A stretch of 64,000 nucleotides of DNA from positions 67,288-131,287 of the forward strand of contig CAZZJC010000006.1 in assembly GCA_964654285.1 (NCBI GenBank), read 5' to 3'. The DNA comes from an uncultured Candidatus Kuenenia sp. (lineage in GTDB: Bacteria > Planctomycetota > UBA11346). A program made the translations under genes and the position numbers. Positions 1-64,000 of this stretch are shown here, piece by piece (position 1 is the first letter of the stretch; each line of letters starts with the position of its first letter). The notes beneath the pieces are model-generated. The model did not search any database. It worked only from the letters and a program-made list of their open reading frames with translations, and was not told the DNA's origin.

Positions 1-594
1 ACCCAGCACGTGTTCCAACCCGGCCGCGACCGCATCGGTCGAGGTCGGGTTGCCGATCTGGTCGTCGACCACGCGCAGCGCCGGGCCGTCCTGCCGCCCG
101 ACCTTGGTCAGGGTGTGGACGAAGCTCGGCCCACCCGCGCCATACAGCCACGCGATGCGCGCAATGACGTGGTCGGGGCAATGCGCCCGCACCGCCGCTT
201 CCCCGGCCAGCTTGCTCGCGCCGTACACCGTGCGCGGCCCGGTTGCATCCCATTCGTGGTAGGGCCGGTCGAGGTCGCCGCTGAACACGTAGTCGGTGCT
301 GATCGCGACCATCCGCGCCCCGCTCTGCCGGCACGCCGCGGCGACGTTCGCCGAGCCGATCGCGTTCAGGCGGTAGGCCAGATCGCGTTCACTCTCGCAC
401 TTGTCGACCTGGGTATGCGCGGCGCAGTGCACCACCGCATCCGGCCGCACCTGCGCCAGCATGGCGGTGCAGGCGCGCGCATCGGTGATGTCGAGTTCCT
501 CGCGGTCGGTGGCGACAAGGTCATGCCGGCCCTGCCATCGGCGCAGCAACGTCCGCCCAAGCATGCCCTTGGCACCGGTGATCAGGATCTTCAT
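1..594 (-). CDS. rmlD: dTDP-4-dehydrorhamnose reductase (RmlD/RfbD); 3' end runs off the window
   Basis: Reverse-strand translation starting at the complement of ATG 592-594 gives MKILITGAKGMLGRTLL...VHCAAHTQVDKCE...YVFSG...YGASKLAGE, the RmlD Rossmann and catalytic motifs. There is no stop before the window edge. The listed plus-strand ORF 10..630 is its mirror frame. Confidence 0.85.
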   Translation of the reverse strand, partial: MKILITGAKGMLGRTLLRRWQGRHDLVATDREELDITDARACTAMLAQVRPDAVVHCAAHTQVDKCESERDLAYRLNAIGSANVAAACRQSGARMVAISTDYVFSGDLDRPYHEWDATGPRTVYGASKLAGEAAVRAHCPDHVIARIAWLYGAGGPSFVHTLTKVGRQDGPALRVVDDQIGNPTSTDAVAAGLEHVLG

Positions 595-716
595 TGGGCC
601 TCACTGGGCTTGGACTGCATGGGAAACTAGACATACAAGGCGTTTTTAGACAACGCTTTATAACGATTCCTTAAATACGGGAATTGTATTCCCTGTTTTT
701 CCGGTACGGTCATGTC

Positions 717-1892
717 ATGATTCCCCGCCTGCTCGTCCACACCGTCACCCGGATCGCCGCCGGCTATCCCGTGGTGGTGCTCACCGGGCCGCGCCAGTCC
801 GGCAAGACCACGCTGGCCCGGACGTGCTTCCCCCACCTGCCCTATGTCAGCCTTGAGGACCCGCTGGAACGCACGGCCTTCCGTGCGGATCCGCGCGCCT
901 GGTTGTCGCGCTACCCGGACGGGGCGGTGCTGGACGAGGTCCAGCGTGCGCCGGATCTGCCGAGCTGGCTGCAAGGCATCGTCGACCGCGACCGCCGTCT
1001 GGGTCGGTGGGTGATCACCGGATCGCAGCAGTACCAGGTCATGGATCGGGTGACCCAGAGCCTGGCCGGCCGGGCCGCCCTGCTGGAACTGATGCCCTTC
1101 AGCCACGCCGAGCTGACTGCGGCGGGTTTGGCCCAGGCCGATCCCGCGACCGCGATCTGGACCGGCGGCTACCCTCCGCTGTACGACCGTCCGGTCGAGC
1201 CCGGTCGCTGGCTGGGCGACTACATAGCCACCTACCTGGAACGCGATGTGCGATCGATCGCCGCCGTGCGCGATCTCACCCGCTTCGCCGGTTTTCTGCG
1301 CCTGTGCGCGACCCGCACCGGACAGATGCTGAATCTGGCCAGCATGGCGGCGGAACTGGGCATCGATGCCAAGACCGCACGCGGCTGGCTGTCCGTCCTG
1401 GTCGCCGGCTACGTCGTCCACCTGCTGCCACCGCACCACGCCAACCTGGGCAAACGCATCGTCAAGCATCCCAAGCTGTACCTGCTCGATACCGGACTGG
1501 CGTGCCGCCTGCTGGCGATCGCTGATCCGGGCGCCTTGCGCACCCATCCCGCCTGGGGCGCGCTGGTCGAGACCTGGACCTTGGTCGAGGTGATCAAGGC
1601 GTTGCGCCATCGGGGCGGCAACGCAGACGGGTTGTACTACTGGCGCAGCCACGACGGTCTGGAGGTCGACCTGATCCACGAACGGGGACAGGCGCTCCAT
1701 TCCTGGGAGATCAAGGCCACGACCAGCCCCGCGCCCCACGATCAGACCGGCCTGCACCGCTTCCGCGCGCTGGTCGGCACGCGCCACGCAGGCAGCGCGC
1801 TGATCCACCTCGGCCCGGAAACCGGTGCGCAACGCGAGGTCAGCCTGGTCCCGTGGCATGGGATCGATACCGCCGTCGCAGCGATCCCCTGA
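717..1892 (+). CDS. AAA+ ATPase, DUF4143 family (COG1373-like)
   Basis: MIPRLL...PVVVLTGPRQSGKTTLAR contains a Walker A motif. The length and C-terminal region are typical of the DUF4143 ATPase family. It sits on the opposite strand between rmlC and rmlD. Confidence 0.8.
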   Translation: MIPRLLVHTVTRIAAGYPVVVLTGPRQSGKTTLARTCFPHLPYVSLEDPLERTAFRADPRAWLSRYPDGAVLDEVQRAPDLPSWLQGIVDRDRRLGRWVITGSQQYQVMDRVTQSLAGRAALLELMPFSHAELTAAGLAQADPATAIWTGGYPPLYDRPVEPGRWLGDYIATYLERDVRSIAAVRDLTRFAGFLRLCATRTGQMLNLASMAAELGIDAKTARGWLSVLVAGYVVHLLPPHHANLGKRIVKHPKLYLLDTGLACRLLAIADPGALRTHPAWGALVETWTLVEVIKALRHRGGNADGLYYWRSHDGLEVDLIHERGQALHSWEIKATTSPAPHDQTGLHRFRALVGTRHAGSALIHLGPETGAQREVSLVPWHGIDTAVAAIP

Positions 1893-1904
1893 GCCGCCCA
1901 CGTC

Positions 1905-2486
1905 TCAGATCCCGTGCACGTTCGCTGGATTCCACGCGAACAGGTCCGCGGGCGGAATGGCAGTCAGCCCGGGGAACCCCGCATCGCGGGCATTCAGGTC
2001 CGGTGCGACGCCGGTGTCGGGCCAGCGGATGCCGACGCCGGGATCATCCCAGCGCAGGCCGCGCTCGTGCTCCTTGGCCCAGTAGTCGCTGACCTTGTAG
2101 AGCACCTCGGCGGTGTCGCTGAGCACCAGGAATCCATGCGCGAAACCCTTGGGCACGAACAGCGCCCGCCGGTTCGCCGCCGTCAGTTCCGCCCCGACCC
2201 AGCGGCCGAAGGTCGGACTGCCGCGCCGCACATCGACCGCGACATCGTAGATCGCGCCGACCAGGCAGCGCACCAGCTTGTCCTGCGGCTGCCGCACCTA
2301 GTAGTGCAGCCCGCGCAGGATGCCGCGCCGCGACAGCGACTGGTTGTCCTGCACGAACGCCGCCGCGATGCCCAGGCCGGCCAGCACCTTGGCGTTGTAG
2401 TTTTCCATGAACCAGCCGCGCGCATCGCCGAACACCGCTGGTTCGAGCAGGCACACGCCGGGAATCTCGGTGTCGATGCGCTTCAT
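1905..2486 (-). pseudogene. rmlC: dTDP-4-dehydrorhamnose 3,5-epimerase (RmlC) interrupted by an in-frame TAG at 2298-2300
   Basis: Two abutting minus-strand ORFs (2298..2486 and 1905..2297) together read MKRIDTEIPGVCLLEP...[44 protein letters not shown]..., a contiguous cupin-type RmlC interrupted by a single amber codon where RmlC proteins normally have Gln. Confidence 0.7.
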
Positions 2487-2554
2487 GAGTCGGTTCTCTC
2501 AGGTTTGCCGGGAGTCCGGCTTCTTGCGACAAGGGCGATGGCGGCGCGAAGGAT

Positions 2555-3115
2555 TCAACGCAGATCACCCCTGGCGAGGTTCCAGGCATCGGCCACCCCG
2601 TAGCGGGAGGCCCAACGACTGACCATATCCCGGTCCAACGACGGCAGGAGGCGGACGATCGAGCGTACGTCGCGCAGGTGCTTGTCCTGACCGCTGATCG
2701 CAAAATAGCGGAGTTTCATCGCGATGATGTATTCGGGCGGGGCGACCGGGACAGACAGACCGGCCACCGGCAACCGTCGCGCGTGCGCCAGACCCCAGCG
2801 CATCAGGTCGTCGTCCCCGCTGGGATAGCAGTCGGCTTTGAAGCCGCTGTCGTGGTGGATGAGATTGAACGATCCGCGCGCCCCGCGCCGGATCTCGTGC
2901 GCGAGGACGGCAAGCGGCGGGCAATAGAAGACGTTTTCCGGAAAAATCGCGATCAAGCGCTCTTCCTGCCCTGGACGCAGGTCCAGGATGCAATCGACAT
3001 CCAGGGTCGCGCGCGGTTCGCTATAGCACATCGCGCCAACCGATCCCCCGAGCATCCACGGCACCCCGATCGCCTGCATGCCGCCAAGCAGCGCCGTCAT
3101 GCCCTCCAGCATCAT
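2555..3115 (-). CDS. Nucleotidyltransferase-fold protein (AbiEii/MNT-like), possible toxin-antitoxin component
   Basis: MMLEGMTALLGG...GGSVGAMCYSEPRATLDVDCILDL shows a nucleotidyltransferase G[GS]x9-13Dx[DE] motif. The start overlaps the upstream small ORF's stop in an ATGA arrangement. The N-terminal 116 aa of the listed 302-aa ORF look non-proteinaceous, so the start is placed at MML. Confidence 0.5.
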   Translation of the reverse strand: MMLEGMTALLGGMQAIGVPWMLGGSVGAMCYSEPRATLDVDCILDLRPGQEERLIAIFPENVFYCPPLAVLAHEIRRGARGSFNLIHHDSGFKADCYPSGDDDLMRWGLAHARRLPVAGLSVPVAPPEYIIAMKLRYFAISGQDKHLRDVRSIVRLLPSLDRDMVSRWASRYGVADAWNLARGDLR

Positions 3116-3429
3116 CGCGGCACCGGATCCGTACCCGGTTCCAACGCAAGGATTTCGCGGATCACCGCCCATTTGATCCCCTGCGCATCCGCTGCAGGGA
3201 ATCGGCGCTGCAACCGCTCGCGGCGCTGCTGCAGGGCGAACGCGGACATCTCCAGACCCAAGGCCAAGCGGCGTTCCGGCGTCATCGTGGCGAAGACCGC
3301 CCATTGGCGTTCGATGCCTTCCACCTCTTCCGCCGGAATCACCACCGGGGGGCGCGGCCTGGAATGACTGCGGTCGGAAGCGATCATGGCCGGTGAGATT
3401 GCTTCTGGATCCAGACAGGCAATCGGCAC
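3112..3429 (-). CDS. Small hypothetical protein, putative partner (antitoxin-like) of the downstream nucleotidyltransferase
   Basis: 105-aa ORF (…TPERRLALGLEMSAFALQQRRERLQRRF…IKWAVIREIL). It is translationally coupled (ATGA) to the nucleotidyltransferase gene. No family was recognised. Confidence 0.35.
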   Translation of the reverse strand: MPIACLDPEAISPAMIASDRSHSRPRPPVVIPAEEVEGIERQWAVFATMTPERRLALGLEMSAFALQQRRERLQRRFPAADAQGIKWAVIREILALEPGTDPVPR

Positions 3430-3585
3430 CTCGCTCCCTGGTCGGGCTCAGGCAGGTCACCACTTGGGTGCGTTGACCGACCCGCCAACCAGGTCGCCCG
3501 AGACGCGTCAGGCAGGGAGGGCGTGGGCTACCCCGGCCAGCATTTCCGGAATTTCAGCGGCAAGAATTTCTGGCATCCATATCAC

Positions 3586-3936
3586 TTACACCGTTGACTC
3601 CCGCACTAATAGAACGACTCCGATGAGCACAAATCCCATACCGATCAGTTTGACCATACCCAGGCTTTCACCGAACCACCACCAACTGGCGACCGCCACG
3701 ATGCCCATGCCCACCCCGGTCATGATCGGATAGCCGACCGTCAAAGGGATCCGGGTCAGGGCGTAACTGTAGGCAACCAGCGCAAGGCCGAAACTCGTCA
3801 TGCCCAGGATATACCAGGGATCGTGCAGAACGCGGTCGAGCAACGGCCGGCTGACATCCCGGACGCCGGCCTTGACCAGCACATTGGCGGCGGCGTTGAG
3901 CACGACCCCGATGGCGAGAGCGATCCAGGTGATCAC
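3586..3936 (-). CDS. Small 4-TM DMT/EamA(ArnE/GtrA)-like membrane protein; candidate lipid-linked sugar flippase subunit
   Basis: VETVITWIALAIGVVLNAAANVLVKAG...GMGFVLIGVVLLV gives about 116 aa with four predicted TM helices. A GTG start overlaps the DprE2-like stop (GTGA), making it the last gene of the DPA-like operon. It is analogous to GtrA-like Rv3789 next to the mycobacterial DPA genes. Confidence 0.6.
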   Translation of the reverse strand: MITWIALAIGVVLNAAANVLVKAGVRDVSRPLLDRVLHDPWYILGMTSFGLALVAYSYALTRIPLTVGYPIMTGVGMGIVAVASWWWFGESLGMVKLIGMGFVLIGVVLLVRESTV

Positions 3937-4700
3937 AGTTTCAACCGCTTGAAGAGGCACTCGGGGATGCGGGTGATGATGGCCATGATCCAACGCCAGA
4001 ACCAGCGCGTGTAGAGCACGTTCCGCTTGCGGTCGATGGCGCGCAGGATGTCCCGCGCCACCTGTTCCGGCGTGGCGACGAGCGGCGAACCTTCTTTCAG
4101 CAGACCCGCCGTCATCGGTGTGGCGACGAATCCTGGCTTGATCGTCAGCACGTGTTTGCGCTCATGGAACAGCCGGTTCCGCAAGCCTTGCAGGTAGGCT
4201 GCCAAACCGGCCTTGGTGCTGCCGTACAGGTAGTTCGATTGGCGGCCGCGATCGCCCGCTACCGAACCGATCACCGCCAGAACGCCACCTTCAACCAGCG
4301 ATGGCACCAACGCCTCGCAGAGGACCACTACTGAACTGAAGTTCACCTGGATCTGGCGCAGCGCCAAGGTGGCATCCTGTTGCGCAGCACGTTGATCGGC
4401 CATGGTGCCGTAGGCGATGAGCACGGCTTGGACCCCATGCGGCGCCAAGGTACGCAACCGCGCTAGCAGATCACCGTGCTGCGCCGGATCGCCAGGATCG
4501 CAGGTGATCGCCACGGCTTCGACCGCTCCCCGCAGCCGAGCATCGGCCGCCACGCGTTCGCCTTCGGCGGCATCGCGCGACGTGAGGATCACGCGGGCGC
4601 CGCGCCCGGCCCAGGCGCGGACACATGCCCGGGCGATGCCGGATGTGGCGCCGATGACCAGGATGGAAGCAGCCTTTGGATTTCCGGTTGCATCAGTCAC
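3933..4700 (-). CDS. dprE2: Short-chain dehydrogenase; DprE2-like decaprenylphospho-2'-keto-ribose reductase homolog
   Basis: VTDATGNPKAASILVIGATSGIARA...NYLYGSTKAGLAAYLQGL...WRWIMAIITRIPECLFKRLKL aligns along its whole length with mycobacterial DprE2 ([22 protein letters not shown]...NFVYGSTKAGLDGFYLGL...[20 protein letters not shown]). A GTG start is proposed at 4698-4700; the listed ORF extends to an upstream ATG at 4775. Confidence 0.8.
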   Translation of the reverse strand: MTDATGNPKAASILVIGATSGIARACVRAWAGRGARVILTSRDAAEGERVAADARLRGAVEAVAITCDPGDPAQHGDLLARLRTLAPHGVQAVLIAYGTMADQRAAQQDATLALRQIQVNFSSVVVLCEALVPSLVEGGVLAVIGSVAGDRGRQSNYLYGSTKAGLAAYLQGLRNRLFHERKHVLTIKPGFVATPMTAGLLKEGSPLVATPEQVARDILRAIDRKRNVLYTRWFWRWIMAIITRIPECLFKRLKL

Positions 4701-4796
4701 GAAGGTTGCACCCCTGATATTGAATTTGGTGGTAGAGCCGTGGCAGGATTCTTGGCAGAAATGACGATCGATCAACGTGCACGCGCATCCGTACGT

Positions 4797-6140
4797 TCAT
4801 CCCACCAGCCCCAATCGCACCGCCAAGCGCGAGCGGACTCGACCGTGCGGGTCCAACTTTGCCTGGAATTGCCTGAATTCATCCAGGCGCGGATACATCG
4901 CCTGGACGGCGGCGGCACTGCCCAAGGTATCCTTGGCGAAGTAGATCCGGCCCTGATGCGCGAGCAGGATCGCCTGCAGGCGTTCATGCAACGCATGGAT
5001 GCGGTCGGCAGCGAACGGGATGTCGAGCGCCAGGGTGAATCCCGGGGCGAGGTAGGACAGCCAGCCTGGTCCGGCCGCGCCGCTGCGCTTGAGCACGGCC
5101 AGGAAACTCGCCAGGCGCGCATCGCTGATCGCCTCCAGCACCTGGCGCAATCCCGCCGCCGCGGTCGTATCCGGGAACCATGCCTGGAACTGGATGAAAC
5201 CGCGCGTGCCATAGATCCGGTTCCACTGATGGACGGCATCGAGCGGATAGAAGAACGTGTCGTAATCGACAATCTTGGTGCCGTCGCCGTGTTTCCAGTA
5301 AAAAGCTTGGTTGAACGCACTTACCGACCACGACCCCAGGGCCCAGGACGGAAAATCGAAGGGCACCGTCTTGCGCCCCTTGCGAGGGACGCTCATCGGC
5401 CGGTCGCGGTAGGCACGCGGCAGTTCCTCCGGTTCGGCGTCGTTCCCGAGCATCAGCACCGACCGGCCGAGGGCCGCACCGCGGGCCAGGCAGTCGATCC
5501 ACGCCACGCTGTAGCGATGTCCCTGATCTTCCTCAGCCAGACGGGCCAGGGCACGGTCGAGCCCCCCCGCACGTTCATAGCGGACCCGGTACCACGCCGA
5601 GGGCACCCGTCGCAACCGCAGGGTCACCGCCAGGATGAACCCCGTCAGGCCCATGCCGCCGACACTGGCCCAGAACAGGTGCGGATCATTGGCCGGGGTG
5701 ACGGACCGGATCTCGCCGCTCGGCAATGCCAGCACCAGTTCCGTCACATGGGCAGAGAAAGAACCGTCCACATGATGGTTCTTGCCATGCACATCCGCCG
5801 CCACCGCCCCACCCAGGGTGACGAACTTGGTTCCGGGCGTGGTCGGCAGGAAGAATCCCCGGGGTTGGAAATGCTCGATGATCGTCGCCAGACTCACCCC
5901 GGCCTCGGCGGTGAGCAGTCCGCTAGCGGGATCGAAGGCCAGGAAGCGATCGAGACCGGTGTTGCCCAGCACCACGCCACCATCGACGGCGGGCACCGCC
6001 GCATCGCCATACGAACGCCCCAAGCCGCGCGCAATCCAGGGTTGCGCCAGAAGCCTGGGCAGTTCTGCCCAGGTGGTGGGCAGGATGACCTGGCCGGGAA
6101 CTACCGGCACCCGACCCCAACCGGACAGCAACGTGGTCAT
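4797..6140 (-). CDS. dprE1: FAD-linked oxidase; DprE1-like decaprenylphospho-beta-D-ribose 2'-oxidase homolog
   Basis: MTTLLSGWGRVPV...ARGLGRSYGDAAV...PGTKFVTLGGAVAADVHGKNHH...YPRLDEFR matches the DprE1 N-terminal (LTGWGRT...RGLGRSYGD...PGT..VT.GGA.A.D.HGKNHH) and C-terminal regions. The start overlaps the stop of the upstream HAD-UbiA gene (ATGA). The listed 728-aa ORF carries a spurious N-terminal extension. Confidence 0.85.
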   Translation of the reverse strand: MTTLLSGWGRVPVVPGQVILPTTWAELPRLLAQPWIARGLGRSYGDAAVPAVDGGVVLGNTGLDRFLAFDPASGLLTAEAGVSLATIIEHFQPRGFFLPTTPGTKFVTLGGAVAADVHGKNHHVDGSFSAHVTELVLALPSGEIRSVTPANDPHLFWASVGGMGLTGFILAVTLRLRRVPSAWYRVRYERAGGLDRALARLAEEDQGHRYSVAWIDCLARGAALGRSVLMLGNDAEPEELPRAYRDRPMSVPRKGRKTVPFDFPSWALGSWSVSAFNQAFYWKHGDGTKIVDYDTFFYPLDAVHQWNRIYGTRGFIQFQAWFPDTTAAAGLRQVLEAISDARLASFLAVLKRSGAAGPGWLSYLAPGFTLALDIPFAADRIHALHERLQAILLAHQGRIYFAKDTLGSAAAVQAMYPRLDEFRQFQAKLDPHGRVRSRLAVRLGLVG

Positions 6141-7564
6141 GGTGATCCTTTCGGCCCGGCCCCCAGGATGAGTCCGATCGCAAGGATCACCATCACCCAG
6201 GAACCTCGATCCTTGATCGCGAACACGATGGGGTCGTCGTGCAGTTCGCCGCGTCCGGCCTTCAACCAGACCCGGCACGACCACCACAGGATGAGCGGCA
6301 CCAGTCCCCACAGCATCTCGGGTCGCTGATAGAGACCCGGTGCCGCCGGCCCGGCCACATATAGTCCTACCACCAGGGCGGTGGCGAAGGCCGCCGCGAT
6401 GCCGCCCGTGGTCACAAAGGGCAGATCCTCGGCCCGCCAGCCCCGGCCCTTGGCCCCGGCACCACCGGTGGACACCACGCCATGCAATTCCGCCGCCCGC
6501 TTGCCCAGGGCCAGGGACAGGAACAGGAAGACCAGCACCGCCATCAACCAGGGCGACAACGGGATCCCCAACGCGACCGCCCCCGCCACCGACCGCAACA
6601 CATAGAGTCCGGCAAGGATGAACACATCCAGCAGCACCTTGCGTTTGAGGGCGAACGAATATGCGAACGTGACCGTGTAATAGATCCCCAGCATCATCGC
6701 CCCCAGCGGCGAGGCGCACCAGGCCAGGATCCCGGCGGCGATCAGCAACGCTGGGGCCAGGACGAGACCATACAGCACCGGCAAGGTGCCGGCGGCGAAC
6801 GGTCGCCGCCGTTTGCGCGCATGCGCGCGATCGTTTTCCAGATCCAGGAGGTCGTTGAGGAGGTACACCGACGAGGCGCACAGACAGAAGGCGAGGAACA
6901 ACCACCCGGCCGCCAACCAAGTTCCCGTGGCGGTGACATGCGCCGCCAACAGGGGCAGGAAGACCAGCAGGTTCTTCACCCACTGGTGCGGCCGCAGGGC
7001 CTTGATCAGGGCCTTGCCACGTGAGGTCGCGTCGGGATGCCGCCCGAGCACCGGTGCACCGACGCGGGCTTCCGACCAGCCAGCGGCCGGTCCGGCGAGC
7101 ACGGCACCTGCACTCGCGCGCCAGATCGGAAGGTCAGCCGCGCAATCCCCAGCGTAGCAGAACGGACCCTGGGCATCGGCCTGGATCGCCTCCAATTTCG
7201 CGGCACCCTTGCGATTCACCGTGCCGGTGGCGATCACGCCATCGAAGCACCCCAGGTGGTCCGCCACTGCCTGGGCGATGCGTTCGTGCGCGGCGGTGGC
7301 CAATACCACCCGCCGCCCCACTGCCCGCTCGGCGCGAATCCATTCGACCAGTTCGCTTCGGTACGGCAGCAAGGCTGCATCTGGCATCACCCGTTCAGCC
7401 AACCAGGATTTGGCTGACAGCGCTCCCCGCAGAAGCACGAACGGGATCCGCCACGCCATCCAGGGTTGGCGGCGCACCGCCAAAGCGACCGAATCCCATA
7501 GGGAATCGCCGGGGTAGAGGGTGCCGTCGAGGTCGATATAGAGCGGGGGCACGGGCGATTGCAT
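6137..7564 (-). CDS. Fusion protein: N-terminal HAD-family phosphatase domain plus C-terminal UbiA-family prenyltransferase (decaprenyl-phosphate 5-phosphoribosyltransferase-like)
   Basis: MQSPVPPLYIDLDGTLYPGD is a HAD motif I (DxDGT). After about 190 aa come ~9 TM helices with ALRPHQWVKNLLVFLPLL and NDLLDLENDRAHARKRRRPFAAG, the UbiA Asp-rich prenyl-PP binding motifs. It is homologous to Rv3806c-type DPPR synthase. Confidence 0.8.
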   Translation of the reverse strand: MQSPVPPLYIDLDGTLYPGDSLWDSVALAVRRQPWMAWRIPFVLLRGALSAKSWLAERVMPDAALLPYRSELVEWIRAERAVGRRVVLATAAHERIAQAVADHLGCFDGVIATGTVNRKGAAKLEAIQADAQGPFCYAGDCAADLPIWRASAGAVLAGPAAGWSEARVGAPVLGRHPDATSRGKALIKALRPHQWVKNLLVFLPLLAAHVTATGTWLAAGWLFLAFCLCASSVYLLNDLLDLENDRAHARKRRRPFAAGTLPVLYGLVLAPALLIAAGILAWCASPLGAMMLGIYYTVTFAYSFALKRKVLLDVFILAGLYVLRSVAGAVALGIPLSPWLMAVLVFLFLSLALGKRAAELHGVVSTGGAGAKGRGWRAEDLPFVTTGGIAAAFATALVVGLYVAGPAAPGLYQRPEMLWGLVPLILWWSCRVWLKAGRGELHDDPIVFAIKDRGSWVMVILAIGLILGAGPKGSP

Positions 7565-7682
7565 TAGGGTTTGCAGGGAGTGAGTATAATGGCGCTTGCG
7601 ACAAACGGCAACCACCAAGGCAAACGTGGATGTTGGAATCACGTTCAGACTCGGATCAGTTCGATTCATTTTAATTACATGA

Positions 7683-7691
7683 CCCCCCCCC
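7683..7691. repeat. Homopolymeric C9 tract in the divergent promoter region
   Basis: cccccccccc run at 7683-7691 between the HAD-UbiA operon start (7564, minus) and the acyltransferase start (7869, plus). Confidence 0.9.
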
Positions 7692-7868
7692 TCGATTGTC
7701 AAGCATCCCAACCACGTTAGGTTCCTCAACCATGATCCGATCCATTAAAATCACCTGGTCTTGCCCCACCCACAGTTGCCCTGAATACGAACAACCATTT
7801 GGTCATAGCGTCACTTCTTTTAAAGTCGTAGCCCGAAATAATGGGTTCAGACTCGGAACGATTGTCAA

Positions 7869-9059
7869 ATGACTGGACCAAAGTTGGAGGTTGCCACACT
7901 CGATCTGACTATCGCCAGATTCCACTCCCTCGATATTTTGAGAGGACTCGCTGCGCTTTGCGTTGTATTTTGGCACTGGCAGCATTTCTTCTATGAAGGT
8001 TCCGCACTCGGCCCATTTATACCGACTGATCAGCCGGGATTCAGATACCTCTCACTTCTGTATGCTCGTGGGTGGTTAGCTGTTGATCTATTTTTCTGCT
8101 TGTCGGGTTTTATATTCTATTGGTTGTATTCTCAGCGAATCGTGGACAGGACGATAACTCCCAGCCGATTCGCTTTATTGCGCCTCTCTCGTTTGTATCC
8201 GTTACATGTCGTCACTTTAGTTCTTGTCTTGATTGGTCAGTGGTGGCTGACTTCTGCAGGATCAAGGCCATTCGTCTACGCCCACAATGACGGATACCAC
8301 TTTTTGCTGAATCTGGCATTCGCCTCAAACTGGGGATTCGAGCGCGGATTTTCCTTCAATGCTCCGATCTGGTCTGTGTCGGTCGAAGTATTGCTGTATG
8401 CCATCTTCTTCTGCGTTTGCCGGTGGCTGCCGATTCGAGGGTTGGCCCTCGTGATCCTAGCGTTGATTGGACTCCTGGTTGTGCAACGGTTCAATCTCTT
8501 CCTCGGGAGAGGTGTTGGGTCGTTCTTTCTTGGTGGTTGCGCATTTCTTGTTTATATTAGAGTGCGAAGGTCGTCCTGTGTGGCAATTTTGACCTGGACT
8601 GTAATTGGAACCACGATGCTTTTTTGGACGATTGCTATCGTCATTGCAGTAAATCCTCAACTGAGCGCTGCCATCTCCTTGCGCGATACAACCTTATTGG
8701 CTAAATTCGATGACGCGTTGCAAGCAATGCTGGCAACTTGGCCTGTCGTTGTGCTGTTTCCTCTGACCATCCTCGCGCTGACCCTGTTCGAGACGCTACG
8801 TGGTTCGTTTGCCCGGCGATTTTCATGGATCGGGAACATTTCCTATTCATCGTATTTACTTCACTTTCCACTGCAATTTATCTTTCATGCAGTCGCTCTC
8901 CGTTGGACAACCGGCAACATGATCTTTTATGAGCCGTGGGTGATGGTATTATTCTTCACAATACTTATTGGACTGAGTATGCTGAGTTTTCATTTTTTCG
9001 AGATGCCGGTCCAGAATTATTTGCGGCGTTTCGAAATGAATTCCGTGGCCAAATGGTAA
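7869..9059 (+). CDS. Acyltransferase family 3 (OafA/YrhL-like) integral membrane O-acyltransferase
   Basis: FHSLDILRGLAALCVVFWHW...LAVDLFFCLSGF...RLYPLHV contains the characteristic acyltransferase-3 motifs and about 10 TM helices. It lies in a segment of lower GC. Confidence 0.8.
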   Translation: MTGPKLEVATLDLTIARFHSLDILRGLAALCVVFWHWQHFFYEGSALGPFIPTDQPGFRYLSLLYARGWLAVDLFFCLSGFIFYWLYSQRIVDRTITPSRFALLRLSRLYPLHVVTLVLVLIGQWWLTSAGSRPFVYAHNDGYHFLLNLAFASNWGFERGFSFNAPIWSVSVEVLLYAIFFCVCRWLPIRGLALVILALIGLLVVQRFNLFLGRGVGSFFLGGCAFLVYIRVRRSSCVAILTWTVIGTTMLFWTIAIVIAVNPQLSAAISLRDTTLLAKFDDALQAMLATWPVVVLFPLTILALTLFETLRGSFARRFSWIGNISYSSYLLHFPLQFIFHAVALRWTTGNMIFYEPWVMVLFFTILIGLSMLSFHFFEMPVQNYLRRFEMNSVAKW

Positions 9060-9188
9060 TCCAACAACGCTTTTACCTAGTGCCACCTGCCTAGATGAAC
9101 CTATCCGACCAATTAGATCGCAGTCTAAACGAATGCGAGGGATTTTCAACTCGTGTCTTTCCTCTGGTGACGTTTCGCTTACGCGATT

Positions 9189-10055
9189 TCAGATGAGCTG
9201 CTCAGGTGGATACGACCTGTAGAGCCATGACGGTTTGCGACCATCACAAGCATGGGTAGCCCTGGCGCGGCAAAATAGGTACTGGCCAAGGTCTTCTCCT
9301 CGATGCGCGACCAACGGAGCGATGGTTTTCAGGTCGTAGAATTCGCCGGCGTGATTGTCATGTACATCCGAAGAAATCAACAAATCAACCGTAAATCCGG
9401 CGTGAGTCAGCAATCGGTGGAGGTCGTGCTTGTTGTATTCACGGTTGTGCCGCCCATGCGGACCGTAATGCGAATAGGGATCGTATATATTCACGCCAGC
9501 AAGCATGCGGGCGACGTTCTCAAGTCGGCACACGTTGGGAGTGCTGAGGATAAGGGTACCCCCGGGCACCAGACTGCGGTGCAGACGAAGCAGGAACTGT
9601 AGTGGGTCGCGTATGAGATGCTCAATCACCTCGCAGCACAGGACGACCTCGAAGTTGGTTGCCCAGGGTGATTCAGCGACCTCCATGTCAAGGTTGGGAT
9701 ACGACATGTCGTAGCGTTCGCCCGTCATGGCATTAACCATCGTTTGCAAACCATTGGCAGGCAATCCCTCGAAATAATTAAGACATTGTACCTGCCAGGA
9801 TGTAAATCGTCGCAGGAGCAGGGTCGTAAAATATGGGTTTGAACCGACCTCAAGCAGACGGCCGCTGCCGGGCGGAACAAGTGACAATGTCAAGAGGAAT
9901 CGACGAAAATCCGTATCTAGGTACGAACGCAACGCTGATGGATCAGCATTGTCGAGCGAAAACCCGGCGAGCCAATCCCTGAGCGCTACTTCGTCCCATC
10001 CCGGTGGGCAGGTGAAGGGCAGCGGTGTAAGGAGCGGAAATAATTTGATCGTCAT
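9189..10055 (-). CDS. Class I SAM-dependent methyltransferase
   Basis: LLEVGSNPYFTTLLL...VVLCCEVIEHLIRDP...LVPGGTLILSTPN shows SAM-methyltransferase motifs I, II and III. The start overlaps the stop of the 1160-aa GT (ATGA). GC is lower here. Confidence 0.75.
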   Translation of the reverse strand: MTIKLFPLLTPLPFTCPPGWDEVALRDWLAGFSLDNADPSALRSYLDTDFRRFLLTLSLVPPGSGRLLEVGSNPYFTTLLLRRFTSWQVQCLNYFEGLPANGLQTMVNAMTGERYDMSYPNLDMEVAESPWATNFEVVLCCEVIEHLIRDPLQFLLRLHRSLVPGGTLILSTPNVCRLENVARMLAGVNIYDPYSHYGPHGRHNREYNKHDLHRLLTHAGFTVDLLISSDVHDNHAGEFYDLKTIAPLVAHRGEDLGQYLFCRARATHACDGRKPSWLYRSYPPEQLI

Positions 10056-13000
10056 GGGTGGTCCTGGGTTGCTTCATATAGCCCGCCTGAAACAAGCAAA
10101 GCCGTGATCTGTTCCGGCGCATGGCGCTGACGCACCCATGCGGCAGCTTGGCCCACCGTTCCCAGGTCAAGAGTGGCCCTGACGGCTGGGGCGAATTCGT
10201 GGGAATCTGCCCAGTCGCGTCCGCCACCGCTGCGTTGGGTGAGGTCGACAGTGACACCACAGCGACGGTTGACTAGAGTCGGGCGGCCAAGCGACCACGC
10301 CTCGAGGATGACCAGAGACAGGCTTTCATTGGGAGAAGGATTGATGAGCAGACCACAACCGGCTATGGCGTCCCACCGACTCGTCTCGTCTACGAAGCCC
10401 AATGCCTTCACGTCAGGATGATCGGGAACCTGCATCGCAGCCCTGCCGATCAAGACCAGGGGAGGAAGACCGGCACCGGCCGCCTGGGCAGCCAAGTAAT
10501 GGTCGAATAGAAGGTCGCACCCTTTGCCTGGGTCGATACGGCCCAGGTAGAGTATGTAACCGCGTTGCAGTCCATGACGGACCAAAAAGCGATCACTGTC
10601 CACGTTGGTAGGCGGTTGGATGGCAGCTGAGACCACAGGCCCATCCACGCTGAGGTCATGGAAACGCATCCGCACGTGCCTGCGTTCCCATTCACTGAGG
10701 TACCAGAACGCCTTGGGCAGGCGGAAAAGACGGTCCCAAAAGCCAAAACGCATGCACCATTCGTCATGAGCGCAGGGTGCCAGGATGGCACGATCAGCAA
10801 CGAGTGGCAGACCAAACCATGTGGTCGCATAGAGGTAGCCCACAAATATCACGGCATCGTATTGGTTTCCGTTGCGACGCAGGTGGTCGTTGAGGGAACT
10901 GCTCACCGGCCCTTGCAAACGCATCCATCGGTCGGCGTCGTCTGGTCCGGCATTCTCAAGTCCAGTTTGTACAAGTTCAGCACTGCACGCATCGAAGGCA
11001 GTGACGTTGCGGGGAATATCGACCTTGAAACGTCGCACCCGGACGCCCTCAACCTCGTCATCGCCAACTTGATAAAAATTCTCCCAGGTCATGTAATCAC
11101 GGGCGCAAGTTGTTAGTACCTCGACTTGGTTTCGTCCCAGACAACTACCCACCAGTCTGGCCCAAGCCAGGGCGAGGGCCTCGGCGCCGCCAGCAACCTC
11201 GCGCCCACAACGGGTGACCACCACAGCAACTTTAGGCGGAAAAGCCGCCTGCAGGGCCGACAACCAGATCGGACGAACAACAGCTGGAAGAAAGTCACGC
11301 AGTCGCTTTCGTTGGCCGATCAGGATCCGGCGGCGGTCTGCGGGTTCCATTGCGGCGGCGATGGCCGTCGCAATGGCGGTATCGTCTGCGTCTGGCGGCA
11401 AGCACACGCCAGCCCCACCCAAAGTCTCGCCCACTGCGGCATGGTTGAGGGCAACTACCGGCACTTCAAAGGCCATGGCTTCGACGAGCGGGACACCAAA
11501 GCCCTCGTGTTCTGACACTGATACGTAGACATCGGCGGCACGATACGCGGCAGCCAATTGAGCCTGGGTGGCCTTGGTAATTATGCGCACCTGTCCTGTC
11601 AGATCCTCGGCCGTGAGGTCGGCGAGAACAAAGCGAGACCAGTCATCACCAGCGTCAAAATGGCCAACTAAAATGAGACTGGCCGGTATTTTATTCGCGC
11701 GTAACCGGCGAAGGATGGCCAACAATCGATCCTGGCGTTTGTTGGGCGCTAAGCGCCCAACAAAAAGAAGGCGCGGCGACGGCAGTAAGAGCAATTCGGA
11801 TTCAAGAGCGTTCTCGGGCGGTTGACACCAGGTCTCGGGCTGAAAAGGGAGTGTCAGGATGTCACCGGCTGGCGGCAGATGGACGGCACGTGCAAACTCG
11901 TCCCGATTGAACACGGAATCGTGAAATCGTATCGGGAATGCCGCTGCCAATGCCGGCAAGGCTTCAATGCCGGCCTGCAGATTACTGGCTGTCTGAGGGT
12001 CATGCGCGAAGAACCGTGGCGGTGTGATATTGTGGTCAAGCAAAGCCTTGGGTCCGCGATATGAGACCGCCCAATCGGTCGCTGGCGAACCTATGCTGTG
12101 ATGGTAAATTATCGGTTCATCGGTAAGCGAAACCGACGGTAGCGGTAAAACTCGATCAGCTAGTGCAGGGTCGAGGTAGCGGGCGATCAGTTTGCTGTCC
12201 ATTCCCCAACTGCGAAACCAACTTTGTACTGCGATGGCCTCGGAACTAATGGCATCACCAGGGCGGCAGGCGGTCAGCACTTGGTGCAAGTGACGCCTGA
12301 TCAACGGGAATCCTGGCGGTCGGCTAAGGGAGTCGACCAGAGTAATAATGCGGTCAATGACCTTGTCCCAACTCGACAACTCGCGTCCAGTAGCTTGACC
12401 GACCTTGCCCCATGCCGCCAGTTTCTCTGCGTCTGCGTCGGCTAGTTCGCCAATGATTCGTTGCCAGTCATTATCCGAATTAGCCATGGGAGCGCCGGCT
12501 ATCGCCGCCGCCTCGGCGGTGGCGTTACACCGCGCATCGACTGCAACCGGCCGGCCTAGATGCCAGGCCTCCATGAGGACCCGTGAGTAGGCTTCGTGGC
12601 GGCTTGGAACTGCAAGGGCTAGGCAATTAGCCAGTAGCCAGTTGCGGGTGCCATTGTCGACTAAACCAAGATCATGGACGCAATTTGGCAGATCGGCATA
12701 GCTGCGCCCATCGCTACCCGGTCCAGCAAAGACAAGGTCGAGCCCGCAACCACCTGCCGCCCGCCAGCGGAGGAAGGCGTCAGTTAGAACATTGCAGCCC
12801 TTGGAGGGATCGCGACGTCCGAGACAAAGCAAAAATCGTCCAAGGCCAGAAGTCGCCGCAGGGGGCGAGGCTGGAATTGCCAACGTCTCGGGTTCGATAC
12901 CAGTGCCAACCATGTGCAGACGACCATGCAAACCGGCCCCGAGAAGCCGGATAGCCAGCGAGGCCTCGCCAGTGCTGATCGCGGCTATAGCAGGTACCGA

Positions 13001-13534
13001 CATCGCAAGACGCGAAACGGCGGCCATGCGCGCATAGCCTTCATCATGAAGGCAAGGCATCAGTATGCCACGCGATCCGGCTAGACGTACCGCATCGAGA
13101 ACTAAACCAAAACCATAGGGCAGACCTATAACTGCAGCGTAGTCTGTCACATGCCTGGCGATGCGCCGTAAAAGGCTTGGGCTATTGATCCCGTGTGCCA
13201 AGAAGGCGTCCTCGACCCCTGGAGGGATCGCTCCGACAGGTGCGTGATCCCACTCGCCGCGAATGAACCGGATGTTGGCATTATCAAAAGCCGTGCTGTC
13301 GCGCTGACTGACCAGAAAGCGGCGCACCAGCACCGGGCCATCCAGACTGAGACCGGGATGCAGGACGTTGTTCGACCAGGGATCTTGGAAACGTGGAACG
13401 CAGGTGGTCAGAATCTCCACCCGGCGTCCACGTTGACTCAAGCGATGGGCCAGGGCACGGGCCAGACTCTCGGCCCCTCCCTGGCAATTGGGGCCATACC
13501 ATGGCACGACGATAGCAATGGGTTGCCCGTTCAT
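10052..13534 (-). CDS. Three-module GT4 (GT-B) glycosyltransferase, 1160 aa, WbdA/WxcA-like polymerising mannosyl/rhamnosyltransferase
   Basis: Module 1 (aa 1-~400) IAIVVPWYGPNCQGGAESLARALAHRLSQRGRRVEILTTC; module 2 (~400-770) ...FVGRLAPNKRQDRLL...EHEGFGVPLVEAMAFEVPVVA; module 3 (~775-1160) KVAVVVTRCGREVAGGAEALALAWARLVG...VEVLTTC...LEAWSLGRPTLV. The modules are paralogous to the ORFs at 19293..21608 and 21605..22777. Confidence 0.85.
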   Translation of the reverse strand: MNGQPIAIVVPWYGPNCQGGAESLARALAHRLSQRGRRVEILTTCVPRFQDPWSNNVLHPGLSLDGPVLVRRFLVSQRDSTAFDNANIRFIRGEWDHAPVGAIPPGVEDAFLAHGINSPSLLRRIARHVTDYAAVIGLPYGFGLVLDAVRLAGSRGILMPCLHDEGYARMAAVSRLAMSVPAIAAISTGEASLAIRLLGAGLHGRLHMVGTGIEPETLAIPASPPAATSGLGRFLLCLGRRDPSKGCNVLTDAFLRWRAAGGCGLDLVFAGPGSDGRSYADLPNCVHDLGLVDNGTRNWLLANCLALAVPSRHEAYSRVLMEAWHLGRPVAVDARCNATAEAAAIAGAPMANSDNDWQRIIGELADADAEKLAAWGKVGQATGRELSSWDKVIDRIITLVDSLSRPPGFPLIRRHLHQVLTACRPGDAISSEAIAVQSWFRSWGMDSKLIARYLDPALADRVLPLPSVSLTDEPIIYHHSIGSPATDWAVSYRGPKALLDHNITPPRFFAHDPQTASNLQAGIEALPALAAAFPIRFHDSVFNRDEFARAVHLPPAGDILTLPFQPETWCQPPENALESELLLLPSPRLLFVGRLAPNKRQDRLLAILRRLRANKIPASLILVGHFDAGDDWSRFVLADLTAEDLTGQVRIITKATQAQLAAAYRAADVYVSVSEHEGFGVPLVEAMAFEVPVVALNHAAVGETLGGAGVCLPPDADDTAIATAIAAAMEPADRRRILIGQRKRLRDFLPAVVRPIWLSALQAAFPPKVAVVVTRCGREVAGGAEALALAWARLVGSCLGRNQVEVLTTCARDYMTWENFYQVGDDEVEGVRVRRFKVDIPRNVTAFDACSAELVQTGLENAGPDDADRWMRLQGPVSSSLNDHLRRNGNQYDAVIFVGYLYATTWFGLPLVADRAILAPCAHDEWCMRFGFWDRLFRLPKAFWYLSEWERRHVRMRFHDLSVDGPVVSAAIQPPTNVDSDRFLVRHGLQRGYILYLGRIDPGKGCDLLFDHYLAAQAAGAGLPPLVLIGRAAMQVPDHPDVKALGFVDETSRWDAIAGCGLLINPSPNESLSLVILEAWSLGRPTLVNRRCGVTVDLTQRSGGGRDWADSHEFAPAVRATLDLGTVGQAAAWVRQRHAPEQITALLVSGGLYEATQDHP

Positions 13535-15345
13535 GACCGTCCCCCCGGCTTGATGCTGATCAGGCCGAGATCCTGAGGACCATGGAGTGCGAGGTTAATC
13601 CTTGCCCGCGCATCCGTATCGCCGATGACAGTAGAGAGCGCCGCGCCGTCTGTATGTAAGTGCAATGGGCCGACCACCGTGAACCCGCCTTCGGCGACCA
13701 GTACTTCAAGAAGGGCGCGCGGCACCGGCCGCAAATGGGTTGGATCGAGCCAAAAAGTGTTGGCCCCCACCTGCAGGTTGGATGAATCTGGCGTCTCGAT
13801 CATCAACAGACCGCCCGGGGCCAGAGCGCGGTAGGAGGCCCGAATGAGACGCCAGATTCGATCAATCGGTAGATGCTCGACGACATGGAAGACAGAAACA
13901 ACGGCTAAGTTATCCTCAGGTTGAGACTCCAGCCAAGCGCAACCTTCATTAAGTTCAGCCCGCTGTCCCTTGATTCGGAGCGCTTCGACGAACTCTTTAT
14001 TAAGATCAATGCCGATAGGATCGCAATCTTCGGCAATCAACTCGAGCCATTCTCCACGACCACAACCGATATCAGCAACGGTGCGCAGTCCTGTGCGCGA
14101 CACAGCAGCCACAAGGTGCGGCCTATAGACTGCAACACGGTTGTGTATATCCACCATGGAACCGCGCAAACGCGCCTCGATTGCTGCGTAGACTCGGTCT
14201 AACTGCGCCTGCGTCGCATCAGAGGAGGAGAGGGGGGCCTGGGCGAGTGCGATCCGGTCGACCACAGAGGTCATTGCTGCAAGACGATGTTCGAGAGTCT
14301 GGCTTTGTAGGAGTAGGCCGGCTTCTGCCTCAACCTGATGCGCAACGCCCGCCTCCAAGTCGCCCAATTTTCCCACCTGGATTTGTAACGAGATTTCGAG
14401 AGCCTCCTGGCGTTCACCCATGGCCCGGATCTTGGCCTCGCATGGGGCGATGCGGTGTTGCGCGTCGACCACTTGCGCAAGCGCATGTGTCGTGCGCCGG
14501 GATTCCTGCTCTTGACGCTCGACGATGGTCTGAATATGCGCCTCAGTAGAACGAACGCGCTTGTCCGTGACGTCTGTCCGGGTCTCAACACCGGTCAACC
14601 TCGCGGATTGCGTGGCAAGGGATTGTTCACAGGCTTTCAGACGGGATCCAAGTTCCATTACCGATTCGGAGCCAACGTGGATGGCGTCCTCAATGGCCCC
14701 GATCTGATCGAGAATCGAGAGGATGGCCAAGTGGCGTTCGTGGTTGAGTTGGAGCACCAGATCGCGCAATGCCGTCGCTTTTGATTCCAGATTGGCGTCT
14801 ATTCGCTGAGTCTCGACAAACCGCTGATGGTTGAAATCAAGCATTTGCGCCGACAGCGCCGCGACCGATTGGTGGCGTTCGTGATTCAGAGTCAGCGCCA
14901 AGGAGCGCGTATGGGATAATTCGATCAACATATTGCGCATCTCGAGAACCTGACTCTCGATTCTTTCGCGGGCCTCAATCTCCATCCGTAATCGGCAACC
15001 GAGGGCATCACGATGGCGGTCCAGGAGTGAGAATGGAAGCAAGAGGCGTGCCAATCCAAGCAGTCGGCCGAGAATCGGGATGCGGGAAATGCGTTGACGC
15101 CAACGAAACCGGCTTAACCCCGGGAATGGTGCTGTAGCTGATCTGGACTTTCCTTCCATTGATTCAGCCAAGGCAAGGACAATTTCTAGCTTTGATAAAC
15201 GCCCGTCAGTCAAGGCGGACAGATGTAAGTTCATACCCGACGAATCGGGCCCTCTACCAAGAATCGAATGATATGCGGCAAGCAGGAACTCAGGTCCATC
15301 CAACGCCAGTAGAGCATCCATATCCACCGGATTCGGATAATTCAT
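13531..15345 (-). CDS. WbdD-like chain terminator/ruler candidate: N-terminal DUF4214, central coiled coil, C-terminal class I SAM methyltransferase
   Basis: N-terminal FLLAAYHSILGRGPDSSGMNLHLSALTDG...LALAES resembles DUF4214. About 250 aa follow with heptad-like repeats (LTLNHERHQSV..., LVLQLNHERHLAIL...). The C-terminus has VADIGCGRGEWLELI...VFHVVEHLP...LAPGGLLMIETPD, the methyltransferase motifs. The gene is ATGA-coupled to both neighbours. Confidence 0.7.
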   Translation of the reverse strand: MNYPNPVDMDALLALDGPEFLLAAYHSILGRGPDSSGMNLHLSALTDGRLSKLEIVLALAESMEGKSRSATAPFPGLSRFRWRQRISRIPILGRLLGLARLLLPFSLLDRHRDALGCRLRMEIEARERIESQVLEMRNMLIELSHTRSLALTLNHERHQSVAALSAQMLDFNHQRFVETQRIDANLESKATALRDLVLQLNHERHLAILSILDQIGAIEDAIHVGSESVMELGSRLKACEQSLATQSARLTGVETRTDVTDKRVRSTEAHIQTIVERQEQESRRTTHALAQVVDAQHRIAPCEAKIRAMGERQEALEISLQIQVGKLGDLEAGVAHQVEAEAGLLLQSQTLEHRLAAMTSVVDRIALAQAPLSSSDATQAQLDRVYAAIEARLRGSMVDIHNRVAVYRPHLVAAVSRTGLRTVADIGCGRGEWLELIAEDCDPIGIDLNKEFVEALRIKGQRAELNEGCAWLESQPEDNLAVVSVFHVVEHLPIDRIWRLIRASYRALAPGGLLMIETPDSSNLQVGANTFWLDPTHLRPVPRALLEVLVAEGGFTVVGPLHLHTDGAALSTVIGDTDARARINLALHGPQDLGLISIKPGGRS

Positions 15346-16583
15346 ACCGGCACCAGCGCCTTTTTATCCGTGGCTTCCGACAAGGTGGCTCGTAATCGGG
15401 TGTGACCTATAAACATTGGCCCAATGATGCCTTTCACTGTGAAGCTCGTAAGGTTGTCATGCCAATGGTAGCAGTCCTTAAGATGATGGTCCTGACTGTG
15501 GATGGCTACAGTGAGCGAATATTTTCCCGGGGCAATATCCATGTCCATGGTGAATCGGAAACAATAACGCTTACCGGGAACAACCTCGGGACGATGACCG
15601 AGATGCCAGGAATTGGTACCGAAGACATCCTGGCCGAAACGGTCGGTGATCTTGATCCCGATGGTCGCCTGGGGAATGGGGTGCTCGCAGTCGATCTCGA
15701 TCTCGATGGTGGTCGACTCTCCACTCTGGACCACATCGCCATGCGAGATCGAACCCAGGATGCGGGCGGCGACGATCCGGGCGGCATAGGTCCCGTAGGA
15801 TTGCTCGGCTTGCCTGGCTAAGGTGGAGATCTTCTGCGCCTGGATCCGATCCTCGCTATCTCCCATCTTGGCGAGAAGGAAATTGTAGGCGTTGGTCACC
15901 GGCTCAGGCAGTCCATCTTCGATCACCCGACCGCGATGGAGGAGGATCGCCCGATCGGTCAGGAGTTTGATCGAGTTCATGTCGTGGGAGACGAGGATCA
16001 GACTGCCGCCCTTGGCCTTGAAGGCGCGGATCCGTTCCAGGCATTTGGCGCCGAAGTGGGCGTCGCCCACCGACAGGGCCTCGTCGACGATGAAGCAGAC
16101 CGGTTCACTGTGGATGGCTATGGAGAATCCCAACCGCATCAACATGCCGCTGGAATAGGTCTTGACTGGTTCGTGGATGAAATCGCCGAGTTCGGTGAAG
16201 TCGATGATGGCCTGACGTTTGCTGGCGATTTCTGGTGGCGTCATGCCAAGAATGAGACCGCTGAGATGGATGTTTTCGATCCCGGAGAGTTGATTATTGA
16301 AACCGGCGCCGATCGCGAGCAGTCCGATCCGGCCGGCGCCATCGACGGAGATCCGGCCCTGGTCCGGGAGAAGCATGCCGGCCAGAATCCTGAGCAGGGT
16401 GCTCTTGCCGGCACCATTAGGGCCGATCACGCCGAGAGATTCACCCGGTTGCAAGGTGAAGGAGATGTCGTCCAGTGCCTGGAAATCCTTGTGATAGGGC
16501 CGCCGAAAGAGGATCTCCTTGAGCCGGTCCGCAGGATTGCGATACAGGCGAAACCGCTTGCTGATGTGGTCGACCGAAATCAT
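15342..16583 (-). CDS. wzt: O-antigen/teichoic-acid export ABC transporter ATP-binding protein (Wzt/TagH family) with a C-terminal glycan-binding domain
   Basis: [20 protein letters not shown] is the Walker A; [14 protein letters not shown] is the ABC signature; [11 protein letters not shown] is the Walker B. An extra C-terminal domain of about 160 aa is typical of Wzt. Confidence 0.9.
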
Positions 16584-17347
16584 AGGAAATCCCGGACATC
16601 ACGTTCAAGACGGCGGAAGAGCAGCACTGCCACCAGACTCAGGAGGCATCCGACGAGGAGCATCCCCATCAGGACATGCCAATCAGGGAATTGGTGCAGG
16701 ATGAAGATCCGGTGGTAGCAGTCGATGCCGATCGCGGTCGGGTTGGCCTCGACCACTGGTCGTACCGCCGCCGGCACGATGTCCTTGAGGTAGACGATCG
16801 GAGTGAGCCAGAACCAGAGCTGGAAGACGATGTTGGCAACTTCCTTGAGGTCGGGCAGGAAGACCGTGAAGGTGGCAAGGAGCAGGCCGATGCCGTAGGC
16901 GATGAGTTGCTGCGCGATGAACACCGGGATCAGGGCCACCAGCGGCCAACCAGGAAATTCCCCGTTGGCGAAAGTCAACACCAGGAGGATGCCGGTAGTC
17001 ACCAGGTAGGTGAAGGTCTCGGCCAGGATGATGTAAATTGGCAACAGAGGCAGACTGGTCTGCATCTGCTGGATCATCGGCTTTTTGTCGCTGAAGACGG
17101 TGGCGCATCGCAAGCACGTCATGCTGAAGGCGGTCCAGGGCAGCAGTCCGCTCATCAGGTAGATGCCATAACCCCAGGCGGAACCGTTGCCCGGCAGGCG
17201 GGCGGACATGATCTGGGAAAAGATCACCGTGAAGATGAAGACCATCACCAACGGCTGGATCAGGGCCCAGGTGCCGCCCAGGGCGGAGCCGCTGAACCGG
17301 TCGGTGAGGTCCCGTCGGGCGAGATGGAGGAGCAGGGCCGGCGACAT
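16580..17347 (-). CDS. wzm: ABC-2 type polysaccharide export permease (Wzm)
   Basis: MSPALLLHLARRDLTDRFSGSALGGTWALIQPL... has six TM helices in an ABC-2 permease architecture. Its stop overlaps the wzt start (ATGA). The listed 302-aa ORF has an N-terminal extension, so the start is placed at M48. Confidence 0.85.
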   Translation of the reverse strand: MSPALLLHLARRDLTDRFSGSALGGTWALIQPLVMVFIFTVIFSQIMSARLPGNGSAWGYGIYLMSGLLPWTAFSMTCLRCATVFSDKKPMIQQMQTSLPLLPIYIILAETFTYLVTTGILLVLTFANGEFPGWPLVALIPVFIAQQLIAYGIGLLLATFTVFLPDLKEVANIVFQLWFWLTPIVYLKDIVPAAVRPVVEANPTAIGIDCYHRIFILHQFPDWHVLMGMLLVGCLLSLVAVLLFRRLERDVRDFL

Positions 17348-17418
17348 GGAAGGCGCGGCACCATATAGGAGCCTTGCGCAGTATCCAGGGGGCTTGAGGT
17401 GGCGGCAACGATCCAAGG

Positions 17419-18531
17419 TCATCCCGCAGCACTGCGGGTCCGGGCGAGTTCGAGCATGGCCCACATGACCTGGGCAGAACAGTGCCAACCGCCCGGTTGA
17501 GCAGGCTGTGGTCGATGAATCCCGCCCTGTGCCAGCGCAGCCAAGGCATCAGCGAATCCCGACACCGTCAGGGACACCGGGCGCAGTGCGTCGCTGGCCG
17601 CCTCGCGCAATTCCGGCAAATCTCCCGCAATCACCGGGGTGCCGCAGCGGGCTGCTTCCAGGGCGGGCATGCCGAAACCCTCATACCGGGTAGGAAACAG
17701 CAGGGCTTCTGCCCCGGTCATCAACGCGGGGAGATCAGTCCGCGGAACATAGCCGAGATGGTGGATGGGTGCACCCGATACGCGGGCAGAGCGTGCCAAA
17801 GGATCCGCGCCCCAACCGCTACGCCCGGCGACCGCCAATTTGAGCCTGCCCAGGCGTCCAGCGGTGTGGACCTGTTCCGCAGCGGCAAGAAGCAGTCCAT
17901 AGTTTTTGCGGGGTTCCCTGGTACCGACTGCGAGGGCATAGGGTTTCTCCAAACCGTGCCGACGCAGGACCGCGCTCACCTCTGCCACCGGCCTGGGTGA
18001 GAAACCCGGGTCGGCATCCGGTCGGGCGATACCATCAACAGTATGACCATAGCGGTCCTGGATGCGCTTGGCTGTGCCCGCCGAGATGGCAACTGCGGCA
18101 TCTGCGCGCCGCAAATCACTGGCAAAGAACATCTTGGCGACGATCCGCCCGCCCAGGGTCATGGAATCAGGCGCTTCGAGGTGGACCACATCGTAGAGTG
18201 TGAGCAGTCCGGGGATCCCCTTGGGGCAACGCGGCATGGCCATGCTGCACCCCCAGAAGGCATCGATGCGGTCGCCGCGCAGCATGGCCCCGACTCGTTC
18301 GCGCATCCATACGGTCTGCGGCACGCCTCTGGGCCACCAGGGATCGGTACGCCAGAAGTGTTCGATCCCAGGCAGGTCGATATCCTGCCGACACGGCAGG
18401 TAGATGACCACTTCCAGGGGGCGGATCGCTGCCATCGCCCGCAGCAGGGCCGCGACATAGAGGCCAATTCCTGCGACGGGAGCGCGCACAGCACGGCCAT
18501 CGATGGCGAGGCGGAAGGGAGGGTCTGACAT
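17419..18531 (-). CDS. GT4 family glycosyltransferase (group 1)
   Basis: MSDPPFRLAIDGRAVRAPVAGIGLYV...VGTREPRKNYGLLL...RYEGFGMPALEAARCGTPVIAGD carries the GT4 EX7E region. The start is placed at M99 of the listed ORF because the N-terminal 98 aa look non-proteinaceous. Confidence 0.8.
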   Translation of the reverse strand: MSDPPFRLAIDGRAVRAPVAGIGLYVAALLRAMAAIRPLEVVIYLPCRQDIDLPGIEHFWRTDPWWPRGVPQTVWMRERVGAMLRGDRIDAFWGCSMAMPRCPKGIPGLLTLYDVVHLEAPDSMTLGGRIVAKMFFASDLRRADAAVAISAGTAKRIQDRYGHTVDGIARPDADPGFSPRPVAEVSAVLRRHGLEKPYALAVGTREPRKNYGLLLAAAEQVHTAGRLGRLKLAVAGRSGWGADPLARSARVSGAPIHHLGYVPRTDLPALMTGAEALLFPTRYEGFGMPALEAARCGTPVIAGDLPELREAASDALRPVSLTVSGFADALAALAQGGIHRPQPAQPGGWHCSAQVMWAMLELARTRSAAG

Positions 18532-18603
18532 CGTCGCGGGAACCCGGCTGAGGGCGAGGCCTGCATAGGCTGCTATCGGAGCGGGGCAAGATGTCCGTCG
18601 CCG

Positions 18604-19296
18604 GTGCGATCTCCGGCATGGACAGGCCCAAGCAGTCGGGATCATGGCCAACCCATGACAGGACCCAGCCCCGTCGATGAACTCATGCAGCGGGTCGCCG
18701 CCAGGGCCGCCTGGTACCGCCGGGCGGACGCCCGGGATGGTCTGGCCCTGCCGGAACCATTGCCGGCGCTGAGCCGGCCGGAAGCGCCGCGCGCGGTTCC
18801 GCAGCATCCCCGGGTCGGCCTGCATGAATTGCTCTCGCTACGAGGGGGTGATGTCGTTTCATCAGCCTATGAACGCCTGCTCTGGCGCTGCGCGAGTCCC
18901 GAGGAACTGGCCTTCCGGCTCGAACTGTTCCGCAGCGGCCGCCAAGATGTCTTCACCCTGATCCATGATCTTCGCCACAGTCCCGAGGGCATCCGTTGCG
19001 GGGTGCGGATCACCGGCAAAGGTTGGCGAAGGATCATCTTCGCCGTGCTCCGTCTTCCGATGGGCCGGCGCATGTGGCTTGGTTTGCGGGCCTTATTCGC
19101 CCTGCCCCGCTTGCGGGTCGACATCGGAGCCGAGTTGAGGCGTCAGGATCAACGTGTCGAGCGAATCGAGCACGCCCTGGGCGGCTTCGGACCGAAAGCT
19201 GCCCATGATCCGGAAACCGCTCAGGCTCTGCGGTGCCGGCTCGCGGCCCTTGAGCGTAGGGTCGCGGTCCTTGAACAGACGGTAGACCGTCCGTGA
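18604..19296 (+). CDS. DUF4214-like domain protein with a short C-terminal coiled coil (truncated WbdD-like paralog without a catalytic domain)
   Basis: VVSSAYERLLWRCASPEELAFRLELFRSGRQDVFTLIHDLRHSPEG has a DUF4214-like pattern. The C-terminus LRRQDQRVERIEHAL...LRCRLAALERRVAVLEQTV is a predicted coiled coil. An alternative start is at 18655. The stop overlaps the start of the following GT (ATGA). Confidence 0.5.
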   Translation: MRSPAWTGPSSRDHGQPMTGPSPVDELMQRVAARAAWYRRADARDGLALPEPLPALSRPEAPRAVPQHPRVGLHELLSLRGGDVVSSAYERLLWRCASPEELAFRLELFRSGRQDVFTLIHDLRHSPEGIRCGVRITGKGWRRIIFAVLRLPMGRRMWLGLRALFALPRLRVDIGAELRRQDQRVERIEHALGGFGPKAAHDPETAQALRCRLAALERRVAVLEQTVDRP

Positions 19297-21608
19297 TGAA
19301 TAAACGCATCGGCATCGTCGTCCCCTGGTATGGTGAAGCCCTGCGTGGCGGGGCAGAGACCGTGGCGCGGCAAGTGGCGCTCCGACTTGCCGCACGTGGT
19401 CATACGGTCGAAGTCCTCACCACGTGCTGCCGGTCCTTCCTGGACGACTGGGCGGTGAACCACCTGCCAGAGGGTTCGTCCGCCGATGGTCCGATACGGG
19501 TTAGCCGCTTCCCCGTCGATCCGCGCGATGCGCATGCTTTCAACTCGGCCAATGGATTTCTGCTTGGGCTGCCACCGCATCATTTCTCGCCTGGATTGGC
19601 CATTCCAGATCCGGGGTTCGTACCGCACAACCTCCACAGCGCCGCGCTCGTCCGCCATGTGGTTGACCATGCCGCAGAATACCACCGCGTTCTTTTTACG
19701 CCCTATCTGTACGGACCGATCCTGCGTGGTGCCCCGGCGGTCGCCGAACGGGCGGTTCTGCAACCCTGCCTGCATGACGAATCCTACGCCTACCTGGAAC
19801 CCATCCACGCCATGTTCCAGACAGTGCGTCGGTGCGCCTTCCTGTCCCATGGCGAGGCGGACCTTGCCGAGCGGATCTACGGTCCTGCGGTGATCGATGG
19901 TTCCATCGTGGTCGGATCGGGGATCGAAAGCGAAGAGTTAACCACGTCGGTCGCCGCCGGGGCTGATTCCCCGCTCATCCCCGAAGGGCCGTTCCTGCTC
20001 TACCTTGGTCGGCGCGATGCCACCAAGGGGGCCGACCTGCTGATCGACGGTTGGCGCCGCTACCAGGCTGCCCATCCAGGCAATCCGCTGGCATTGGTCC
20101 TGGCCGGACCAGGCCCGAAATCCTACACCGACCATGCGCTGCGGGTGACAGATCTCGGCCTGGTCAATGCCGCAACCAAGGCGGCTTTGCTGCGGGGTTG
20201 CCTTGCCCTGGTCCACCCCAGCCGCAATGAAAGCTACTCGCGCAGTCTGATGGAAGCCTGGCATTGCGGCCGCCCGGCGGTGGTTCATGCGCATTGCCCC
20301 GCCACCGCCGGGGCCATGGCGCGGGCGGGGGCAGGATGGCTTGCTAGTGAAGATCCGGATGCGTGGGCCCAGGCCATCGAGTGCGTCGCGGTATCGACGC
20401 AGGCCGAACGAGATGCGTTTGGTTCCCGTGGCGTCGCCTATGCGGCCGAGCACGCAGACTGGGAACGCTGTATCGACCGCTACGAGCAGCTCCTTGATCT
20501 TGCACCTACAACGGTGGCGACCATCCCGTTGCGAGCACGCCTGGGTCGGATCGATCAGGTCCTGACCGGATTCGACCTCGGAGATGCTATCTCGGAGGAG
20601 GCGCTCACGATCCAGCGTTGGTTGCGATCCCATGGGTGGCTCTCCGACATCGTTGCCCAGTATATCCAGGGACCGTTGCGCAGCGCCTGTGTGCCATGGC
20701 GAACTGGTCTGGTGAACCCTTCAGCCGGTATCATCTACCATCATTCGATCGGATCTGAGATCGCGACCGACGCAATTGCCCACCCCGGGCCCAAAGCCTT
20801 GATCTACCACAATATCACCCCGCCAAAATTTTTCACGGCGTATAAACCGGAACTCGCCAAGATGCTTCAGGATGGGCTCGACCATCTGCCCAGCGCTTGC
20901 GCCAGTTTCCCGCACCTCTGGGCGGATTCGGCCTTCAATGCCCGGGAATTGGCAGTTGCTGCGGGTCGACCCGTGGAGGTGCTGCCCCTGTCGGTGCCGC
21001 CCGCCAAATGGGCGGTGACGCCCGACCAGGGACTTCTCGCCGCCTTGCGCCGGGATCAGGTGCGCAACGTGCTGTTCGTCGGCCGGGTGGCGCCCAACAA
21101 GTGCCAGCATGATCTGGTGCGGATGTTCTGGCATCTGCTGCGGATGGGGGTCAATGCCAGACTCTGCCTGGTCGGACAGGTCTTCCCTGGGGATCCCTAT
21201 GTGGAGGAGGTCCAATCGCTCGCCGCCAATCTCGGCATCGCGAGCCGCGTCTGGATGCCCAACAAGATCACGGTGAGCGAATTGACCGCGGTCTGGAAGG
21301 TGGCGGATGTCTTCGTCAGCCTGAGTGAGCACGAAGGCTTCGGTGTGCCCCTGGTCGAAGCCATGCTGTTCGGCGTTCCCGTCGTCGCGTTTTCATGCAC
21401 CGCGATTGCCGAAACGCTGGGCGGTGTCGGTGTTCTGATGCCCGACAAGGGCGACCTGGTTGAAACTGCAGCAACCGTCGAGACCATCCTGGAAGATGCC
21501 AATCTGAGTGCGGAAATCGTCGCGCGCCAACGCGTGCGACGGATGGATTTCCTGCCTGCGGCAATAGAAAAAAGATATGAAACCTTGATTGGGGGGGCGT
21601 TTCATTGA
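19293..21608 (+). CDS. Two-module GT4 glycosyltransferase, 771 aa (paralog of modules 1 and 2 of the 1160-aa GT)
   Basis: IGIVVPWYGEALRGGAETVARQVALRLAARGHTVEVLTTC (module 1) and ...NVLFVGRVAPNKCQHDLV...EHEGFGVPLVEAMLFGVPVVAFS (module 2). The sequence is colinear with aa 1-~770 of ORF 10052..13534. Confidence 0.85.
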   Translation: MMNKRIGIVVPWYGEALRGGAETVARQVALRLAARGHTVEVLTTCCRSFLDDWAVNHLPEGSSADGPIRVSRFPVDPRDAHAFNSANGFLLGLPPHHFSPGLAIPDPGFVPHNLHSAALVRHVVDHAAEYHRVLFTPYLYGPILRGAPAVAERAVLQPCLHDESYAYLEPIHAMFQTVRRCAFLSHGEADLAERIYGPAVIDGSIVVGSGIESEELTTSVAAGADSPLIPEGPFLLYLGRRDATKGADLLIDGWRRYQAAHPGNPLALVLAGPGPKSYTDHALRVTDLGLVNAATKAALLRGCLALVHPSRNESYSRSLMEAWHCGRPAVVHAHCPATAGAMARAGAGWLASEDPDAWAQAIECVAVSTQAERDAFGSRGVAYAAEHADWERCIDRYEQLLDLAPTTVATIPLRARLGRIDQVLTGFDLGDAISEEALTIQRWLRSHGWLSDIVAQYIQGPLRSACVPWRTGLVNPSAGIIYHHSIGSEIATDAIAHPGPKALIYHNITPPKFFTAYKPELAKMLQDGLDHLPSACASFPHLWADSAFNARELAVAAGRPVEVLPLSVPPAKWAVTPDQGLLAALRRDQVRNVLFVGRVAPNKCQHDLVRMFWHLLRMGVNARLCLVGQVFPGDPYVEEVQSLAANLGIASRVWMPNKITVSELTAVWKVADVFVSLSEHEGFGVPLVEAMLFGVPVVAFSCTAIAETLGGVGVLMPDKGDLVETAATVETILEDANLSAEIVARQRVRRMDFLPAAIEKRYETLIGGAFH

Positions 21609-22777
21609 TTAAGCCGCGCATCGCGATGGTCGTCCAGCGGTATGGCCTCGAGGTCGCCGGCGGGGCCGAGTCTGTCGCGCGCGGGATCGCCCAGAAGATG
21701 GCTTCGGGTCCTTGGGAGGTTGAAGTCCTGACTACCTGCGCGATTCATTACGGCACCTGGAGGAACCATTATCCTTCAGGAAAGCTGCAAGACGGACCAG
21801 TCCTCGTGCGCCGTTTCCCGGTCGCAAGGGAGCGTCAAGAGTCTGCCTTCACCGCGTGGTGCAACCGGATCGGACACCAACCCGAACACGTCAGCCCTGC
21901 CGAAGCGGAAGCATGGATGCAGGCCCAGGGCCCTGATTGTCCGCAACTCACCGACTGGGTCGCCGAGAACGGCCATTGCTATGCTGGCGTGATGGCGTTC
22001 ACCTATCTCTATGCGACCACGGTGAACGCCTTGCGAGCCGCGCCAAAGGGAAGACGGATCCTGGTCCCCTTTGCCCACGATGAGTGGACTTTGCGTCTGC
22101 CGATCTGGCTTGAGTGGTTCGCGAACGTCGATCGCCTCGTGTACAGCACCGAAGAAGAGGAGAGCCTGCTGACATCCCGTTTTCCCGCATTGCGCGGGCG
22201 TGGGAGCGTGGTTGGTCAAGGTTTCACGCCACCGCCCCTTGGCAATGCCGACCGGTTCCGACAGACATTCGGTATCTACCGGGATTTCCTGCTCTACTGC
22301 GGCAGAATCGATCTGAACAAAGGGGTCGACATCCTGCTCGAACAACACGCGCGCTGGCGCAGGGTCGATGCAACCGCCCCCGATCTGGTGCTGATCGGCC
22401 AGGAAATGATCCAATTGCCCGCGCAACCAGGGGTGCATCGACTCGGGTTCGTCACCGACACCGTACGCGTTGATGCCCTGGCTGCGTGCCGGGCTTTGAT
22501 CAATCCCAGTGCCCTGGAGAGTTTAAGCCTCGTATTGCTCGAAGCCTGGTCCGCCGGTCGGCCGACGCTGTGCAATGCCGCCTGCGCGGTGATGGTCGGT
22601 CAGAGCCGGCGCAGTGGCGGGGGACTCTGGTATCGGGATGACGCCGAACTGCGCGCCGCGTGGGATATGATTAGGCATTCCCCACCGGATGCCGCCTCAG
22701 CCGGGCGTTGGGCCCGCGAGCGCTACGCGTGGCCGGCCATCATCGCCGGCTATGCGGCGTCTCTTCCCACGATGTGA
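21605..22777 (+). CDS. Single-module GT4 glycosyltransferase, 390 aa (paralog of module 3 of the 1160-aa GT)
   Basis: IAMVVQRYGLEVAGGAESVARGIAQKMASGPWEVEVLTTC...LLEAWSAGRPTLCNAACAVM. The start overlaps the stop of the upstream GT (ATGA). Confidence 0.85.
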   Translation: MIKPRIAMVVQRYGLEVAGGAESVARGIAQKMASGPWEVEVLTTCAIHYGTWRNHYPSGKLQDGPVLVRRFPVARERQESAFTAWCNRIGHQPEHVSPAEAEAWMQAQGPDCPQLTDWVAENGHCYAGVMAFTYLYATTVNALRAAPKGRRILVPFAHDEWTLRLPIWLEWFANVDRLVYSTEEEESLLTSRFPALRGRGSVVGQGFTPPPLGNADRFRQTFGIYRDFLLYCGRIDLNKGVDILLEQHARWRRVDATAPDLVLIGQEMIQLPAQPGVHRLGFVTDTVRVDALAACRALINPSALESLSLVLLEAWSAGRPTLCNAACAVMVGQSRRSGGGLWYRDDAELRAAWDMIRHSPPDAASAGRWARERYAWPAIIAGYAASLPTM

Positions 22778-23819
22778 TCACGGGGTCGCGGCCGCAGTAC
22801 CATCAGCCCAGACCCGCAGGCCCTGTCGAGCCAGATACAATGGGATGACCGTGAATCCGGCCTGGGTAAGGTCGCGCTGGAGGATCCGCTTGGCCTCGGA
22901 TCGATGCCTGCAGAGCAGGGTCACGGAACCGCCGTCACCACCAGCACCATTGACCTTGCATCCAAGCACGCCATGCGCCTGGGCGATGGTGATCACACGT
23001 TCGAAATCGGTGCCAACCAAGGCAGGATGCAAGGCGCGTTGGGCCTCGGTGTTCTCGTTCCACACTGTACCCAGGCCTGACCAATCTCCACGCATCAGTG
23101 CGTCTTTAGCCCGCAGGGCCAGACTGCGGAAACGTTCGAGGCGGACATCGGCATGAGCTTCAGGTCCGAGGTGCCGGATGACGTCCTGATGCACGGCAGA
23201 CGATTGGTGCGGTTTTCCTATGTAGACCAGCACCATGCGCCGTTCGAGTTCCCACCAGAGAGGGTTGGAAAGTTGGATCGGAGACACCGACGCATCGGGG
23301 AAACGGCTCATCTCGATCAGGTTGACTCCACCGTAGGCGGCACAGAGTTGATCCTGGATGCCGCTTTGAAGGGACAGGTCTTCCGTTTCGATGCGATGCG
23401 CCAACCGCGCGATCTCGTAGGGAGTGAGCGTTCCGGCAGAAAGCCGGTCGAGAGCGGCGATGATCGCCACCGAGACCGAGGCCGAGGTGCCGGTCGAGGC
23501 CCCTGGCGGGACCTCGCAAAAGATGCTGACATCGATGGAGGTGCGTTCCGGGATCTGCAGCCGGCGCAGGGCGCATTCCAGGAGCGGCAGCTTGTCGTAG
23601 GCCCGGTCGAGCTCTTCCATGGTGAAGTGCAGGCCGAAGTTCTCGGCATGGACGGCAACCCGGGGCTGGTCAGGACGTCGTTCCCGGGTGGTAATCTGCA
23701 CCTCGACGTAGGGATAGACCGCAATGTTGCACACCCGGCCGTGACCGGCGAACCAGGTATCGGTCCAGCCTCCTACATCGGCGACGCGGATCGGGGCGAC
23801 AGCGGTGATGGTGGTCATG
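22778..23819 (-). CDS. GHMP-family sugar kinase (HddA-like), copy 1
   Basis: MTTITAVAPIRVADVGGWTDTWF...CEVPPGASTGTSASVSVAIIAAL (GHMP motif II)...KVNGAGGDGGSVTLL (motif III). The second half of the gene has lower GC3. Confidence 0.8.
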
Positions 23820-23963
23820 CGGATCGGTTTCCTTGTTTGGGCGCGCAGCCTGCCGGCAATGGGCCGGTTCGTAAAGAGGCTGTCGGTCAAGGCGGAACTA
23901 CTAGGAAAGCGGCACCCAGGATGAGCCCCTGGCATCGATGTCTGCTGTGCGAAGATCACGGGC

Positions 23964-25361
23964 ATGAACCGTGCGCAGCAATCGGGGATTCTCTGGTGCG
24001 ATATCGGGGATCTCCTCGACTATTTCGCTCTTTATTCTCGTCCATCTGGAATTCAACGGGTAGTGGTAGAGGTTCTGCGGATGGCGCGACTGCGGTGCCT
24101 GCCCGAAGTGCGTTTGTGCCGGATCACCCCGGGTGGACGGCTGCTGCACCTGGACTGGAGTTGGCTTGATCAGGTGTCCAAACCCCCGACACCGCCGGTA
24201 GTAGCCGCCCCAGGCAAACCTCATCTCATTTCGGTGAAATTGGCCACCCACCTGCGCCAATGTGCGAAAAACGCTGTGCATTTGACATTCGCGTGTTTCC
24301 CGGGCGACAGCGGTGATCGATTCCGTCGATGGATCCGCCCCTTGCGCATTCCGCCAGCCCGACGGAAATGGCATGCGTCACTGGCGGCCGCAGGTGTTCC
24401 CTCGCTGCCGTCCGCTAGCGATCTGGTGGTGACCCTTGGTGCCCCCTGGATCCGACCTGGCTGCGAAAAGGATATGGAGCAGGTCCTGGCGCAAAGTGGG
24501 GCACGTTACGCGGTGCTCGTCTACGACTTGATTCCGCTCACCCATCCGCATCTGTTTCCGGATGAGCCGAACCCGTTCATGCCCTGGTTGGATTGGGCCC
24601 TCAAGCGGGCCTGTCTGGTGCAGACGATATCCCATTATTCTGCCCGGACGATTGCAGCCTACCGGGAAAATCGTGGCTTTCCCCTGGTCCCTACCGAGGT
24701 CATCCGCCTCGGCGATCCCCTGCAGGCATCGACGCGTGCCCCCAATCCGCTGCCCCCTCATATCAGGTTCATCCTCTGCGTTGGCACCATCGAAGCCCGC
24801 AAGAACCATCGCTTGCTGCTGGATACCTGGTTGATCCTGCGGGAGCGATTGGGGGAAAGATGCCCGCATCTGGTCTGGGCCGGACGCAAGGGCTGGTTGG
24901 TGGACGACCTGTTCACCCAACTCCGCGCCGCCCGCTGGCTCGAGGGACGCATCATCCATCTTCCCCAGGCCAGTGACGCCGAGTTGGAAACCCTGTACCG
25001 GGATTCGCTGTTCACTGTCTATCCCAGCCTGGCGGAAGGATGGGGCTTGCCGGTCGCTGAAAGTTTGTCCCGGGGCAAGGTGTGTATTGCCTCCAATAGC
25101 ACGTCGATCCCGGAAATCGCAGGCGACTTGCCTTACTTCATTGATCCCTTCGATCCACGTTCTTTGGCCGAACTAATCTGTCGTCTCCTCGACCAACCAG
25201 CCGAACTTGCTGCCCGGGAAGTCCGTATCCGGGAAACGTGGCGGGCACAACCCTGGTCGGTCTGTGCGGATCAGGTGTTGCGAGGTCTGGAAGAAACATT
25301 GGTCCTGAACGAATCCTGCCGATCACAAAGCACTGGTCCGAGCTGGTTGGGTCAGTCTTGA
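23964..25361 (+). CDS. GT4 family glycosyltransferase
   Basis: ...ILCVGTIEARKNHRLLLDTW...YPSLAEGWGLPVAESLSRGKVCIASNSTSIPEIAGD carries the GT4 EX7E motif region. Confidence 0.8.
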   Translation: MNRAQQSGILWCDIGDLLDYFALYSRPSGIQRVVVEVLRMARLRCLPEVRLCRITPGGRLLHLDWSWLDQVSKPPTPPVVAAPGKPHLISVKLATHLRQCAKNAVHLTFACFPGDSGDRFRRWIRPLRIPPARRKWHASLAAAGVPSLPSASDLVVTLGAPWIRPGCEKDMEQVLAQSGARYAVLVYDLIPLTHPHLFPDEPNPFMPWLDWALKRACLVQTISHYSARTIAAYRENRGFPLVPTEVIRLGDPLQASTRAPNPLPPHIRFILCVGTIEARKNHRLLLDTWLILRERLGERCPHLVWAGRKGWLVDDLFTQLRAARWLEGRIIHLPQASDAELETLYRDSLFTVYPSLAEGWGLPVAESLSRGKVCIASNSTSIPEIAGDLPYFIDPFDPRSLAELICRLLDQPAELAAREVRIRETWRAQPWSVCADQVLRGLEETLVLNESCRSQSTGPSWLGQS

Positions 25362-27127
25362 CCGTAAACGCGACGTATCGGTTGCCAATCCGACCAGTCC
25401 CAGATCCGATCCGGACGGGAATCAACCGAGACTGGGGTGCTATTCCATTCGTGCGGACCAAAGGACCTGACTGCCCGCCAATGCACCACCGCCCCAGCGG
25501 CCACTAACAAGCCGATGAACAGGAGAACGGGTTTTTGCCAGGCTGAATGGCATTTGAGGATCTTGATGATGAAAGGCACGCATAGCAAGGCGATGCTGAC
25601 GTATAGAGGTGCTTGTAAGCGGGGTCCGAAACTCCACCCACCCCACCAGTGTGGAAAGCAGGCAATGAGTATGGTTCCGACCACGACGTGCGCCGTAACT
25701 CCAATCCACAACCAGCGTCGATCCCGGTCGTAGACGATTCCTACTACCGCCCCCGGGATCGCGGCCAACATGACCGGATTGAAAATGAAAAAGCCGCGGT
25801 TGGGACTGAACCACTGGCCGAGGATGGCCTGCGGGAATACGGACGGATCAATGCGATTCCCACCATAATAGGGTGGGAATATCGTGCCGAATGCCGTCCA
25901 GGACCATGTGATAAAAAAAACGAGGACTAGCCCACATCCAAGCGCGAACCCAACCAACGGTGCGATGCGCCAACGATTGCCCAGAATCAGAAAGAGCAGC
26001 GCCACGGGTCCAATTAGCGCACCGTCTGGTCGGCACACGAAGGCAAATCCGACCAGCAGACCGGCCGCCAACGCGAGCAGCGGACCTCTGGCAGCGAGGG
26101 CCGCCCACCACGCAGCGGTCAGGCACGCTAGCATGGTGGAACTCGACCAGATAGAAAGCCCGTGTATACTGAGATGGGACGTAGCGAGTGTGAATACGGA
26201 TGCGCATATCGTTGCCGTCATCAAACCAGTTCCGACCTCCAATAGAAGGCCAAGGAATAGGGTTGCGGTCAAGGCGGTCATCACTCGGGAGGCCCATACG
26301 GCCACCGTTTGATCATCGAACCCCAAGATGTTCTGCACTGCCACGAAAGGGAGCAGCAGGCAGGAAGTTCCTGGTGGGAAGTAGTTGTATGGATTCCCGG
26401 TCGCGCCTAGGCGTATCCCGTAACTTTGCACAGTTACGATCTGCTCCTGCCACGCTGATAGGTCCAACGTCCTCTGGTAGAGGATTGCCTGAGCACCAGG
26501 AACATTCCACATATTATCACCAGTTCCAGCCAAGTTTTGGTGCCCGGTACCCAACCCAACCAGTACCAGGATGACAAGGAAGAAACCTGCCAACATGCGA
26601 AATCGCCCCGACGGGGTCAAAGCCACCAAGGCGATGGAAAGCACCCCCAAGCCGGCCAGCAGCCAACTAACTCCGTTAGCGGTCCCTGATCGGACCGCGA
26701 TGCGAAGTTGGTCAATGACTAACTCGGGTGTAGAAAGCTGGGAAAAAACACGCAATTCTACTTGCGCTGGAACCTTGGGGCCGGTCTGAAATGCGCGTAT
26801 TGCGTGCTTAGCCGATGGTGGGAATACCACCTCCTGAGCACCATCATCGTATCCCGGGGCCATGAGATCTATATGGATTTGTACAGGGGTGCGAGTTGAA
26901 AGCCACACGGTATAGGTAGACGAAGGTAGGGGCTTAATCACCCGCCACGTGAGCGACGGCAACCGGACTGTTCCATTGGCATCGACGGGAATCGACGACT
27001 GCCAAGCAGCTGGACTTTCCACCAACACGGTGTCGCCAATGCCCAGTCGGATGGAAATTCCCCAGGCGAGCAACAATATTCCTATGGCAACACCAAGCAA
27101 CCGGAAGAGAAACCAGCGGTTGATCAT
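25352..27127 (-). CDS. Large polytopic membrane protein (one N-terminal TM helix, ~170-aa periplasmic domain, then ≥10 TM helices); candidate GT-C-type lipid-linked-sugar glycosyltransferase
   Basis: MINRWFLFRLLGVAIGILLLAWG is a signal-anchor. A soluble β-rich segment follows, then a long hydrophobic region. The start overlaps the cysC stop (ATGA). GC is lower than in flanking DNA. No family was recognised from sequence alone. Confidence 0.55.
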   Translation of the reverse strand: MINRWFLFRLLGVAIGILLLAWGISIRLGIGDTVLVESPAAWQSSIPVDANGTVRLPSLTWRVIKPLPSSTYTVWLSTRTPVQIHIDLMAPGYDDGAQEVVFPPSAKHAIRAFQTGPKVPAQVELRVFSQLSTPELVIDQLRIAVRSGTANGVSWLLAGLGVLSIALVALTPSGRFRMLAGFFLVILVLVGLGTGHQNLAGTGDNMWNVPGAQAILYQRTLDLSAWQEQIVTVQSYGIRLGATGNPYNYFPPGTSCLLLPFVAVQNILGFDDQTVAVWASRVMTALTATLFLGLLLEVGTGLMTATICASVFTLATSHLSIHGLSIWSSSTMLACLTAAWWAALAARGPLLALAAGLLVGFAFVCRPDGALIGPVALLFLILGNRWRIAPLVGFALGCGLVLVFFITWSWTAFGTIFPPYYGGNRIDPSVFPQAILGQWFSPNRGFFIFNPVMLAAIPGAVVGIVYDRDRRWLWIGVTAHVVVGTILIACFPHWWGGWSFGPRLQAPLYVSIALLCVPFIIKILKCHSAWQKPVLLFIGLLVAAGAVVHWRAVRSFGPHEWNSTPVSVDSRPDRIWDWSDWQPIRRVYGQD

Positions 27128-27843
27128 TTAATGTTCCCGGGATAATCCATGAATCGGCCAGTGGACAGCGTTCGTGGCATGATATTAGACCTCTCCCTTG
27201 AAGGCCGGTTTGACAAAGTGATCAACTCAAGGTTGATTGATTGCACCAAGTGTTGAACTCTGCTTTCCGAAGTAGTGTCAATGATGGAAAGGTTCCGAGC
27301 CTTACATTCGGTTAATGTCTGGCACATCGTATCCAAACGCAATTCCGGCCGTTCCGGCTCTTCATACGGCGCATCGCAGCCGGTCAGGCCGGTCATCTGG
27401 CCGGCGCGGAAGCGGCGGTAGAGGCCCTTGGGATCGCGTTGTTCGCAGACGGCGAGGGGGGTGGCGACGTGGACTTCGATGAAGCGGCCAGCGGGGGCGG
27501 CAGCGCGGGCTTGGGCACGGCTGGCGGCGTAGGGGCTGATCAGGGCGACGAGGGCGATCAGGCCGGCGTCCGCGAACAGCGCGGCGACCTCGCCGGCGCG
27601 ACGGATGTTCTCCTGCCGATCGAAGGCGGACAGGCCGAGATCGCGGCAGAGGCCCTGGCGCAGCAGGTCGCCGTCGAGGACGTAGCAGGGCCGGCCCTGC
27701 GCCAGCAGGTCCGCCTCGACGGCGCGTGCGAGGGTGGTCTTGCCGCTGCCGCTCAGGCCGGTGAACCAGACGACCAGACCGGGTTGGCGTGGTGACGCGC
27801 GATCAGCGGATCCGCTGAGTGGCGGTTGGGGGAAATCAGGCAT
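27124..27843 (-). CDS. cysC: Adenylyl-sulfate (APS) kinase CysC with an atypical ~45-aa AT-rich C-terminal extension
   Basis: VVWFTGLSGSGKTTLA is the P-loop; YVLDGDLLRQGL and ...APYEEPERPELRLDT are canonical CysC blocks. The ORF continues about 45 codons beyond the usual C-terminus into low-GC DNA. Confidence 0.8.
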   Translation of the reverse strand: MPDFPQPPLSGSADRASPRQPGLVVWFTGLSGSGKTTLARAVEADLLAQGRPCYVLDGDLLRQGLCRDLGLSAFDRQENIRRAGEVAALFADAGLIALVALISPYAASRAQARAAAPAGRFIEVHVATPLAVCEQRDPKGLYRRFRAGQMTGLTGCDAPYEEPERPELRLDTMCQTLTECKARNLSIIDTTSESRVQHLVQSINLELITLSNRPSRERSNIMPRTLSTGRFMDYPGNIK

Positions 27844-27961
27844 GCGCTGAGATGATGTTGCGGTCTTGATGGTCGCAAGCTGTCAGGCGGTGAGATGAAC
27901 GGCGGATTCGGGATCGGTGGCCTGCTTGCGTTGCCTGCGCCTGTGGGAATGACAGCCGCCC

Positions 27962-28525
27962 ATGGCGACGCCCACGGTGACGACTTCCGGTGTGATGCTG
28001 GCTTGGCCCGACGGGTTTGCGGCGGCGTTGCCGCGCAGCGGGTGGGTGGTGGCGCATGCCAAGCCGCGCACCGAGAAGAAACTCGCCGAGGATCTGCTGC
28101 GCCTGGGGATCGCCGGGTGCCTGTTCCTGGAACGCCGCATCAAGCGTTATCCCGGCAAAGGGGTGCAGGAGAGCCAGGTGCCGCTGCTGGGCGGGTACCT
28201 GTTCGTGCACCTGGGCGAGGGCCGGGATCCCGAGCCGGTCTACCGCACCGAACGCGTGGTGCGGCTGATCCGGGTGCCGGATCCGGGCCGGCTGGCGGAT
28301 GATCTGGCGGCCCTGCAGCGGCTGATCGAGGGCGCGCAACGGCCGCTGGTGGTGCGGCCGGAACTGATGCCTGGCCAGGTCGTGACGATCGCCAGCGGCG
28401 TCTTTTCCGGCTGCCGGGGCGTGATCGTGCGGCGCGAAGGGGCGGCCGAGCTGGTGGTGAACATCGAGGCGCTCGGGCATTCGGTGGCGGTGCGGATGGG
28501 GGCCGACCTGGTCGGCACGGAATAG
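27962..28525 (+). CDS. NusG-family paralog (RfaH/UpxY/TaA-like transcription antiterminator)
   Basis: WVVAHAKPRTEKKLAEDLLRLGIAGCLFLERRIKRYPGKG...LLGGYLFVHL is an NGN domain. The C-terminal KOW domain is GQVVTIASGVFSGCRGVIVRREGAAELVVNIEALGHSVAVRM. An alternative start is at 27995. Confidence 0.75.
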   Translation: MATPTVTTSGVMLAWPDGFAAALPRSGWVVAHAKPRTEKKLAEDLLRLGIAGCLFLERRIKRYPGKGVQESQVPLLGGYLFVHLGEGRDPEPVYRTERVVRLIRVPDPGRLADDLAALQRLIEGAQRPLVVRPELMPGQVVTIASGVFSGCRGVIVRREGAAELVVNIEALGHSVAVRMGADLVGTE

Positions 28526-28579
28526 CTCGACGGCGTCCCCGTCCGCCGCCTGCGGCCGGGCCAGCCCGCGGCGTTGCGG

Positions 28580-29614
28580 TCAGCCCGCGGCGTTGCCGTC
28601 AGTCCAGACGCGCAGGCCCTGGCGGGCAAGGTAGAGCGGGATGACGGTGAAGCCGGCCTGGACGAGGTCGCGCAGCAGGGCGCGCTTGGCGTCGGAACGC
28701 GGGCCGCACAGCAGGGTGACGGAACCGCCGTCGCCGCCGGCGCCGTTGACCTTGCAGCCCAGGATGCTGTGGGCGGTGGCGATCGCGATGACCTTCTCGA
28801 AATCGGGGCCGACCAGGGCGGGATGCAGGGCGCGCTGGGCCTCGGTGTTCTCGTTCCAGACCCGGCCCAGTCCGGCCCAGTCGCCGCGCAGCAGGGTGTC
28901 CTTGGCGCGCAGGGCGAGGCTGCGGATACGTTCCAGGCGCGGATCCGCGTGCGCATCGGGGCCGAGGTGGCGGATGACCTCCTGGTGCACGGCCGATGAC
29001 TGGTGCGGCCGGCCGATATAGACCAGCGCCATGCGCCGTTCGAGTTCCCACCACAGGGCATTGGGCAGGTGGAGCGGCGACACCGACGCGTCCGGGAAGC
29101 GGGTCATCTCGATCAGGTTGACGCCGCCGTACGCGGCGCAGAGCTGGTCCTGGATGCCGCTCTGCAGGGAAAGATCCTCGGCCTCGATGCGGTGCGCCAG
29201 GCGGGCGATCTCGTAGGCGGTGAGGGTGCCCCCGGACAGGCGGTCGAGCGCGGCGATGATCGCGACCGATACCGAGGCCGAGGTGCCGGTGGACGCGCCC
29301 GGCGGCACCTCGCAGAAGAGGCTGACATCGATCGAGATGCGCTCCGGGACCTGGAGCCGGCGCAGGGCGCATTCCAGCAGCGGCAGCTTGTCGTAGGCGC
29401 GGTCGAGCTCCTCCATCGAGAAGCGCAGGCCGAAGTTCTCGGCGTGCACCGCGACCCGGGGCTGGTCGGGGCGGCGTTCGCGCGTGGTGATCTGGACTTC
29501 GACGTAGGGATAGACCGCGATGTTGCAGACCCGGCCATGACCGGCGAACCAGGTGTCGGTCCAGCCGCCGACGTCGGCGACGCGGATCGGGGCGACGGCG
29601 GTGATGGTGGTCAT
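28580..29614 (-). CDS. GHMP-family sugar kinase (HddA-like), copy 2 (about 89% aa identity to copy 1)
   Basis: MTTITAVAPIRVADVGGWTDTWF...CEVPPGASTGTSASVSVAIIAAL...KVNGAGGDGGSVTLL. GC is high throughout. It is embedded in the listed 487-aa ORF 28580..30043, whose N-terminal extension is spurious. Confidence 0.8.
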   Translation of the reverse strand: MTTITAVAPIRVADVGGWTDTWFAGHGRVCNIAVYPYVEVQITTRERRPDQPRVAVHAENFGLRFSMEELDRAYDKLPLLECALRRLQVPERISIDVSLFCEVPPGASTGTSASVSVAIIAALDRLSGGTLTAYEIARLAHRIEAEDLSLQSGIQDQLCAAYGGVNLIEMTRFPDASVSPLHLPNALWWELERRMALVYIGRPHQSSAVHQEVIRHLGPDAHADPRLERIRSLALRAKDTLLRGDWAGLGRVWNENTEAQRALHPALVGPDFEKVIAIATAHSILGCKVNGAGGDGGSVTLLCGPRSDAKRALLRDLVQAGFTVIPLYLARQGLRVWTDGNAAG

Positions 29615-29808
29615 GGGCGGTTTTCCTGGGGAAGGATCGAGCCTGCCGCCCGGCGGCGGTGAGGGAAGATGGCGTGCCAGGTCGCAGGCGCCGGGTACGC
29701 GCGATGGCGGCGATGCCGGAAACGCATCCGCCCCGGCCGCAACCGCGCCGGATCGCCCACCCGCTGCGTCGGGCGGTTGAGTCCCCCGGCGGGGGGCGAC
29801 ACTCGCCG

Positions 29809-30924
29809 ATGTCCATGTCCACGACCGCTGTCTCTCCATCGGCCGGATTGGCCACCGATCGCGCCACGCTCGCCGCCTGGCTGGCGTGCGAGGACGACGT
29901 CCGGCTGGAGGACCTCTGGGCGGCGGCCGATGCGGTGCGGCGCGAGCATGTCGGCGATGACGTCCACCTGCGCGGGCTGATCGAGATCTCGAACCACTGC
30001 GTGCGGCAGTGCGCGTACTGCGGCCTGGCGGGCAGTCGCGCACCGGAACCGGCCGGACCGCTGCCGCGTTATCGCATGACGCACGACGAGATCCTCGCCT
30101 GCGCGCACCAGGCGCGCGGGTACGGCTACGGCACGGTGGTGCTGCAAGGCGGCGAGGACTACGGCCTTACCGCCGACTGGGTCGCGGCGGTGGTGCGGGC
30201 GATCAAGGCCGAGACCGGGTTGTCGGTGACGCTCAGCCTGGGCGAGCGGCGCGAGGACGAATTGCAGGCCTGGCGCGCGGCCGGGGCGGATCGCTACCTG
30301 CTGCGCTTCGAGACCGCGAACCGGGACCTCTACCGCCGCATCCATCCGGATCTCGGCCGCGAGGTGTCCGACCGGCTGGCGCTGCTGCAGCGGTTGCGCG
30401 CGATCGGCTACGAGATCGGCACCGGCATCATGGCCGGCATCCCGGGGCAGACGTTCGCGGATCTGCTCGACGACCTGGAGACCTTCCGCCGGTTGGATCC
30501 CGACATGATCGGCATCGGGCCGTACCTGCCGCATCCGCAGACCCCGCTCGGCCGCGAGGCGATCGGCATCTTCGCCGACACGCCGGGGCAGGTGCCCTCC
30601 AGCGAACGGATGACCTGCATCCTGGTGGCGCTGACGCGGCTGGTCTGCCCCGAGGCGAACCTGCCCGCGACGACCGCGCTGGCGACGATCAACAAGCGCG
30701 ATGGGCGCGAGAACGGCCTGCGCCGGGGGGCGAACATCCTGATGCCGAACCTGACCCCGGTGCGCTATCGCGCCCTCTACGAGATCTATCCCGCCAAGGC
30801 CTGCGTCGACGAGACCGCGGAGCAGTGCCACGGCTGCCTGGACGGCCGCATCCGCGCGCTCGGCCGGGTGCCGGGGCGCGGGCCGGGCAGCCGGCGGCGG
30901 TCGCTGGCCGGGGGAGGCGCATGA
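29809..30924 (+). CDS. hydE: [FeFe]-hydrogenase maturase HydE (radical SAM, BioB-like)
   Basis: LRGLIEISNHCVRQCAYCGL is the CX3CX2C radical-SAM motif in a HydE-type context. VLQGGEDYGL and GANILMPNLTPVRYRALYEIYP are HydE-like C-terminal blocks. The start is placed at M51 of the listed ORF. The stop overlaps the hydG start (ATGA). Confidence 0.75.
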   Translation: MSMSTTAVSPSAGLATDRATLAAWLACEDDVRLEDLWAAADAVRREHVGDDVHLRGLIEISNHCVRQCAYCGLAGSRAPEPAGPLPRYRMTHDEILACAHQARGYGYGTVVLQGGEDYGLTADWVAAVVRAIKAETGLSVTLSLGERREDELQAWRAAGADRYLLRFETANRDLYRRIHPDLGREVSDRLALLQRLRAIGYEIGTGIMAGIPGQTFADLLDDLETFRRLDPDMIGIGPYLPHPQTPLGREAIGIFADTPGQVPSSERMTCILVALTRLVCPEANLPATTALATINKRDGRENGLRRGANILMPNLTPVRYRALYEIYPAKACVDETAEQCHGCLDGRIRALGRVPGRGPGSRRRSLAGGGA

Positions 30925-32366
30925 CCTCTGCCGCGATCGGCACCGACTTCATCGACGATGCGTATCTCGAAGGCCTGCTCGCTGAGACCCCGGCGGATCC
31001 CGGGCACGTGCGCGAGATCATCGCGAAAAGCCTGGCGAAGCAGGCGCTGACGGTCGAGGAGACCGCCGTGCTGCTGACCATCCGCGACCCCGCCCTCAAG
31101 GCCGAGATCCAGGAAGGGTCGCGCCGGCTGAAGCGCCAGGTCTACGGCAACCGCATCGTGCTCTTCGCGCCGCTCTACGTCGGCAATCTGTGCGTGAACG
31201 ATTGCACCTACTGCGGCTTCAAGCGCTCGAACCACGACGCGGTGCGCACCACGCTCGACCGCGACGCCCTGGTCAGCCAGGTGAAGGCCCTGGAGGACGC
31301 CGGGCACAAGCGCCTGATCCTGGTCTTCGGCGAGCATCCGCGCTACGACGCCGCATTCATCGCCGACAGCGTGCGCACGGTGTACGGGGTCACCAGCGGC
31401 GCGACCGGCGAGATCCGCCGGGTGAACGTCAACGCAGCGCCGTTCGACATCGACGGCTTCCGCACCGTGAAGGCGGCCGGCATCGGCACCTGGCAGGTCT
31501 TCCAGGAGACCTACCACCACGCGACCTACGCCGCGATGCATTCCGCCAGGCAGGACCGGCCGGCGCCCGGTGTGAATTCGGCGCAACGGCCCAAAAGCGA
31601 TTACCTCTGGCGCCTGTCCGCCTTCGACCGCGCGATGCAGGCGGGCATCGACGATGTCGGCCTGGGCGCGCTGTTCGGCCTGTACGACTGGCGCTTCGAG
31701 GTGCTCGGCCTCGTCCGCCATGCCCTGCACCTGCAGGAATGCTTCGGCGTCGGGCCGCACACCATCAGCTTCCCGCGCCTGCAACCGGCCTCGGGGGTCA
31801 CCCTCGACCCGCGCTGGGCGGTCTGCGACGACGACTTCCGCCACCTCGTCGCGGTACTGCGCCTCGCGGTGCCGTACACCGGGCTGATCCTGACCGCACG
31901 CGAACCGGTGGCGATCCGCAATGAACTGATGGAATTCGGGGTGAGCCAGATCGATGGCGGCACCCGCATCGGCCTCGGCGCCTACACCGCCGGCGACGAC
32001 GGGCAGCACCTCGAACGCGAGCAGTTCCGCATCGGCGACAGCCGCAGCCTGGACCAGGTCGTGCAGGAACTCATCGCCCGCCACGAACTGCCGAGCTTCT
32101 GCACCGCCTGCTACCGCCTCGGCCGCACCGGCGAGCATTTCATGGAGTTCGCCATCCCGGGCTTCATCAAGCGCTTCTGCACCCCGAACGCGCTCACCAC
32201 CTTGCAGGAATACCTCGTCGACTACGCCCCGCCGGACACTCGCGCCCAGGGCCAGGCCGTGATCGCGGCGGAACTGGCCCGCATGGAAGACGGCGACCTC
32301 AAGCGCGAACTGGTCGCGCGGCTTGAACGCATCCGCACCACGGCGGCGCGCGACCTGTATTTCTGA
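30921..32366 (+). CDS. hydG: [FeFe]-hydrogenase maturase HydG (radical SAM tyrosine lyase)
   Basis: YVGNLCVNDCTYCGFKRSN is a ThiH/HydG N-terminal radical-SAM motif. The C-terminus carries SFCTACYRLGRTGEHFMEFAIPGFIKRFC, a CX2CX22C motif that distinguishes HydG from ThiH. It is embedded in the listed 785-aa ORF, and the start is taken at MTSAAIGTDF. Confidence 0.8.
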   Translation: MTSAAIGTDFIDDAYLEGLLAETPADPGHVREIIAKSLAKQALTVEETAVLLTIRDPALKAEIQEGSRRLKRQVYGNRIVLFAPLYVGNLCVNDCTYCGFKRSNHDAVRTTLDRDALVSQVKALEDAGHKRLILVFGEHPRYDAAFIADSVRTVYGVTSGATGEIRRVNVNAAPFDIDGFRTVKAAGIGTWQVFQETYHHATYAAMHSARQDRPAPGVNSAQRPKSDYLWRLSAFDRAMQAGIDDVGLGALFGLYDWRFEVLGLVRHALHLQECFGVGPHTISFPRLQPASGVTLDPRWAVCDDDFRHLVAVLRLAVPYTGLILTAREPVAIRNELMEFGVSQIDGGTRIGLGAYTAGDDGQHLEREQFRIGDSRSLDQVVQELIARHELPSFCTACYRLGRTGEHFMEFAIPGFIKRFCTPNALTTLQEYLVDYAPPDTRAQGQAVIAAELARMEDGDLKRELVARLERIRTTAARDLYF

Positions 32367-32613
32367 GCCCAGCGGGGCTTGCGCCCCAGCCCGACTGCGC
32401 CGCTCTGCGGCTGGCATGCTGCGCATGTCCCCGCTGCGCGGGGATCGACCTGTGGCGACGGTGGCTGCGCCACCGAGTTCCGCTGCGCGGAACCAAGCCC
32501 GTCCCCGCTCGCTCGCTTCGCTCCTCGGGGGATTGCTCCTCGCGGGGCGCTGCCCCGCTACGCCCCGCCAGGGGCCCTCGCCCCTGGACCCGCACGGACC
32601 CAACCAGTGCGAA

Positions 32614-32636
32614 AGTTTGACTTCCTGAGTCAAACT
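32614..32636. promoter_or_regulatory. Perfect 8-bp inverted repeat (agtttgac-N7-gtcaaact), candidate MarR operator
   Basis: agtttgacttcctgagtcaaact lies about 115 bp upstream of the MarR-family gene that starts at 32751. Confidence 0.4.
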
Positions 32637-32750
32637 ACCTGCATTCAAGAACCCTAGCGCCGCCTCCGGCCTGCGGGCTGCGCAGCACGTGTCGAAGGTT
32701 GCCGTTTCGTTGTCTGGACGATATCCGTTGCAACGACTATTTAGCTGCCC

Positions 32751-33248
32751 ATGCCCGGGCTGCTGCAATCCGAACTCCGCCTGACGCGGCCGCTGCCCAG
32801 CGCCGAGGTCGAGGGCTACCTCAACCTCATGCGGACGGCCGAACTGCTGCGGCGGCAGGTGACCGAACTGCTGCGGTCCTCCGACCTGACCCCGGCGCAG
32901 TACAACGTCCTGCGCATCCTGGCTGGCGCGGGAGCGCGGGGGTGCTCGTGTGCGACCATGGCCGAACGGATGGTCCACTTCGATCCCGACGTGACCCGGC
33001 TGGTCGACCGCCTGGCGGCGCGCGGCCTGGCGCAGCGCGACCGCGATCCCGGCGATCGCCGCCTGGTCATCACCCGCATCACGGCCGAAGGTTCCGCGCT
33101 GATCGAGCGCCTGGCGCGACCGATCGCCGACCTCCACCGCCGCCAGTTCGCCGCCCTGGGCGGCGAACGCCTGCATATGCTCATCGTCGCGCTGGAAGAC
33201 CTCCGGCGCGATCGTGAATCCCAACCCCAACCCATGGAGAAACCATGA
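32751..33248 (+). CDS. MarR-family transcriptional regulator
   Basis: LTPAQYNVLRILAGAG...MAERMVHFDPDVTRLVDRLAARGLAQRDRDPGDRRLVITRITAEG is a winged-helix MarR core. Confidence 0.8.
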   Translation: MPGLLQSELRLTRPLPSAEVEGYLNLMRTAELLRRQVTELLRSSDLTPAQYNVLRILAGAGARGCSCATMAERMVHFDPDVTRLVDRLAARGLAQRDRDPGDRRLVITRITAEGSALIERLARPIADLHRRQFAALGGERLHMLIVALEDLRRDRESQPQPMEKP

Positions 33249-33832
33249 CCAGCCGCATCCTGTCCGCCCTCGCCCTCACCGGCTTCACCCTTGCCTCGGC
33301 CTCCGCTGCCGACCAGTACACCCTCGACCCGGTGCATACCTTCGCCCTCTTCAAGGTGCAGCACTTCGGCGCCGGCATCTCGGTCGGCCGCTTCGACACC
33401 GCCGGCGGCACCCTGACCTGGGACGCGGCGGATGCGTCGAAGAATGCGATCTCCGTCACCATCCAGGCCGACAGCATCAGCACCGGCAGCGATGAGGCGT
33501 CGAAGAAGCGCGACGGCCACCTGAAGTCGGCCGACTTCCTCAGCGCCAAGGAATTCCCCACCCTGTCGTTCAAGTCGACCGCCTTCACCAAGGTCGATGA
33601 CGCGACCTTCAAGGTCGATGGCGACTTCACCCTGCGCGGCAAGAGCAAGCCGCTGAGCATCACGGTGAAGAAGACCGGCCAGGGCAAGCTGCCCGCCGCG
33701 ATGGGCGGCAAGGACGTGGTCGGCTTCGAGACCGTGTTCACCATCTCGCGCAAGGATTTCGGCATGGAATACGGCGCCGGCGCGGTGGGCGATACGGTGA
33801 CGATCGAGTTCTATACCGAAGCCAATAAGTAA
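33245..33832 (+). CDS. YceI-family periplasmic polyisoprenoid-binding protein
   Basis: A signal peptide is followed by DQYTLDPVHTFALFKVQHFGAGISVGRF...FTLRGKSKPLSITVKK, the YceI family signature. ATGA coupling links it to marR. Confidence 0.85.
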   Translation: MTSRILSALALTGFTLASASAADQYTLDPVHTFALFKVQHFGAGISVGRFDTAGGTLTWDAADASKNAISVTIQADSISTGSDEASKKRDGHLKSADFLSAKEFPTLSFKSTAFTKVDDATFKVDGDFTLRGKSKPLSITVKKTGQGKLPAAMGGKDVVGFETVFTISRKDFGMEYGAGAVGDTVTIEFYTEANK

Positions 33833-33868
33833 GGACTCGCGCCAATACATCTGGCGCGTTCGGGTGCA

Positions 33869-33980
33869 GTAGCGCCGGCTTCAGCCGGCTCGGACGGCGG
33901 GCTTCAGCCCGCCAGCCAAGGCAGTAATAACGCTGGGGCGACTGAAGTCGCCCCTCCTTGCCGGCTGAAGCCGGCGCTAC
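33869..33980. repeat. Perfect 21-bp inverted repeat (gtagcgccggcttcagccggc ... gccggctgaagccggcgctac) separated by 70 bp, with internal smaller hairpins
   Basis: Read directly from the sequence. Both arms and the spacer contain GC stems with TTCAG/CTGAA loops (gccggcTTCAgccggc, ggcgggcTTCAGcccgcc, ggcgacTGAAgtcgcc). Confidence 0.85.
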
Positions 33981-34050
33981 GGCAAACCTGTTGAAAGCGT
34001 CAGTTATCAATGCGCGAGCCTTTAGTCGAACTCTGACGCAGTCGCTTGCG

Positions 34051-34146
34051 CCTGGGACCGCCGGTTTCCAACCGGCCGAAAGCCGTGAGATGCTGATCCG
34101 AGGGCTTTTCCTGGGTTCCTGCCGGTTGAAAACCGGTGGTCCCAGG
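34051..34146. repeat. 26-bp imperfect inverted repeat (cctgggaccgccggtttccaaccggc ... gccggttgaaaaccggtggtcccagg) separated by ~45 bp
   Basis: Read directly from the sequence; 24 of 26 positions are complementary. Each arm contains a ccgg-loop-ccgg mini-hairpin. Confidence 0.8.
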
Positions 34147-34180
34147 GAAGGCCAGCTTCATCCTGAGACAGGGATTGACC

Positions 34181-35044
34181 ATGCCTGACTTCAATTCCTT
34201 CCTGTTCGGCGTTGCCCTGCCTGCGGGCATAGCGCTGGTGTTCGCGGCCCTGGCCCGGTTGGGAGGGGTGGCGGTGGGACTCGCACCGCTGGGCGTCGGC
34301 CTGGCGGTCGCGGTGGCGCACGTCGCCCTGGTGGGCTGGCGCGGTCTGCCGCCGCCAAGTGTCGCGCATTGGCCGGGTCTGCTGGCGGGGTTTGCCGGAC
34401 TGGCGGCGGGGGTCGCGGTCGGCACGTCCGGGCGGTGGCGCTGGGTCGGGGCAGGGCTGCTCCTGGCGGTGATCGTCGCCGGGCAGTATCTGACCCATGA
34501 CGTTGCGGCGCATCGCGGGTTGTCGACGGGCTCGTTCGCCGCCCTGGTGGCGTGGTGGACGCTGGGAACCATCGTCGCAGCCGCCCTGTGGGCCGTTCCG
34601 GCGTGGGTGCAGCTGCCGTGGGCCGGTGCGCTCGCCCTGGTGGTCGGGGCCGCCGCGACGGCCGCATGCCATGAACGTCTGGCGGGCAGTCTGAGCCTGA
34701 TCCAGCTCTGCGGCGCCCTGGCCGCCGCCCTTGGGGCTGCGGGCGTGCTGGCGCGCTGGAAACCGTCACCGGCTATTGCGGCCGGTATCGGTCTTGCCGC
34801 TGCGGTCATCCTGGCCACCACGGTCAGCGTGGCCTACGAGACCAACGACCGGCCGTTCCCCTGGCCTTCCGTGATCGCCCTCGCCCTCGCTCCGCTCGGG
34901 CTGTTCGTCGCGCAGGCGCCGGGGCTCGCCAGCCGGCCGCGCCTGGGGCCGGCGCTCGGTCTGGTCGCGGTGGCGCTGATCGCCGGTTTCGCCGTGGCGT
35001 GGATCGTGCTGACGGCCGGCCCCGCGAAATCCTACGGGTACTGA
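34181..35044 (+). CDS. Hypothetical polytopic membrane protein
   Basis: MPDFNSFLFGVALPAGIALVFAAL... gives 287 aa with about 8 hydrophobic helices. GC3 is high in this frame. No family was recognised. Confidence 0.5.
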   Translation: MPDFNSFLFGVALPAGIALVFAALARLGGVAVGLAPLGVGLAVAVAHVALVGWRGLPPPSVAHWPGLLAGFAGLAAGVAVGTSGRWRWVGAGLLLAVIVAGQYLTHDVAAHRGLSTGSFAALVAWWTLGTIVAAALWAVPAWVQLPWAGALALVVGAAATAACHERLAGSLSLIQLCGALAAALGAAGVLARWKPSPAIAAGIGLAAAVILATTVSVAYETNDRPFPWPSVIALALAPLGLFVAQAPGLASRPRLGPALGLVAVALIAGFAVAWIVLTAGPAKSYGY

Positions 35045-35122
35045 CGTGCACTGACCTGGGCCGCCCCGGACTGGAAATCGGTGGCTGGGCCGCATCCTGC
35101 GCCGCCCACCCCGGAGGAACCC

Positions 35123-35884
35123 ATGGCCGAGTCTCCCGAAATCCCCGAAGCGAAAGACCCGTTCGGGCGCCGTGTCGCCATCACCATCGCGATCATCGCG
35201 ATCGTCCTCTCCGCGTTCACCGCCGTTGGCGACAACGCCAAGACCGAGGCGCTGGTGCGTACCACCGAGGCGGCCAACCGCTGGGCCTACTTCCAGTCCA
35301 AGAGCATCAAGGAGCACTCCTACGAACTGCAGAAGGAGCTGCTCCAGACCATGGCCCCGGGCACGATCGATGAGGGCAAACGCGTGGAACTGGTGAAGAA
35401 ATACGACAAGAAGATCGCCAAATACAAGGAGGAGAAGACCGACATCGGCTTCGGCCGCAAGGATGAGCACGGCCACTGGAAGGAGATCCAGGACGACCAG
35501 GGCAAGCCGCTCATCAGCGCGACCCAGCTCGAAGGCGAAGCCAAGCATGAACTGGCCGTGAACGACCGGTGTGACAATGCGGTGCTGCTCCTCCAGATCG
35601 CAGTGGTCCTGTGCTCGGTCGCCATTCTCGTGGAATTGCATGCGTTCTGGTACATCGGCATGGGTGTCGCGCTGGTCGGCGCCATCGTCGGGACCACCGC
35701 CCTGTTCATGCCCGAACACCATGAGGAGCACGGCACCGCGGTCAGCGCCCAGCCGCACGCGGCCAAGCCCGCTCAGGGCCCCGGCCACGAGGCGAAAGCG
35801 GCGGAGGGCAAGGCCGGTGATGGCAAGGCCGAATCCGCAGTGCCGAAGGGCGAGGTACCGATCGCCAGGCCGGACGCGCACTGA
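35123..35884 (+). CDS. DUF4337-family membrane protein
   Basis: MAESPEIPEAKDPFGRRVAITIAIIAIVLSAF...ANRWAYFQSKSIKE...ELLQ matches the DUF4337 N-terminal pattern. A second TM pair lies near residues 150-190. Confidence 0.6.
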   Translation: MAESPEIPEAKDPFGRRVAITIAIIAIVLSAFTAVGDNAKTEALVRTTEAANRWAYFQSKSIKEHSYELQKELLQTMAPGTIDEGKRVELVKKYDKKIAKYKEEKTDIGFGRKDEHGHWKEIQDDQGKPLISATQLEGEAKHELAVNDRCDNAVLLLQIAVVLCSVAILVELHAFWYIGMGVALVGAIVGTTALFMPEHHEEHGTAVSAQPHAAKPAQGPGHEAKAAEGKAGDGKAESAVPKGEVPIARPDAH

Positions 35885-35998
35885 ACCCTCAGGTGGACGT
35901 GGGAAGGCACCAGGAAGCCGCATACGGCAGCCGGCGGCGCGTGCTTGCGCGCTGACGCCGGGTCCGCAAGCATCCCGGCCCGCCCCAGGAGCTTCCCC

Positions 35999-37465
35999 AT
36001 GCCCGTCCTCGGCATCGATCTCGGCACGTCCGGCTGCAAAACGGTCCTCGTCGACCGTGACGGCCGCATCCTCGCCTCGGCCACCGCGTCGTATCCGCTC
36101 TCCAGCCCGAAGCCGCTGTGGAGCGAGCAGGATCCCGCCGACTGGTGGAAGGGCGTGGTCGCGTCGGTGCGCGAGGTGCTCGCCGCCGCGCCGGGCCAGA
36201 CCGTCGAGGGCCTCGGCATCGGCGGCCAGATGCACGGCGCGACGCTGCTCGACGCTGATGATCAAGTGGTGCGCCCGGCGATCCTCTGGAACGACGGCCG
36301 CTGCCAGGAGGAGTGCGACCTTCTCCACACGAAGGTGAAGGATCTCATCAAGGAGACCGGCAACCGCGCCCTGGTCGGCTTCACCGCGCCGAAGCTGCTG
36401 TGGGTGCAGCGGCATGAGCCGAAAGTCTGGAAACGCGTGCGCAGCGTTCTGCTGCCCAAGGACTACGTGCGCTTCCTGCTCACCGGCGAGAAGGTCGCCG
36501 AGATGTCGGACGGCGCCGGCATGCTGCTCATGGATGTCGCCAGGCGGCGCTGGTCGGCGAAGCTGCTCAAGGCCTGCAACATCACCGAAGCCTACCTCGG
36601 CCGCCTGATCGAGGGCAGCGAGGTCGCCGGCCTCGTCACCGCTGCGGCAGCGGCGGAGCTCGGCATCCCCGCCGGCACGCCGGTGGTCGGCGGCGCGGGC
36701 GACCAGGCGGCGGGCGCGATCGGTGCCGGCTGCGTGACGCCCGGCTTCACCACCATCGCGATCGGCACTTCCGGCGTGGTGTTCACCACCACCGCCGGCT
36801 ACAAGCCCGACCGCCTGGGCCGCCTGCACACGTTCTGCCACGCCCTGCCGGGGCGCTGGCACCAGATGGGCGTGATGCTGTCGGCCGCTGGTTCCTTCCA
36901 GTGGTTCCGCGACACCCTCGCCCCCGGCCAGGATTTCGGCGCCTTGGCCGAGGCCGCCGGCGCCGCGCCCATCGGCTGCGAAGGCCTGACCTTCCTGCCC
37001 TACCTGACCGGCGAGCGCACCCCGCACGCCGACGCCCTCGCGCGCGGCGCGTTCGTCGGCCTCACCCGCCGCCACGACCTGCCGCACCTGACGCGCGCGG
37101 TGCTCGAAGGCATCTGCTGCGGCCTGGCCGACAGCCTGGCGCTGATCCGCGCCGGCGGCACCACGGTCAGCGAAGCCACCGTCACCGGCGGCGGCACCCG
37201 TTCCGCCGTGTGGATGCAGATGCTCGCCGACATCGGCAACGTGCGCATCGTCCTGCGCGACGGTGCCGACGCCGGGCCCGCACTTGGCGGCGCGCGCCTC
37301 GCCCTCATCGGCTGCTGCGGCGTCAGCGCCGCGAAGGCCTGCAAGCCCGGCCCGATCGTGAAGACGTTCTCCCCGATCCGCGCCAACGTGAAGGCCTACC
37401 AGCCGGTGCTGGCGCGCTTCGCCGGGCTATGGCCGGCGCTCAAGCCGTATTGCCATTCGGTCTAA
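35999..37465 (+). CDS. FGGY-family carbohydrate kinase, xylulokinase (XylB)-like
   Basis: MPVLGIDLGTSGCKTVLVD...GIGGQMHGATLLDADDQVVRPAILWNDGR...TGGGTRS are FGGY N- and C-domain motifs. Confidence 0.8.
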   Translation: MPVLGIDLGTSGCKTVLVDRDGRILASATASYPLSSPKPLWSEQDPADWWKGVVASVREVLAAAPGQTVEGLGIGGQMHGATLLDADDQVVRPAILWNDGRCQEECDLLHTKVKDLIKETGNRALVGFTAPKLLWVQRHEPKVWKRVRSVLLPKDYVRFLLTGEKVAEMSDGAGMLLMDVARRRWSAKLLKACNITEAYLGRLIEGSEVAGLVTAAAAAELGIPAGTPVVGGAGDQAAGAIGAGCVTPGFTTIAIGTSGVVFTTTAGYKPDRLGRLHTFCHALPGRWHQMGVMLSAAGSFQWFRDTLAPGQDFGALAEAAGAAPIGCEGLTFLPYLTGERTPHADALARGAFVGLTRRHDLPHLTRAVLEGICCGLADSLALIRAGGTTVSEATVTGGGTRSAVWMQMLADIGNVRIVLRDGADAGPALGGARLALIGCCGVSAAKACKPGPIVKTFSPIRANVKAYQPVLARFAGLWPALKPYCHSV

Positions 37466-37559
37466 TCGGAGCGTCGATGTCCACATCGACGGGGTTCGCT
37501 AACAGCGACGGTGATGTGGACATCGCCGCTCCTTGATTCGCGCCGTGCAGCGCCAACCC

Positions 37560-38705
37560 CTACTTCGCCGCGCGGCACAGCGCCTGCAATTTGTCGCCGT
37601 AGAGGCCGATGCGCTTGGCCCCGAGCTGCGGCACGGCGGTGAGATCCTCGGCGCCGTGCCGCTTGAGGTGTTCGAGCGCCTTCGCCGGCAGCACCGCCTG
37701 GAGCGGCACCTGGCGCCGTTCGGCTTCGCTGCGGCGCCAGTCCTTCAGGCGGCGTTCGCGGTCCTCCTCCGCCGGTTCGACCTCGCGGTGGTGCGCGCGC
37801 GGCGGCAGGTCGGGCGGCGCCGTGCGCGCGCTGCGGATGACCTCGATCAGGGCGTCGCCGTGGCTGGCGAGCAATCTGCCATGCACACCGCAATGCTTGA
37901 GCTGCTGGTAGCTGGTCGGCGTCTTGCGTGCGAGCACCAGCAGGAGTTCGCCGTTGAGCAGCCGGCCGGGCGGCAGGTCGAGCTCGCGCGCGACGGCGTC
38001 GCGCCAGGACCACAGCGCGGCGAGCACCCCGTGCGCGTTCGGCCCGAGGTCGCGCACGCCCTTGATGCGCCAGAAGCCGCCCGGATCGAAGCCGCCGCTC
38101 CAGCGCGCGTCGCGCACGGCGGCGTTGGCGATCGCCAGCTCCTCGACCAGGTCGGCGGCGGCGATCGCGGCCGTCAGGTGCTCGTGCACCGCCGGCAGGT
38201 GGACGACATCATCGACGGCGTAGCGCAGCGCACCGGGATCGATCGGGCGCTTGGCCCAGTCGTAGTGGGTGAAGGCTTTTTCCAGCTTCACGCCGCAGAT
38301 CTTCTCGACCACGGCGGCGTAGCCGGTCTGCGGCCAGCCGAGCATCGACGCGGCCTGCTGCGAGTCCCAGACCCGGCCGAGGCCGATCCCGAAGTCGCGG
38401 CGCAGCGTCCCCGCGTCGTATTCGCCGCCATGCAGCAGCACGGTGCGGGCGGGGTCCGCGAGCAGCGCCGCGAGCGGGGCCAGGGCCGCGCTGGGCGTGG
38501 TTTCCGCGCCGCCCATCAGCGCCAGCGTGTCGATCAGGAACAGCGTCCCGCCCGCGTTGAGCTGGAGCAGGCACATCCGCTCGCGGTAGGCGTGCATCGA
38601 ATTGCCTTCGCTGTCGAGCCCGAGCCACGGGCTGGCGGCCACCGCCGCCACCACCGCCGGCAGGTCTTCACGGCGATCGATCCACGTCCAATGGGGGTCA
38701 GGCAT
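37560..38705 (-). CDS. rnd: Ribonuclease D (3'-5' exonuclease DEDDy domain plus HRDC domain)
   Basis: WLGLDSEGNSMHAYRERMCLLQL is Exo motif I; ...YAVDDVVHL is Exo motif III; a C-terminal HRDC-like region follows. Confidence 0.85.
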   Translation of the reverse strand: MPDPHWTWIDRREDLPAVVAAVAASPWLGLDSEGNSMHAYRERMCLLQLNAGGTLFLIDTLALMGGAETTPSAALAPLAALLADPARTVLLHGGEYDAGTLRRDFGIGLGRVWDSQQAASMLGWPQTGYAAVVEKICGVKLEKAFTHYDWAKRPIDPGALRYAVDDVVHLPAVHEHLTAAIAAADLVEELAIANAAVRDARWSGGFDPGGFWRIKGVRDLGPNAHGVLAALWSWRDAVARELDLPPGRLLNGELLLVLARKTPTSYQQLKHCGVHGRLLASHGDALIEVIRSARTAPPDLPPRAHHREVEPAEEDRERRLKDWRRSEAERRQVPLQAVLPAKALEHLKRHGAEDLTAVPQLGAKRIGLYGDKLQALCRAAK

Positions 38706-38920
38706 GCCGGGATCACAGAATGCGGGGGGCGGGGGTCAATGACGGCGGTCGGCGGCGGGAGCGACTGCGGAAGACGATGGTGCTCATATCACCCCCTAGT
38801 TATTGCAAATGGTTCTCAGTACTATTTACTATTAACATAGTACTTATTCGTGGTCATGCTTGGTCCCAGCGCCGCCGCCACCCTGATGTCCAGGAGTGGC
38901 GCAACCCGGCCGGAAATCCC

Positions 38921-39781
38921 ATGCCCGTCCATCCCCTCCCGACCCGCCGCCATCAGTTCAGCCAGTTCCAGATTGTCGCTTCGCTGGGCCTGGCGGTGCT
39001 CGCCCTTGCGCCAGCCGCTGCGAGCGAGCGCCTGTTCACCTACACCAGCCAGAGCGATGTCCTGGCCGAAGGCGAACACGAAGCCGAGTTGTGGACCACC
39101 GTCCGGCATGGCCGCCTGGGATACTACCACGCGGTCGACACCCGTCTGGAGCTCGAAATCGGGGTCGCCCCCGGCTGGATGGCGGCGGCCTACCTCAACT
39201 GGTCGAGCGCCACCGAGACCGATCCCGCCACCGACATCACGACCCACACCAGCGAAGTACAGGGCGCCTCCTTCGAGGTGGTGCGGAAGTTCAGCGACGC
39301 CAGCGCCGACCTGGTGGGGTTCGCCCTGTATACCGAGGCGACCCTGGGATCGGAGGAGAACGAATACGAAGTGAAGGCGATCGCCGACAAGCGCCTGGGG
39401 CGCGGCCTCGCGGCGATGAACCTCGTCTACGCCCTGGAGCAGGAGAACGATGGCCACCACGGCCGGCCCGAGCACGAATTCGGCCTGAACCTGGCCTACA
39501 GCCATCCGGTGGGCACCGGCCTGGCGGTCGGACTCGAAGCCCGCCTGGTATCGGCGTTCATCCATGACGACCAACGTGGATCCTGGCGCGCCGAATACGC
39601 GACCCTGTACGCCGGTCCGGCGGTGCACTTCAGCCGGGGCCAGTTCTGGGCGACGTTGACCTTCACTCCGCAGCTGCATGCGTTCGTCAACGACACCGGC
39701 AGCGATCAGGCCGGGAAGAATCTCGAACTGGAACACCAGGAGCGCTGGCATGCGCGGCTCATCGTCGGCACCCACTTCTGA
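38921..39781 (+). CDS. Putative outer-membrane β-barrel protein
   Basis: The signal peptide is MPVHPLPTRRHQFSQFQIVASLGLAVLALAPAAAS. Alternating amphipathic strands follow, and the C-terminal residue is Phe (…LIVGTHF). The start is placed at M68 of the listed ORF. Confidence 0.5.
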   Translation: MPVHPLPTRRHQFSQFQIVASLGLAVLALAPAAASERLFTYTSQSDVLAEGEHEAELWTTVRHGRLGYYHAVDTRLELEIGVAPGWMAAAYLNWSSATETDPATDITTHTSEVQGASFEVVRKFSDASADLVGFALYTEATLGSEENEYEVKAIADKRLGRGLAAMNLVYALEQENDGHHGRPEHEFGLNLAYSHPVGTGLAVGLEARLVSAFIHDDQRGSWRAEYATLYAGPAVHFSRGQFWATLTFTPQLHAFVNDTGSDQAGKNLELEHQERWHARLIVGTHF

Positions 39782-39824
39782 ACCGTCTGCATGCAGGACG
39801 CGGCCCTGGCTCGTCGTTCCCGTC

Positions 39825-40118
39825 GTGGCCGGTTGCCTGGTCACCGCCGCCGCCTGTGCGCCGGCGGTGCCGCGGGTGACGCCCCGCCTCGTCGCGGTGG
39901 CGGGGCCGGGAGCGGACGCGACCACGCTGGAACAGGGCCGGCGGATCTACGTCGAACGCTGTTCGACCTGCCACGCCCTGCCGCGACCGGCCGACTACAC
40001 CGCCGAGCAGTGGCGGGATTGGCTGCGACGCATGGCGCCCAAGGGCAAGCTGGATGCGACGGAATCGGCGCGTGCGCTCGATTTCCTGCTCGCCGCCCGG
40101 CAGGTGCCACCGGAGTGA
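39825..40118 (+). CDS. Small putative c-type cytochrome-like lipoprotein (CXXCH)
   Basis: ...AGCLVTAAACAPA resembles a lipobox. RRIYVERCSTCHALPRPADYTAEQWRDWLRRM contains a CXXCH haem-binding motif. A GTG start is proposed; the listed ORF 39678..40118 has a dubious upstream extension. Confidence 0.4.
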   Translation: MAGCLVTAAACAPAVPRVTPRLVAVAGPGADATTLEQGRRIYVERCSTCHALPRPADYTAEQWRDWLRRMAPKGKLDATESARALDFLLAARQVPPE

Positions 40119-40176
40119 ATCGCGTCCGTCTGGCGATTGCCTCGGCCGATCGCACGGATCTCATCCGTGCCGCATG

Positions 40177-40470
40177 ACTGACCCCGCCGTCGATTCCGGC
40201 TTGGCCGCCCAGACCAACCTGCCCTGCCACGCCGACCTGTTCGACCTGCTGGTCTGCCCCGAGGCCCGTGCGCCGCTGAAGTGGGTGGAGAACCGGCTCG
40301 TCTCGACCGATCCGGCGACGCGCCGGGCCTATCGTGTGGAACAGGGCATCCCGATCATGCTGGTGCAGGAATCCGTGGTACTCGCCGAGGCGGAATGGAA
40401 CCGGCTGATGGCGCTGCCCGGCCCGGTCGGGGCGGGCGCCGCTGCCGTGCGGGCGCGGCCGCAGGCCTGA
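40177..40470 (+). CDS. Trm112/YcaR-like (DUF343) small protein
   Basis: LFDLLVCPEARAPLKW...YRVEQGIPIMLVQESV matches the Trm112p-like family signature (LL.CP......L.........Y.V..GIP.ML..E). Confidence 0.6.
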   Translation, partial: TDPAVDSGLAAQTNLPCHADLFDLLVCPEARAPLKWVENRLVSTDPATRRAYRVEQGIPIMLVQESVVLAEAEWNRLMALPGPVGAGAAAVRARPQA

Positions 40471-40474
40471 ACCG

Positions 40475-40756
40475 TTGGCGATGGACCAGGCTTGCGGGCC
40501 AGGTGGCGCGCTGCACCCGCACTGGCGGCAGGTGCGGATCCTGCTCCACCGCACCGGGACCGGGATGCACCTCGACCTCATCTTCACCGGCGGAGCCCGT
40601 TGTCCGACCCTGACGGTGCATGGACGCGATCCGCGCCGGTTCCTCGCCCGTCTGGGCCGTCAGCGGATCACCCTCCGCTGCGGCGCCGGACCGGCATGCC
40701 GGAGCCACGGCATGATCGCCGTTTGGAACAAGCCACATCGTCGCCGATACCTGAGT
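40475..40756 (+). CDS. Hypothetical small protein (uncertain)
   Basis: High GC3 is seen in this frame for about 90 codons (MAMDQACGPGGALHPHWRQVRILLHRTGTGMHLDLIFTGG...), then decays. No family was recognised. Confidence 0.25.
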
Positions 40757-41088
40757 TGTTCCGGCCCGATCGGCGGTGGTCGCGGGGTGGTCGAAACGAC
40801 CCGGATCGCCGCGCGTGGGCGTTTCATGCGATTGCGTCATGGATGGTCAATCGTCATCGCCGCAGTCACTTTTATTGAGGATTCACCAACGGGTTGACGA
40901 ACCCAGGTACGGTTCCGGTAGCCGCGAGTGATTGATCCATAGGTAAAAACCAGAGATTCGTGCGGGCCGAGGCCCGCCGATCACGGCACTATCCGTCAAT
41001 CTGTTGGTGAATCCTGAATAGTCGGAATTTTCACGGGCGTTCCCGATCCCAGGGTTGTCCTGACTGGCAGAGGTCCGAGGATCCGGGC

Positions 41089-42177
41089 ATGAGCGATCGG
41101 GACACGACCGACACCCACGACTATGGGGACAGCACGGCCGAGATCCGCACCAGCGCCCTGCTGCAGCGGCGGCAGGAGCACAGCGCCGCGTTTGAAGCCA
41201 CGCTCAAGGAGATCTTCCTCACCCAGCAGGTGCAGCTGATCGAACCGCTCGCCAAGGGCACCAAGGAGACGGTGGTCTATGGCGGCGTCTACCACGGCGA
41301 GGAGGTCGCGGTCAAGATCTACGCCCCGGCGGTGGACGAGCTCGACGACTGCATCTCGGCCTATGGCGCCTTCAAGGTCGAGTGCGAGAAGACGATGATC
41401 CTGTCGCGCCGCTCGAAGGCGATCCTGCAAGTCATCGAGTACGGCGACGCCGAACTGCCGCGCGACCTGCCGGATGAGCTCAAGGACTTCTTCCCGCTCC
41501 GGCTGCTGCCGTTCATGATCACCGAACGGGCCCGATTCGGTTCGCTCGACAAGGTGCTGCGCCAGCGCCGCCACCTGCCCGGCTTCGACCGCACCAGCCT
41601 GCTCGAAGCGCTGACCACCGCGACCGACGGCATCAAGGAGGCGCACGACCACTTCGTCGCGCACCGCGACATCAAGCCGCAGAACATCCTGATCTTCAGC
41701 CCCGGCCAGGGGAAGATCGCCGACTTCGGCATCGCCCGCTGGCGTTCGCGCCGGGTCAACCGCGAGTCCGCCCTGCTGACGCCCAAGTACGCCAGCCCGG
41801 AACAGGCGTTCTACGCCCTCACCGGTGAACGCGAATCGCTGGTCGACATGCGCGGCGACGTGTATTCGTGGGCGATCATGGTGTTCGAGGTCGTCACCGG
41901 CGTGCATCCCTTCGCCTGGGTCATCCGCAACGATGTCGAACCGCTGGTCAACCAGCGCGCGATCCTCAAGACCATCGCCGCCAACGACCGCCGCGGCTTC
42001 ACCCCGACCGGCGACATCACCTTCGACAGCCTGATGTACAACTGCACCTGCGACATGAAGCACCGCATTGCCGACATCTCGCTCGCCAACCGCGTCCTGC
42101 GCCAGCTCGTGCAGCGCCGGCGGCTGCGCAGCGAGGAGGAGCAGAGCAGCAGTTTTCCCGGCAGCCGGCGGCCCTGA
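41089..42177 (+). CDS. Hanks-type Ser/Thr protein kinase
   Basis: VAVKIY carries the VAIK lysine; HRDIKPQNIL is the catalytic loop; KIADFGIA is the DFG motif; ASPEQ is the APE motif. Confidence 0.85.
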   Translation: MSDRDTTDTHDYGDSTAEIRTSALLQRRQEHSAAFEATLKEIFLTQQVQLIEPLAKGTKETVVYGGVYHGEEVAVKIYAPAVDELDDCISAYGAFKVECEKTMILSRRSKAILQVIEYGDAELPRDLPDELKDFFPLRLLPFMITERARFGSLDKVLRQRRHLPGFDRTSLLEALTTATDGIKEAHDHFVAHRDIKPQNILIFSPGQGKIADFGIARWRSRRVNRESALLTPKYASPEQAFYALTGERESLVDMRGDVYSWAIMVFEVVTGVHPFAWVIRNDVEPLVNQRAILKTIAANDRRGFTPTGDITFDSLMYNCTCDMKHRIADISLANRVLRQLVQRRRLRSEEEQSSSFPGSRRP

Positions 42178-42319
42178 CCGGCAACGCGGCGTCCGGGTCG
42201 GACGCGGGTCCGCATCGCCGGTGATCGCAGCGGGGCCTTGCCGGATGCGACGGTGCATCTAGCTTCACCGCGTTCCTGGCCGCACCCCCTGCGCCTCCGC
42301 GCGCCCATCCGGAGCCACC

Positions 42320-42994
42320 ATGCCCTCCACCCTGCGCCTGCTGCTCGTTCCCGCCGCCCTCCTCGCCATCGCCGGCTGCGAACTGCGTCCGCCGAGCGAC
42401 GACGGCGCCGCCTCCAGCGCGGGGCCCGAGGCGGTGGTGATCGCCGAGGGCCAGCGCAACCAGGCGGTCGAGAACTCGGCGCGGGCCCAGGCCCTGGAAA
42501 AGGAGAACCGGGCGCTCAAGGCGAAGATCAGCAACCAGGAGGCCGCCCTCCAGGAACGCCAGGGTTCGTCCCTGGGCTCCACCCTCAGCGTCGGCGGCCT
42601 GTCCGGCACCGGCTTCGAGACCACCTCCGACGGCGCGATCGCGCTCTCCGACGACTTCGCCTTCGCCAAGGGCAAGGCCGAGCTGACCAGCGACGGGCAC
42701 AAGGCGATCAAGACCATCGCCGCCAAGCTCAACGAGGGCGACCTCGCCGGCGCCAAGGTCATCGTCGAAGGCCACACCGACGACACCAAGGTGTCGCGCG
42801 CCAGCACCAAGGAGCGCTTCGGTGACAACTGGGGCCTCTCGGCCGCCCGTGCCGCCGCCGTGGTCACCGCCCTGGAAGAGGCCGGCGTGAAGGCCGACCG
42901 CCTGCGCGGCGCCTTCCGTGGCGAGCACGCCCCGCGCGTGACCGGTTCCGACAAGGCCAAGAACCGCCGGGTCGAGATCCGCGTCCAGCGCTGA
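42320..42994 (+). CDS. OmpA-family lipoprotein (C-terminal OmpA-like peptidoglycan-binding domain)
   Basis: LLAIAGC is a lipobox. The C-terminus has FAFAKGKAELT...VEGHTDDT...NWGLSAARAAAV...NRRVEIRV, the OmpA_C motifs. Confidence 0.85.
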   Translation: MPSTLRLLLVPAALLAIAGCELRPPSDDGAASSAGPEAVVIAEGQRNQAVENSARAQALEKENRALKAKISNQEAALQERQGSSLGSTLSVGGLSGTGFETTSDGAIALSDDFAFAKGKAELTSDGHKAIKTIAAKLNEGDLAGAKVIVEGHTDDTKVSRASTKERFGDNWGLSAARAAAVVTALEEAGVKADRLRGAFRGEHAPRVTGSDKAKNRRVEIRVQR

Positions 42995-43065
42995 ACCTGC
43001 GATCAGCGCCTGTTTCCCGTGCGGGCGGCCATCCCGGCCGCCCGCCGTCGTTGGTGGAACCGTCC

Positions 43066-44355
43066 ATGCCGAGAACGCCCATCCTTGCCTGCGTGGCGCT
43101 GGCCGCCGTCCTCGCGGCCGCAGCGGGTGAACCGCCGCCCGTCGCGCCCGCCCAGGATCCGACCGTGAGCGGACCCGAGAACCGCATCGACCGCGAGATC
43201 CGCCGGGTCAACCAGACCACCATCACCTTCGTCGAGGTCTTCGTCCGCGCGCTCGAACGCCAGCGCGACCTCGAGGAGCGCGGCCGGCCGCTGCCCGCCC
43301 GCGCCGACATGCCGCGCTTCCTCCTCGAATGCCTGGAGGAGCTCACCGACGAGGAGCTGATCATCCAGAAGGCGACCGAGCTCGGGATCAAGCCCGACAG
43401 CGAACGCATCAAGCGCGAAGTGCTGGAGGACGCCAGGCGCATCGGCCGCGGGATCGACCAGCGTTCGCTCGTCATGGAGCGCAAGCGGCGCGAACGCACG
43501 ACCACCATCAACTACGTGCTGGGCTGGTTCGAGCAGCGCACCTCGCTCGTCACGCCCGAGGCGATGATCGACGAATACCGGCGCTCCAGCGCGGAATTCA
43601 AGCGGCCGGCGCGGGCGCACGTGCTGCAGATCTGCGTCGCCCCCGCCGGGGCGGCCGAACGCGCCGCCGTCGCGCGCGACCAGGCGGATCTGCTCAAGCG
43701 CGCCCAGCGCGCCGGCGTCGGGGCCGAGGTCAAGGCCCTCGCCGACGCCTGCCTCGCGGAATACCTCGAGGCCGCACCGGCGCGGCAGGCGGAACTGCTC
43801 GACCGCCTGACCGCCGGACTGGCCGACCTCGCCGGCCGCGAGGGCCTGTCGGCCGATGATGCCGCCCTGGCGGCCACGGCCCGCAAGCTGCGCGAGGCCG
43901 CCGCCAACCTGCGCGATGAGGCCCAGACCCGCGCCGCCCTCGAAGCGCTGCGCCAGCGTCTCGACGGCCTGGAACCCGCCGCGCGCGAGGCGGAGTTCCG
44001 CGCCGCCGCCAAGGCCATGTCGAGCGGGCCGAACGCCGCCGAGGGCGGCGACCTCGGCGCCACCGTCGAACCCGGCACGTATTCCGCCGAGTTCGACGCC
44101 CAGGCCTTCTCCATCCCGGTCGGCCGGGTCTCGCCGGTCTTCACCGCGCGCGGCCTGCTCTGCCTGATCCTGGTGCGCGAGCGCCGCGAGGCGCGCGTGC
44201 TCTCCTTCGACGAGGTGTCCGGGGGGCTGGATCGCAGCCTGACCCAGGCGCGGCGCGAGGCGCTGCGCACCGCGATCGTGCGCGTGCTGCGCTCCCGCGC
44301 GCAGATCAGCGACCTCGATCTCAGCAGCCTGCGCGAACTGCCGCCGCCCCGTTAG
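43066..44355 (+). CDS. SurA/PpiD-like periplasmic chaperone with a parvulin-type PPIase domain
   Basis: A signal peptide is followed by a SurA_N-like helical region, then GGDLGATVEPGTYSAEFDAQAFSIPVGRVSPVFTARGLLCLILV, a parvulin rotamase motif. Confidence 0.7.
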   Translation: MPRTPILACVALAAVLAAAAGEPPPVAPAQDPTVSGPENRIDREIRRVNQTTITFVEVFVRALERQRDLEERGRPLPARADMPRFLLECLEELTDEELIIQKATELGIKPDSERIKREVLEDARRIGRGIDQRSLVMERKRRERTTTINYVLGWFEQRTSLVTPEAMIDEYRRSSAEFKRPARAHVLQICVAPAGAAERAAVARDQADLLKRAQRAGVGAEVKALADACLAEYLEAAPARQAELLDRLTAGLADLAGREGLSADDAALAATARKLREAAANLRDEAQTRAALEALRQRLDGLEPAAREAEFRAAAKAMSSGPNAAEGGDLGATVEPGTYSAEFDAQAFSIPVGRVSPVFTARGLLCLILVRERREARVLSFDEVSGGLDRSLTQARREALRTAIVRVLRSRAQISDLDLSSLRELPPPR

Positions 44356-44522
44356 CAGCGGGGTTCCACCCTGCCTGTTTTTTCAGCGGGGTTCCACCCC
44401 GCCACGCCCCGCCAGGGCTCTGCCCTGGACCCGGATTGCCCGGAAGGGCTGTTAGCCGCGGGGTTCCACCCCGCCACGCCCCGCCAGGGCTCTGCCCTGG
44501 ACCCGGATTGCCCGGAAGGGCT
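44351..44522. repeat. Tandem direct repeat, 72-bp unit, two full copies plus one diverged partial copy, internally palindromic
   Basis: The unit is gttagccgcggggttccaccccgccacgccccgccagggctctgccctggacccggattgcccggaagggct. Identical copies lie at 44386-44450 and 44458-44522, with a partial copy at 44351-44385. It contains the hairpin cagggcTCTgccctg. Confidence 0.9.
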
Positions 44523-44526
44523 CACC

Positions 44527-44772
44527 GCGCGTCCTTGCGTTTGCCACGCGTTTGCCCAATCGGGCGGGGGGGCGCTGCGCTGCCCCGCCGGGGTCTGATG
44601 TCAGTTTGTTCGGCCTGCTGCGCGTCCTTGCGTTTGCTACGCGGTTGCCCGTTCGGGCGGGGGCGCTGCGCTGCCCCGCCGGGGTTGGATGTCAGTTTGT
44701 TCGGCCTGCCGCGCGTCCTTGCGTTTGCCACGCGGTTGCCCGTTCGGGCGGGGGGCGCTGCGCTGCCCCGCC
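44527..44772. repeat. Tandem direct repeat, ~92-bp unit × 2.7 copies
   Basis: The unit is gcgcgtccttgcgtttgccacgcggttgcccgttcgggcgggggcgctgcgctgccccgccggggtctgatgtcagtttgttcggcctgc(t/c). Copies start at 44527, 44620 and 44711, the last truncated. There are a few SNPs between copies. The cgcg...cgcg and G-rich stems are palindromic. Confidence 0.9.
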
Positions 44773-44790
44773 TACGTCGATATCTGATTT

Positions 44791-45759
44791 TCAGGCAGGA
44801 CGCGCTGTGGCGAGGCAGTCGCGGATGAGGGTGTCGAGACCGCGTTCGGGCGTCCAGCCGGTCAGGCGCGCGATCTTCGCCAGGGCGGGGAGACGGCGGC
44901 GCATGTCCTCGAAACCGCCGCCCGGGTAGGCGCTGTGGTAGGGCACCAGGCGCACCTCGGCGCGGCTGCCGGCGAGCGCGAGCACGCGGTGCGCGAGGGC
45001 GAGGATGCTGATCTCCTCGGCGCCGCCGATGTTCACCACCTCGCCCACCGCCGCCGGCGTGTCGACCAGGCGGCGCACCGCCGCGACCGCGTCGGCGACA
45101 TGGCAGAAGGTGCGGGTCTGCTGGCCGTCGCCGTGCACGTCGAGCGGCTTCCCGGCCGCCGCAGCGGCGCAGAAGCGCGGCAGCACCATGCCGTAGGCGC
45201 CGCTCTGGCGCGGGCCGGCGACGTTGAAGAAGCGACCGACGACGACCGGCAGGCCGCGTTCGCGGTGCCAGGCGAGGGCGAGGAACTCGTCGATCAGCTT
45301 CGACGCGGCGTAGCTCCAGCGCTGCAGCCGGCTCGCGCCCAGGACGCAGTCGTCGTCCTCGTTGAACGGCACCCGATCCTGCTTGCCGTAGGCCTCGCTG
45401 GTCGAGGCGATGAAGACCGGCGCGCGGCCGTGCACCTCGGCGGCGCGCAGGACGACCTCGGTGCCGCGCACGTTGGTGACGATCGAGGCGACCTGGCGCT
45501 CCAGGATCCGGCGCACGCCCACCGCCGCCGCGAGGTGGATGATGCGGTCGCAGCCGCGGCAGGCCTCGTCCATCGCCAGCTCATCGCACACGGAACCATG
45601 CACGATGGTCAGGCGCGGCTCGCCCTGGTGCTGCGCCAGGTTGGCGAGCGACCCGGTCGAGCAGTCATCGAGCACCACCGCCTCGTGCCCGTCCGCAAGA
45701 AGCGCGTCGACCAGGTGCGAGCCGATGAACCCGGCTCCGCCGGTGACGAGGTAGCGCAT
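44791..45759 (-). CDS. NAD-dependent epimerase/dehydratase (UDP-sugar epimerase or decarboxylase type SDR)
   Basis: MRYLVTGGAGFIGSHLVDALL is the Rossmann fold; ...YAASKLIDE is the YxxxK motif. The listed 414-aa ORF has a spurious N-terminal extension. Confidence 0.85.
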   Translation of the reverse strand: MRYLVTGGAGFIGSHLVDALLADGHEAVVLDDCSTGSLANLAQHQGEPRLTIVHGSVCDELAMDEACRGCDRIIHLAAAVGVRRILERQVASIVTNVRGTEVVLRAAEVHGRAPVFIASTSEAYGKQDRVPFNEDDDCVLGASRLQRWSYAASKLIDEFLALAWHRERGLPVVVGRFFNVAGPRQSGAYGMVLPRFCAAAAAGKPLDVHGDGQQTRTFCHVADAVAAVRRLVDTPAAVGEVVNIGGAEEISILALAHRVLALAGSRAEVRLVPYHSAYPGGGFEDMRRRLPALAKIARLTGWTPERGLDTLIRDCLATARPA

Positions 45760-46015
45760 GGCGGGTTCGTACCAGCGGGCCACTGCTGCGCCAGTTGGAT
45801 GAGCGCGACGCCGTCTTCGCCCGAGCACAGCCCTTTGCCAGTACGTGGCCCGCACGCACCTCGTCAAGGCTCGCGACCAGCCGCGGGCCCTGGCGCACGC
45901 CCCAACCTTCCACAGGGAAATTAGTTCCGCATCGAAACATATTGCACCACGGGCCGCGTCGCTATTGTTTCGACACGACACCAATAAAGGTGATCCCAGC
46001 CCAACGAGGTCTCCC

Positions 46016-46258
46016 ATGTCCACGACTACCGCCATCTTCTACCACGCTGGCTGCCCGGTGTGCATCACCGCTGAACGCCAGCTGGCCGCAGCGCTCGACC
46101 CCTCCCGGTACGCCCTGCAGGTCGTCCACCTGGGCCAGCACAAGGACCAGATCGCCGCCGCCCGCGCTGCCGGTGTCACCTCGGTTCCCGCCCTGGTCAT
46201 CGATGGGCAGGCGTTCCACATCAACTTCGGCGCGAGCCTCGATGCCGTCGCAGGCTGA
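46016..46258 (+). CDS. Small thioredoxin-fold protein (glutaredoxin-like, CPVC motif)
   Basis: MSTTTAIFYHAGCPVCITAERQL...VTSVPALVIDGQAF has a CxxC motif in a thioredoxin-fold context and is about 80 aa. Confidence 0.55.
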   Translation: MSTTTAIFYHAGCPVCITAERQLAAALDPSRYALQVVHLGQHKDQIAAARAAGVTSVPALVIDGQAFHINFGASLDAVAG

Positions 46259-46303
46259 ATCGCACCGCTCAGTTCAACAAAACCCACAAACCACACAAAC
46301 CCC

Positions 46304-47068
46304 ATGAACCCGCGAAAGGCTCCCATGCTGCGGATCTCGTCCCTCGTCGTCCTCACCGCCACCGTTCTCTCGGCCTGCGAAACCACGGCCTGCAAGACCA
46401 AGCTGGCGCCGACCGCCAATGCGGATCTGCAGGTGACCGCCGCCTCGGTGCGCTACCTGTCCGACATCGACCATCTGGTCTTCTCCATCACCGTGGCCGG
46501 CACGGCTGGAGGAACCTCGGTGACCAAGCGCGGCAGCGTCGATGGTGCTCCCGTGCTCGGATATGTCTTCCCCACCACCCTGTCGGCGGCCGATGTCGGA
46601 TTCGCAGCCACCGAGGGCATCGTCGCCCTGGCGGCCACCCAGCATCCCGACTTCGACGATTCCCCAATCTGGGACGAGAATCTCGACGGCAACTACGACA
46701 ATGACGGAGCGACCTGGCACACCCACTGGGTCGTGCTGACGAAGGACGAACGCGTTCCCGGTGGGCTGGCGGTGAAGGAGCGCAAGCCCACCGAACGGCT
46801 GCCGCCCACGGCGCCGGCGATGCCGATGTTCATGGATTCGCCTGGCTTCCCGGTCGTGATCAATGGCAAGGATGTGCGGATCGCCGTTCCGGCGCCTCGG
46901 GTGAATCGTCGCATCGACTTCCGTTTCGATGCGGTCGCAGCCTACATGGCGGTGAGCGCCCCCGGCGGCGAACACAAAGGGCCGGCCGCGCTGCCCATGC
47001 TGGGCGTCTACCAGGTCTATTCGGTGCTGTCGGGCAATCTGTCGCTCCCCTACTCGGTCACCCGCTGA
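46304..47068 (+). CDS. Hypothetical secreted lipoprotein
   Basis: LVVLTATVLSAC is a signal peptide with lipobox. GC3 is high. No family was recognised. Confidence 0.55.
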   Translation: MNPRKAPMLRISSLVVLTATVLSACETTACKTKLAPTANADLQVTAASVRYLSDIDHLVFSITVAGTAGGTSVTKRGSVDGAPVLGYVFPTTLSAADVGFAATEGIVALAATQHPDFDDSPIWDENLDGNYDNDGATWHTHWVVLTKDERVPGGLAVKERKPTERLPPTAPAMPMFMDSPGFPVVINGKDVRIAVPAPRVNRRIDFRFDAVAAYMAVSAPGGEHKGPAALPMLGVYQVYSVLSGNLSLPYSVTR

Positions 47069-47102
47069 CACCTCCATTCCAACCAGCTCACGCGAGATCC
47101 CC

Positions 47103-47573
47103 ATGACCACACCCGATCCCATCCCCTTGACCCTGGACGTCTCGCGCTGGTTCCATGCCCCGGCGGGATTCTCACTGGCCGACCTGCGCGGTCGGCCGGT
47201 GCTGCTGCATACCTTCCAGCTGCTCTGCCCAGGTTGCGTCCAGCATGCGATTCCGCAGATCCGGCGCATCGAGGCCCTCGGCGACGAGGTGGCCGTGGTC
47301 GGACTCCACACCGTCTTCGAGCATCATGACGCGATGACGCCGACCGTGCTCGAAGCCTTCTTGCATGAAAATCATCTGCACCATCCGGTCGGCGTCGACG
47401 CTTCGGTTCCCGGGCAGCGCATCCCTTCGACGATGGCCCGGCTGCGCCTCCAGGGCACGCCTTCGCTGCTCCTGCTGGATCGCGAGGGGCGAGAGCGCCG
47501 ACGCTGGTTCGGCGCGGTGTCCGATCTGGAAATCGGATGGGAGCTTGGCCGGATCACCGCCTCAGGCGGCTGA
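47103..47573 (+). CDS. Thiol-disulfide oxidoreductase, TlpA/AhpC-TSA-like (CPGC)
   Basis: RGRPVLLHTFQLLCPGCVQHAIPQI has a CxxC in a redoxin-fold context. A second conserved block is GTPSLLLLDREG. Confidence 0.65.
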   Translation: MTTPDPIPLTLDVSRWFHAPAGFSLADLRGRPVLLHTFQLLCPGCVQHAIPQIRRIEALGDEVAVVGLHTVFEHHDAMTPTVLEAFLHENHLHHPVGVDASVPGQRIPSTMARLRLQGTPSLLLLDREGRERRRWFGAVSDLEIGWELGRITASGG

Positions 47574-47725
47574 TCCGGCCCGGGCCGCCCTCGGGGGCTG
47601 GGGTCCACGATCCACCTGGTGGCGAGCCCGCTCAGTCCTGATGTCCAGCGGGAGCGCGGGCGATCGTGCGCTTCCCGGCGCGGGGAAGCGGGCGGCGCAG
47701 CCACGACCGCGTCCAGGCAACGGCG

Positions 47726-48298
47726 TCAGCCGGCATCCAGCCGCGCGGGGTCGTGCTCGCGGCACCACAGCTGCCGATCTGCCGCGGTCAGGGATTCGCG
47801 GGTGAGTCCGCAGCGGAAACGCCCTTCGCCTTCCTGCACGTGATGGCGGCAGCTGTGGCAGGCGCCGAAGCTGCGTTTTCCGCCCGCCTGCTGCAGTCGC
47901 GTCAGCATGGCGGCCAGACCGGCTCCGATGCGCGGATCGGCCTGCTGCACCACCGTCTTCCAGGCGGCTGGCGGATTGGAGTCGCGCAGGATCCGGCGAC
48001 CCTCGCGGGTCAGCCTGAGATGCGACACCCGCTGATCGTCCTGGTCTGCGAGACGTTCCACCAGGCCGCGTGCCACCAGCAGTTCGACGCTCTGGGATAC
48101 CGTGCCCTTGGTTGCACCCAGGTATTCGACCAGGGCCGTGAGCGTATCGCTGTAACGGTTGGCGTGGGCGAGGTAGACGAGGATCCTTCCATGCACCGGA
48201 TGCAGGCCCAGGGCGTCCCAGTGCGAGCGCGCCAAGCCCGCCAGCACCGAGGACAGGCGTTCGATGAGTTCGTCGAGACCGGGAGATTCCTCGTCCAC
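47726..48298 (-). CDS. MarR-family transcriptional regulator with a Cys/His-rich C-terminal extension
   Basis: LGLHPVHGRILVYLAHAN...GTVSQSVELLVARGLVERLADQDDQRVSHLRLTREG is a MarR winged helix. The C-terminal tail is ...SFGACHSCRHHVQEGEGRFRCGLTRE...WCREH. Confidence 0.8.
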   Translation of the reverse strand: MDEESPGLDELIERLSSVLAGLARSHWDALGLHPVHGRILVYLAHANRYSDTLTALVEYLGATKGTVSQSVELLVARGLVERLADQDDQRVSHLRLTREGRRILRDSNPPAAWKTVVQQADPRIGAGLAAMLTRLQQAGGKRSFGACHSCRHHVQEGEGRFRCGLTRESLTAADRQLWCREHDPARLDAG

Positions 48299-48475
48299 GG
48301 CAATATGGTATCGTAGCGAAACGAATTGAAACCCCCAACATGGCGTCCGCTCTCTGGCGCCCCGTTCGCGTCCATCCGGGGCGGCGACGGGCTGATCACC
48401 CGGAGATGACGACGGGTCCGTGTCGGCCGGATCGGCGGGAACGGGTCGGCTGGTGTCGCCCTACCAGCGCCTAGC

Positions 48476-49405
48476 ATGCGGCTCCGGATGCTCGCCGCGT
48501 TCGTCACCGTCTGCCTCTGGTCGTGTTCGGCTATTGCCTCGGCGCGCACGGCCCGCTGGCTCGGGGCGGTGGCGGCCAACCGCTGGCGCATGGTGATCGC
48601 CGGCGGCGTGCTCGGCGGGTTGTGGCTGGCCTGCGGCGGCGATCCGGGGCCGGCGGCGTGGTGGTTCCTGCTCTCGGGCGCGATCGGGCTGGGCCTGGGC
48701 GATCTCTGCATGTTCGCCGCCTATGAGCGCCAGGGGGCGCGGCTGACCTCGCTGATGACGCACTGCCTGGCGGTGCCGGTCGCGGTCGCGGTGGAATGGG
48801 TCTGGCTCGGCCATGGGCTGGGCTGGCTCGAACTCGCCCTCTGCCTGGCGATCCCGGCGGTGGTCGCGGTGGCGCTGGCCCCGGGCGTGCATCTGGTCGC
48901 CGATCCGGCGGCGCGGCGCTGGGGCATCTGCTTCGGGATCGGCGCGGGTATCGGGTATGGGCTGGGCAGCGTCATCGCGCGCAAGGGCTATGCGATGGCC
49001 GCCGCCGCGGGCCAGCCGCTCGCGGGGTTCCCGGGCGCCGCCACCGCCGGCTTCATCCGCACCCTGGGCGGGATCGCCTTCGTCCTCCTGCTGCAGGGGC
49101 TCGCCGTGCGCCTGCTGCGGGTCGGGCATGGGCCCGGCACCGGGCACGAACGGTCCTGGCGGCGGGCCCTGCCCTGGCTGCTGTTCACCGCCAGCGTCGG
49201 GCCGGGAGTCGGCATGGTCACCTACCAGTGGGCGCTGGCCCAGGGCCAGGCCGGGCCGGTGCATGCGGTGCTGTGCCTGTCTCCGATCATGGTGATGCCG
49301 CTGACCTGGCTGATCGACGGCGACCGGCCGCCGCCCCTGGCCATCGCCGCCGGCGTGCTCGCCGCGGCCGGCGCCGCCACGGTGGCGCTGCTGCATCACG
49401 GCTGA
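48476..49405 (+). CDS. EamA/DMT-family transporter
   Basis: About 10 TM helices with a duplicated EamA-like architecture. GC3 is high. Confidence 0.6.
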   Translation: MRLRMLAAFVTVCLWSCSAIASARTARWLGAVAANRWRMVIAGGVLGGLWLACGGDPGPAAWWFLLSGAIGLGLGDLCMFAAYERQGARLTSLMTHCLAVPVAVAVEWVWLGHGLGWLELALCLAIPAVVAVALAPGVHLVADPAARRWGICFGIGAGIGYGLGSVIARKGYAMAAAAGQPLAGFPGAATAGFIRTLGGIAFVLLLQGLAVRLLRVGHGPGTGHERSWRRALPWLLFTASVGPGVGMVTYQWALAQGQAGPVHAVLCLSPIMVMPLTWLIDGDRPPPLAIAAGVLAAAGAATVALLHHG

Positions 49406-49462
49406 GTCCGGCGCGGCGGCGCCCCCTGGGCTGGGGATCGGCCGGCATAGCATGGCGCGACC

Positions 49463-50647
49463 ATGGCAAACACCGACATCCTTCCGTCCGAACGCACCGT
49501 GTCCGCCGATGCCGGGACCGGCCGCCCGGTCGTGCGCTGGACCGCCGGGGCCTGGAAGGACCAGCACCTCTACTTCACCGGGCCGTCGGTCACCGCCGAC
49601 GACCGCTGGCTGGTGGTCATCAGCGAACGCGACGGCCATCCCAACCTGTGGGCGATCGACCGCCAGGATGGCCGCCTGCACCGACTGACCGCCAACCGCG
49701 CCGGCAAGCGCCGATCCTACTGCCATGGCGCCGGCGGTTCGCGCGGCTTCAGCAAGAGCGCGCCCTGCCTGGATGCGGTGCGGCGCCGGGCCTATGCCAT
49801 CATCGATGACCGCATCCAGCGCATCGATCTCGACGACCGCCGGGTGGTCGACCTGGGTGCGCTGCCGGAGGGCTGGATCACCTCGTTCACCCAGGTCTCG
49901 CCCGATGGCCGCTGGCTCTGCGTACCGGTCACCAACCCCGAGGCGTTCGCCGGCCCCGCCGCGGTCGCGGACCAGGCGACCCAGATGCGGGCGGTGTGGG
50001 CCCAGGTCGTCGCCGGCACGGTGCGCAGCCGGCTGCTGCTCATCGACACCGAAACCGGGGCGCAGCGCACCCTGGCCGAGGTGCCCTTCTGGGTCACCCA
50101 TGTGCAGTTCGATCCCTGCGGATCCGGCCGCATCCTCTTCAACAGCGAATGCCTGTGGCATGAGCAGGACCGCATCCCGCGCATGTGGATCGCCGAGACC
50201 GATGGCCGCACCCATCCCCTCTTCGCCCAGCCTGCGGGCGAACGCATCGGGCACGAGAACTGGTCCGCCGACGGCCGGCACGTGGTCTACCATGGGTATG
50301 CCTCGGGTGACGATTTCTTCGGCAAGACCGGCGGGCACTTCCTCGCCCGGCGCACCGCCGAGGGCGCGCTGGTCGAGCGCGTGGCGATCGGCGATCTCGG
50401 TATCCACCACGCCACCCTGATGGCGGACGGCGGCTATCTGGTCGACACCCTCGACGGCCGCCTCGGCCTCGTCCATCCCGCCGGCGCCGCGACCGCCATC
50501 CGGACCCTCTGCCGCAGCGACACCCGCGACCGCGCCGACCAGGACACCCACGCCCACGCCATCGCCTGCCCGCACGGCCGCAGCGCGGTGTTCAGCAGCG
50601 ATCGCGCCGGCGGGGTCGATGTGTACGAGATCGGCCTGCCGGCGTGA
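49463..50647 (+). CDS. β-propeller protein, oligogalacturonate-lyase/TolB-like family
   Basis: ...PSVTADDRWLVVISERDGHPNLWAIDRQDGRLHRLTAN... and ...VSPDGRWLCVPVTN... are repeated propeller-blade motifs. Confidence 0.5.
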   Translation: MANTDILPSERTVSADAGTGRPVVRWTAGAWKDQHLYFTGPSVTADDRWLVVISERDGHPNLWAIDRQDGRLHRLTANRAGKRRSYCHGAGGSRGFSKSAPCLDAVRRRAYAIIDDRIQRIDLDDRRVVDLGALPEGWITSFTQVSPDGRWLCVPVTNPEAFAGPAAVADQATQMRAVWAQVVAGTVRSRLLLIDTETGAQRTLAEVPFWVTHVQFDPCGSGRILFNSECLWHEQDRIPRMWIAETDGRTHPLFAQPAGERIGHENWSADGRHVVYHGYASGDDFFGKTGGHFLARRTAEGALVERVAIGDLGIHHATLMADGGYLVDTLDGRLGLVHPAGAATAIRTLCRSDTRDRADQDTHAHAIACPHGRSAVFSSDRAGGVDVYEIGLPA

Positions 50648-51420
50648 CCGCGCCGTTGCGCCTGACCTTCGCGATCGGCCTGGCCGGCGGCCTGCTCGGG
50701 GCCCTGGTCGGGCTCGGCGGCGGGGTGGTGATGATCCCGCTGATGCTCGCGTGCTGCGGCCTGTCCCGGCACCAGGCGCACGCGACCAGCCTGGCGGCGG
50801 TGATCGCCACCGGCACCGCCGGGACGCTGCCCTACCTCCTCCAGGGCAGGTTCGATGCCCACGCGGCGGGCCTGCTGGCCGGCACCGCGATGACGTTCTC
50901 CTGGGCTGGGGCCCGGCTCGCGCATCGTCTCAAGGCCCAGACCCTGCGCCGCGTGTTCGGGGTGATGGTCCTCACGCTCGCCGCCCTGCTGCTCGCCAAG
51001 CCCTGGCTGCTGCAGCAGGGATCCGGGGCCGGTCATGCGCTGGGCTGGATCGGCCTCGGCATCCTGGGCGCGGTGGCGGGGTTCTTCGCCGGGCTGATGG
51101 GCGTCGGCGGCGGCGGGATCATGGTGCCCGGCATGGTCCTGCTCGCCGGCCTCGACCAGCACACCGCCCAGGGCACCTCCCTGCTGGTCATGGTGCCGGC
51201 GGCGATCATCGGCACCTGGACCCACGCCCGCGCCGGCCTGGTCGCCACCGGCCTGCTGCCCGGCCTGATACCCGGCGTGCTGCTCGGCGCGCTGCTCGGC
51301 GGCTTCGGGGCCAACCTCATCCCGCAGGATGGGCTGCGCTGGATGTTCGGCTTGTTCATGTGCTGGCTCGGCTGGCGCGACCTGCGTCCGGCGCCGGCCC
51401 GGCCGCCGGAGAGGACCTGA
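50644..51420 (+). CDS. TauE/SafE (DUF81) family sulfite/anion exporter
   Basis: LAGGLLGALVGLGGGVVMIPLM and a repeated LMGVGGGGIMVPGMVLLAGL form the two internal repeats typical of TauE. Confidence 0.8.
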   Translation: MTAPLRLTFAIGLAGGLLGALVGLGGGVVMIPLMLACCGLSRHQAHATSLAAVIATGTAGTLPYLLQGRFDAHAAGLLAGTAMTFSWAGARLAHRLKAQTLRRVFGVMVLTLAALLLAKPWLLQQGSGAGHALGWIGLGILGAVAGFFAGLMGVGGGGIMVPGMVLLAGLDQHTAQGTSLLVMVPAAIIGTWTHARAGLVATGLLPGLIPGVLLGALLGGFGANLIPQDGLRWMFGLFMCWLGWRDLRPAPARPPERT

Positions 51421-51465
51421 GGTCGTGCGGCATCGCCGCATCCTTGCCCGATCGTCCAGGCGTTC

Positions 51466-53682
51466 TCAGCGCGGGTCGTCCCCTGCTGGCGCGGATCCGG
51501 CCGGCTGCCCCGGCAAGCGCACGCCGGCGGCCAGCAACGCCTGCACACTGCGTTCCATCGGGTGGCCGACGTGGTTGCGCCGATGGGCGCTGAGCGGTGC
51601 GGGGTCGAGGCGATCGATCAGCGCCTGCGCCTCGGCGACGCGGCCCTGGCGGGTCAGCGCCACGGCGTGCAGGACTTCGACCTCGGTGCTGCCGGCGACC
51701 AGCGAGCGTCCACGGGCGACGTGGCGCACCAGGGCCGCGACATCGTCGCGCGCGAGCGCGACATAGGCGAGGAGGAGCGGCGGCAGCACGCTGTCGGGTT
51801 CGGCGCCGGAGGCGATCAGCGCCAGGCGTTCGGTGGTGCCGACGTCGCCTTCGGCCAGGCTGGCGCGGGCGCTGGCGATGAGCGGCCAGAAGTCGCCGGG
51901 GCGGTCGGCCATGCGGTGCTGCGCCGCGACGGTGAGGCGCGGTTCAGGCGCGAACAGGGCGAGCGCGGTGGCGGCGGAGGGGGCCTCGGTCAAGGTGGCG
52001 TCGGAGTCGGCGCAGGGGCAGAACAGCGGTTCGCCGCCGGCGAACCGGCTGCGCCCCAGGAGCCGGCCGAGGGCCTGCCAGCCCGGGGTCGGTCCGCCGG
52101 CGGCCAGCAGCGCGACGGTGGCGTCGGCGTGCGAGTCGGCCCCGCGTTCCTTCTCTGCACGCCAGAGAAAAGCCAGGGATTCGGCGAGCAGCGACCGGAG
52201 CGGACTGGCGGCGAGCGCGACCGCATCGGCGGCGATGCGGTCGACATCCAGGCTCAGGCCGGCGTCGCGGATCGCCTGGCGCCAGGCCTGCACCTGGTCG
52301 GCCCACGGGCCGAGGGTGCGGGTGCGATGGAGCAGTCCGGTCAGGCGCACCCGCACCGCGTCCTCGCGTTCGCGCCGCGCCGCGAGGTCGAACGCGGTCT
52401 GGAGCCTCGCCTCGACCGGGGCCGCCAGGCGGGGATGGCGGATGGCGATCGCGCGCACCTCGGCCAGCGCCACCGCCACCGTGGTGCTGCGGTCGAGCAC
52501 GGCATCCGCCGCGATCCGGGCGAGGCGGGCCTCGGCCTCGGCCCGCGCCTGCCGCGCCTGCCAGGCCCAGCCGGCGAGGACGAGCGCGAGCGCGACCAGC
52601 CCGGCGGCGAGGCCCGCGCGGACGCGCGGCGAGCGGCGCAGGCGGAGCCAGGCCCGCTCCAGGCGGTTGGCGTCCTGGGCCAGGGTGATGCCGTCGCCGA
52701 GCCAGCGCCGCAGGTCGTCGGCCACCGCGCCGGCATGGGGATAGCGGGCGGCGGGATCCGGCGCCAGGCAGCGGCGGATGAGCGCGGCGATGCCCCGCGG
52801 GATGGCCTTGGGGAGGTTCCCCGGAGCGCGGACCTCCGGTCCGCTCGTGTGCCGTGCTCCGGGTTCCGGGGCCAGCCCCGTGAAGCCGAAGCGGACGAGC
52901 GCGCCGAGGGCGTAGACATCCTGGCGCGGATCGGCGGCGGCGACGCCCTGCTCCGGCGCCATCCAGGCCGGGGTGCCGGCGCGCACCCCGTCGCGCGTGC
53001 CGACCGGCACCGCCAGCCCCCAGTCGAGCACGTACACCGCGCCGAACTCCGCGACCAGGATGTTGCGCGGGGTGAGATCGCGGTGCACCACGCCGCGGCT
53101 GTGGGCGTAGCCGACCGCCTCCGCGACGCGCACCAGGATGGCGACCAGCTCGCTCAGCGGCACGCCGCCGGCGGTGATCAGCGCGTCCAGGGTGCGCCCG
53201 TCCAGGCGCTTCATCGCGAAGGCGGGCAGGCCGTCGCTGCGGCCGACATCGTAGACCGGCGGGATGGCGGGATGCTCCAGCCCGGCGGTGAGGGCGGCTT
53301 CGCACCGGAAGGCGGCCTCGCGCGCCTGGAACTGCTCCAGCGGCTCGTCGACGCGGCGCGGGCGCAGCACCTTCAGCGCCACCACCCGGTCGAGGACGCG
53401 ATCGTGCGCCGCGCTGACCACCGCCATGCCGCCAGCGCCCAGCGGCAGGCCAGGACGCAGGCGGCCGCGCGGGAGATCGCTGGTGAAACCCGGTGCGGGC
53501 CGGGTCGGCGCAAGCACCCCGTCCAGTCCCGGCTGATCGCCTGCCGCCTCGGCCAGGACGCAGGCGGCCTCGGCCTCATCCAGCGCCGCCAGCCAGGCGT
53601 CGACCGCGCTGAAGCGCGCGGGCGGCAGCGAACCGGCGCAGAAGGCGCGCAGTTCGTCGGGACTGGGCGGGGCATCCGGCAT
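51466..53682 (-). CDS. Ser/Thr protein kinase with a C-terminal TPR/helical repeat region
   Basis: VALKVL; [11 protein letters not shown] is the catalytic loop; LDWGLA is the DFG-like motif; MAPEQ is the APE motif. About 450 aa of Ala/Leu-rich helical repeats follow a TM segment. The start is placed at MPDAPPSP, which is M129 of the listed ORF. Confidence 0.8.
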
Positions 53683-53811
53683 GCTGGGACCATGCTGCCG
53701 CGCCGGCGGCACCACCCAAGCTCCAACCCGAGCGGCACCGGGCGGCACCCGCTGCGCCGCGCAGCCCGCCACGGCTTGCACCGGCCGCCGGCGCATGCCA
53801 GCCTTGCCGCC

Positions 53812-54168
53812 ATGGGCGATCCGCAGCAGGAAGGACGGCGGGCCGAGGACCGCGTCTGCATGCATCTGCGGTGGCGCGGCTGGCGCCTCTGCGCCCGCAA
53901 CTGGATCGGCGGCGGGGGTGAACTCGATCTCGTCGCCAGCCGCTGGACGACGCTGCTCGTGGTCGAGGTCCGCCGCCGCGCCAGCGCCGAGGCAGCCCTC
54001 GCCTCGGTCGACCGCGCCAAGCTCGATCATGTGATCGCCGCCGCCCAGGCGCTGGTGCGCACCCACCGGCTGCAGCGGTACCGCCTGCGCCTCGATCTCG
54101 CCGCCGTCGATGAACGCGGGCGCATCACCTGGACCCGCGATGTCCTCGCCGGGCAGCCCGGCTGGTGA
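53812..54168 (+). CDS. yraN: YraN-family (UPF0102) endonuclease-like protein
   Basis: GRRAEDRVCMHLRWRGWRLCARNWIGGGGELDLVASRWTTLLVVEVRRR...RLDLAAVD matches the YraN pattern (GEIDLI....LVFVEVK.R...RFDV.A). It is the 3' terminal part of the listed 868-aa plus ORF; the rest of that ORF is antisense to the kinase gene. Confidence 0.7.
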   Translation: MGDPQQEGRRAEDRVCMHLRWRGWRLCARNWIGGGGELDLVASRWTTLLVVEVRRRASAEAALASVDRAKLDHVIAAAQALVRTHRLQRYRLRLDLAAVDERGRITWTRDVLAGQPGW

Positions 54169-54177
54169 TGCCCGTAG

Positions 54178-55530
54178 TCAGGTGCGGCGGCGCACGAGCA
54201 GCACACCGGTGGAGAACAGCAGCAGCGACAGGCCGAGCCCGAGATAGGCGTAGTCGATCACGCCCTTGGTCGAGGCGCCCTGGAGCCAGGGCACCAGGTA
54301 CGGTCCGGCGAAGCCGCCCAGGCAGCCGAGGCCGTTGATGAGCGCGATGCCCCCGGCGGCGGCGGACCCGCGCAGGTATTCGGTGGCCAGCGACCAGAAG
54401 GGGCCGAGCGCGCTGAAGGTGCCGAGGCAGGCGCAGGTGGTGGCGGCGAGGGCGAGCCAGTTGCGCCCGTCGCTGCCGTCGGGCGGCAGCAGGCCGACCA
54501 GCGCCAGCCCGGCCACGCCGACCAGCCCGGCGAGGGCAGCGTGCCAGCGCCGCTCCTGGCGGCGATCGCTCGATCGGCTCCACAGCACCATCGCCACCCC
54601 GGTGGCCAGGTAGGGGACGGTCAGGGCCCAGCCGAGGTTGACGTTGCTGGGCTCGACCGCGTACCACTGGCGCCAGAGCTGCTGCACGAGCGGCTTCCAG
54701 AACGACGGCAGCCATTGGGTGACGCCGTAGAACGCGGTGATGAGCAGGAAATACAAACCGACCAGCAGCCACAGGCGCGGCTGGGCCAGGGCCTGGACGA
54801 AGGTCAGATGCTGGTCCGGCCGGGCCTGGCGCTCGCGGTCGAGCACCTCGGCGACGCGGCGACGTTCGTCCGCGCTCAGCCAGCGCGCGGTCTGCGGCCG
54901 ATCCGGCAGCACCACCAGCACGAGCAGCCCGACGAGCACCGAGGGCAGGCCCTGGAGGAGGAACACCCACTGCCAGCCCGCCAGGCCGCCGACCTGGTCG
55001 AGTTCGAGGCAGTACGCCGTGAGCGGGCCGGTGACGGTGTTGGCGACGCAGATCGAGGTGAGGAACAGCGCCGCCGCGCGCGCCCGCCGCTGGGCCGGGA
55101 ACCAGTAGGTCAGGTAGAGGACGACGCCGGGGAAGAATCCCGCCTCGGCCACGCCGAGCAGGAAGCGGAGTCCATAGTAGCTCGCCGGCCCCTGGATGCA
55201 CATCATCAGGACCGCGATGAGCCCCCACGAGACCATGATGCGCGCGATCCAGCGCCGCGCTCCGATGCGCTCCAGGAGCAGGTTCGAGGGGATCTCGAAC
55301 ACGCAGTAGCCGAGGTAGAAGATGCCGATGCCCAGGCCCCAGACATAGGCGTCGAAGCCCAGCGCCGCGAACTGCGGCCCCGCCATCGCCTTGAGCACGC
55401 CGACGTTGCTGCGGTCGATATGCGCCAGGACGTACAGCAGCAGCAGGAACGGCAGCAGGCGCCAGGCGATGCGCGCGAACACCGGATCGTCGGAGGTGGT
55501 CGGAGCAAGAGCGGGTGCGGTGGGCATCAT
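54178..55530 (-). CDS. MFS transporter (anion:cation symporter/phthalate-permease-like)
   Basis: 12 TM helices. HIDRSNVGVLKA and GYCVFEIPSNLLLERIGARRW are MFS motifs. Confidence 0.85.
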   Translation of the reverse strand: MMPTAPALAPTTSDDPVFARIAWRLLPFLLLLYVLAHIDRSNVGVLKAMAGPQFAALGFDAYVWGLGIGIFYLGYCVFEIPSNLLLERIGARRWIARIMVSWGLIAVLMMCIQGPASYYGLRFLLGVAEAGFFPGVVLYLTYWFPAQRRARAAALFLTSICVANTVTGPLTAYCLELDQVGGLAGWQWVFLLQGLPSVLVGLLVLVVLPDRPQTARWLSADERRRVAEVLDRERQARPDQHLTFVQALAQPRLWLLVGLYFLLITAFYGVTQWLPSFWKPLVQQLWRQWYAVEPSNVNLGWALTVPYLATGVAMVLWSRSSDRRQERRWHAALAGLVGVAGLALVGLLPPDGSDGRNWLALAATTCACLGTFSALGPFWSLATEYLRGSAAAGGIALINGLGCLGGFAGPYLVPWLQGASTKGVIDYAYLGLGLSLLLFSTGVLLVRRRT

Positions 55531-55694
55531 CGTCCCGCCGTCCTACGCTTGGCGCGGGCCCGTGTCGAGCCGGTCCTTCCGCCCCCTGCGCGGTGGCCGA
55601 TCCGGAAGGATGGCGATCCGGTTCCAGGAAATCCCCCTGCACACGCGGCCGCGCCCGCCTTTCCCCGCGCCGCTTCCTGGGTTAAGCTGAGAGG

Positions 55695-58600
55695 ATGCCT
55701 TTTTCCGATGATGCCGATTCCGGCCAGACCGCCGGGGTCGCCGGCACGACCGGCACCCGCCGGTCGTCGCGACCCGATCGCGTATCCGGCCTGCGCTGGC
55801 TGACCGCCGCGCTGATCCTGGCCGTCCTCCTGGCCGGCACCGGGCTGACCTGGTGGCAGGTGCGGCAGAGCGACCACCAGATGCGGGTCGATCTGCAGCG
55901 TCAGGCGGATCTCATGGCAGATGGCATCCATCTCGACGAGCTGAAAGCCCTGACCGGCACGCCCGCCGACGCCGCGCTGCCGGCCTACCAGCGGTTGAAG
56001 AGCCAGTTCGGCGCCCTGCGCCGGGCGACCCCGCATTGCCGGTTCGTCTACCTGCTCGGCCGCGACGCGGCCGGGAAGGTGATCTTCCTCCTCGACAGCG
56101 AACCGCCGGACTCGCCGGACTGCTCGCCACCCGGCCAGGTCTATGAGGAGGCCTCGCCGGCGACGCGCGGAGTCTTCTCATCCCACCTCGGCTGCGTCGA
56201 TGGTCCCTATCCCGATCGCTGGGCCACCTGGGTCTCGGCGCTCGCCCCGATCCACGATCCGTCCACCATCCGCAGCGATCTGGCGCGGCCGGTCGAGGCC
56301 CAGCGCCATGTGGACAAGGCGGTCGCGCTGTACCGGCAGCTCGGCCGCGAACGGTTCCTGGCGGCGCTGAACACGCGCAACGGGCCGCTGCACACCGGCG
56401 ACCTCTATGCCTTCGCTTACGACCGCGGCATGACCCTGCTCGCCAACCCGGTCCGGCCGGAGCTGGTCGGACGCAACCTGATCGACGAGAAGGACTGGCC
56501 TGGCGGCAAGCCCTTCCGCCGCGAGCTGCAGCAGGTCGCCGCCGCCGGCGGCGGCTGGGTGGACTACGAATACGTGAATCCCGTCAGCCGGGCGATCGAA
56601 CCCAAGACCACGTTCGTGCTGGCGGTGGATGACCTCGTCATCTGCGCCGGGGCCTATCGCGGCACCGGTTCGATCGTCGCGGTGCTGGGGATGGACATCG
56701 ACGCCCGCGACTGGGATTCGCGGCTGGTCCGGGCCGGGCTGCCGCCGGCCCTGCTCACCCTGATGCTGCTCGCGACCGGGCTGCTCGGCAGCTGGTTCAT
56801 CGCCCGGCCCCGGCCGCGCGAGCAGGCCCGGCGCTGGTACGCGCATCCCGAAGCCATCCTGGTCCTGGTGATCGGCGCCGAGCTGACCACCTACGCCACC
56901 TGGAAGGCGCACACGGTCGAGGTGGCCAACCGCCACAACTCGTTCGCCCCGCTCGGGGCGGCGCAGACGGCGCAGCTCAACGAACTGCTGCTCAACCTGC
57001 GCAACCTCGAACTGAGCAGCCTCGCGGCGTTCCATGCCCATGAGGCGCTGATCCCGGCGGACCAGTTCGCCGGTTTCGCCAGCATGCTGTTGCGCAACCG
57101 CGCCATCCACGCCTGGGAATGGATCCCGGCGGTGGCGGCGGAGGGCCGTCCGGCCTTCGAGGCCGCCGTCCGGGCGGAAGGCCAGGCCGATTTCGCGATC
57201 TGGGAACGCGACGCCGAGGGTCGGCGCATCCCCGCCGCCGTCCGTCCGGTCCACTTCCCGGTCCTGCGCGTGGCCCCGGTCAGCGGCAATGAATCCGCCA
57301 TCGGTTTCGATCTCGGTTCGGATCCTGTCCGCCGCCAGGCGCTCGATCTGGCGGCGCAGGTCGGCCTGACCACCGCCTCTGAGCCCATCACCCTGGTCCA
57401 GGAACGGGGGACGCAGAAGGGCATGCTGGTGGTCCAGCCGGTCTTCGACGCCCGCGACCGCCGCCTGCGGGGATTCGCGATCGCCGTGCTGCGTCTGGGA
57501 TCGATGCTGGACCACGCCGGCCTGCCGCCCACGGCCTGCATCGACCTGGCCTTCCAGCCCGACAAGGGCGAAGCGGTGGTCCTCGCCCGGACCGGGGCCG
57601 ACGGGCAGCCGCCCGATCCCGCCTGGCCGACCGTGCTGCGCCCGATCGTCGCCTGCGGCCGGACCTTCCTCGTCACCGCCCATGCCGACGCCGGTTTCAT
57701 GGCCCTGCATGCGACCCATGCGGATTGGCTCACGGCGGTGCTCGGCGGCCTGCTCTGCACCGGCATCGCCGTGCTGGTCGGGGTCCTGGTCGGCAAGCAG
57801 GAGTCGCTCGCGCGCCAGGTCGCGCGCCGCACCGATGACCTGCGCCGCAGCGAGGAGCGCCATCGCCTGCTCTTCGAGAAATCGCCGGACGCCTACCTGA
57901 TCCTGGATGGCATGCAGTTCACCGACTGCAACGATGCCGCCCTGGCCATGCTGCGGGCGAACCGGGACGAGGTCGTCGGCATCGCCCCGGCCGCGCTGTC
58001 GCCCGAATTCCAGCCCGACGGCACGCGGTCGGTCGACCGGGCGCAGCGGCTGATGGCCGATGTCCTGGCACGCGGAACCGCCCGCTTCGACTGGCTGCAT
58101 CGGCGGCTCGATGGCACCATCTTCCTGGCCGACGTCTCGCTGCTCCTCCTGCCCGCCGCCCGGCCGGTCGACGGGCCGCCGCGCATCCTCGTGACCTGGC
58201 GCGACATCACCGCGCGCAAGCAGGCCGAGGAGGCCCTGGTCGCCGCGAACCTGGCGCTTGAACGGCAGACCGTGCTGGCGAACCACATGGCGGCCGAGGC
58301 CGAACTGGCGAGCCAGGCCAAGGGCGAGTTCCTCGCCAACATGAGCCACGAGATCCGCACCCCGATGAACGGCATCCTCGGCATGACCGAGCTGCTGATC
58401 GGCACCGGGTTGAACCCGGAGCAGGAGGACTACGCCCGCACCGCCTACCGTTCGGCCGAGGCCCTGCTGACCCTGCTCAACGACATCCTGGACTTCTCCA
58501 AGATCGAGGCGGGCAAGATGGTGTTCGAGGCCATCCCGTTCGACCCCCGCCAGGCGGCCTACGACAGCGTCGACCTCTTCCGCCAGAAGGCGGCCGAGCA

Positions 58601-59945
58601 CGAGGTCGAGCTGCTGGTGCGCATCAGTCCCGACCTGCCGGCGCGCTTCATCGGCGACCCTGGGCGCTGGCGCCAGATCCTCGCCAACCTGGTCGGCAAT
58701 GCGGTGAAGTTCACCAGGCGCGGGCACATCCTGGTCGAGGTCGGCCGCGAGCCGCGCGATCCCGGGCCGGAATGCGGGACATGCGCGCATCGCGGCTGCT
58801 GCGAGCACATGCTGGTGCTCAGCATCACCGACACCGGCATCGGCATCCCGGCCGACCGCCTGCCGCATCTGTTCGCGGCCTTCGTCCAGGCCGACCAGTC
58901 GACCAGCCGGCGCTTCGGCGGCACCGGCCTGGGCCTGGCGATCTGCCGCCGGCTGGCCGAGCTGATGGGGGGCAGCATCGGCGTGACCAGCGTCGAAGGC
59001 CAGGGTTCGACCTTCACCGTCCGCCTGCCGCTGCTGGTCGACGCGACCCCGGCGATGCCGGCCCCGGAGACGGCCGGGACGCTCGCCGGCCTTCGCCTCC
59101 TGGTCGTCGACGACAACATCGTCAACGGCCGCATCGTCTGCGAGCAGCTCGAGATGCTGGGGGCGCGGCCGGAACACGAGGCCGACCCGGTGCAGGCCCT
59201 CGCCACCGTCTGCGCCGCCGCCACGGGCGACGATCCCCATGCCGGCCTGATCCTCGACCTGCACATGCCGGTCCTGGATGGCGTCGCGCTGGCGACCACC
59301 CTGCTCGCGGATCCGACCACCGCCGCGATCCCCCTCATCCTGCTGACCTCCTCGGGCGCACGCGGCGATGCCCAGCGCATGGCCGAGGTCGGGTTCAGCG
59401 GCTACCTGGTCAAGCCGGCCCGGCTGGAGGTGCTGGGCGCGGTGGTCGCCGCCGCGATCGCCAACCGGCGCGCCGGGCGGAAGCAGCTCGTCACCCGCCA
59501 CAGCGTGCGCGAAAGCCAGGAAGGCGCCCCCGGCGCCCTCCGGCCGGCGATCTCCGGCCGCGTCCTGCTGGTCGAGGACAACCTGGTGAACCAGAAGCTC
59601 GGCCGGATCATGCTGGCCCACCTCGGGGTCGACGTGGTCCTCGCCGGCGACGGCCAGGAGGCGCTCGACCGGCTGGCGGCGCAGGATTTCGACCTCGTGC
59701 TCATGGACTGCCAGATGCCGGTCCTGGATGGCTACGAGGCCACCGCCGCGATCCGCACCCGCGAAGCCAATGAGGGCCGTGCCCGCGTGCCCATCATCGC
59801 CATGACCGCCAACGCGCTGGCCGGCGACCGCGAACGCTGCCTGGCGGCCGGCATGGACGACCACCTCGCCAAGCCGGTGCGCGAAGCGCAGCTCGCCGCG
59901 ATCCTGCGGCGGTGGCTGCCGGCTTCGGACCGCCCCTCGCCGTGA
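55695..59945 (+). CDS. Hybrid sensor histidine kinase/response regulator (periplasmic sensor, CHASE, PAS, HisKA, HATPase_c, two REC domains)
   Basis: The CHASE-like block is WEWIPAV...[31 protein letters not shown]. The PAS region is ...[16 protein letters not shown]. The H-box is [17 protein letters not shown]. The G-boxes are DTGIGIP...GGTGLGLAI. The REC domains are LLVVDDN...LDLHMP and LLVEDN...[10 protein letters not shown]. Confidence 0.9.
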
Positions 59946-60000
59946 GCGGCGCCTTCCCTTGCCGTTGCCCGTTGCCGGCCCGAGGGAGACTTCCGACGCC

Positions 60001-60918
60001 ATGCACATCACTTCCGATCCTGCGCACACCCCAGGACGATCCTGGCCGACGCAAGGTGGCGGCCGTGCGCTGCGGCTGCGTTGCGGCGGCATCCACCTCA
60101 ATCTGCGCATCGAAGGCGACGGCCCGCCGCTGATCCTGCTCCACGGCTATCCCCAGACGCATCGCTGCTGGCGGCGCTGCCTGCCGAGGCTGGCCCGCAC
60201 CCACACCGTCATCCTGCCCGATCTGCGCGGCTACGGCGACAGCGACAAGCCTTTGCCCGAGGTCGACGCCAGCGCCTACAGCAAACGGGCGATGGCCGCC
60301 GACATCATCGCGCTCATGGATCGCCTGGACATCGCCGCCTGCCCGGTCATCGGCCACGATCGCGGAGCGCGCGTCGCGCATCGTCTGGCCCTCGACCATC
60401 CGACGCGCCTCACCGCCCTGGGGGTGGTCGACATCCTGCCCACGATCTGGCACGACCGCCATCCCGACCGGGCCTTCGCGCACGCCTACTGGCACTGGCC
60501 CTTCCTGGCTGCGGGCGACGAGCCGGCCCGGCTCATCGGCGCGGATCCGGCCGGATTCCTGGAGCGGCGTCTGGCCGCATGGTCGCGCACCCCGGACGCC
60601 TTCGCCGCCGAGGATCTCGCCGACTACCGCCGCTGCTTCGCCGATCCCGCCTGCATCGCCGCCACTTGCGCCGACTACCGCGCCGCCGCCGGGATCGACC
60701 TCGACCACGATGCGATCGATCTCGGCCGTCGCCTGACGCTGCCGGTCCTGGTGCTGTGGGGTGCGCGCGGCTTCATCGGCAGCACCTACGATCCGGCCGC
60801 CGTGTGGCGCGACTTCGCCGAGCGCATCCGCCCGGTGCCGGTCGCCTGCGGTCATTTCCCAGCCGAGGAGAGTCCAGGCGGAACCGCAGCCGCCATCAGC
60901 GCCTTCCTCGCAGGCTGA
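60001..60918 (+). CDS. α/β-hydrolase (haloacetate dehalogenase/epoxide-hydrolase-like)
   Basis: PPLILLHGYPQTHRCW; VIGHDRGARVAHRLAL carries the nucleophile elbow D/S; a His lies near the C-terminus. Confidence 0.8.
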   Translation: MHITSDPAHTPGRSWPTQGGGRALRLRCGGIHLNLRIEGDGPPLILLHGYPQTHRCWRRCLPRLARTHTVILPDLRGYGDSDKPLPEVDASAYSKRAMAADIIALMDRLDIAACPVIGHDRGARVAHRLALDHPTRLTALGVVDILPTIWHDRHPDRAFAHAYWHWPFLAAGDEPARLIGADPAGFLERRLAAWSRTPDAFAAEDLADYRRCFADPACIAATCADYRAAAGIDLDHDAIDLGRRLTLPVLVLWGARGFIGSTYDPAAVWRDFAERIRPVPVACGHFPAEESPGGTAAAISAFLAG

Positions 60919-60999
60919 GGAGCCGGGTCGGGAAGCGCCCCGCCGCCGCATCGGGGCAGGGTCCATCTACCACGTCAGGGCGGGGGATCCGGAAGGCGG

Positions 61000-61875
61000 T
61001 CACACCGCCACCGCCGGCCAGCGGCCGGACTTGGGATCCTTGGGCGGGGTCTCGTCGCTGCGGAGTTTCCGGTAGAGGCCGGCGCGGTCGAAGGGCACCC
61101 GCACCCACTGGCTGTCGAGGTTGAGCGGGGACTCCGCCCCGCCGAGGTAGAGGAACCCGTGCGGAGCCAGCACCTTGCCGACCCGCATGAGCAGCTGCGA
61201 CTTCACCTCGGTGTTGAAGTAGATCAGCACATTGCGGATGAAGACGATGTCGAAGGTGCCGAGGTTGAACCACGATTCGAGCAGGTTCAGTTCGCGGAAC
61301 TCCCACATCTTCCGCAGGTTCTCGTTCACCTGCCATTCGCCGGGCGCGATCTGGGAAAAATGCCGTTTGAGCAGCTCCGGCGCGAGGCCGCGGTCGACCT
61401 CGGCCTGGGTGTAGCGCCCGGCGCGCGCCTTGGCGATCACCCGCGGCGAGAGGTCGGTGGCGAGGAACTGGAGCTGCCACGCCGCGAGCTGCGGGAAGTG
61501 GTCGCGGATGATCATCGCGATGGTGTAGGGCTCCTGCCCGGTCGAGCTCGCGGCGCACCAGATCGCGAGCTTGCGCGTCGACTGGTTCGCCCCGGCGAGG
61601 AACGGCAGGACCTTCTCCTTCAACGCGTCGAAGGGCGCGCCGTCGCGGAACCAGAAGGTCTCGTTGGTGGTCATCGATTCGACCACCTCGGCATGGAGCG
61701 GGCTGTTGGCCTTCTCGCGCAGGCGCTGGACGAGCTGGCCGAGGTCGGCCAGACCTTGGCGCTGGCAGACCGGGCCGAGGCGCGACTCGAAGAGGTAGAG
61801 CTTGTCGTCGCCGAGCACGATGCCGGACCGGTCCTGCACGAACTTGCGCAGGAAATTGAGGTCGGTGGGGGTCAT
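61000..61875 (-). CDS. cheR: Chemotaxis protein methyltransferase CheR
   Basis: MTPTDLNFLRKFVQDRSGIVL is the CheR N-terminal domain. ...LAIWCAASSTGQEPYTIAM is the SAM-binding block. ...FDIVFIRNVLIYF. The start overlaps the cheB stop. Confidence 0.85.
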   Translation of the reverse strand: MTPTDLNFLRKFVQDRSGIVLGDDKLYLFESRLGPVCQRQGLADLGQLVQRLREKANSPLHAEVVESMTTNETFWFRDGAPFDALKEKVLPFLAGANQSTRKLAIWCAASSTGQEPYTIAMIIRDHFPQLAAWQLQFLATDLSPRVIAKARAGRYTQAEVDRGLAPELLKRHFSQIAPGEWQVNENLRKMWEFRELNLLESWFNLGTFDIVFIRNVLIYFNTEVKSQLLMRVGKVLAPHGFLYLGGAESPLNLDSQWVRVPFDRAGLYRKLRSDETPPKDPKSGRWPAVAV

Positions 61876-63098
61876 GGACGCACTCCGCCCCGACGCGTGC
61901 GGGTGTTGATCTCGTCGGCGATCTTCGCCAGCGGCAGCACCTGGTCGGCGACGCCGTGGCGGCTGATCTGGCCGGGCATGCCCCAGACCACGGAACTCGC
62001 CTGGTCCTGCGCGATGACCCAGGCGCCGCGGCTGCGCAGCTGATGTCCGCCGCGCAGGCCGTCCTCGCCCATGCCGGTGAGGACGACGGTGAGGACGTGC
62101 TCGCCCCACACCGCGCAGCACGAACGGAAGAGCGGATCGACCGCCGGGCGGCAGGAGTTCTCCGGCGGATCGGAATTGGTGCGCAGGCGCACGCCGGCGC
62201 CATGGCGTTCGACCACCATGTGCACGCCGCCGGGCGCGATGTGGACGCGGCCGGGCATGACCTCCATGAGGTCGGCGCCCTCGACCACCGCGACCTGGGC
62301 CTTGGCGGCGAGCCGTTCGGCGAGCAGGCGGGTGAAGGTCGGCGGCATGTGCTGGACGAGCAGCACCGGCACCGGCAGATCCTTGACCAGGCGCGGGATC
62401 AGCTCGGCGAGCGCGTTGGGGCCGCCGGTCGAGACGCCGATCGCCACCGCATCGACCCTCGGCGCCGGGCCGGTGCGCGGGGGGATGGGTCCGAGCACGG
62501 CGGCGCGGGCGCCGGAATTGCCGCCGTTCCCATGGATGGCCATGGGACGGGGTGCAGGGGCGCCCTGGCCCGGACCGGCCGGTGGAGTGGACCGGATGGT
62601 CGACGTGCCACCGGAGGCGGGGCGTTGCTCCGGCGGTTTGGGTTGCAGGGCGCCCTCGCCGCCGGGCCGCGTCTCGGGGGTCGGCGGATGCTCGTGGCGC
62701 TGGCACAGGCCGCGGATGCGGCGGCCGAGCTCATGCCGCACCTGCTCGACCGAGGCCCCGATCGAACCGCCGCTGGGCTTGGCGACCACGTCGTCGGCGC
62801 CGCGTTCGAGCGCCTCCAGCGTGGCGGAGGCGCCCTCGGTGGTGACCGCCGAGAACATCACCACCCGCAGCTTCGGCCACTGCTTGCGGATCTCGACCAG
62901 GGTGGTCAGGCCGTCCATCTCGGGCATCTCGACGTCGAGCACGACCAGATCGGGATTGAGCACCGGGATCTTGGCGAGGGCGATCTTGCCGTTGGCGGCG
63001 GTGCCCACGACCTCGATCTGGGGATCTCCCGCCAGGGCGTCGCTGACCATGCGCCGCACCAGGACGGCGTCGTCGACGATCAGGACCTTGTGCCGCAT
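61872..63098 (-). CDS. cheB: Chemotaxis response regulator protein-glutamate methylesterase CheB (REC domain plus methylesterase, with a long Pro/Gly-rich linker)
   Basis: MRHKVLIVDDAVLVRRM...LDVEMPEMDG is the REC domain. An approximately 100-aa P/G-rich linker follows, then AIGVSTGGPNAL...HIAPGGVHM...VLTGMGEDG, the esterase Ser-His-Asp region. Confidence 0.85.
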   Translation of the reverse strand: MRHKVLIVDDAVLVRRMVSDALAGDPQIEVVGTAANGKIALAKIPVLNPDLVVLDVEMPEMDGLTTLVEIRKQWPKLRVVMFSAVTTEGASATLEALERGADDVVAKPSGGSIGASVEQVRHELGRRIRGLCQRHEHPPTPETRPGGEGALQPKPPEQRPASGGTSTIRSTPPAGPGQGAPAPRPMAIHGNGGNSGARAAVLGPIPPRTGPAPRVDAVAIGVSTGGPNALAELIPRLVKDLPVPVLLVQHMPPTFTRLLAERLAAKAQVAVVEGADLMEVMPGRVHIAPGGVHMVVERHGAGVRLRTNSDPPENSCRPAVDPLFRSCCAVWGEHVLTVVLTGMGEDGLRGGHQLRSRGAWVIAQDQASSVVWGMPGQISRHGVADQVLPLAKIADEINTRTRRGGVRP

Positions 63099-63099
63099 C

Positions 63100-63579
63100 T
63101 CAGCCGGCCTTGGGCAGCGCACCGGCGGCGGCGAGAACCGCCGCCGGCATCACCGCCGCCGCCACGTCGAGGACGAGCAGCAGCTCGTTCTCGAGCTTGA
63201 ACACGCCGGAGGTCACGTCGCGCGCCGGCCCGCGGACGCTCTCGTGGGTCGCTTCGAAGGTTTCCGGATCCATCACCCGGACATCGCCGACCACGTCGAC
63301 CAGCAGGCTGGTCGCGCCGATCGGCGAGCGCACCACGACGTGGCCCGGGCGGGCGCCGGCCGGCCGGGGCGGCAGGCCGAGTCGGCAGGCGAGATCGATC
63401 GCGACCACGAGCTGGCCGCGCAGGTTGATGAGGCCGCGCACCTCGGGCGGGGCGAGCGGCACCGGAGTGATGTCCTGGTGCCGCATGACCTCCTGCACGA
63501 ACAGCACATCGACCCCGAAGTTGTAGGGTTCCAGCCGGAAGGTGCACAGCTGGCTGGGGATCCGCGAGTCGTCGCTCAT
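63100..63579 (-). CDS. cheW: Chemotaxis coupling protein CheW
   Basis: LCTFRLEPYNFGVDVLFVQEVM...VRGLINLRGQLVVAIDLACRLG is a CheW-like domain. Confidence 0.85.
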   Translation of the reverse strand: MSDDSRIPSQLCTFRLEPYNFGVDVLFVQEVMRHQDITPVPLAPPEVRGLINLRGQLVVAIDLACRLGLPPRPAGARPGHVVVRSPIGATSLLVDVVGDVRVMDPETFEATHESVRGPARDVTSGVFKLENELLLVLDVAAAVMPAAVLAAAGALPKAG

Positions 63580-64000
63580 GCCGCCCCCGTCGCCGGTGCC
63601 GGCCCGGCCGGGATGGCCGGGGTGTCGTAGAAGTCGGGCACGACCGATCTGACCAGGGCGGGCACGTCGAGCACCTCGGTGACCTTGTTGCGGATCACCA
63701 GGCAGCCGGTCATGAACGGCCGGCTGGCGCCGCGTTGCAGGGCCATGGCCTCGTCGACGGTGTCGAGGATCCGTCCGATCACGAGGCCGACCGTGCGCCC
63801 GTTCGGGGCGGTGTGGATGACCACGTCGAGGCGGCCGGTGTTCGCTTCCTCGTCCGCCGTCTTGCGCAGCTCGCGCCGGCGTTCGGGCACGATCTGGAAG
63901 ACGCGCAGGATGGGGATGACGCTGCCGCGATGCTGCACCACCTCGTTATCGCCCAGGTGCTCGATCTCGGTCTCGGCGATCTCCTCCAGCCGGGCGATGC
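63576..64000 (-). CDS. cheA: Chemotaxis histidine kinase CheA, C-terminal CheW-like domain only (5' part lies outside the window)
   Basis: The minus-strand ORF is open to the window end. ...VIPILRVFQIV...VGLVIGRILDTVDEA...VIRNKVTEVLDVPALV matches the CheA regulatory (CheW-like) domain. The stop overlaps the cheW start. Confidence 0.75.
   Translation of the reverse strand, partial: IARLEEIAETEIEHLGDNEVVQHRGSVIPILRVFQIVPERRRELRKTADEEANTGRLDVVIHTAPNGRTVGLVIGRILDTVDEAMALQRGASRPFMTGCLVIRNKVTEVLDVPALVRSVVPDFYDTPAIPAGPAPATGAA

Follow-up and report, generated by a model that had tools for sequence, protein, structure and literature searches.

RESULTS

cysC ends in an AT-rich tail that overlaps a membrane protein gene

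The window, a 64-kb stretch of DNA, carries cysC next to a gene for a 591-amino-acid (aa) membrane protein, and both open reading frames were found where the original prediction had placed them. The features of the pair are as follows.

27124..27843, minus strand: cysC, 239 aa
27328..27843, minus strand: cysC head, codons 1-172, complete APS-kinase domain and part of the conserved flank
27127..27327, minus strand: cysC tail, codons 173-239, AT-rich DNA, probably foreign and read through in frame
27124..27127, minus strand: ATGA, the cysC stop over the GT-C gene start, read from the sequence
25352..27127, minus strand: 591-aa GT-C-fold glycosyltransferase, proposed periplasmic arabinofuranosyltransferase
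26687..27031, minus strand: N-terminal periplasmic beta-sandwich domain of that protein, CBM-like, residues 33-147, between helices 4-27 and 148-170
26516..26518, minus strand: codon of Asp204, family-invariant, candidate catalytic base

Judged by its sequence, cysC is an APS kinase gene with an intact domain. The Pfam profile APS_kinase (PF01583) matched residues 22 to 171 over its whole length (positions 2-152 of 152; 8e-61, 205 bits), and both TIGR00455 (215 bits; cut-off, 138.7) and NF003013 (224.6 bits; cut-off, 163) scored above their cut-offs, such that the earlier assignment is solid. The P-loop GLSGSGKTT and the motifs LDGD, ENIRR, ISP, and KGLY are present. Moreover, all 50 invariant columns of CysC alignment A2, which the window protein carries by construction, lie upstream of residue 173. 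CysC carrying its new tail may be active, and its predicted role is the ATP-dependent phosphorylation of APS to PAPS.

The overlap with the downstream gene is 4 nucleotides (nt) long and, as originally described, can be seen directly: the cysC frame ends AAC ATT AAA TGA, and the next frame begins ATG ATC AAC. A TAA stop lies immediately 5' of that ATG in the GT-C frame, and thus no longer N terminus is possible. The GC discontinuity claimed for this region is also real. GC content falls from 0.71 in the cysC head (GC3, 0.83) to 0.46 in the tail (GC3, 0.55), where the coding signature is weak, and is 0.56 in the 591-aa gene (GC3, 0.62). Across the region, GC3 ranges from 0.83 to 0.92 in the flanks and from 0.54 to 0.84 within the locus.

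The discontinuity coincides with an abrupt loss of homology. Compared with the sister contig L001, DNA identity was 85.2% over cysC codons 1 to 172 and 38% beyond, and the drop was confined to one 30-nt bin at 27330. Approximately 45 bp 5' of the cysC ATG was also conserved, and the housekeeping neighbors were either 93% identical in DNA or 95% identical in amino acid sequence. The sister CysC is 199 aa long, and the stop of its gene overlaps a 991-aa Fkp gene.

The original prediction held that cysC continues about 45 codons past the canonical C terminus, and the extension itself stood. The window CysC has 72 residues past the YE.P...E motif, whereas the 116 homologues have no more than 48 (median, 31); query coverage was at most 82% for each of the best 120 CysC homologues, and the tail was absent from every homologue examined when 3' ends were compared. 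The foreign DNA, however, starts at codon 173 and not past the canonical C terminus. Because it begins inside cysC (27329-27330), the native end was also replaced: approximately 27 C-terminal residues were swapped out, and approximately 41 more were added.

Neither tblastn nor blastn gave more than noise when the source of the 67-aa tail was sought in the window and in every retrieved locus, and a 20-mer from the tail had no match in metagenome_contigs. The junction itself has no tRNA, Rfam family, or promoter- or terminator-like site. A run of 67 stop-free in-frame codons occurred in 2.4% of shuffles of the tail DNA, which is unusual but not overwhelming, and an AF2 model of the tail gave a confident helix at residues 177 to 211, where the native C-terminal helix, past the LxLxT motif, would stand, followed by a low-confidence coil from 212 to 239. 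Given the open frame and the helix, there may be some selection on the tail, or the tail may include the divergent 3' end of a donor cysC. Residues 173 to 196 were considered as such a donor end, and the idea was dropped as unsupported, although the helix still leaves room for it. A C-terminus profile built from the other CysC homologues, with P0030 excluded, scored the post-junction segment at -0.1 bits, and 1,492 of 5,000 shuffles (30%) did equally well in what is a poorly conserved region with low power.

The downstream gene encodes a protein with a GT-C fold

The topology proposed for the 591-aa protein, with one transmembrane (TM) helix, a periplasmic domain, and at least 10 further TM helices, was borne out by a structural model in which helix 4-27 and a beta-rich domain (residues 33 to 147) precede approximately 12 membrane helices. 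The structure prediction that had been suggested as a check found a GT-C fold, the polytopic membrane fold common to ArnT, PglB/STT3, PMT, ALG, and Aft/Emb, and the closest structural matches were mannosyl and Ara4N transferases. All 19 sequences of alignment A1 carry Asp204, which is likewise invariant in alignment A5; the model places it in the first loop on the periplasmic side past the first core helix (helix 174-193). By GT-C precedent (PMC11127046), Asp204 is a candidate catalytic base.

Sequence comparison places the protein in a large family. The protein itself had no Pfam match; PMT_2 (PF13231) matched only 1 of 19 relatives (2e-05) and not the window protein, and NF047440 (LA_3751/LA_3752) scored 32 bits (cut-off, 200). 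No sequence link was found to solved GT-C enzymes in the PDB or to plasmid-borne annotated genes. The family comprises 25,743 representative clusters, with neither a Pfam model nor a PDB sequence match.

Some close relatives lie near genes for a lipid-linked pentose. Homologues of UbiA, DprE1, and DprE2 were found within 10 kb at three of the six best-matching loci and at 1 of 75 more distant loci (Fisher p about 9e-4). GT-C, UbiA, DprE1, and DprE2 genes are contiguous in locus L010, the GT-C gene is adjacent to the three homologues in L004, and in L006 the contig breaks off within DprE2, which is partial. The contigs of P0003 and P0005 were too short to offer usable context. Proximity to DPA-like genes is confined to some members, including three of six with the N-terminal domain, and most of the family is not so placed.

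Predicted pentofuranose donor and export genes lie in the same locus

The same locus in the window encodes a set of proteins resembling the DPA pathway and a polysaccharide exporter, and an antiterminator gene lies in the adjoining flank.

3586..3936, minus strand: SMR/EamA-like small membrane protein, candidate flippase (Pfam Multi_Drug_Res, 2e-08)
3933..4700, minus strand: DprE2-like SDR reductase (NF053786, NF005489)
4797..6140, minus strand: DprE1-like FAD oxidase (NF053785, Pfam FAD_binding_4)
6137..7669, minus strand: HAD(PRP)-UbiA fusion, predicted polyprenyl-phosphate phosphoribosyltransferase with its own phosphatase domain (Pfam HAD 66-202, UbiA 256-491)
15342..17347, minus strand: Wzt, with a Wzt_C carbohydrate-binding domain, and Wzm, backbone ABC exporter (Pfam ABC_tran, Wzt_C 2e-31, ABC2_membrane)
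27962..28525, plus strand: NusG/UpxY-like antiterminator gene (Pfam NusG; NF033644 UpxY, 1.8e-15)

The HAD-UbiA fusion scored 544 bits with NF006088 (cut-off, 351) and 170 bits with DPPR-synthase models. The DprE1 homologue matched NF053785 (decaprenylphosphoryl-beta-D-ribose oxidase) over its full length at 412 bits, below the cut-off of 500, and the DprE2 homologue matched NF053786 over its full length at 161 bits, below the cut-off of 250, and NF005489 at 285 bits, above 267. Because both homologues fall under NCBIfam equivalog cut-offs, the pentose could be other than arabinofuranose (Araf). The SMR-like protein is 116 aa long, and its gene adjoins that of DprE2; its matches were weak (ArnE, 26.9 bits; cut-off, 92), and its position suggests that it may be the flippase of the lipid-linked pentose.

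The GT-C gene, with a GC3 of 0.62, is 18 kb away from the donor-synthesis genes, which have a GC3 of 0.76 to 0.79, and thus the two may have separate histories. The locus also contains a second copy of the GHMP kinase, which has 82% identity and a lower GC content, and rml genes lie at the far end, where GC climbs again. On the other side, the NusG/UpxY-like gene is divergent from cysC in a conserved flank, is also found in L001, and is accompanied in that flank by hydE and hydG.

Sulfation genes were not recognized around cysC

The original prediction reported neither cysD, cysN, or cysH nearby nor a recognizable sulfotransferase, and both statements hold at the Pfam level. Among the plausible ORFs of the window and 1.6 kb further left, there was no Pfam match for a sulfotransferase (Sulfotransfer_1, _2, _3, or Stf0) or for cysD/cysN, sat, or cysH. 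Likewise, L001 ORFs of no assigned function matched no sulfotransferase family. A 213-aa ORF (18655-19296) was considered as a hidden sulfotransferase and rejected, as its sequence resembles DUF4214 and contains a coiled coil and a hydrophobic segment. Finally, the leftover parts of the 604-aa, 1160-aa, and 771-aa proteins contained only coiled coil or more GT4 modules.

DISCUSSION

We think it fairly probable that the cysC junction is the scar of a cassette exchange and that its neighbor is the GT-C enzyme of a periplasmic Araf pathway. We propose that, in a high-GC bacterium, a variable polysaccharide locus that depends on an ABC transporter extends from roughly 3.6 to 27.3 kb of the window and that cysC is its conserved right-hand boundary. 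The host is probably a member of the Planctomycetota, as the named proteins most similar to its xylulokinase, at 74 to 76% identity, come from Planctomycetota MAGs. The cassette to the left of cysC would have been exchanged by recombination with a breakpoint at codon 172/173, and the cysC frame would then read 67 codons of imported AT-rich DNA up to the ATGA of the first cassette gene. With a breakpoint inside cysC and read-through to the ATGA, the junction scar would include the GC step as well as the tail and the stop/start overlap, none of which is evidence of a functional partnership between cysC and the GT-C gene. In Escherichia coli, gnd and galF flank the O-antigen locus, and in the Enterobacteriaceae recombination breakpoints occur in conserved genes of this kind that border variable O-antigen or capsule loci. 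The cysC junction is similar in its abrupt homology loss at the edge of a lower-GC cassette and its crossover inside a flanking gene, but here the crossover would have rewritten the 3' end of the gene, so that a longer, chimeric ORF arose in place of a mosaic allele.

The 591-aa protein most likely completes a pentofuranose pathway as an Araf transferase. The HAD-UbiA fusion would convert PRPP to undecaprenyl-phosphate-ribofuranose, the DprE1 and DprE2 homologues would epimerize the product to undecaprenyl-phosphate-arabinofuranose, the SMR-like protein would flip it, and the GT-C enzyme would add Araf to the polysaccharide after export by Wzm/Wzt. The donor, polyprenyl-phosphate linked to judge by the donor-synthesis genes in the locus and beside homologues, is a prediction, as are the acceptor, the role of the flippase, and the timing of transfer.

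A comparable system has been described. Certain ABC-transporter-dependent O-antigens involve a PRP-PPPRS fusion, a flippase, and a GT-C protein with a CBM, together with DprE1/E2 homologues where the sugar is Araf (Kelly et al., PNAS 2024; PMC11127046), and in Citrobacter youngae O1/O2, ORF15 is the PRP-PPPRS, ORF14 the flippase, and ORF12 the GT-C/GT136 enzyme (PMC11127046). The window contains both a PPPRS with a PRP module and a GT-C transferase. Like the C. youngae system, it combines a Wzm/Wzt-dependent backbone, an N-terminal HAD and a C-terminal UbiA-type phosphoribosyltransferase in one protein, and a GT-C transferase with an extra CBM-like periplasmic domain, and like the Araf-containing glycans of that study, it has DprE1/E2 homologues. 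The window differs in several respects. Its CBM-like domain, compared by description, is N-terminal and sits between two extra helices, whereas that of ORF12 is C-terminal; an SMR-like protein takes the place of a MATE protein as the flippase candidate; 18 kb separate the transferase gene from the donor genes; and the host, instead of being an enterobacterium, is probably a planctomycete.

More distant systems share less. The mycobacterial decaprenyl-phosphate-arabinose pathway (AftA, AftB, AftD, and EmbA-C) differs in that the window protein has no sequence-level match to Aft/Emb proteins, the phosphatase is fused to the synthase in the window, and the window enzyme is predicted to add side chains to an exported O-polysaccharide-like glycan, not to polymerize cell-wall arabinan. 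ArnT (GT83), the undecaprenyl-phosphate-Ara4N:lipid A transferase, is 10% identical in sequence; the window protein does not match PMT_2 and has an additional CBM-like domain, and there are no arn genes.

What cysC does at this locus admits two main readings. It is quite conceivable that cysC is an assimilatory APS kinase that merely borders the polysaccharide locus and served as a homology arm for cassette exchange. The unrelated hydE and hydG in the same flank, a breakpoint inside cysC as expected of such an arm, and the absence of a sulfation enzyme nearby are consistent with a bystander, but cysC is co-oriented with and overlaps the first cassette gene in two genomes, and it has no linked cysD, cysN, or cysH. 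Somewhat more doubtful is a dedicated PAPS supply, in which cysC would feed a divergent or elsewhere-encoded sulfotransferase and the glycan would receive its sulfate in the cytoplasm, ahead of export by Wzm/Wzt. In both related contigs, cysC heads the leftward glycan operon, its stop overlaps the first cassette gene of each, and the short sequence before its ATG is conserved. Moreover, PAPS genes together with sulfotransferases in a CPS locus are a reported hallmark of sulfated polysaccharides, as in Vibrio sp. KMM 8419, whose sulfated-polysaccharide cluster has its own PAPS genes (PMC11641403), and a 64%-identical stand-alone CysC (P0050 in locus L089) heads a cysC-cysD-cysN-2x sulfotransferase-Wzx-GT2 cluster. 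The window shares with these clusters a stand-alone cysC in a polysaccharide locus, but they add cysD/cysN and at least one sulfotransferase, and neither was matched in the window or in 1.6 kb further left; L001 likewise lacks a sulfotransferase match. Because the same cysC precedes different cassettes, any sulfotransferase would have to be conserved elsewhere. The original interpretation is supported in part, and glycan sulfation is not established by these findings.

The GT-C enzyme might instead use another lipid-linked donor (Und-P-hexose or Und-P-Ara4N) or another acceptor (lipid A, protein, or pilin), with the DPA-like genes serving a transferase outside the window. We regard this as unlikely. 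Most of the large family is not near DPA-like genes, the best structural matches transfer mannose or Ara4N, and GC3 of the GT-C gene is unlike that of the donor genes. The 591-aa protein is, however, the sole GT-C candidate seen in the window and lies in a polyprenyl-phosphate-pentose locus, the genes of its closest homologues directly adjoin those for UbiA, DprE1, and DprE2, and its CBM-like domain suits a polysaccharide acceptor.

Less probable still is that cysC is a true operon member, that the glycan receives Araf in the periplasm as well as sulfate in the cytoplasm, and that the CysC tail is selected. The sulfotransferase would then be of an unrecognized family, residing within a multidomain GT4, methyltransferase, or coiled-coil protein or outside the locus, and the tail, a helix and a flexible linker that runs up to the GT-C start, might for example keep the first cassette gene translationally coupled. 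Finally, a mis-join of contigs from two organisms would account for both the GC step and the fused tail, and the metagenome-type assemblies and the lower-GC second GHMP kinase copy point that way, but we consider it very improbable, as identical 239-aa and 591-aa proteins occur in an NCBI record and in a Logan assembly, whose contig carries the junction; the post-junction sequence is not cysC-like and thus offers no shared repeat to cause a mis-join; GC climbs again at the rml end; and low GC is usual in polysaccharide cassettes.

The cysC junction would offer a clear case in which the breakpoint of a cassette exchange rewrote the 3' end of the adjoining gene, and annotators could take tails and stop/start overlaps of this kind for functional fusions. 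For one branch of a very large, uncharacterized GT-C family (~25,700 clusters), the neighboring gene would provide a function that can be tested, the transfer of Araf side chains. Ultimately, the locus would extend three-component pentofuranose glycosylation to a distant, uncultured high-GC lineage, probably within the Planctomycetota.

The cysC junction and the exchangeable cassette

Two genes meet at the right-hand end of the polysaccharide locus, and both ORFs were found exactly where the original prediction had placed them.

27124..27843, minus strand: cysC, 239 aa
25352..27127, minus strand: ORF for a 591-aa protein

The predicted stop/start overlap is there as well: the TGA of cysC and the next ATG have ATGA in common (27124-27127). 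Read in frame with the 591-aa ORF, the codon immediately before that ATG is TAA, and thus the ORF cannot start further upstream. The identity of cysC is secure, as its product matched the whole Pfam APS_kinase profile (8e-61) and scored above the cut-offs of both TIGR00455 (215 bits, cut-off 138.7) and NF003013 (224.6 bits, cut-off 163). Moreover, the reported GC discontinuity is real and takes the form of a sharp composition step between the cysC head (codons 1 to 172, 27328-27843; GC 0.71, GC3 0.83), the cysC tail (codons 173 to 239, 27127-27327; GC 0.46, GC3 0.55) and the 591-aa gene (GC 0.56, GC3 0.62). So is the C-terminal extension, as 72 residues follow the YE.P...E motif in the window CysC, compared to a median of 31 and a maximum of 48 in 116 homologues. 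When CysC orthologs were compared, the tail was not common to them.

The closest relative of the window CysC (81% identical, 199 aa) is encoded on L001, a 147-kb metagenome contig. The right-hand neighborhood is common to both, with hydG, hydE, a GHMP kinase gene and a NusG/UpxY-like gene; the GHMP kinase gene of L001 has 92.8% DNA identity to the window's flank copy, and the xylulokinases are 95% identical in protein. Thus, L001 comes from a sister genome. When the DNA of the two was aligned, cysC codons 1 to 172 were 85.2% identical and about 45 bases upstream of the ATG were also conserved, and past codon 172 identity fell to 38%, the chance level, inside one 30-nt bin. The break, at 27329/27330 in the window, coincides with the collapse in GC. 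An assembly chimera at the junction is unlikely, as identical CysC and 591-aa proteins are listed for an NCBI record and for a Logan assembly, the Logan contig, read here, contains the junction, and the break has no shared repeat able to cause a mis-join. In L001, cysC has a normal end, and its stop overlaps a gene for a 991-aa fucokinase/GDP-fucose pyrophosphorylase. After this come a GT2 gene and a Wzm/Wzt pair that differs from that of the window (identities of 28% and 38%). From the alignment break and the different genes that follow cysC in L001, we conclude that cysC is part of the conserved flank and that all that lies to its left makes up a polysaccharide cassette that can be exchanged. 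Flank genes have GC3 values of 0.83 to 0.92, versus 0.54 to 0.84 in the locus (3.6 to 27.3 kb). A search of the junction for a tRNA, an Rfam family and promoter- or terminator-like sites found none. The site next to the 591-aa gene is an ordinary cassette-exchange breakpoint.

GHMP sugar-kinase genes lie on both sides of the junction in direct orientation, one in the locus (22778-23818, minus strand; GC3 0.72) and one in the flank (28580-29614, minus strand; GC3 0.92). The copies are 82% identical in DNA and 89% in amino acids, with homology limited to the CDS, and the locus copy is about equally far from the L001 ortholog, to which the flank copy is 92.8% identical. These identities and the CDS-only homology suggest that the source of the cassette was a relative lower in GC and more distant, with the same GHMP kinase. 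L001 also carries a 4.6-kb insert (5641-9640) between its NusG-like gene and cysC that is not in the window and encodes HTH, AAA plus PD-(D/E)XK, and DUF2283 proteins; two more DUF2283 genes are dispersed through the L001 cassette.

The shared hyd genes adjoin the glycan locus.

29704-30924, plus strand: hydE
30921-32366, plus strand: hydG

Both scored above NCBIfam equivalog cut-offs and encode radical-SAM maturases of [FeFe]-hydrogenase; neither hydF nor hydA is in the window. For the xylulokinase (35945-37465, plus strand), the closest named homologues (74 to 76% identity) are from Planctomycetota MAGs, the sole clue to the organism and a weak one. A GDP-mannose-4,6-dehydratase-like gene (44791-46035, minus strand) and a TauE/SafE-family anion exporter gene (50644-51420, plus strand) lie 17 to 23 kb right of the locus.

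The cysC tail and the role of cysC

The last 67 codons of the window cysC are imported AT-rich DNA, and we read the tail as a recombination scar. It takes the place of the native ~27 C-terminal residues and adds about 41 more, has a weak coding signature, and has no relative detectable in sequence searches. A stop-free run of 67 codons occurred in only 2.4% of shuffles. AF2 predicted a confident helix (177-211) at the place of the native C-terminal helix, followed by low-confidence coil (212-239). Residual CysC homology past the junction scored -0.1 bits, with 1492/5000 shuffles as good, in a test that had little power because the region is poorly conserved. Given the shuffle rate, the helix and the low-power homology test, the tail may be either tolerated junk or mildly selected. 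As the entire Pfam domain and every residue invariant among homologues precede the break, the kinase with its new tail is probably active.

The original prediction noted no cysD, cysN, cysH or sulfotransferase nearby, and indeed no match to these families was found in the plausible ORFs of the 64-kb window or 1.6 kb further left. Nothing in the window supports the possible glycan sulfation that it proposed. That cysC is a housekeeping bystander is the likelier reading, though at less than even odds. Dedicated sulfation, in which cysC serves the glycan, is rather doubtful: the window encodes neither sulfotransferase nor ATP sulfurylase, and the flank also includes the plainly unrelated hydE and hydG, even though cysC is the first gene of a leftward operon in both the window genome and L001. 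Moreover, a CysC 64% identical to that of the window heads a complete cysC-cysD-cysN(C)-2x Sulfotransfer_3-Wzx-GT2 cluster (8001-16078) on a 3.3-Mb metagenome contig, L089, in the layout reported as characteristic of sulfated capsule loci (PMC11641403); that cluster is likely a sulfated-polysaccharide locus. The remaining probability includes a kinase crippled by its new tail. Nothing supports a specific partnership between cysC and the GT-C gene, as the L001 cysC overlaps a gene unrelated to it, no cysC lies within 10 kb of a GT-C homologue among the other loci (L004, L006-L085), and the predicted GT-C active site is on the periplasmic side whereas PAPS is cytoplasmic.

The 591-aa protein and a proposed pentofuranose pathway

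The 591-aa protein had no match in Pfam, and its sole NCBIfam match was sub-threshold (NF047440, a putative Leptospira glycosyltransferase family; 32 bits, cut-off 200). A word-indexed search yielded 28 relatives, with identities of up to 31%. At E<=1e-3, a profile of 19 of these matched 25,743 representative clusters, of which 4,427 remained at E<=1e-30, and judged by these profile matches the core falls in an unnamed family that is very large and spans many phyla. The same profile matched no PDB sequence, and PMT_2 was touched by only 1 of the 19 members. Foldseek agreed on the fold with weaker scores, and the protein is the only GT-C candidate in the locus. Fold and context support the earlier guess of a GT-C-type arabinofuranosyltransferase.

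Candidate donor genes and two DUF4214 proteins are found elsewhere in the locus.

3586-3936: SMR-like membrane protein, 116 aa
3933-4700: full-length DprE2 homologue (161 bits, cut-off 250)
4797-6140: full-length DprE1 homologue (412 bits, cut-off 500)
6137-7669: HAD-UbiA (phosphatase and polyprenyl-phosphate phosphoribosyltransferase) fusion (NF006088, 544 bits versus 351; partial decaprenyl-phosphate phosphoribosyltransferase model matches)
13531-15345, minus strand: 604-aa protein with DUF4214, a coiled coil of about 250 residues, and a methyltransferase at the C terminus
18655-19296, plus strand: 213-aa DUF4214-like protein with a hydrophobic segment and coiled coil

Otherwise, the locus looks like an O-polysaccharide system that depends on an ABC transporter, with several single- and multi-module GT4 enzymes, an Acyl_transf_3 protein, two GHMP kinases, and an exporter of Wzm and a Wzt bearing a Wzt_C carbohydrate-binding domain. 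The 604-aa protein is similar to chain terminators or molecular rulers of the WbdD type, and both DUF4214 proteins adjoin Wzt. The Acyl_transf_3 (OafA-like) gene (7869-9059, plus strand) has the lowest GC in the locus (GC 0.48, GC3 0.54), lies on the strand opposite to its neighbors and seems to be an O-acetylation module that was acquired separately. At the left end, rmlC is split into two neighboring ORFs (130 aa and 62 aa; window 717-2486, L090 2324-4093) and a DUF4143/AAA_14 ATPase gene lies between rmlD and rmlC; thus, the rhamnose operon may be disrupted.

Pentofuranose side chains are added to ABC-transporter O-antigens in the periplasm by three components, namely, a PRP-PPPRS fusion, a flippase and a GT-C enzyme with a CBM, and where the sugar is Araf, DprE1/E2 homologues are present (Kelly et al., PNAS 2024, PMC11127046). 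The window fusion has the same HAD-then-UbiA order as the PRP-PPPRS fusion. In our best reading, which we consider fairly likely, Und-P-Ribf would be made from PRPP, epimerized to Und-P-Araf and flipped, and the 591-aa enzyme would then use Und-P-Araf to decorate the exported backbone while its CBM-like domain holds the polymer. DPA-like genes lie near the GT-C homologue in 3/6 best-matching loci versus 1/75 others (Fisher p about 9e-4), independent support for a link between this GT-C branch and pentofuranose chemistry. In L010, a Desulfobacteraceae MAG, the genes for the homologue, UbiA, DprE1 and DprE2 are contiguous, in L004, which encodes the closest relative, the homologue stands beside UbiA, DUF212, GtrA, DprE1 and DprE2, and L006 has a DprE2 fragment at the contig end; L028, the one locus among the 75, has UbiA, DprE1 and DprE2 8 kb from the homologue. 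Against the pathway, 18 kb separate the transferase gene from the donor genes, the GC3 of the transferase gene is lower, both epimerase homologues score under equivalog thresholds, and most of the broad GT-C family is not near such donor genes. A Methyltransf_23 gene (9189-10055, minus strand) is 45 to 48% identical to methyltransferases in L004 (9099-10004) and L016 (5951-6805), two loci with a GT-C homologue, and the one in L004 directly overlaps the homologue's start; along with the donor genes, this methyltransferase may be another conserved partner of the GT-C branch. The locus is probably a three-component pentofuranose system whose transferase belongs to an uncharacterized sequence family and has its CBM in an unusual position, at the N terminus.

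Follow-up and report, generated by a model that had tools for sequence, protein, structure and literature searches.

Specialised paralogs of NusG are the main known means by which bacteria transcribe to the end their very long operons for surface polysaccharides, toxins and antibiotics, which are often horizontally acquired. Such paralogs are expected beside polysaccharide loci, and divergent ones are widespread. To our knowledge, mechanistic descriptions are available only for RfaH, UpxY and LoaP, and the recruitment signal differs in each. On a contig of an uncultured Candidatus Kuenenia sp. (Planctomycetota), a gene for a NusG-like protein lies between genes related to polysaccharide synthesis. 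Does this gene encode the housekeeping NusG, a member of one of the described specialised families or a paralog of another kind, and does its product act on the operons beside it? We analysed the stretch of DNA that holds the gene (64,000 nucleotides or 64 kb, called the window hereafter) together with related loci from other genomes.

The gene and its polysaccharide surroundings

A first-pass annotation, made from the letters of the window, had placed a NusG-family gene at 27962 to 28525, divergent from cysC and embedded in a polysaccharide locus. The open reading frame is present exactly there on the plus strand, and its product exceeds the gathering cutoff of the Pfam NusG NGN family (PF02357; 26.3 bits versus 22.2, residues 28 to 104). 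The region is organized as follows.

9189..18531, minus strand: candidate target operon (inferred) of 9.3 kb, with genes for a GT4 glycosyltransferase, Wzm, Wzt, a methyltransferase, a 1160-aa GT4 glycosyltransferase and a second methyltransferase (Pfam; four 4-bp overlaps)
18655..22777, plus strand: candidate target operon (inferred), with genes for an unknown 213-aa protein and two GT4/GT1 glycosyltransferases (gene calls; Pfam)
25352..27127, minus strand: putative membrane glycosyltransferase of 591 aa, overlapping cysC by 4 bp; weak match to the LA_3751/3752 glycosyltransferase family
27124..27843, minus strand: adenylyl-sulfate kinase gene (cysC), the divergent neighbor (PF01583, 205 bits; NCBIfam apsK, 215 bits, above the cutoff of 138.7)
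27844..27961, no strand: divergent intergenic region of 118 bp shared with the cysC operon, presumed to hold the promoters of both (sequence)
27962..28525, plus strand: coding sequence of the specialised NusG-family paralog, 187 aa, ATG start, stop codon included
28526..28579, no strand: convergent intergenic region of 54 bp that separates the NusG-like gene from the GHMP kinase gene (sequence)
28580..29614, minus strand: gene for a GHMP-family sugar kinase, the convergent neighbor (PF00288); HddA-like but sub-threshold (HddA model, 104.6 bits versus a cutoff of 600)

The codon-position GC content of the NusG-like gene (0.77/0.48/0.88) is usual for genes of this genome, which has about 70% GC. 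Its reading frame opens just 9 nt upstream of the ATG, at 27953, and the ATG at 27962 is therefore the sole start able to encode the conserved N-terminal residues described below. Compared with two homologues (72% and 63% amino-acid identity), the gene has dN/dS values of 0.38 and 0.49, which indicates that it is real, functional and under purifying selection. There is no second NusG-like open reading frame in the window.

Both parts of the earlier description of the setting hold. The cysC gene is divergent, with the 118-bp spacer between the two genes, and polysaccharide-related genes bracket the NusG-like gene: cysC and the putative glycosyltransferase gene on one side, and on the other a sugar kinase gene whose product is 89% identical (BLASTP, 306/343) to that of a GHMP kinase gene inside the polysaccharide island (22778-23818). 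At the DNA level the two kinase genes are 82% identical over the coding sequence only. We rejected a leader common to them, because the duplicated stretch extends no further than the start codon. To the left, on the cysC side, lie genes for GT1/GT4 glycosyltransferases and the GHMP kinase, then the 9.3-kb minus-strand operon and, beyond it, an acyltransferase gene and a DprE2/DprE1/HAD-UbiA set. The first-pass annotation had spoken of minus-strand operons of more than 9 kb; this is right for 9189-18531, but the DPA-like operon spans about 3.8 kb.

The NusG-like gene itself is monocistronic and heads no operon, its upstream neighbor being divergent and its downstream neighbor convergent; its product would hence act in trans. 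The gene also differs from the island in composition. Its GC3 of 0.88 equals that of the core genome, whereas the island (8 to 28 kb) has 50 to 65% GC and its genes a GC3 of 0.54 to 0.81, and the gene may thus pre-date the island. A tRNA scan detected no tRNA genes. The 118-bp divergent region contains no sigma-70 consensus and no terminator, is not unusually structured (folding z scores of +0.55 and +0.91) and is conserved only in its last 13 nt with the corresponding region of a relative that is 76% identical (L061). A 19-bp tandem repeat (28562-28599) overlaps the 54-bp convergent region, which has no canonical terminator and is no more stably folded than its shuffles.

A specialised paralog outside the curated families

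Searches with Pfam and NCBI curated models detected no domain or family in the protein beyond the NusG type. A confident AlphaFold2 model, for which 12 sequences of the clade were used (pLDDT 91.1, pTM 0.85), predicts that an alpha/beta NGN domain precedes a KOW-like beta unit of five strands, and the gene divides as follows.

27962..28042, plus strand, residues 1-27: clade-specific N-terminal extension, with a predicted beta-strand at residues 5-15 (pLDDT 81-95) and conserved W15-P16-x-G and P24
28043..28273, plus strand, residues 28-104: NGN domain, with invariant W28, H32, P35-R36, P74-L-L-G-G-Y-L-F81 strand and R98
28283..28333, plus strand, residues 108-124: long helix joining the NGN and KOW domains (AlphaFold2 secondary structure)
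28346..28498, plus strand, residues 129-179: KOW-like C-terminal domain, predicted as a five-stranded beta unit and not as an alpha-hairpin

The strands of the KOW-like domain are predicted at residues 129-132, 139-142, 152-158, 161-168 and 173-179 (pLDDT 85-91), and the alignments to the UpxY and RfaH HMMs reach residue 177-181, consistent with a C-terminal KOW beta-barrel after the NGN domain. KOW-type matches of this domain to eL6/eS4 were weak. Its conserved residues in the 12-sequence clade alignment are G138, G146, G150, G153, V165-V-N167 and L171-G172, and the four single glycines are kept through to E. coli NusG and RfaH. The NGN-initial Trp and the hydrophobic "PLL-GYLF" strand are likewise conserved in alignment with these two proteins, P74, L75, G78, Y79 and F81 being invariant or nearly so from the clade to E. 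coli. The corresponding strand of NusG and RfaH is the surface that binds RNA polymerase, at the beta' clamp helices. As judged from the alignment, the polymerase-binding core of the NusG-like protein is intact.

The N-terminal extension is common to all members of the 12-sequence alignment and lies outside the UpxY and RfaH HMMs, position 1 of both of which aligns to residue 28. By a regex heuristic, at least 15 residues precede the NGN Trp in 147 of the 162 nearest family representatives, and 36 of these 147 start with another recurring motif, "MPIL..EP..FP..LL".

To which family does the protein belong? The first-pass annotation had called it an RfaH/UpxY/TaA-type paralog. The best curated model was UpxY (NF033644; 57.3 bits, E = 1.8e-15, cutoff 100), followed by the RfaH models TIGR01955 (32.2 bits, cutoff 144.5) and PRK09014 (18.1 bits, cutoff 124), whereas LoaP (NF033641, cutoff 125) and the equivalog of housekeeping NusG (TIGR00922, cutoff 135.7) gave no match at E of 1 or below. 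The specialised, non-housekeeping nature of the protein is thus borne out, but membership of the RfaH or UpxY type is not, with all scores below the RfaH, UpxY and LoaP thresholds. The same is true of a close-clade member (P0010), which scored 48.1 bits against UpxY; three more distant relatives from Saprospiraceae and Desulfobacteraceae (L005, L009 and L013) passed the UpxY cutoff with 108 to 122 bits.

A word-indexed search of 5.8 billion clusters returned 12 relatives with 45 to 100% identity, and an exhaustive profile search of 1.84 billion representatives returned 32 at E<1e-30, followed by a continuum of 2,754 at E<1e-10. The only named genomes with close clade members are two Planctomycetota metagenome-assembled genomes (about 50% identity), and the searchable literature mentions no planctomycete NusG paralog. 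A phylogeny with NusG, RfaH, LoaP and UpxY, suggested in the first-pass annotation, took the form of a bootstrapped neighbor-joining (NJ) tree that comprised 88 sequences, its only references being NusG and RfaH of E. coli, NusG of Thermotoga and LoaP (8f5g). It places the protein in a separate 35-member clade (bootstrap 59), apart from the UpxY-passing sequences, RfaH, LoaP and NusG. The specialised paralogs other than LoaP split from NusG with a bootstrap of 75, and deeper nodes lack resolution. On this tree and the model scores, the protein belongs to a previously undescribed clade, and putatively a new subfamily, of specialised NusG paralogs (NusG-SPs).

Could it still be the only NusG of the organism, in its housekeeping role? 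A second nusG was not directly seen, our view being limited to 64 kb of the genome. However, the housekeeping model that should recognize such a protein gave no match where UpxY and RfaH models gave 57 and 32 bits, and in the tree the protein joins the specialised paralogs and not the NusG proteins of E. coli and Thermotoga. No secE or rplK gene, the near-invariant neighborhood of nusG (PMC7593976), adjoins it in the window or in any of the 22 related loci. Moreover, the clade is rare, with the 12 matches in 5.8 billion clusters and the 32 representatives given above. We rejected the housekeeping assignment on the curated-model scores and the tree position and consider it very unlikely, to the point of being nearly negligible. 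By the same two measures, the protein is a specialised paralog. Two sources name relatives "RfaH" or "NusG"; neither name appears justified by the curated thresholds, which should serve as a warning to annotators.

Operon linkage, recruitment signals and the proposed role

How closely is the clade tied to polysaccharide genes? The 22 clade loci collected represent 14 distinct contexts. Nucleotide-sugar or polysaccharide genes lie within two genes of the clade gene in 5 of the 14, the window included, and 9 have no sugar genes. In L061, rmlC follows 149 bp downstream and co-directionally, in L032 a 4,6-dehydratase gene lies directly downstream, again co-directional, L031 has a CapD/WbpM-type Polysacc_synt_2 gene, and L027, L029 and L033 share a convergent rmlB-D-C-A cluster. 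With an assumed background of 8 to 15%, the rough binomial P for 5 of 14 is about 0.004 to 0.05; the enrichment is suggestive, not conclusive, and depends on that assumption. The neighbor in L016 was considered as a sugar aminotransferase and rejected, as Pfam identifies mainly a class I/II aminotransferase, and it was left out of the count.

The most recurrent neighbor of the clade is fliQ-fliR, upstream on the same strand in four distinct contexts and seven loci (six plus the truncated L033, which shares the downstream genes of L027). The L027 group belongs to both sets, with the rml cluster beside the clade gene and fliQ-fliR upstream. An RluD-type pseudouridine synthase gene is divergent from the clade gene in four loci, and a glycogen-debranching enzyme gene precedes it in three; gltX, proS, an aminotransferase gene or a gene for an HI0933-like flavoprotein adjoins it in other loci. 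The polysaccharide linkage is therefore only partly conserved within the clade. The classical arrangement is plain among more distant relatives: Lewinella genes head co-directional GT4/dehydratase/ABC-exporter operons, such relatives scoring above or near the UpxY cutoff, and a gene from Latescibacterota stands at the head of genes for giant FG-GAP/Big_5 surface proteins.

We searched for a signal that could recruit the protein to the putative target operons. The first-pass annotation had found no convincing ops element, and this was confirmed: the window contains no exact ops sequence (GGCGGTAGNNTG), and matches with up to two mismatches are at chance level (102 versus 85 +/- 9 expected). The target leaders contain neither an RfaH-type ops (GGCGGTAGnnTG) nor a JUMPstart element. 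At the gathering threshold, Rfam found no family in the whole window, JUMPstart included, and at E of 1 or below it found no JUMPstart in 7 to 33 kb, where a single sRNA match was sub-threshold. No 12-mer is common to 12 leaders, of which 5 pairs share one, fewer than in shuffles (14.6), and no UNCG hairpin with a stem of at least 4 bp occurs in 11 leader regions. The transcripts of 11 leader or intergenic regions and of the 304-nt UbiA leader fold no better than shuffles (z scores of -1.5 to +0.9). The hairpins or ops-like elements that the first-pass annotation had thought might lie in the leaders at 17348-17418, 18532-18603 and 7565-7868 were thus not found there. Sigma-70 promoters and intrinsic terminators were at or below chance in a scan of 17 to 30 kb, and within the candidate target operons intrinsic terminators were no more frequent than expected by chance. 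No conserved 9-mer precedes the 16 clade genes compared (8 loci versus at most 7 in shuffles).

The power of these tests is low, because the leaders of the locus are very short (28 to 140 bp, shared by divergent promoters), only 64 kb were covered and UpxY-type (opsX) sites, extended ops-like elements of the 5' leader that include a pause hairpin, are locus-specific (PMC11685472). We infer that the recruitment signal, whatever its nature, would differ from the ops of E. coli, from JUMPstart and from the UNCG hairpins of LoaP.

We propose, with moderate confidence, that the NusG-like protein is a specialised elongation or antitermination factor that acts on the adjacent polysaccharide operons. 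As with RfaH, UpxY and LoaP, it would join the transcribing RNA polymerase where a specific signal occurs near the start of a few long operons and displace NusG, after which pausing and termination would be suppressed and the whole operon transcribed. It could do so in trans, as RfaH does, or on neighboring operons, as LoaP does. The likeliest targets would be the operons at 9189-18531 (minus strand), 18655-22777 (plus strand) and 25352-27843 (minus strand), and other nucleotide-sugar operons elsewhere may be further targets. The best candidates for specificity determinants are the N-terminal extension and the basic NGN residues R36, K39, R47 and R98, of which R36 and R98 are invariant. The earlier description of the protein as a dedicated antiterminator of these operons is a reasonable hypothesis, not a demonstrated one, all function here being inferred from homology.

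Does the protein serve these operons or others? A specialised paralog could have a regulon that is broad or lies elsewhere, unlinked as with RfaH and made up of, for example, flagellar, cell-surface or other long operons; the island would then have inserted beside a core gene, and the adjacency would be coincidental. We regard this as possible rather than probable. The GC3 of the gene, equal to that of core genes beside an island of lower GC, is consistent with it, as are the variable contexts among close relatives (fliQ-fliR in seven loci, RluD-type in four, glycogen-debranching in three, and others) and the lack of a leader element common within the locus. So is the monocistronic arrangement, in which rfaH has also been described (PMC7819879). 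However, the variable contexts are weak evidence, because gene order is generally poorly conserved in Planctomycetes. Local action is favored by the nucleotide-sugar genes that adjoin the clade gene in 5 of the 14 contexts, two of them with the UpxY-like upstream and co-directional position, by the polysaccharide-related genes, duplicated sugar kinase included, that bracket the gene in the window and by the distant relatives that head polysaccharide operons.

Distinctly less probable, and in our view improbable, is that the NusG fold has here lost any role in RNA polymerase processivity, the protein being, for example, an RNA- or ribosome-binding adaptor that works through the KOW domain, or else an anti-factor, a competitor of NusG that does not promote elongation. 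Its divergence is high: it aligns with RfaH and NusG of E. coli at 16 to 19% identity and matches RfaH chains with a phmmer E-value of about 0.2. The extra N-terminal strand, in a predicted structure whose two domains form a compact whole (pTM 0.85), might also hide the surface that binds the polymerase. Over 121 residues the structure can be aligned with 8f5g, the complex of LoaP with RNA, and LoaP binds RNA with both domains, its target leaders carrying a UNCG-type RNA hairpin (PMC12691694). Yet the Trp that opens the NGN domain is invariant, as is the hydrophobic strand that contacts the polymerase, the searches gave no further domain or family, and every characterised bacterial NGN+KOW protein, NusG paralogs included, acts on RNA polymerase (PMC7819879). 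The proposed role in elongation on the adjacent operons flags the Wzm/Wzt locus as probably controlled at this level.

A wider reading of the clade is speculative, and we hold it to be quite doubtful. The N-terminal extension, a beta-strand with an aromatic-Pro motif that recurs in another form in most of the nearest relatives, might be the hallmark of a new class of NusG paralogs from Planctomycetota and allied phyla, in which this tail, and not a KOW domain that switches its fold (as in RfaH) or a separate anti-factor (UpxZ), controls or directs loading onto RNA polymerase, and whose regulon couples cell-surface polysaccharide and perhaps flagellar operons. The tail could mask the face that binds the clamp helices until a signal is met, or it could enlarge the surface with which the NGN domain reads nucleic acid. 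A distinct Planctomycetota clade would provide a fourth lineage for the study of how these proteins evolve their specificity, one that falls below all curated subfamily thresholds and has an extra N-terminal element and a loose linkage to sugar operons. Apart from this conserved tail and the loose linkage, the clade has no unusual features.

Comparison with known NusG paralogs

UpxY, which acts on the capsule operons of Bacteroides, is the best curated match of the NusG-like protein and aligns over both the NGN and KOW domains (residues 28-181). The two share an association with polysaccharide genes, and the "PR-EK" motif after the NGN Trp is common to the NusG-like protein and the UpxY-passing sequences. 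Two members of the clade (L061 and L032) also lie directly upstream of, and co-directional with, a nucleotide-sugar gene. In contrast to upxY, the gene in the window is monocistronic and not the first gene of an operon, is not followed by a upxZ-like partner (the next gene is convergent) and is present in one copy in 64 kb rather than once per locus. The protein falls in a clade separate from the UpxY-passing sequences, and its conserved N-terminal extension, about 27 residues long, is not covered by the UpxY model. The search for an extended ops-like element and its pause hairpin identified none; opsX being locus-specific, the absence of a shared motif is not decisive.

The resemblance to RfaH lies in the arrangement as a single cistron, whose product would have to act in trans, and in the absence of the NusG-specific insertion. 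In addition, some basic positions at the ops-contact sites of RfaH are conserved (R23/R47 and R73/R98), while K10/K34 is variable. Residues R36, K39, R47 and R98 correspond in part to the RfaH residues in contact with ops DNA. Unlike in RfaH, the KOW domain is predicted as beta (pLDDT 85-91) and not as the autoinhibitory alpha-hairpin, and hence RfaH-style alpha-to-beta autoinhibition is not indicated by this single prediction. The HTT motif is not conserved, the N-terminal extension is additional, and the window has no ops or JUMPstart element.

With LoaP, which has been described from Bacillota, Actinomycetota and Spirochaetota (PMC12691694), the NusG-like gene shares a position adjoining, rather than inside, its candidate target operons. 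However, LoaP (PDB 8f5g) groups with NusG in the NJ tree and not with the clade of the window, and none of the 11 leader regions tested has a UNCG hairpin. TaA of Myxococcus xanthus belongs to the polyketide TA cluster; the setting of the NusG-like gene is a polysaccharide one, and the gene heads no operon.

Among uncharacterised relatives, the "MPIL..EP..FP..LL" proteins score 100 to 125 bits against the profile of the clade and have an N-terminal extension of their own, about 25 to 45 residues long, with an aromatic-Pro motif before the NGN Trp. In the NJ tree they fall, at an unsupported node (bootstrap 2), in a broader assemblage placed as sister to the clade, but they differ in their N-terminal motif and in a conserved C terminus, "GVSVEIDD..LEPI", and are only 25 to 35% identical to the protein of the window.

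In summary, the NusG-like protein probably works most like NusG-SPs of the RfaH/UpxY type and is a member of no curated family. It is the N-terminal extension that sets it apart from RfaH, UpxY and LoaP alike.

N-terminally extended relatives and their placement

Six of the loci that carry close relatives of the window's NusG-like protein (L015, L020, L025, L027, L029 and L034) have the clade gene directly after fliQ-fliR, on the same strand and across a gap of 45 to 107 bp, as if it closed the fliOPQR operon. A further locus, L033, ends at the clade gene itself; it has downstream genes in common with L027 and probably belongs with the fliQ-fliR loci. In L027 and L029 the clade gene is additionally convergent with a complete rmlB-D-C-A cluster.

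Among the nearest 162 representatives of the family, 36 (proteins among P0046 to P0161) have an N terminus of the form MPIL..EP..FP..LL, and many also end in GVSVEIDD..LEPI. Judged by these motifs, they look like a coherent, unannotated subfamily of NusG-like proteins with an N-terminal extension. The relative P0002 (L061, 704-1276) was called by JGI as a 168-aa "transcriptional antiterminator RfaH" with its N terminus cut off: the open frame 5' of the called start encodes the conserved VVHAWPEGF extension.

Composition and duplication in the polysaccharide locus

The GC content across the polysaccharide locus (~7800-27850) is 50 to 65%, whereas it is 68 to 77% in the rest of the window; the minimum (50%) lies around the acyltransferase gene at 7869-9059. 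The locus is a compositional island, and its low GC content is consistent with horizontal acquisition. Two sugar kinase genes are divided between the island and the high-GC DNA:

22778-23818, minus strand, GHMP-family sugar kinase, HddA-like (score far below the equivalog cutoff)
28580-29614, minus strand, GHMP-family sugar kinase, HddA-like (score far below the equivalog cutoff)

Identity between the copies is 89% at the protein level and 82% at the DNA level, and the duplication comprises the coding sequence only. Their location in the lower-GC island (GC3 of 0.72) and in high-GC DNA (GC3 of 0.83) suggests either that the gene was duplicated recently or that island and core exchanged sequence. 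The convergent spacer 3' of the NusG-like gene carries, at 28562-28599, a tandem direct repeat of 19 bp, CAGCCCGCGGCGTTGC(G/C)GT x2, which extends across the GHMP kinase stop codon.

Neighboring genes and other repeats

Immediately adjoining the polysaccharide genes are two maturase genes:

29704-32366, plus strand, HydE and HydG, [FeFe]-hydrogenase H-cluster maturases

Both exceed their NCBIfam equivalog cutoffs (HydE, 311 against 254.6; HydG, 450 against 312); neither a hydrogenase nor hydF was seen among their annotated neighbors. The 384-bp intergenic region at 32367-32750, upstream of a MarR gene, is dense in GC-rich inverted and direct repeat-like segments (e.g., GCGGGGCTTGCGCCCCAGC and CCCGCTGCGCGGGG) that look REP-like. 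Elsewhere, a perfect 65-bp direct repeat (44386-44450 and 44458-44522, separated by 7 bp) lies between a PPIase-like gene and an epimerase/dehydratase gene.

Genes at the start of the window

1905-2486, minus strand, rmlC-like gene (dTDP-4-dehydrorhamnose 3,5-epimerase), in-frame stop at 2298-2300
3586-3993, small membrane protein, SMR/EamA-like
3933-7729, minus strand, clustered DprE2-like SDR, DprE1-like FAD oxidase and HAD-fused UbiA prenyltransferase genes

The rmlC-like gene is either a pseudogene or affected by a sequencing error, its stop (...GILRGLHY*VRQPQDK...) falling where the L061 homologue (70% identical) has Gln.

Upstream of the UbiA operon, the region at 7565-7868 (read in the minus-strand sense) is AT-richer and has a run of nine G; it also contains two copies each of TTGACAATCG and CCGAGTCTGAAC, spaced differently, possibly promoter or operator elements that have been duplicated.

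The DprE1-like oxidase scores 413 bits, under the equivalog cutoff of 500, and the HAD-fused UbiA prenyltransferase matches PRK08238 at 544, above the cutoff of 351. As predicted from sequence, the cluster at 3933-7729 is a decaprenyl-phospho-arabinose-type pathway outside Actinomycetota.

Follow-up and report, generated by a model that had tools for sequence, protein, structure and literature searches.

The closest described systems are the hyd clusters of planctomycetes (e.g., Phycisphaerae GCA_017999985.1, locus L004, and GCA_964461255.1, locus L007), in which hydE lies directly upstream of hydG and often overlaps it. These canonical clusters add NuoE/NuoF-like genes with HydA, sensory HydS, two-component regulators, an aspA-like lyase gene, and hydF within 10 kb. 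A dispersed arrangement is that of T. maritima, in which hydE and hydG lie close together and hydF and hydA occupy distant loci (TM1269, TM1267, and TM0445). Across 1,466 genomes, 189 of 189 HydE matches and 179 of 180 HydG matches were in genomes that also had HydF (PMC3226654). The gene for the aspA-like lyase characteristically accompanies hydF (PMC11736057).

The pair analyzed here, in a stretch of 64 kb (the window), has the gene order of the planctomycete clusters: hydE (29809..30924, plus strand, 371 aa), predicted to encode the radical SAM H-cluster maturase, is directly followed by hydG (30921..32366, plus strand, 481 aa), predicted to encode the radical SAM tyrosine lyase and Fe(CO)2(CN) synthon synthase. 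Identity to the proteins of the L004 and L007 type of cluster is 67 to 70% for HydG and 54 to 63% for HydE. In contrast, none of the extra genes of the canonical clusters is present in the 64 kb. In this respect the pair resembles the dispersed hyd genes of T. maritima and of the loci L026, L097, L034, and L016, although the partners are known or inferable in those examples and were not seen in the 64 kb covered for the genome of the window.

The two genes are translationally coupled, as the earlier note had proposed. The junction, read directly from the sequence (30910..30924, plus strand), consists of a Shine-Dalgarno sequence (GGGGGAGG, 30910-30917) ahead of an ATGA overlap, in which the ATG of hydG (30921-30923) overlaps the TGA stop of hydE (30922-30924). 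Upstream, the ORF map places a divergent intergenic region (29615..29808), presumed to contain the promoter, between the GHMP kinase gene on the minus strand and hydE on the plus strand. Around hydE-hydG, a promoter scan returned no σ70 consensus sites, no terminator consensus was found, and an Rfam search matched no family.

Several lines of evidence identify the first protein as HydE. First, it scores 311.9 bits on TIGR03956, above the NCBIfam equivalog cut-off of 254.6, and remains under the cut-offs of the sister models for PylB (115 versus 348), BioB (82 versus 225), and HmdB (66 versus 321). Second, its full length (query residues 23 to 364) aligns at 290 bits with the structures of T. 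maritima HydE (3CIW and 7O1P), and the alignment includes the CX7CX2C site at the C terminus. Third, six-frame motif scanning and translation locate the radical SAM motif CX3CX2C (CVRQCAYC) at 29998..30021 on the plus strand. The protein thus has in common with the T. maritima enzyme (3CIW, 3IIZ, and 7O1P) both the CX3CX2C motif and the C-terminal CX7CX2C site of the second cluster, and it differs in having ∼10 additional residues, which are located downstream of the SAM-cluster motif and in a loop. Among 46 listed HydF-linked HydE sequences, 96 columns are ≥97% conserved, and the window HydE departs at 3 of these (A to S, L to P, and I to L).

The second protein scores 450.3 bits on TIGR03955 (equivalog cut-off, 312.15) and 236.9 bits on the ThiH model TIGR02351, short of its cut-off (380). 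The alignment with the TiHydG structure 4WCX runs end to end, through residue 481 (415 bits), and ThiH structure 7PD1 covers only query residues 42 to 390. Both cysteine motifs are present on the plus strand, as found by motif scan: the N-terminal CX3CX2C (CVNDCTYC) at 31191..31214 and the C-terminal auxiliary-cluster motif CX2CX22C (CTAC-x22-C; CTACYRLGRTGEHFMEFAIPGFIKRFC) at 32100..32180, the latter also by alignment with 4WCX. The cysteines of the N-terminal motif and C394, C397, and C420 are invariant in an alignment of 11 HydGs. His267, which corresponds to the first His of the LYHANHL block in 4WCX, is likewise invariant in the HydG alignment; its equivalent in TiHydG, His265, is a ligand of the dangler iron (PMC8855341). 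Length class, CX3CX2C, BATS domain, CX2CX22C, and the His265 equivalent are all shared with the HydG family (TIGR03955; 4WCX and ChHydG 4RTB). ThiH (TIGR02351) has the radical SAM tyrosine lyase core and BATS domain in common with the window HydG and lacks the C-terminal auxiliary-cluster domain, which the window HydG has. The identities and cysteine motifs that had been read from the sequence for both proteins hold up against these models and structures, and the comparison with ThiH, which had been named as the way in which the HydG call could fail, does not overturn it.

The window HydG has some features of its own. It differs from TiHydG and ChHydG in having a 12-residue loop insertion and three substitutions and in belonging to a distinct planctomycete subclade. 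The 12-codon insertion (SARQDRPAPGVN; 31542..31577, plus strand), located by alignment of HydGs, falls between two conserved blocks, AAMH and KSDY, and is absent from all 10 other aligned HydGs, including the 90% identical relative, and from TiHydG. Among 49 listed HydF-linked homologues, the protein departs at 3 of 166 columns that are ≥97% conserved, each time conservatively (A to S, A to G, and G to A). The A-to-G change, which turns DAGT into DGGT, occurs often among low-GC HydGs linked to HydF/HydA. The DNA pattern encoding FGVSQIDGGT seemed clade specific among the loci compared first and matches many low-GC HydGs in JGI metagenomes among the matches listed, so the change is a normal variant. 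JGI labels many close homologues "2-iminoacetate synthase."

The surroundings of the pair are as the earlier note described them from the sequence, and gene coordinates and domain calls agree: a glycan locus (1 to 27.8 kb) adjoins the hydE-hydG neighborhood, in which a UpxY/NusG-like gene (27962-28525) and the GHMP kinase gene (28580-29614, minus strand) precede the pair and MarR (32751-33248) and YceI (33245-33832) genes follow it. The reported absence of hydF and hydA from the 64 kb also stands. Six-frame scans of the window for the HydA L1 to L3 motifs and the HydF CxH...HCxxC motif found none; PF02906, PF18128, and PF18133 were absent from ∼45 window ORFs searched with Pfam and from the gene calls of the Logan contigs that carry the proteins of the window (run SRR6262237); and tblastn with planctomycete HydF, HydA, HydS, and aspA-like lyase gave no match in the window. 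There is accordingly no contiguous hyd operon, as the 29 kb before the pair and the 31 kb after it contain neither hydF nor hydA. This search covered 64 kb of an NCBI contig of 136,229 bp. The 90% identical relative likewise has neither gene within ±10 kb of its pair. The best 120 HydF matches to a profile of two planctomycete HydFs form a dense plateau at 65 to 71% identity, and none of them is on a contig that equals in length the contig of the window or those of the 90% relative. Three proteins (P0204, P0154, and P0155), picked by source pattern, composition, and distinctness, were considered as HydF candidates for the genome of the window and rejected, each coming from another sample.

The host had been regarded as a high-GC proteobacterium, in which [FeFe]-hydrogenase machinery would be patchy. 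This is contradicted by the closest named relatives of HydG, which are Planctomycetota/Phycisphaerae MAGs, and by those of the flanking housekeeping-type xylulokinase, which are Planctomycetota at 74 to 76% identity. As the host is a planctomycete, the argument from patchiness in proteobacteria has no bearing on it; its planctomycete relatives widely carry [FeFe]-hydrogenase clusters.

A search with the window HydG gave a GTDB comparison set for gene order in relatives, with at least 80 loci at 62 to 70% HydG identity; it includes neither the genome of the window nor its clade. Relatives at 63 to 70% identity mostly have full clusters (HydA, HydS, HydE, HydG, aspA-like lyase, and HydF). Among the matches listed, HydF is present in 26 of the 34 GTDB loci with full flanks and HydA or HydS in 25 of 34; hydF is absent within 8 to 10 kb in 8 of 34, and both hydF and hydA are absent in 4 of 34. 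Of 22 low-GC metagenomic hydG loci with flanks of at least 3 kb among the matches listed, 16 have neither gene. Individual loci illustrate how the genes may be split: L026 and L097 contain hydEG only, and L016 has a stand-alone hydF and a HydS-like gene amid housekeeping genes. L034 comprises hydA-hydS-hydE-hydG with no hydF within 10 kb, and the HydF protein P0158 comes from a contig of 122,495 bp, exactly the length of the L034 contig, so that hydF is probably elsewhere on the L034 contig. HydE-HydG fusion proteins were also found in relatives.

Since splitting of hyd genes is common in relatives, the stand-alone pair is most likely a routine finding. We consider it likely (probability, about 0.8) that hydE and hydG are a functional, translationally coupled H-cluster maturase pair in a genome with dispersed hyd genes, with hydF and hydA elsewhere. 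On this reading, the same genome would contain, outside the window, hydF and one or more hydA or hydS genes. By analogy with established biochemistry, HydG would cleave tyrosine at its N-terminal SAM cluster and assemble [Fe(II)(Cys)(CO)2(CN)] at its C-terminal auxiliary cluster, where the dangler iron would carry it. HydE would take this synthon and activate it for dimerization, giving the [Fe2S2(CO)4(CN)2] precursor; HydF, with ammonia and the glycine-cleavage H protein, would complete the azadithiolate bridge, and HydF would then be expected to deliver the [2Fe] unit to apo-HydA. The description of the pair as an orphan is accurate within the 64-kb window and overstated for the genome, as relatives often have their hyd genes dispersed and the sequence gives no sign of a changed function. 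If the pair is what it seems to be, it provides two divergent but orthodox HydE/HydG sequences from an uncultured planctomycete and one further example of dispersed hyd genes.

The main alternative is that the pair is truly an orphan, i.e., that hydF and hydA were lost from, or never present in, its planctomycete clade, which would keep the pair for a purpose other than hydrogenase maturation, such as supplying Fe(CO)2(CN), [2Fe], or CO/CN− to another acceptor. This is unlikely, but it draws on the phylogeny. The window HydG belongs to a small monophyletic clade (72 to 100% identity; 50 of 50 neighbor-joining bootstraps), with the nearest relative in databases at 90% identity and those after it at ∼75%, for which MCK6488677.1 is the sole NCBI accession recorded. 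This clade is separate from HydF-linked sequences and is sister to all 80 listed GTDB loci rather than nested among them. In every clade context, i.e., the 64-kb window, ±10 kb of L002, and the partial flanks of L009 and of the P0005 contig, hydF and hydA are absent. Because no context seen carries them, loss of the partners may have occurred throughout the lineage. Clade pairs also repeatedly adjoin glycan and APS-kinase loci, a position that could hint at another role.

Selection on the pair was compared with that on its neighbors. Compared with the 90% relative, the pair has dN/dS values of 0.197 (HydE) and 0.175 (HydG), within the range of 0.09 to 0.22 for neighboring housekeeping genes; hydE-hydG is under purifying selection. 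On the orphan reading, such selection implies that the pair does something. Five observations nevertheless count against that reading. First, catalytic and family-conserved positions are unchanged and there is no rate acceleration, although changes of both kinds would be expected if the partner or product had been replaced: the deviations of HydE and HydG at conserved columns are inside the leave-one-out range of HydF-linked homologues, and the root-to-tip distance of HydG is 0.276, compared to 0.295 ± 0.024 in cluster-linked relatives among the listed loci. Second, P0005, a clade member at 74% identity, retains an aspA-like lyase gene directly after hydG. Third, sequenced genomes with HydE or HydG almost always have HydF as well (PMC3226654). 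Fourth, dispersal of hyd genes is frequent among relatives. Fifth, the glycan-locus neighborhood is most simply explained as inherited synteny of one clade. The more specific proposal, a planctomycete clade without HydF or any H-cluster protein in which selected HydE and HydG make Fe(CO)x(CN) or CO/CN− for an acceptor that is not an [FeFe]-hydrogenase, is quite unlikely. If complete clade genomes without HydF and an H-cluster protein bore it out, it would be the first natural HydG/HydE chemistry to serve something other than an [FeFe]-hydrogenase.

A recent horizontal transfer that placed the pair at the edge of the glycan locus is very unlikely and was rejected on composition, conserved gene order, and dS. 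The pair does lie at the border of a locus of mixed composition (50 to 65% GC), and its clade is distinct from other planctomycete HydGs. Its own composition, however, is ∼71 to 72% GC, with a GC3 of ∼0.90 for hydE, and agrees with the high-GC right-hand flank rather than with the low-GC island. In addition, the order NusG-GHMP-hydE-hydG-YceI-FGGY-RNase D is kept in the 90% relative, and the dS of the pair relative to it (0.26 to 0.32) is the same as that of neighboring genes. Loss of synteny in a relative identified by an 80% identical xylulokinase might seem to favor a recent arrival; without conserved synteny, that relative is silent on when hydEG arrived. As composition, gene order, and dS all fit the surroundings, any transfer of hydEG must be old, and an old transfer would leave the function unchanged.

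Decay following loss of the hydrogenase, which would make the maturase genes nonfunctional remnants, is highly improbable. The lack of partner genes in 64 kb and the insertion specific to the window HydG would be compatible with a relic, but both ORFs are intact with every motif present, and both the 90% relative and a 72% relative retain the two genes along with their ATGA overlap. A relic was rejected on dN/dS, which at 0.18 to 0.20 equals that of housekeeping neighbors, and on the number of conserved-column deviations, which is in the normal range.

Misassignment of paralogues, with the HydG being ThiH or another tyrosine lyase and the HydE being BioB, PylB, or HmdB, was rejected and has next to no probability: the radical SAM and BATS core is common to all these families and many close homologues bear the ThiH name at JGI, but all ThiH, PylB, BioB, and HmdB scores are below their cut-offs and the C-terminal CX2CX22C domain aligns with TiHydG beyond the part covered by ThiH.

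The start of hydE is uncertain by a few codons, with position 29815 in the NCBI call and 29704 in the Logan call; HydE is 369 aa in the NCBI call and 373 aa in the closest relative.

The genes under study are orthodox hydE and hydG genes from an uncultured planctomycete. Their presence, as proposed by the earlier note, was confirmed by intact ORFs for hydE (29809 to 30924, plus strand; 371 amino acids) and hydG (30921 to 32366, plus strand; 481 amino acids), by equivalog scores, and by cysteine motifs, and structure alignments agree. HydE scored 311.9 bits against TIGR03956 (cut-off, 254.6), contains the motif CVRQCAYC as well as a CX7CX2C site in its C-terminal part, and can be aligned with the T. 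maritima HydE structures along its full length (290 bits); HydG scored 450.3 bits against TIGR03955 (cut-off, 312.15), contains CVNDCTYC and a C-terminal CTAC-x22-C motif, and matches TiHydG 4WCX from one end to the other (415 bits). The family-model E values (5.5e-93 and 6e-135) are far beyond chance. His267 of HydG is invariant among relatives and aligns with TiHydG His265, the conserved histidine that serves as dangler-iron ligand (PMC8855341). The concern that HydG might be ThiH, for which the C-terminal motif had been named as the check, is settled by the presence of CTAC-x22-C and by the ThiH model, which reached only 236.9 bits (cut-off, 380). PylB, BioB, and HmdB were rejected as identities for HydE, with scores far under their respective cut-offs. 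The two genes are translationally coupled, as had been suggested, with the hydE stop and hydG start overlapping in ATGA and GGGGGAGG eight bases upstream. The HydE start differs by source (29815 in NCBI and 29704 in the Logan gene call), and the protein of the closest relative has 373 amino acids. HydG also carries a 12-codon insertion (31542 to 31577; SARQDRPAPGVN) that has no counterpart in any other aligned HydG, including those of the 90% relative and TiHydG.

A high-GC proteobacterial host, as first assumed, is contradicted by the Planctomycetota relatives of both HydG and the flanking xylulokinase. Named HydG relatives belong to MAGs of Planctomycetota (mostly Phycisphaerae), Thermoanaerobaculia, and Krumholzibacteria, and the best 80 GTDB hydG loci listed are mostly from Planctomycetota. 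The xylulokinase falls in a well-populated clade of relatives (68 to 81% identity) whose named members are Planctomycetota. Exact copies of the window's proteins are found on a 136,229-bp contig of one NCBI assembly and among the Logan assemblies for run SRR6262237.

The absence of hydF and hydA from the 64-kb window was upheld by three kinds of search: neither the three H-cluster motifs of HydA nor the C-terminal cluster motif of HydF turned up in any of the six reading frames of the window, Pfam scans of ∼45 window ORFs and the Logan-contig gene calls found no HydF or H-cluster domains, and tblastn of planctomycete HydF, HydA, HydS (sensory hydrogenase), and aspA-like lyase against the window gave no match. 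HydGs at 67 to 70% identity, in contrast, sit in complete clusters (e.g., L004 in GCA_017999985.1 and L007 in GCA_964461255.1), in which NuoE/NuoF-like genes accompany HydA, HydS, two-component regulators, HydE, HydG, an aspartate-ammonia-lyase-like gene, and HydF. The lyase-like gene is a known hydF companion and ammonium source for the azadithiolate bridge (PMC11736057). The nearest relatives of the window's pair differ in context from these complete-cluster HydGs. The 90% relative (L002, ENA contig k141_2699958) keeps the window order, NusG-GHMP kinase-hydE-hydG-YceI-...-xylulokinase-RNase D, and has neither hydF nor hydA within ±10 kb; in a 72% relative (L009), glycosyltransferase and methyltransferase genes precede hydE-hydG, and in a 74% relative (P0005), hydE-hydG-lyase is followed by unrelated sugar-nucleotide genes. 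The six sequences of this closest group (P0001 to P0006) are monophyletic in 50/50 neighbor-joining bootstraps and sister to the GTDB baseline, which consists of the best 80 hydG loci listed and does not include the window's lineage. Together with the relatives' contexts, this monophyly indicates a small planctomycete clade with hydEG as a stand-alone unit.

The gene call of the earlier note stands, but too much was read into the context: the split layout is not unusual, and dispersed arrangements are common among relatives. Across 34 related listed GTDB loci whose flanks reach 8 kb or more on both sides of hydG, hydF was missing from 8/34 and both hydF and hydA/hydS from 4/34, two of the latter being hydE-hydG pairs alone (L026 and L097). 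Among low-GC metagenomic hydG loci with at least 3 kb of flank, 16 of the 22 in the matches listed had neither hydF nor hydA nearby. Locus L034 has hydA-hydS-hydE-hydG without hydF within 10 kb; its hydF lies elsewhere on the contig, since the contig recorded for HydF P0158 has the identical length, 122,495 bp. L016 (GCA_964564785.1, 10001 to 13240) shows the reverse of the window's arrangement: a stand-alone hydF, followed by a 113-amino-acid ORF and a HydS-like gene, is surrounded by RecO, UDG, and Lon-domain housekeeping genes. The planctomycete MAG CAZZFA01 has two separate hydA-hydS-hydE-hydG loci (L019 and L020, on contigs of 144,973 and 56,857 bp), and its whole cluster is thus apparently duplicated. 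In T. maritima, hydE and hydG presumably also lie close together, with hydF and hydA far off.

We infer, with a probability of about 0.8, that hydF and hydA are located elsewhere in the window's genome. Three HydF candidates for this genome were rejected, all coming from other samples. In a ProPhylo survey of 1,466 genomes, 189/189 HydE and 179/180 HydG matches were in HydF-containing genomes (PMC3226654). That this clade retains HydE and HydG while lacking HydF and H-cluster proteins altogether is very improbable, and the pair would gain importance only if HydF and HydA proved to be missing from whole genomes of the clade.

No feature of the sequences points to an altered role for the stand-alone pair. 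Both genes are under constraint, with dN/dS values against the 90% relative (HydE, 0.197; HydG, 0.175) like those of the neighboring NusG, GHMP kinase, YceI, xylulokinase, and RNase D (0.09 to 0.22) and with equal dS. At columns ≥97% conserved among 49 HydG and 46 HydE proteins from HydF-carrying listed GTDB loci, the window deviates at 3/166 (HydG) and 3/96 (HydE), always conservatively and within the leave-one-out spread of the HydF-linked proteins themselves (means, 1.7 and 1.5; maxima, 7 and 11, respectively). Among these deviations, the DAGT-to-DGGT change is widespread in low-GC HydGs adjoining HydF and HydA among the matches listed. The root-to-tip distance of the window clade (0.276, versus 0.295 ± 0.024 for others) indicates no rate acceleration. 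Natural HydE-HydG fusions among relatives underline the joint action of both proteins: P0014 and P0053 comprise HydE (3 to 339) and HydG (342 to 802) by BLASTP, and P0026 and P0041 are presumed fusions from length (all four, 802 to 803 amino acids).

Most likely, the pair acts as in the published model (PMC8855341; PMC11736057), in which HydG would cleave tyrosine via its SAM cluster and use the dangler iron in its C-terminal cluster as the site for building [Fe(II)(CN)(CO)2(cysteinate)]-. HydE would take this product and activate it for dimerization to the [Fe2S2(CO)4(CN)2] precursor, and HydF and the glycine-cleavage H-protein would finish the bridge and load apo-HydA. Such a product-to-substrate hand-over agrees with the translational coupling of the two genes.

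The left half of the window (1 to 27.8 kb) is a glycan locus with RmlD, an RmlC fragment, a DprE-like SDR, FAD oxidase and UbiA set, GT4 glycosyltransferases, Wzm/Wzt, methyltransferases, and APS kinase. Between RmlD (1 to 594, minus strand) and the RmlC ORF (1905 to 2297, minus strand) lies a DUF4143/AAA_14 ATPase gene (684 to 1892, plus strand); the RmlC ORF may be truncated or frameshifted, as it covers only Pfam positions 63 to 166 of 168. A segment at ∼8000 to 16000, holding an acyltransferase, methyltransferases, and a 1,160-amino-acid GT4 protein, has a GC content of 50 to 59%, versus ∼70% elsewhere, and looks horizontally acquired. Two GHMP kinase paralogs (84 to 89% protein identity) lie about 5 kb apart, one inside the glycan locus (22778 to 23965, minus strand) and one directly upstream of and divergent from hydE (28580 to 29614, minus strand), whereas the 90% relative has a single copy within ±10 kb; their best family match, HddA-like heptose-7-phosphate kinase, is far under its cut-off. 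The right half encodes xylulokinase, RNase D, Ser/Thr kinases, OmpA, PpiC, transporters, a large hybrid kinase, and CheR/B/W. No Rfam family reached its gathering score over the entire 64 kb. marR (32751 to 33248) and a DUF4337 gene (35081 to 35884) are present in the window but missing from the otherwise syntenic 90% relative. A perfect inverted repeat (32614 to 32636; AGTTTGACT-N5-AGTCAAACT) 115 bp upstream of marR could plausibly serve as a MarR operator.
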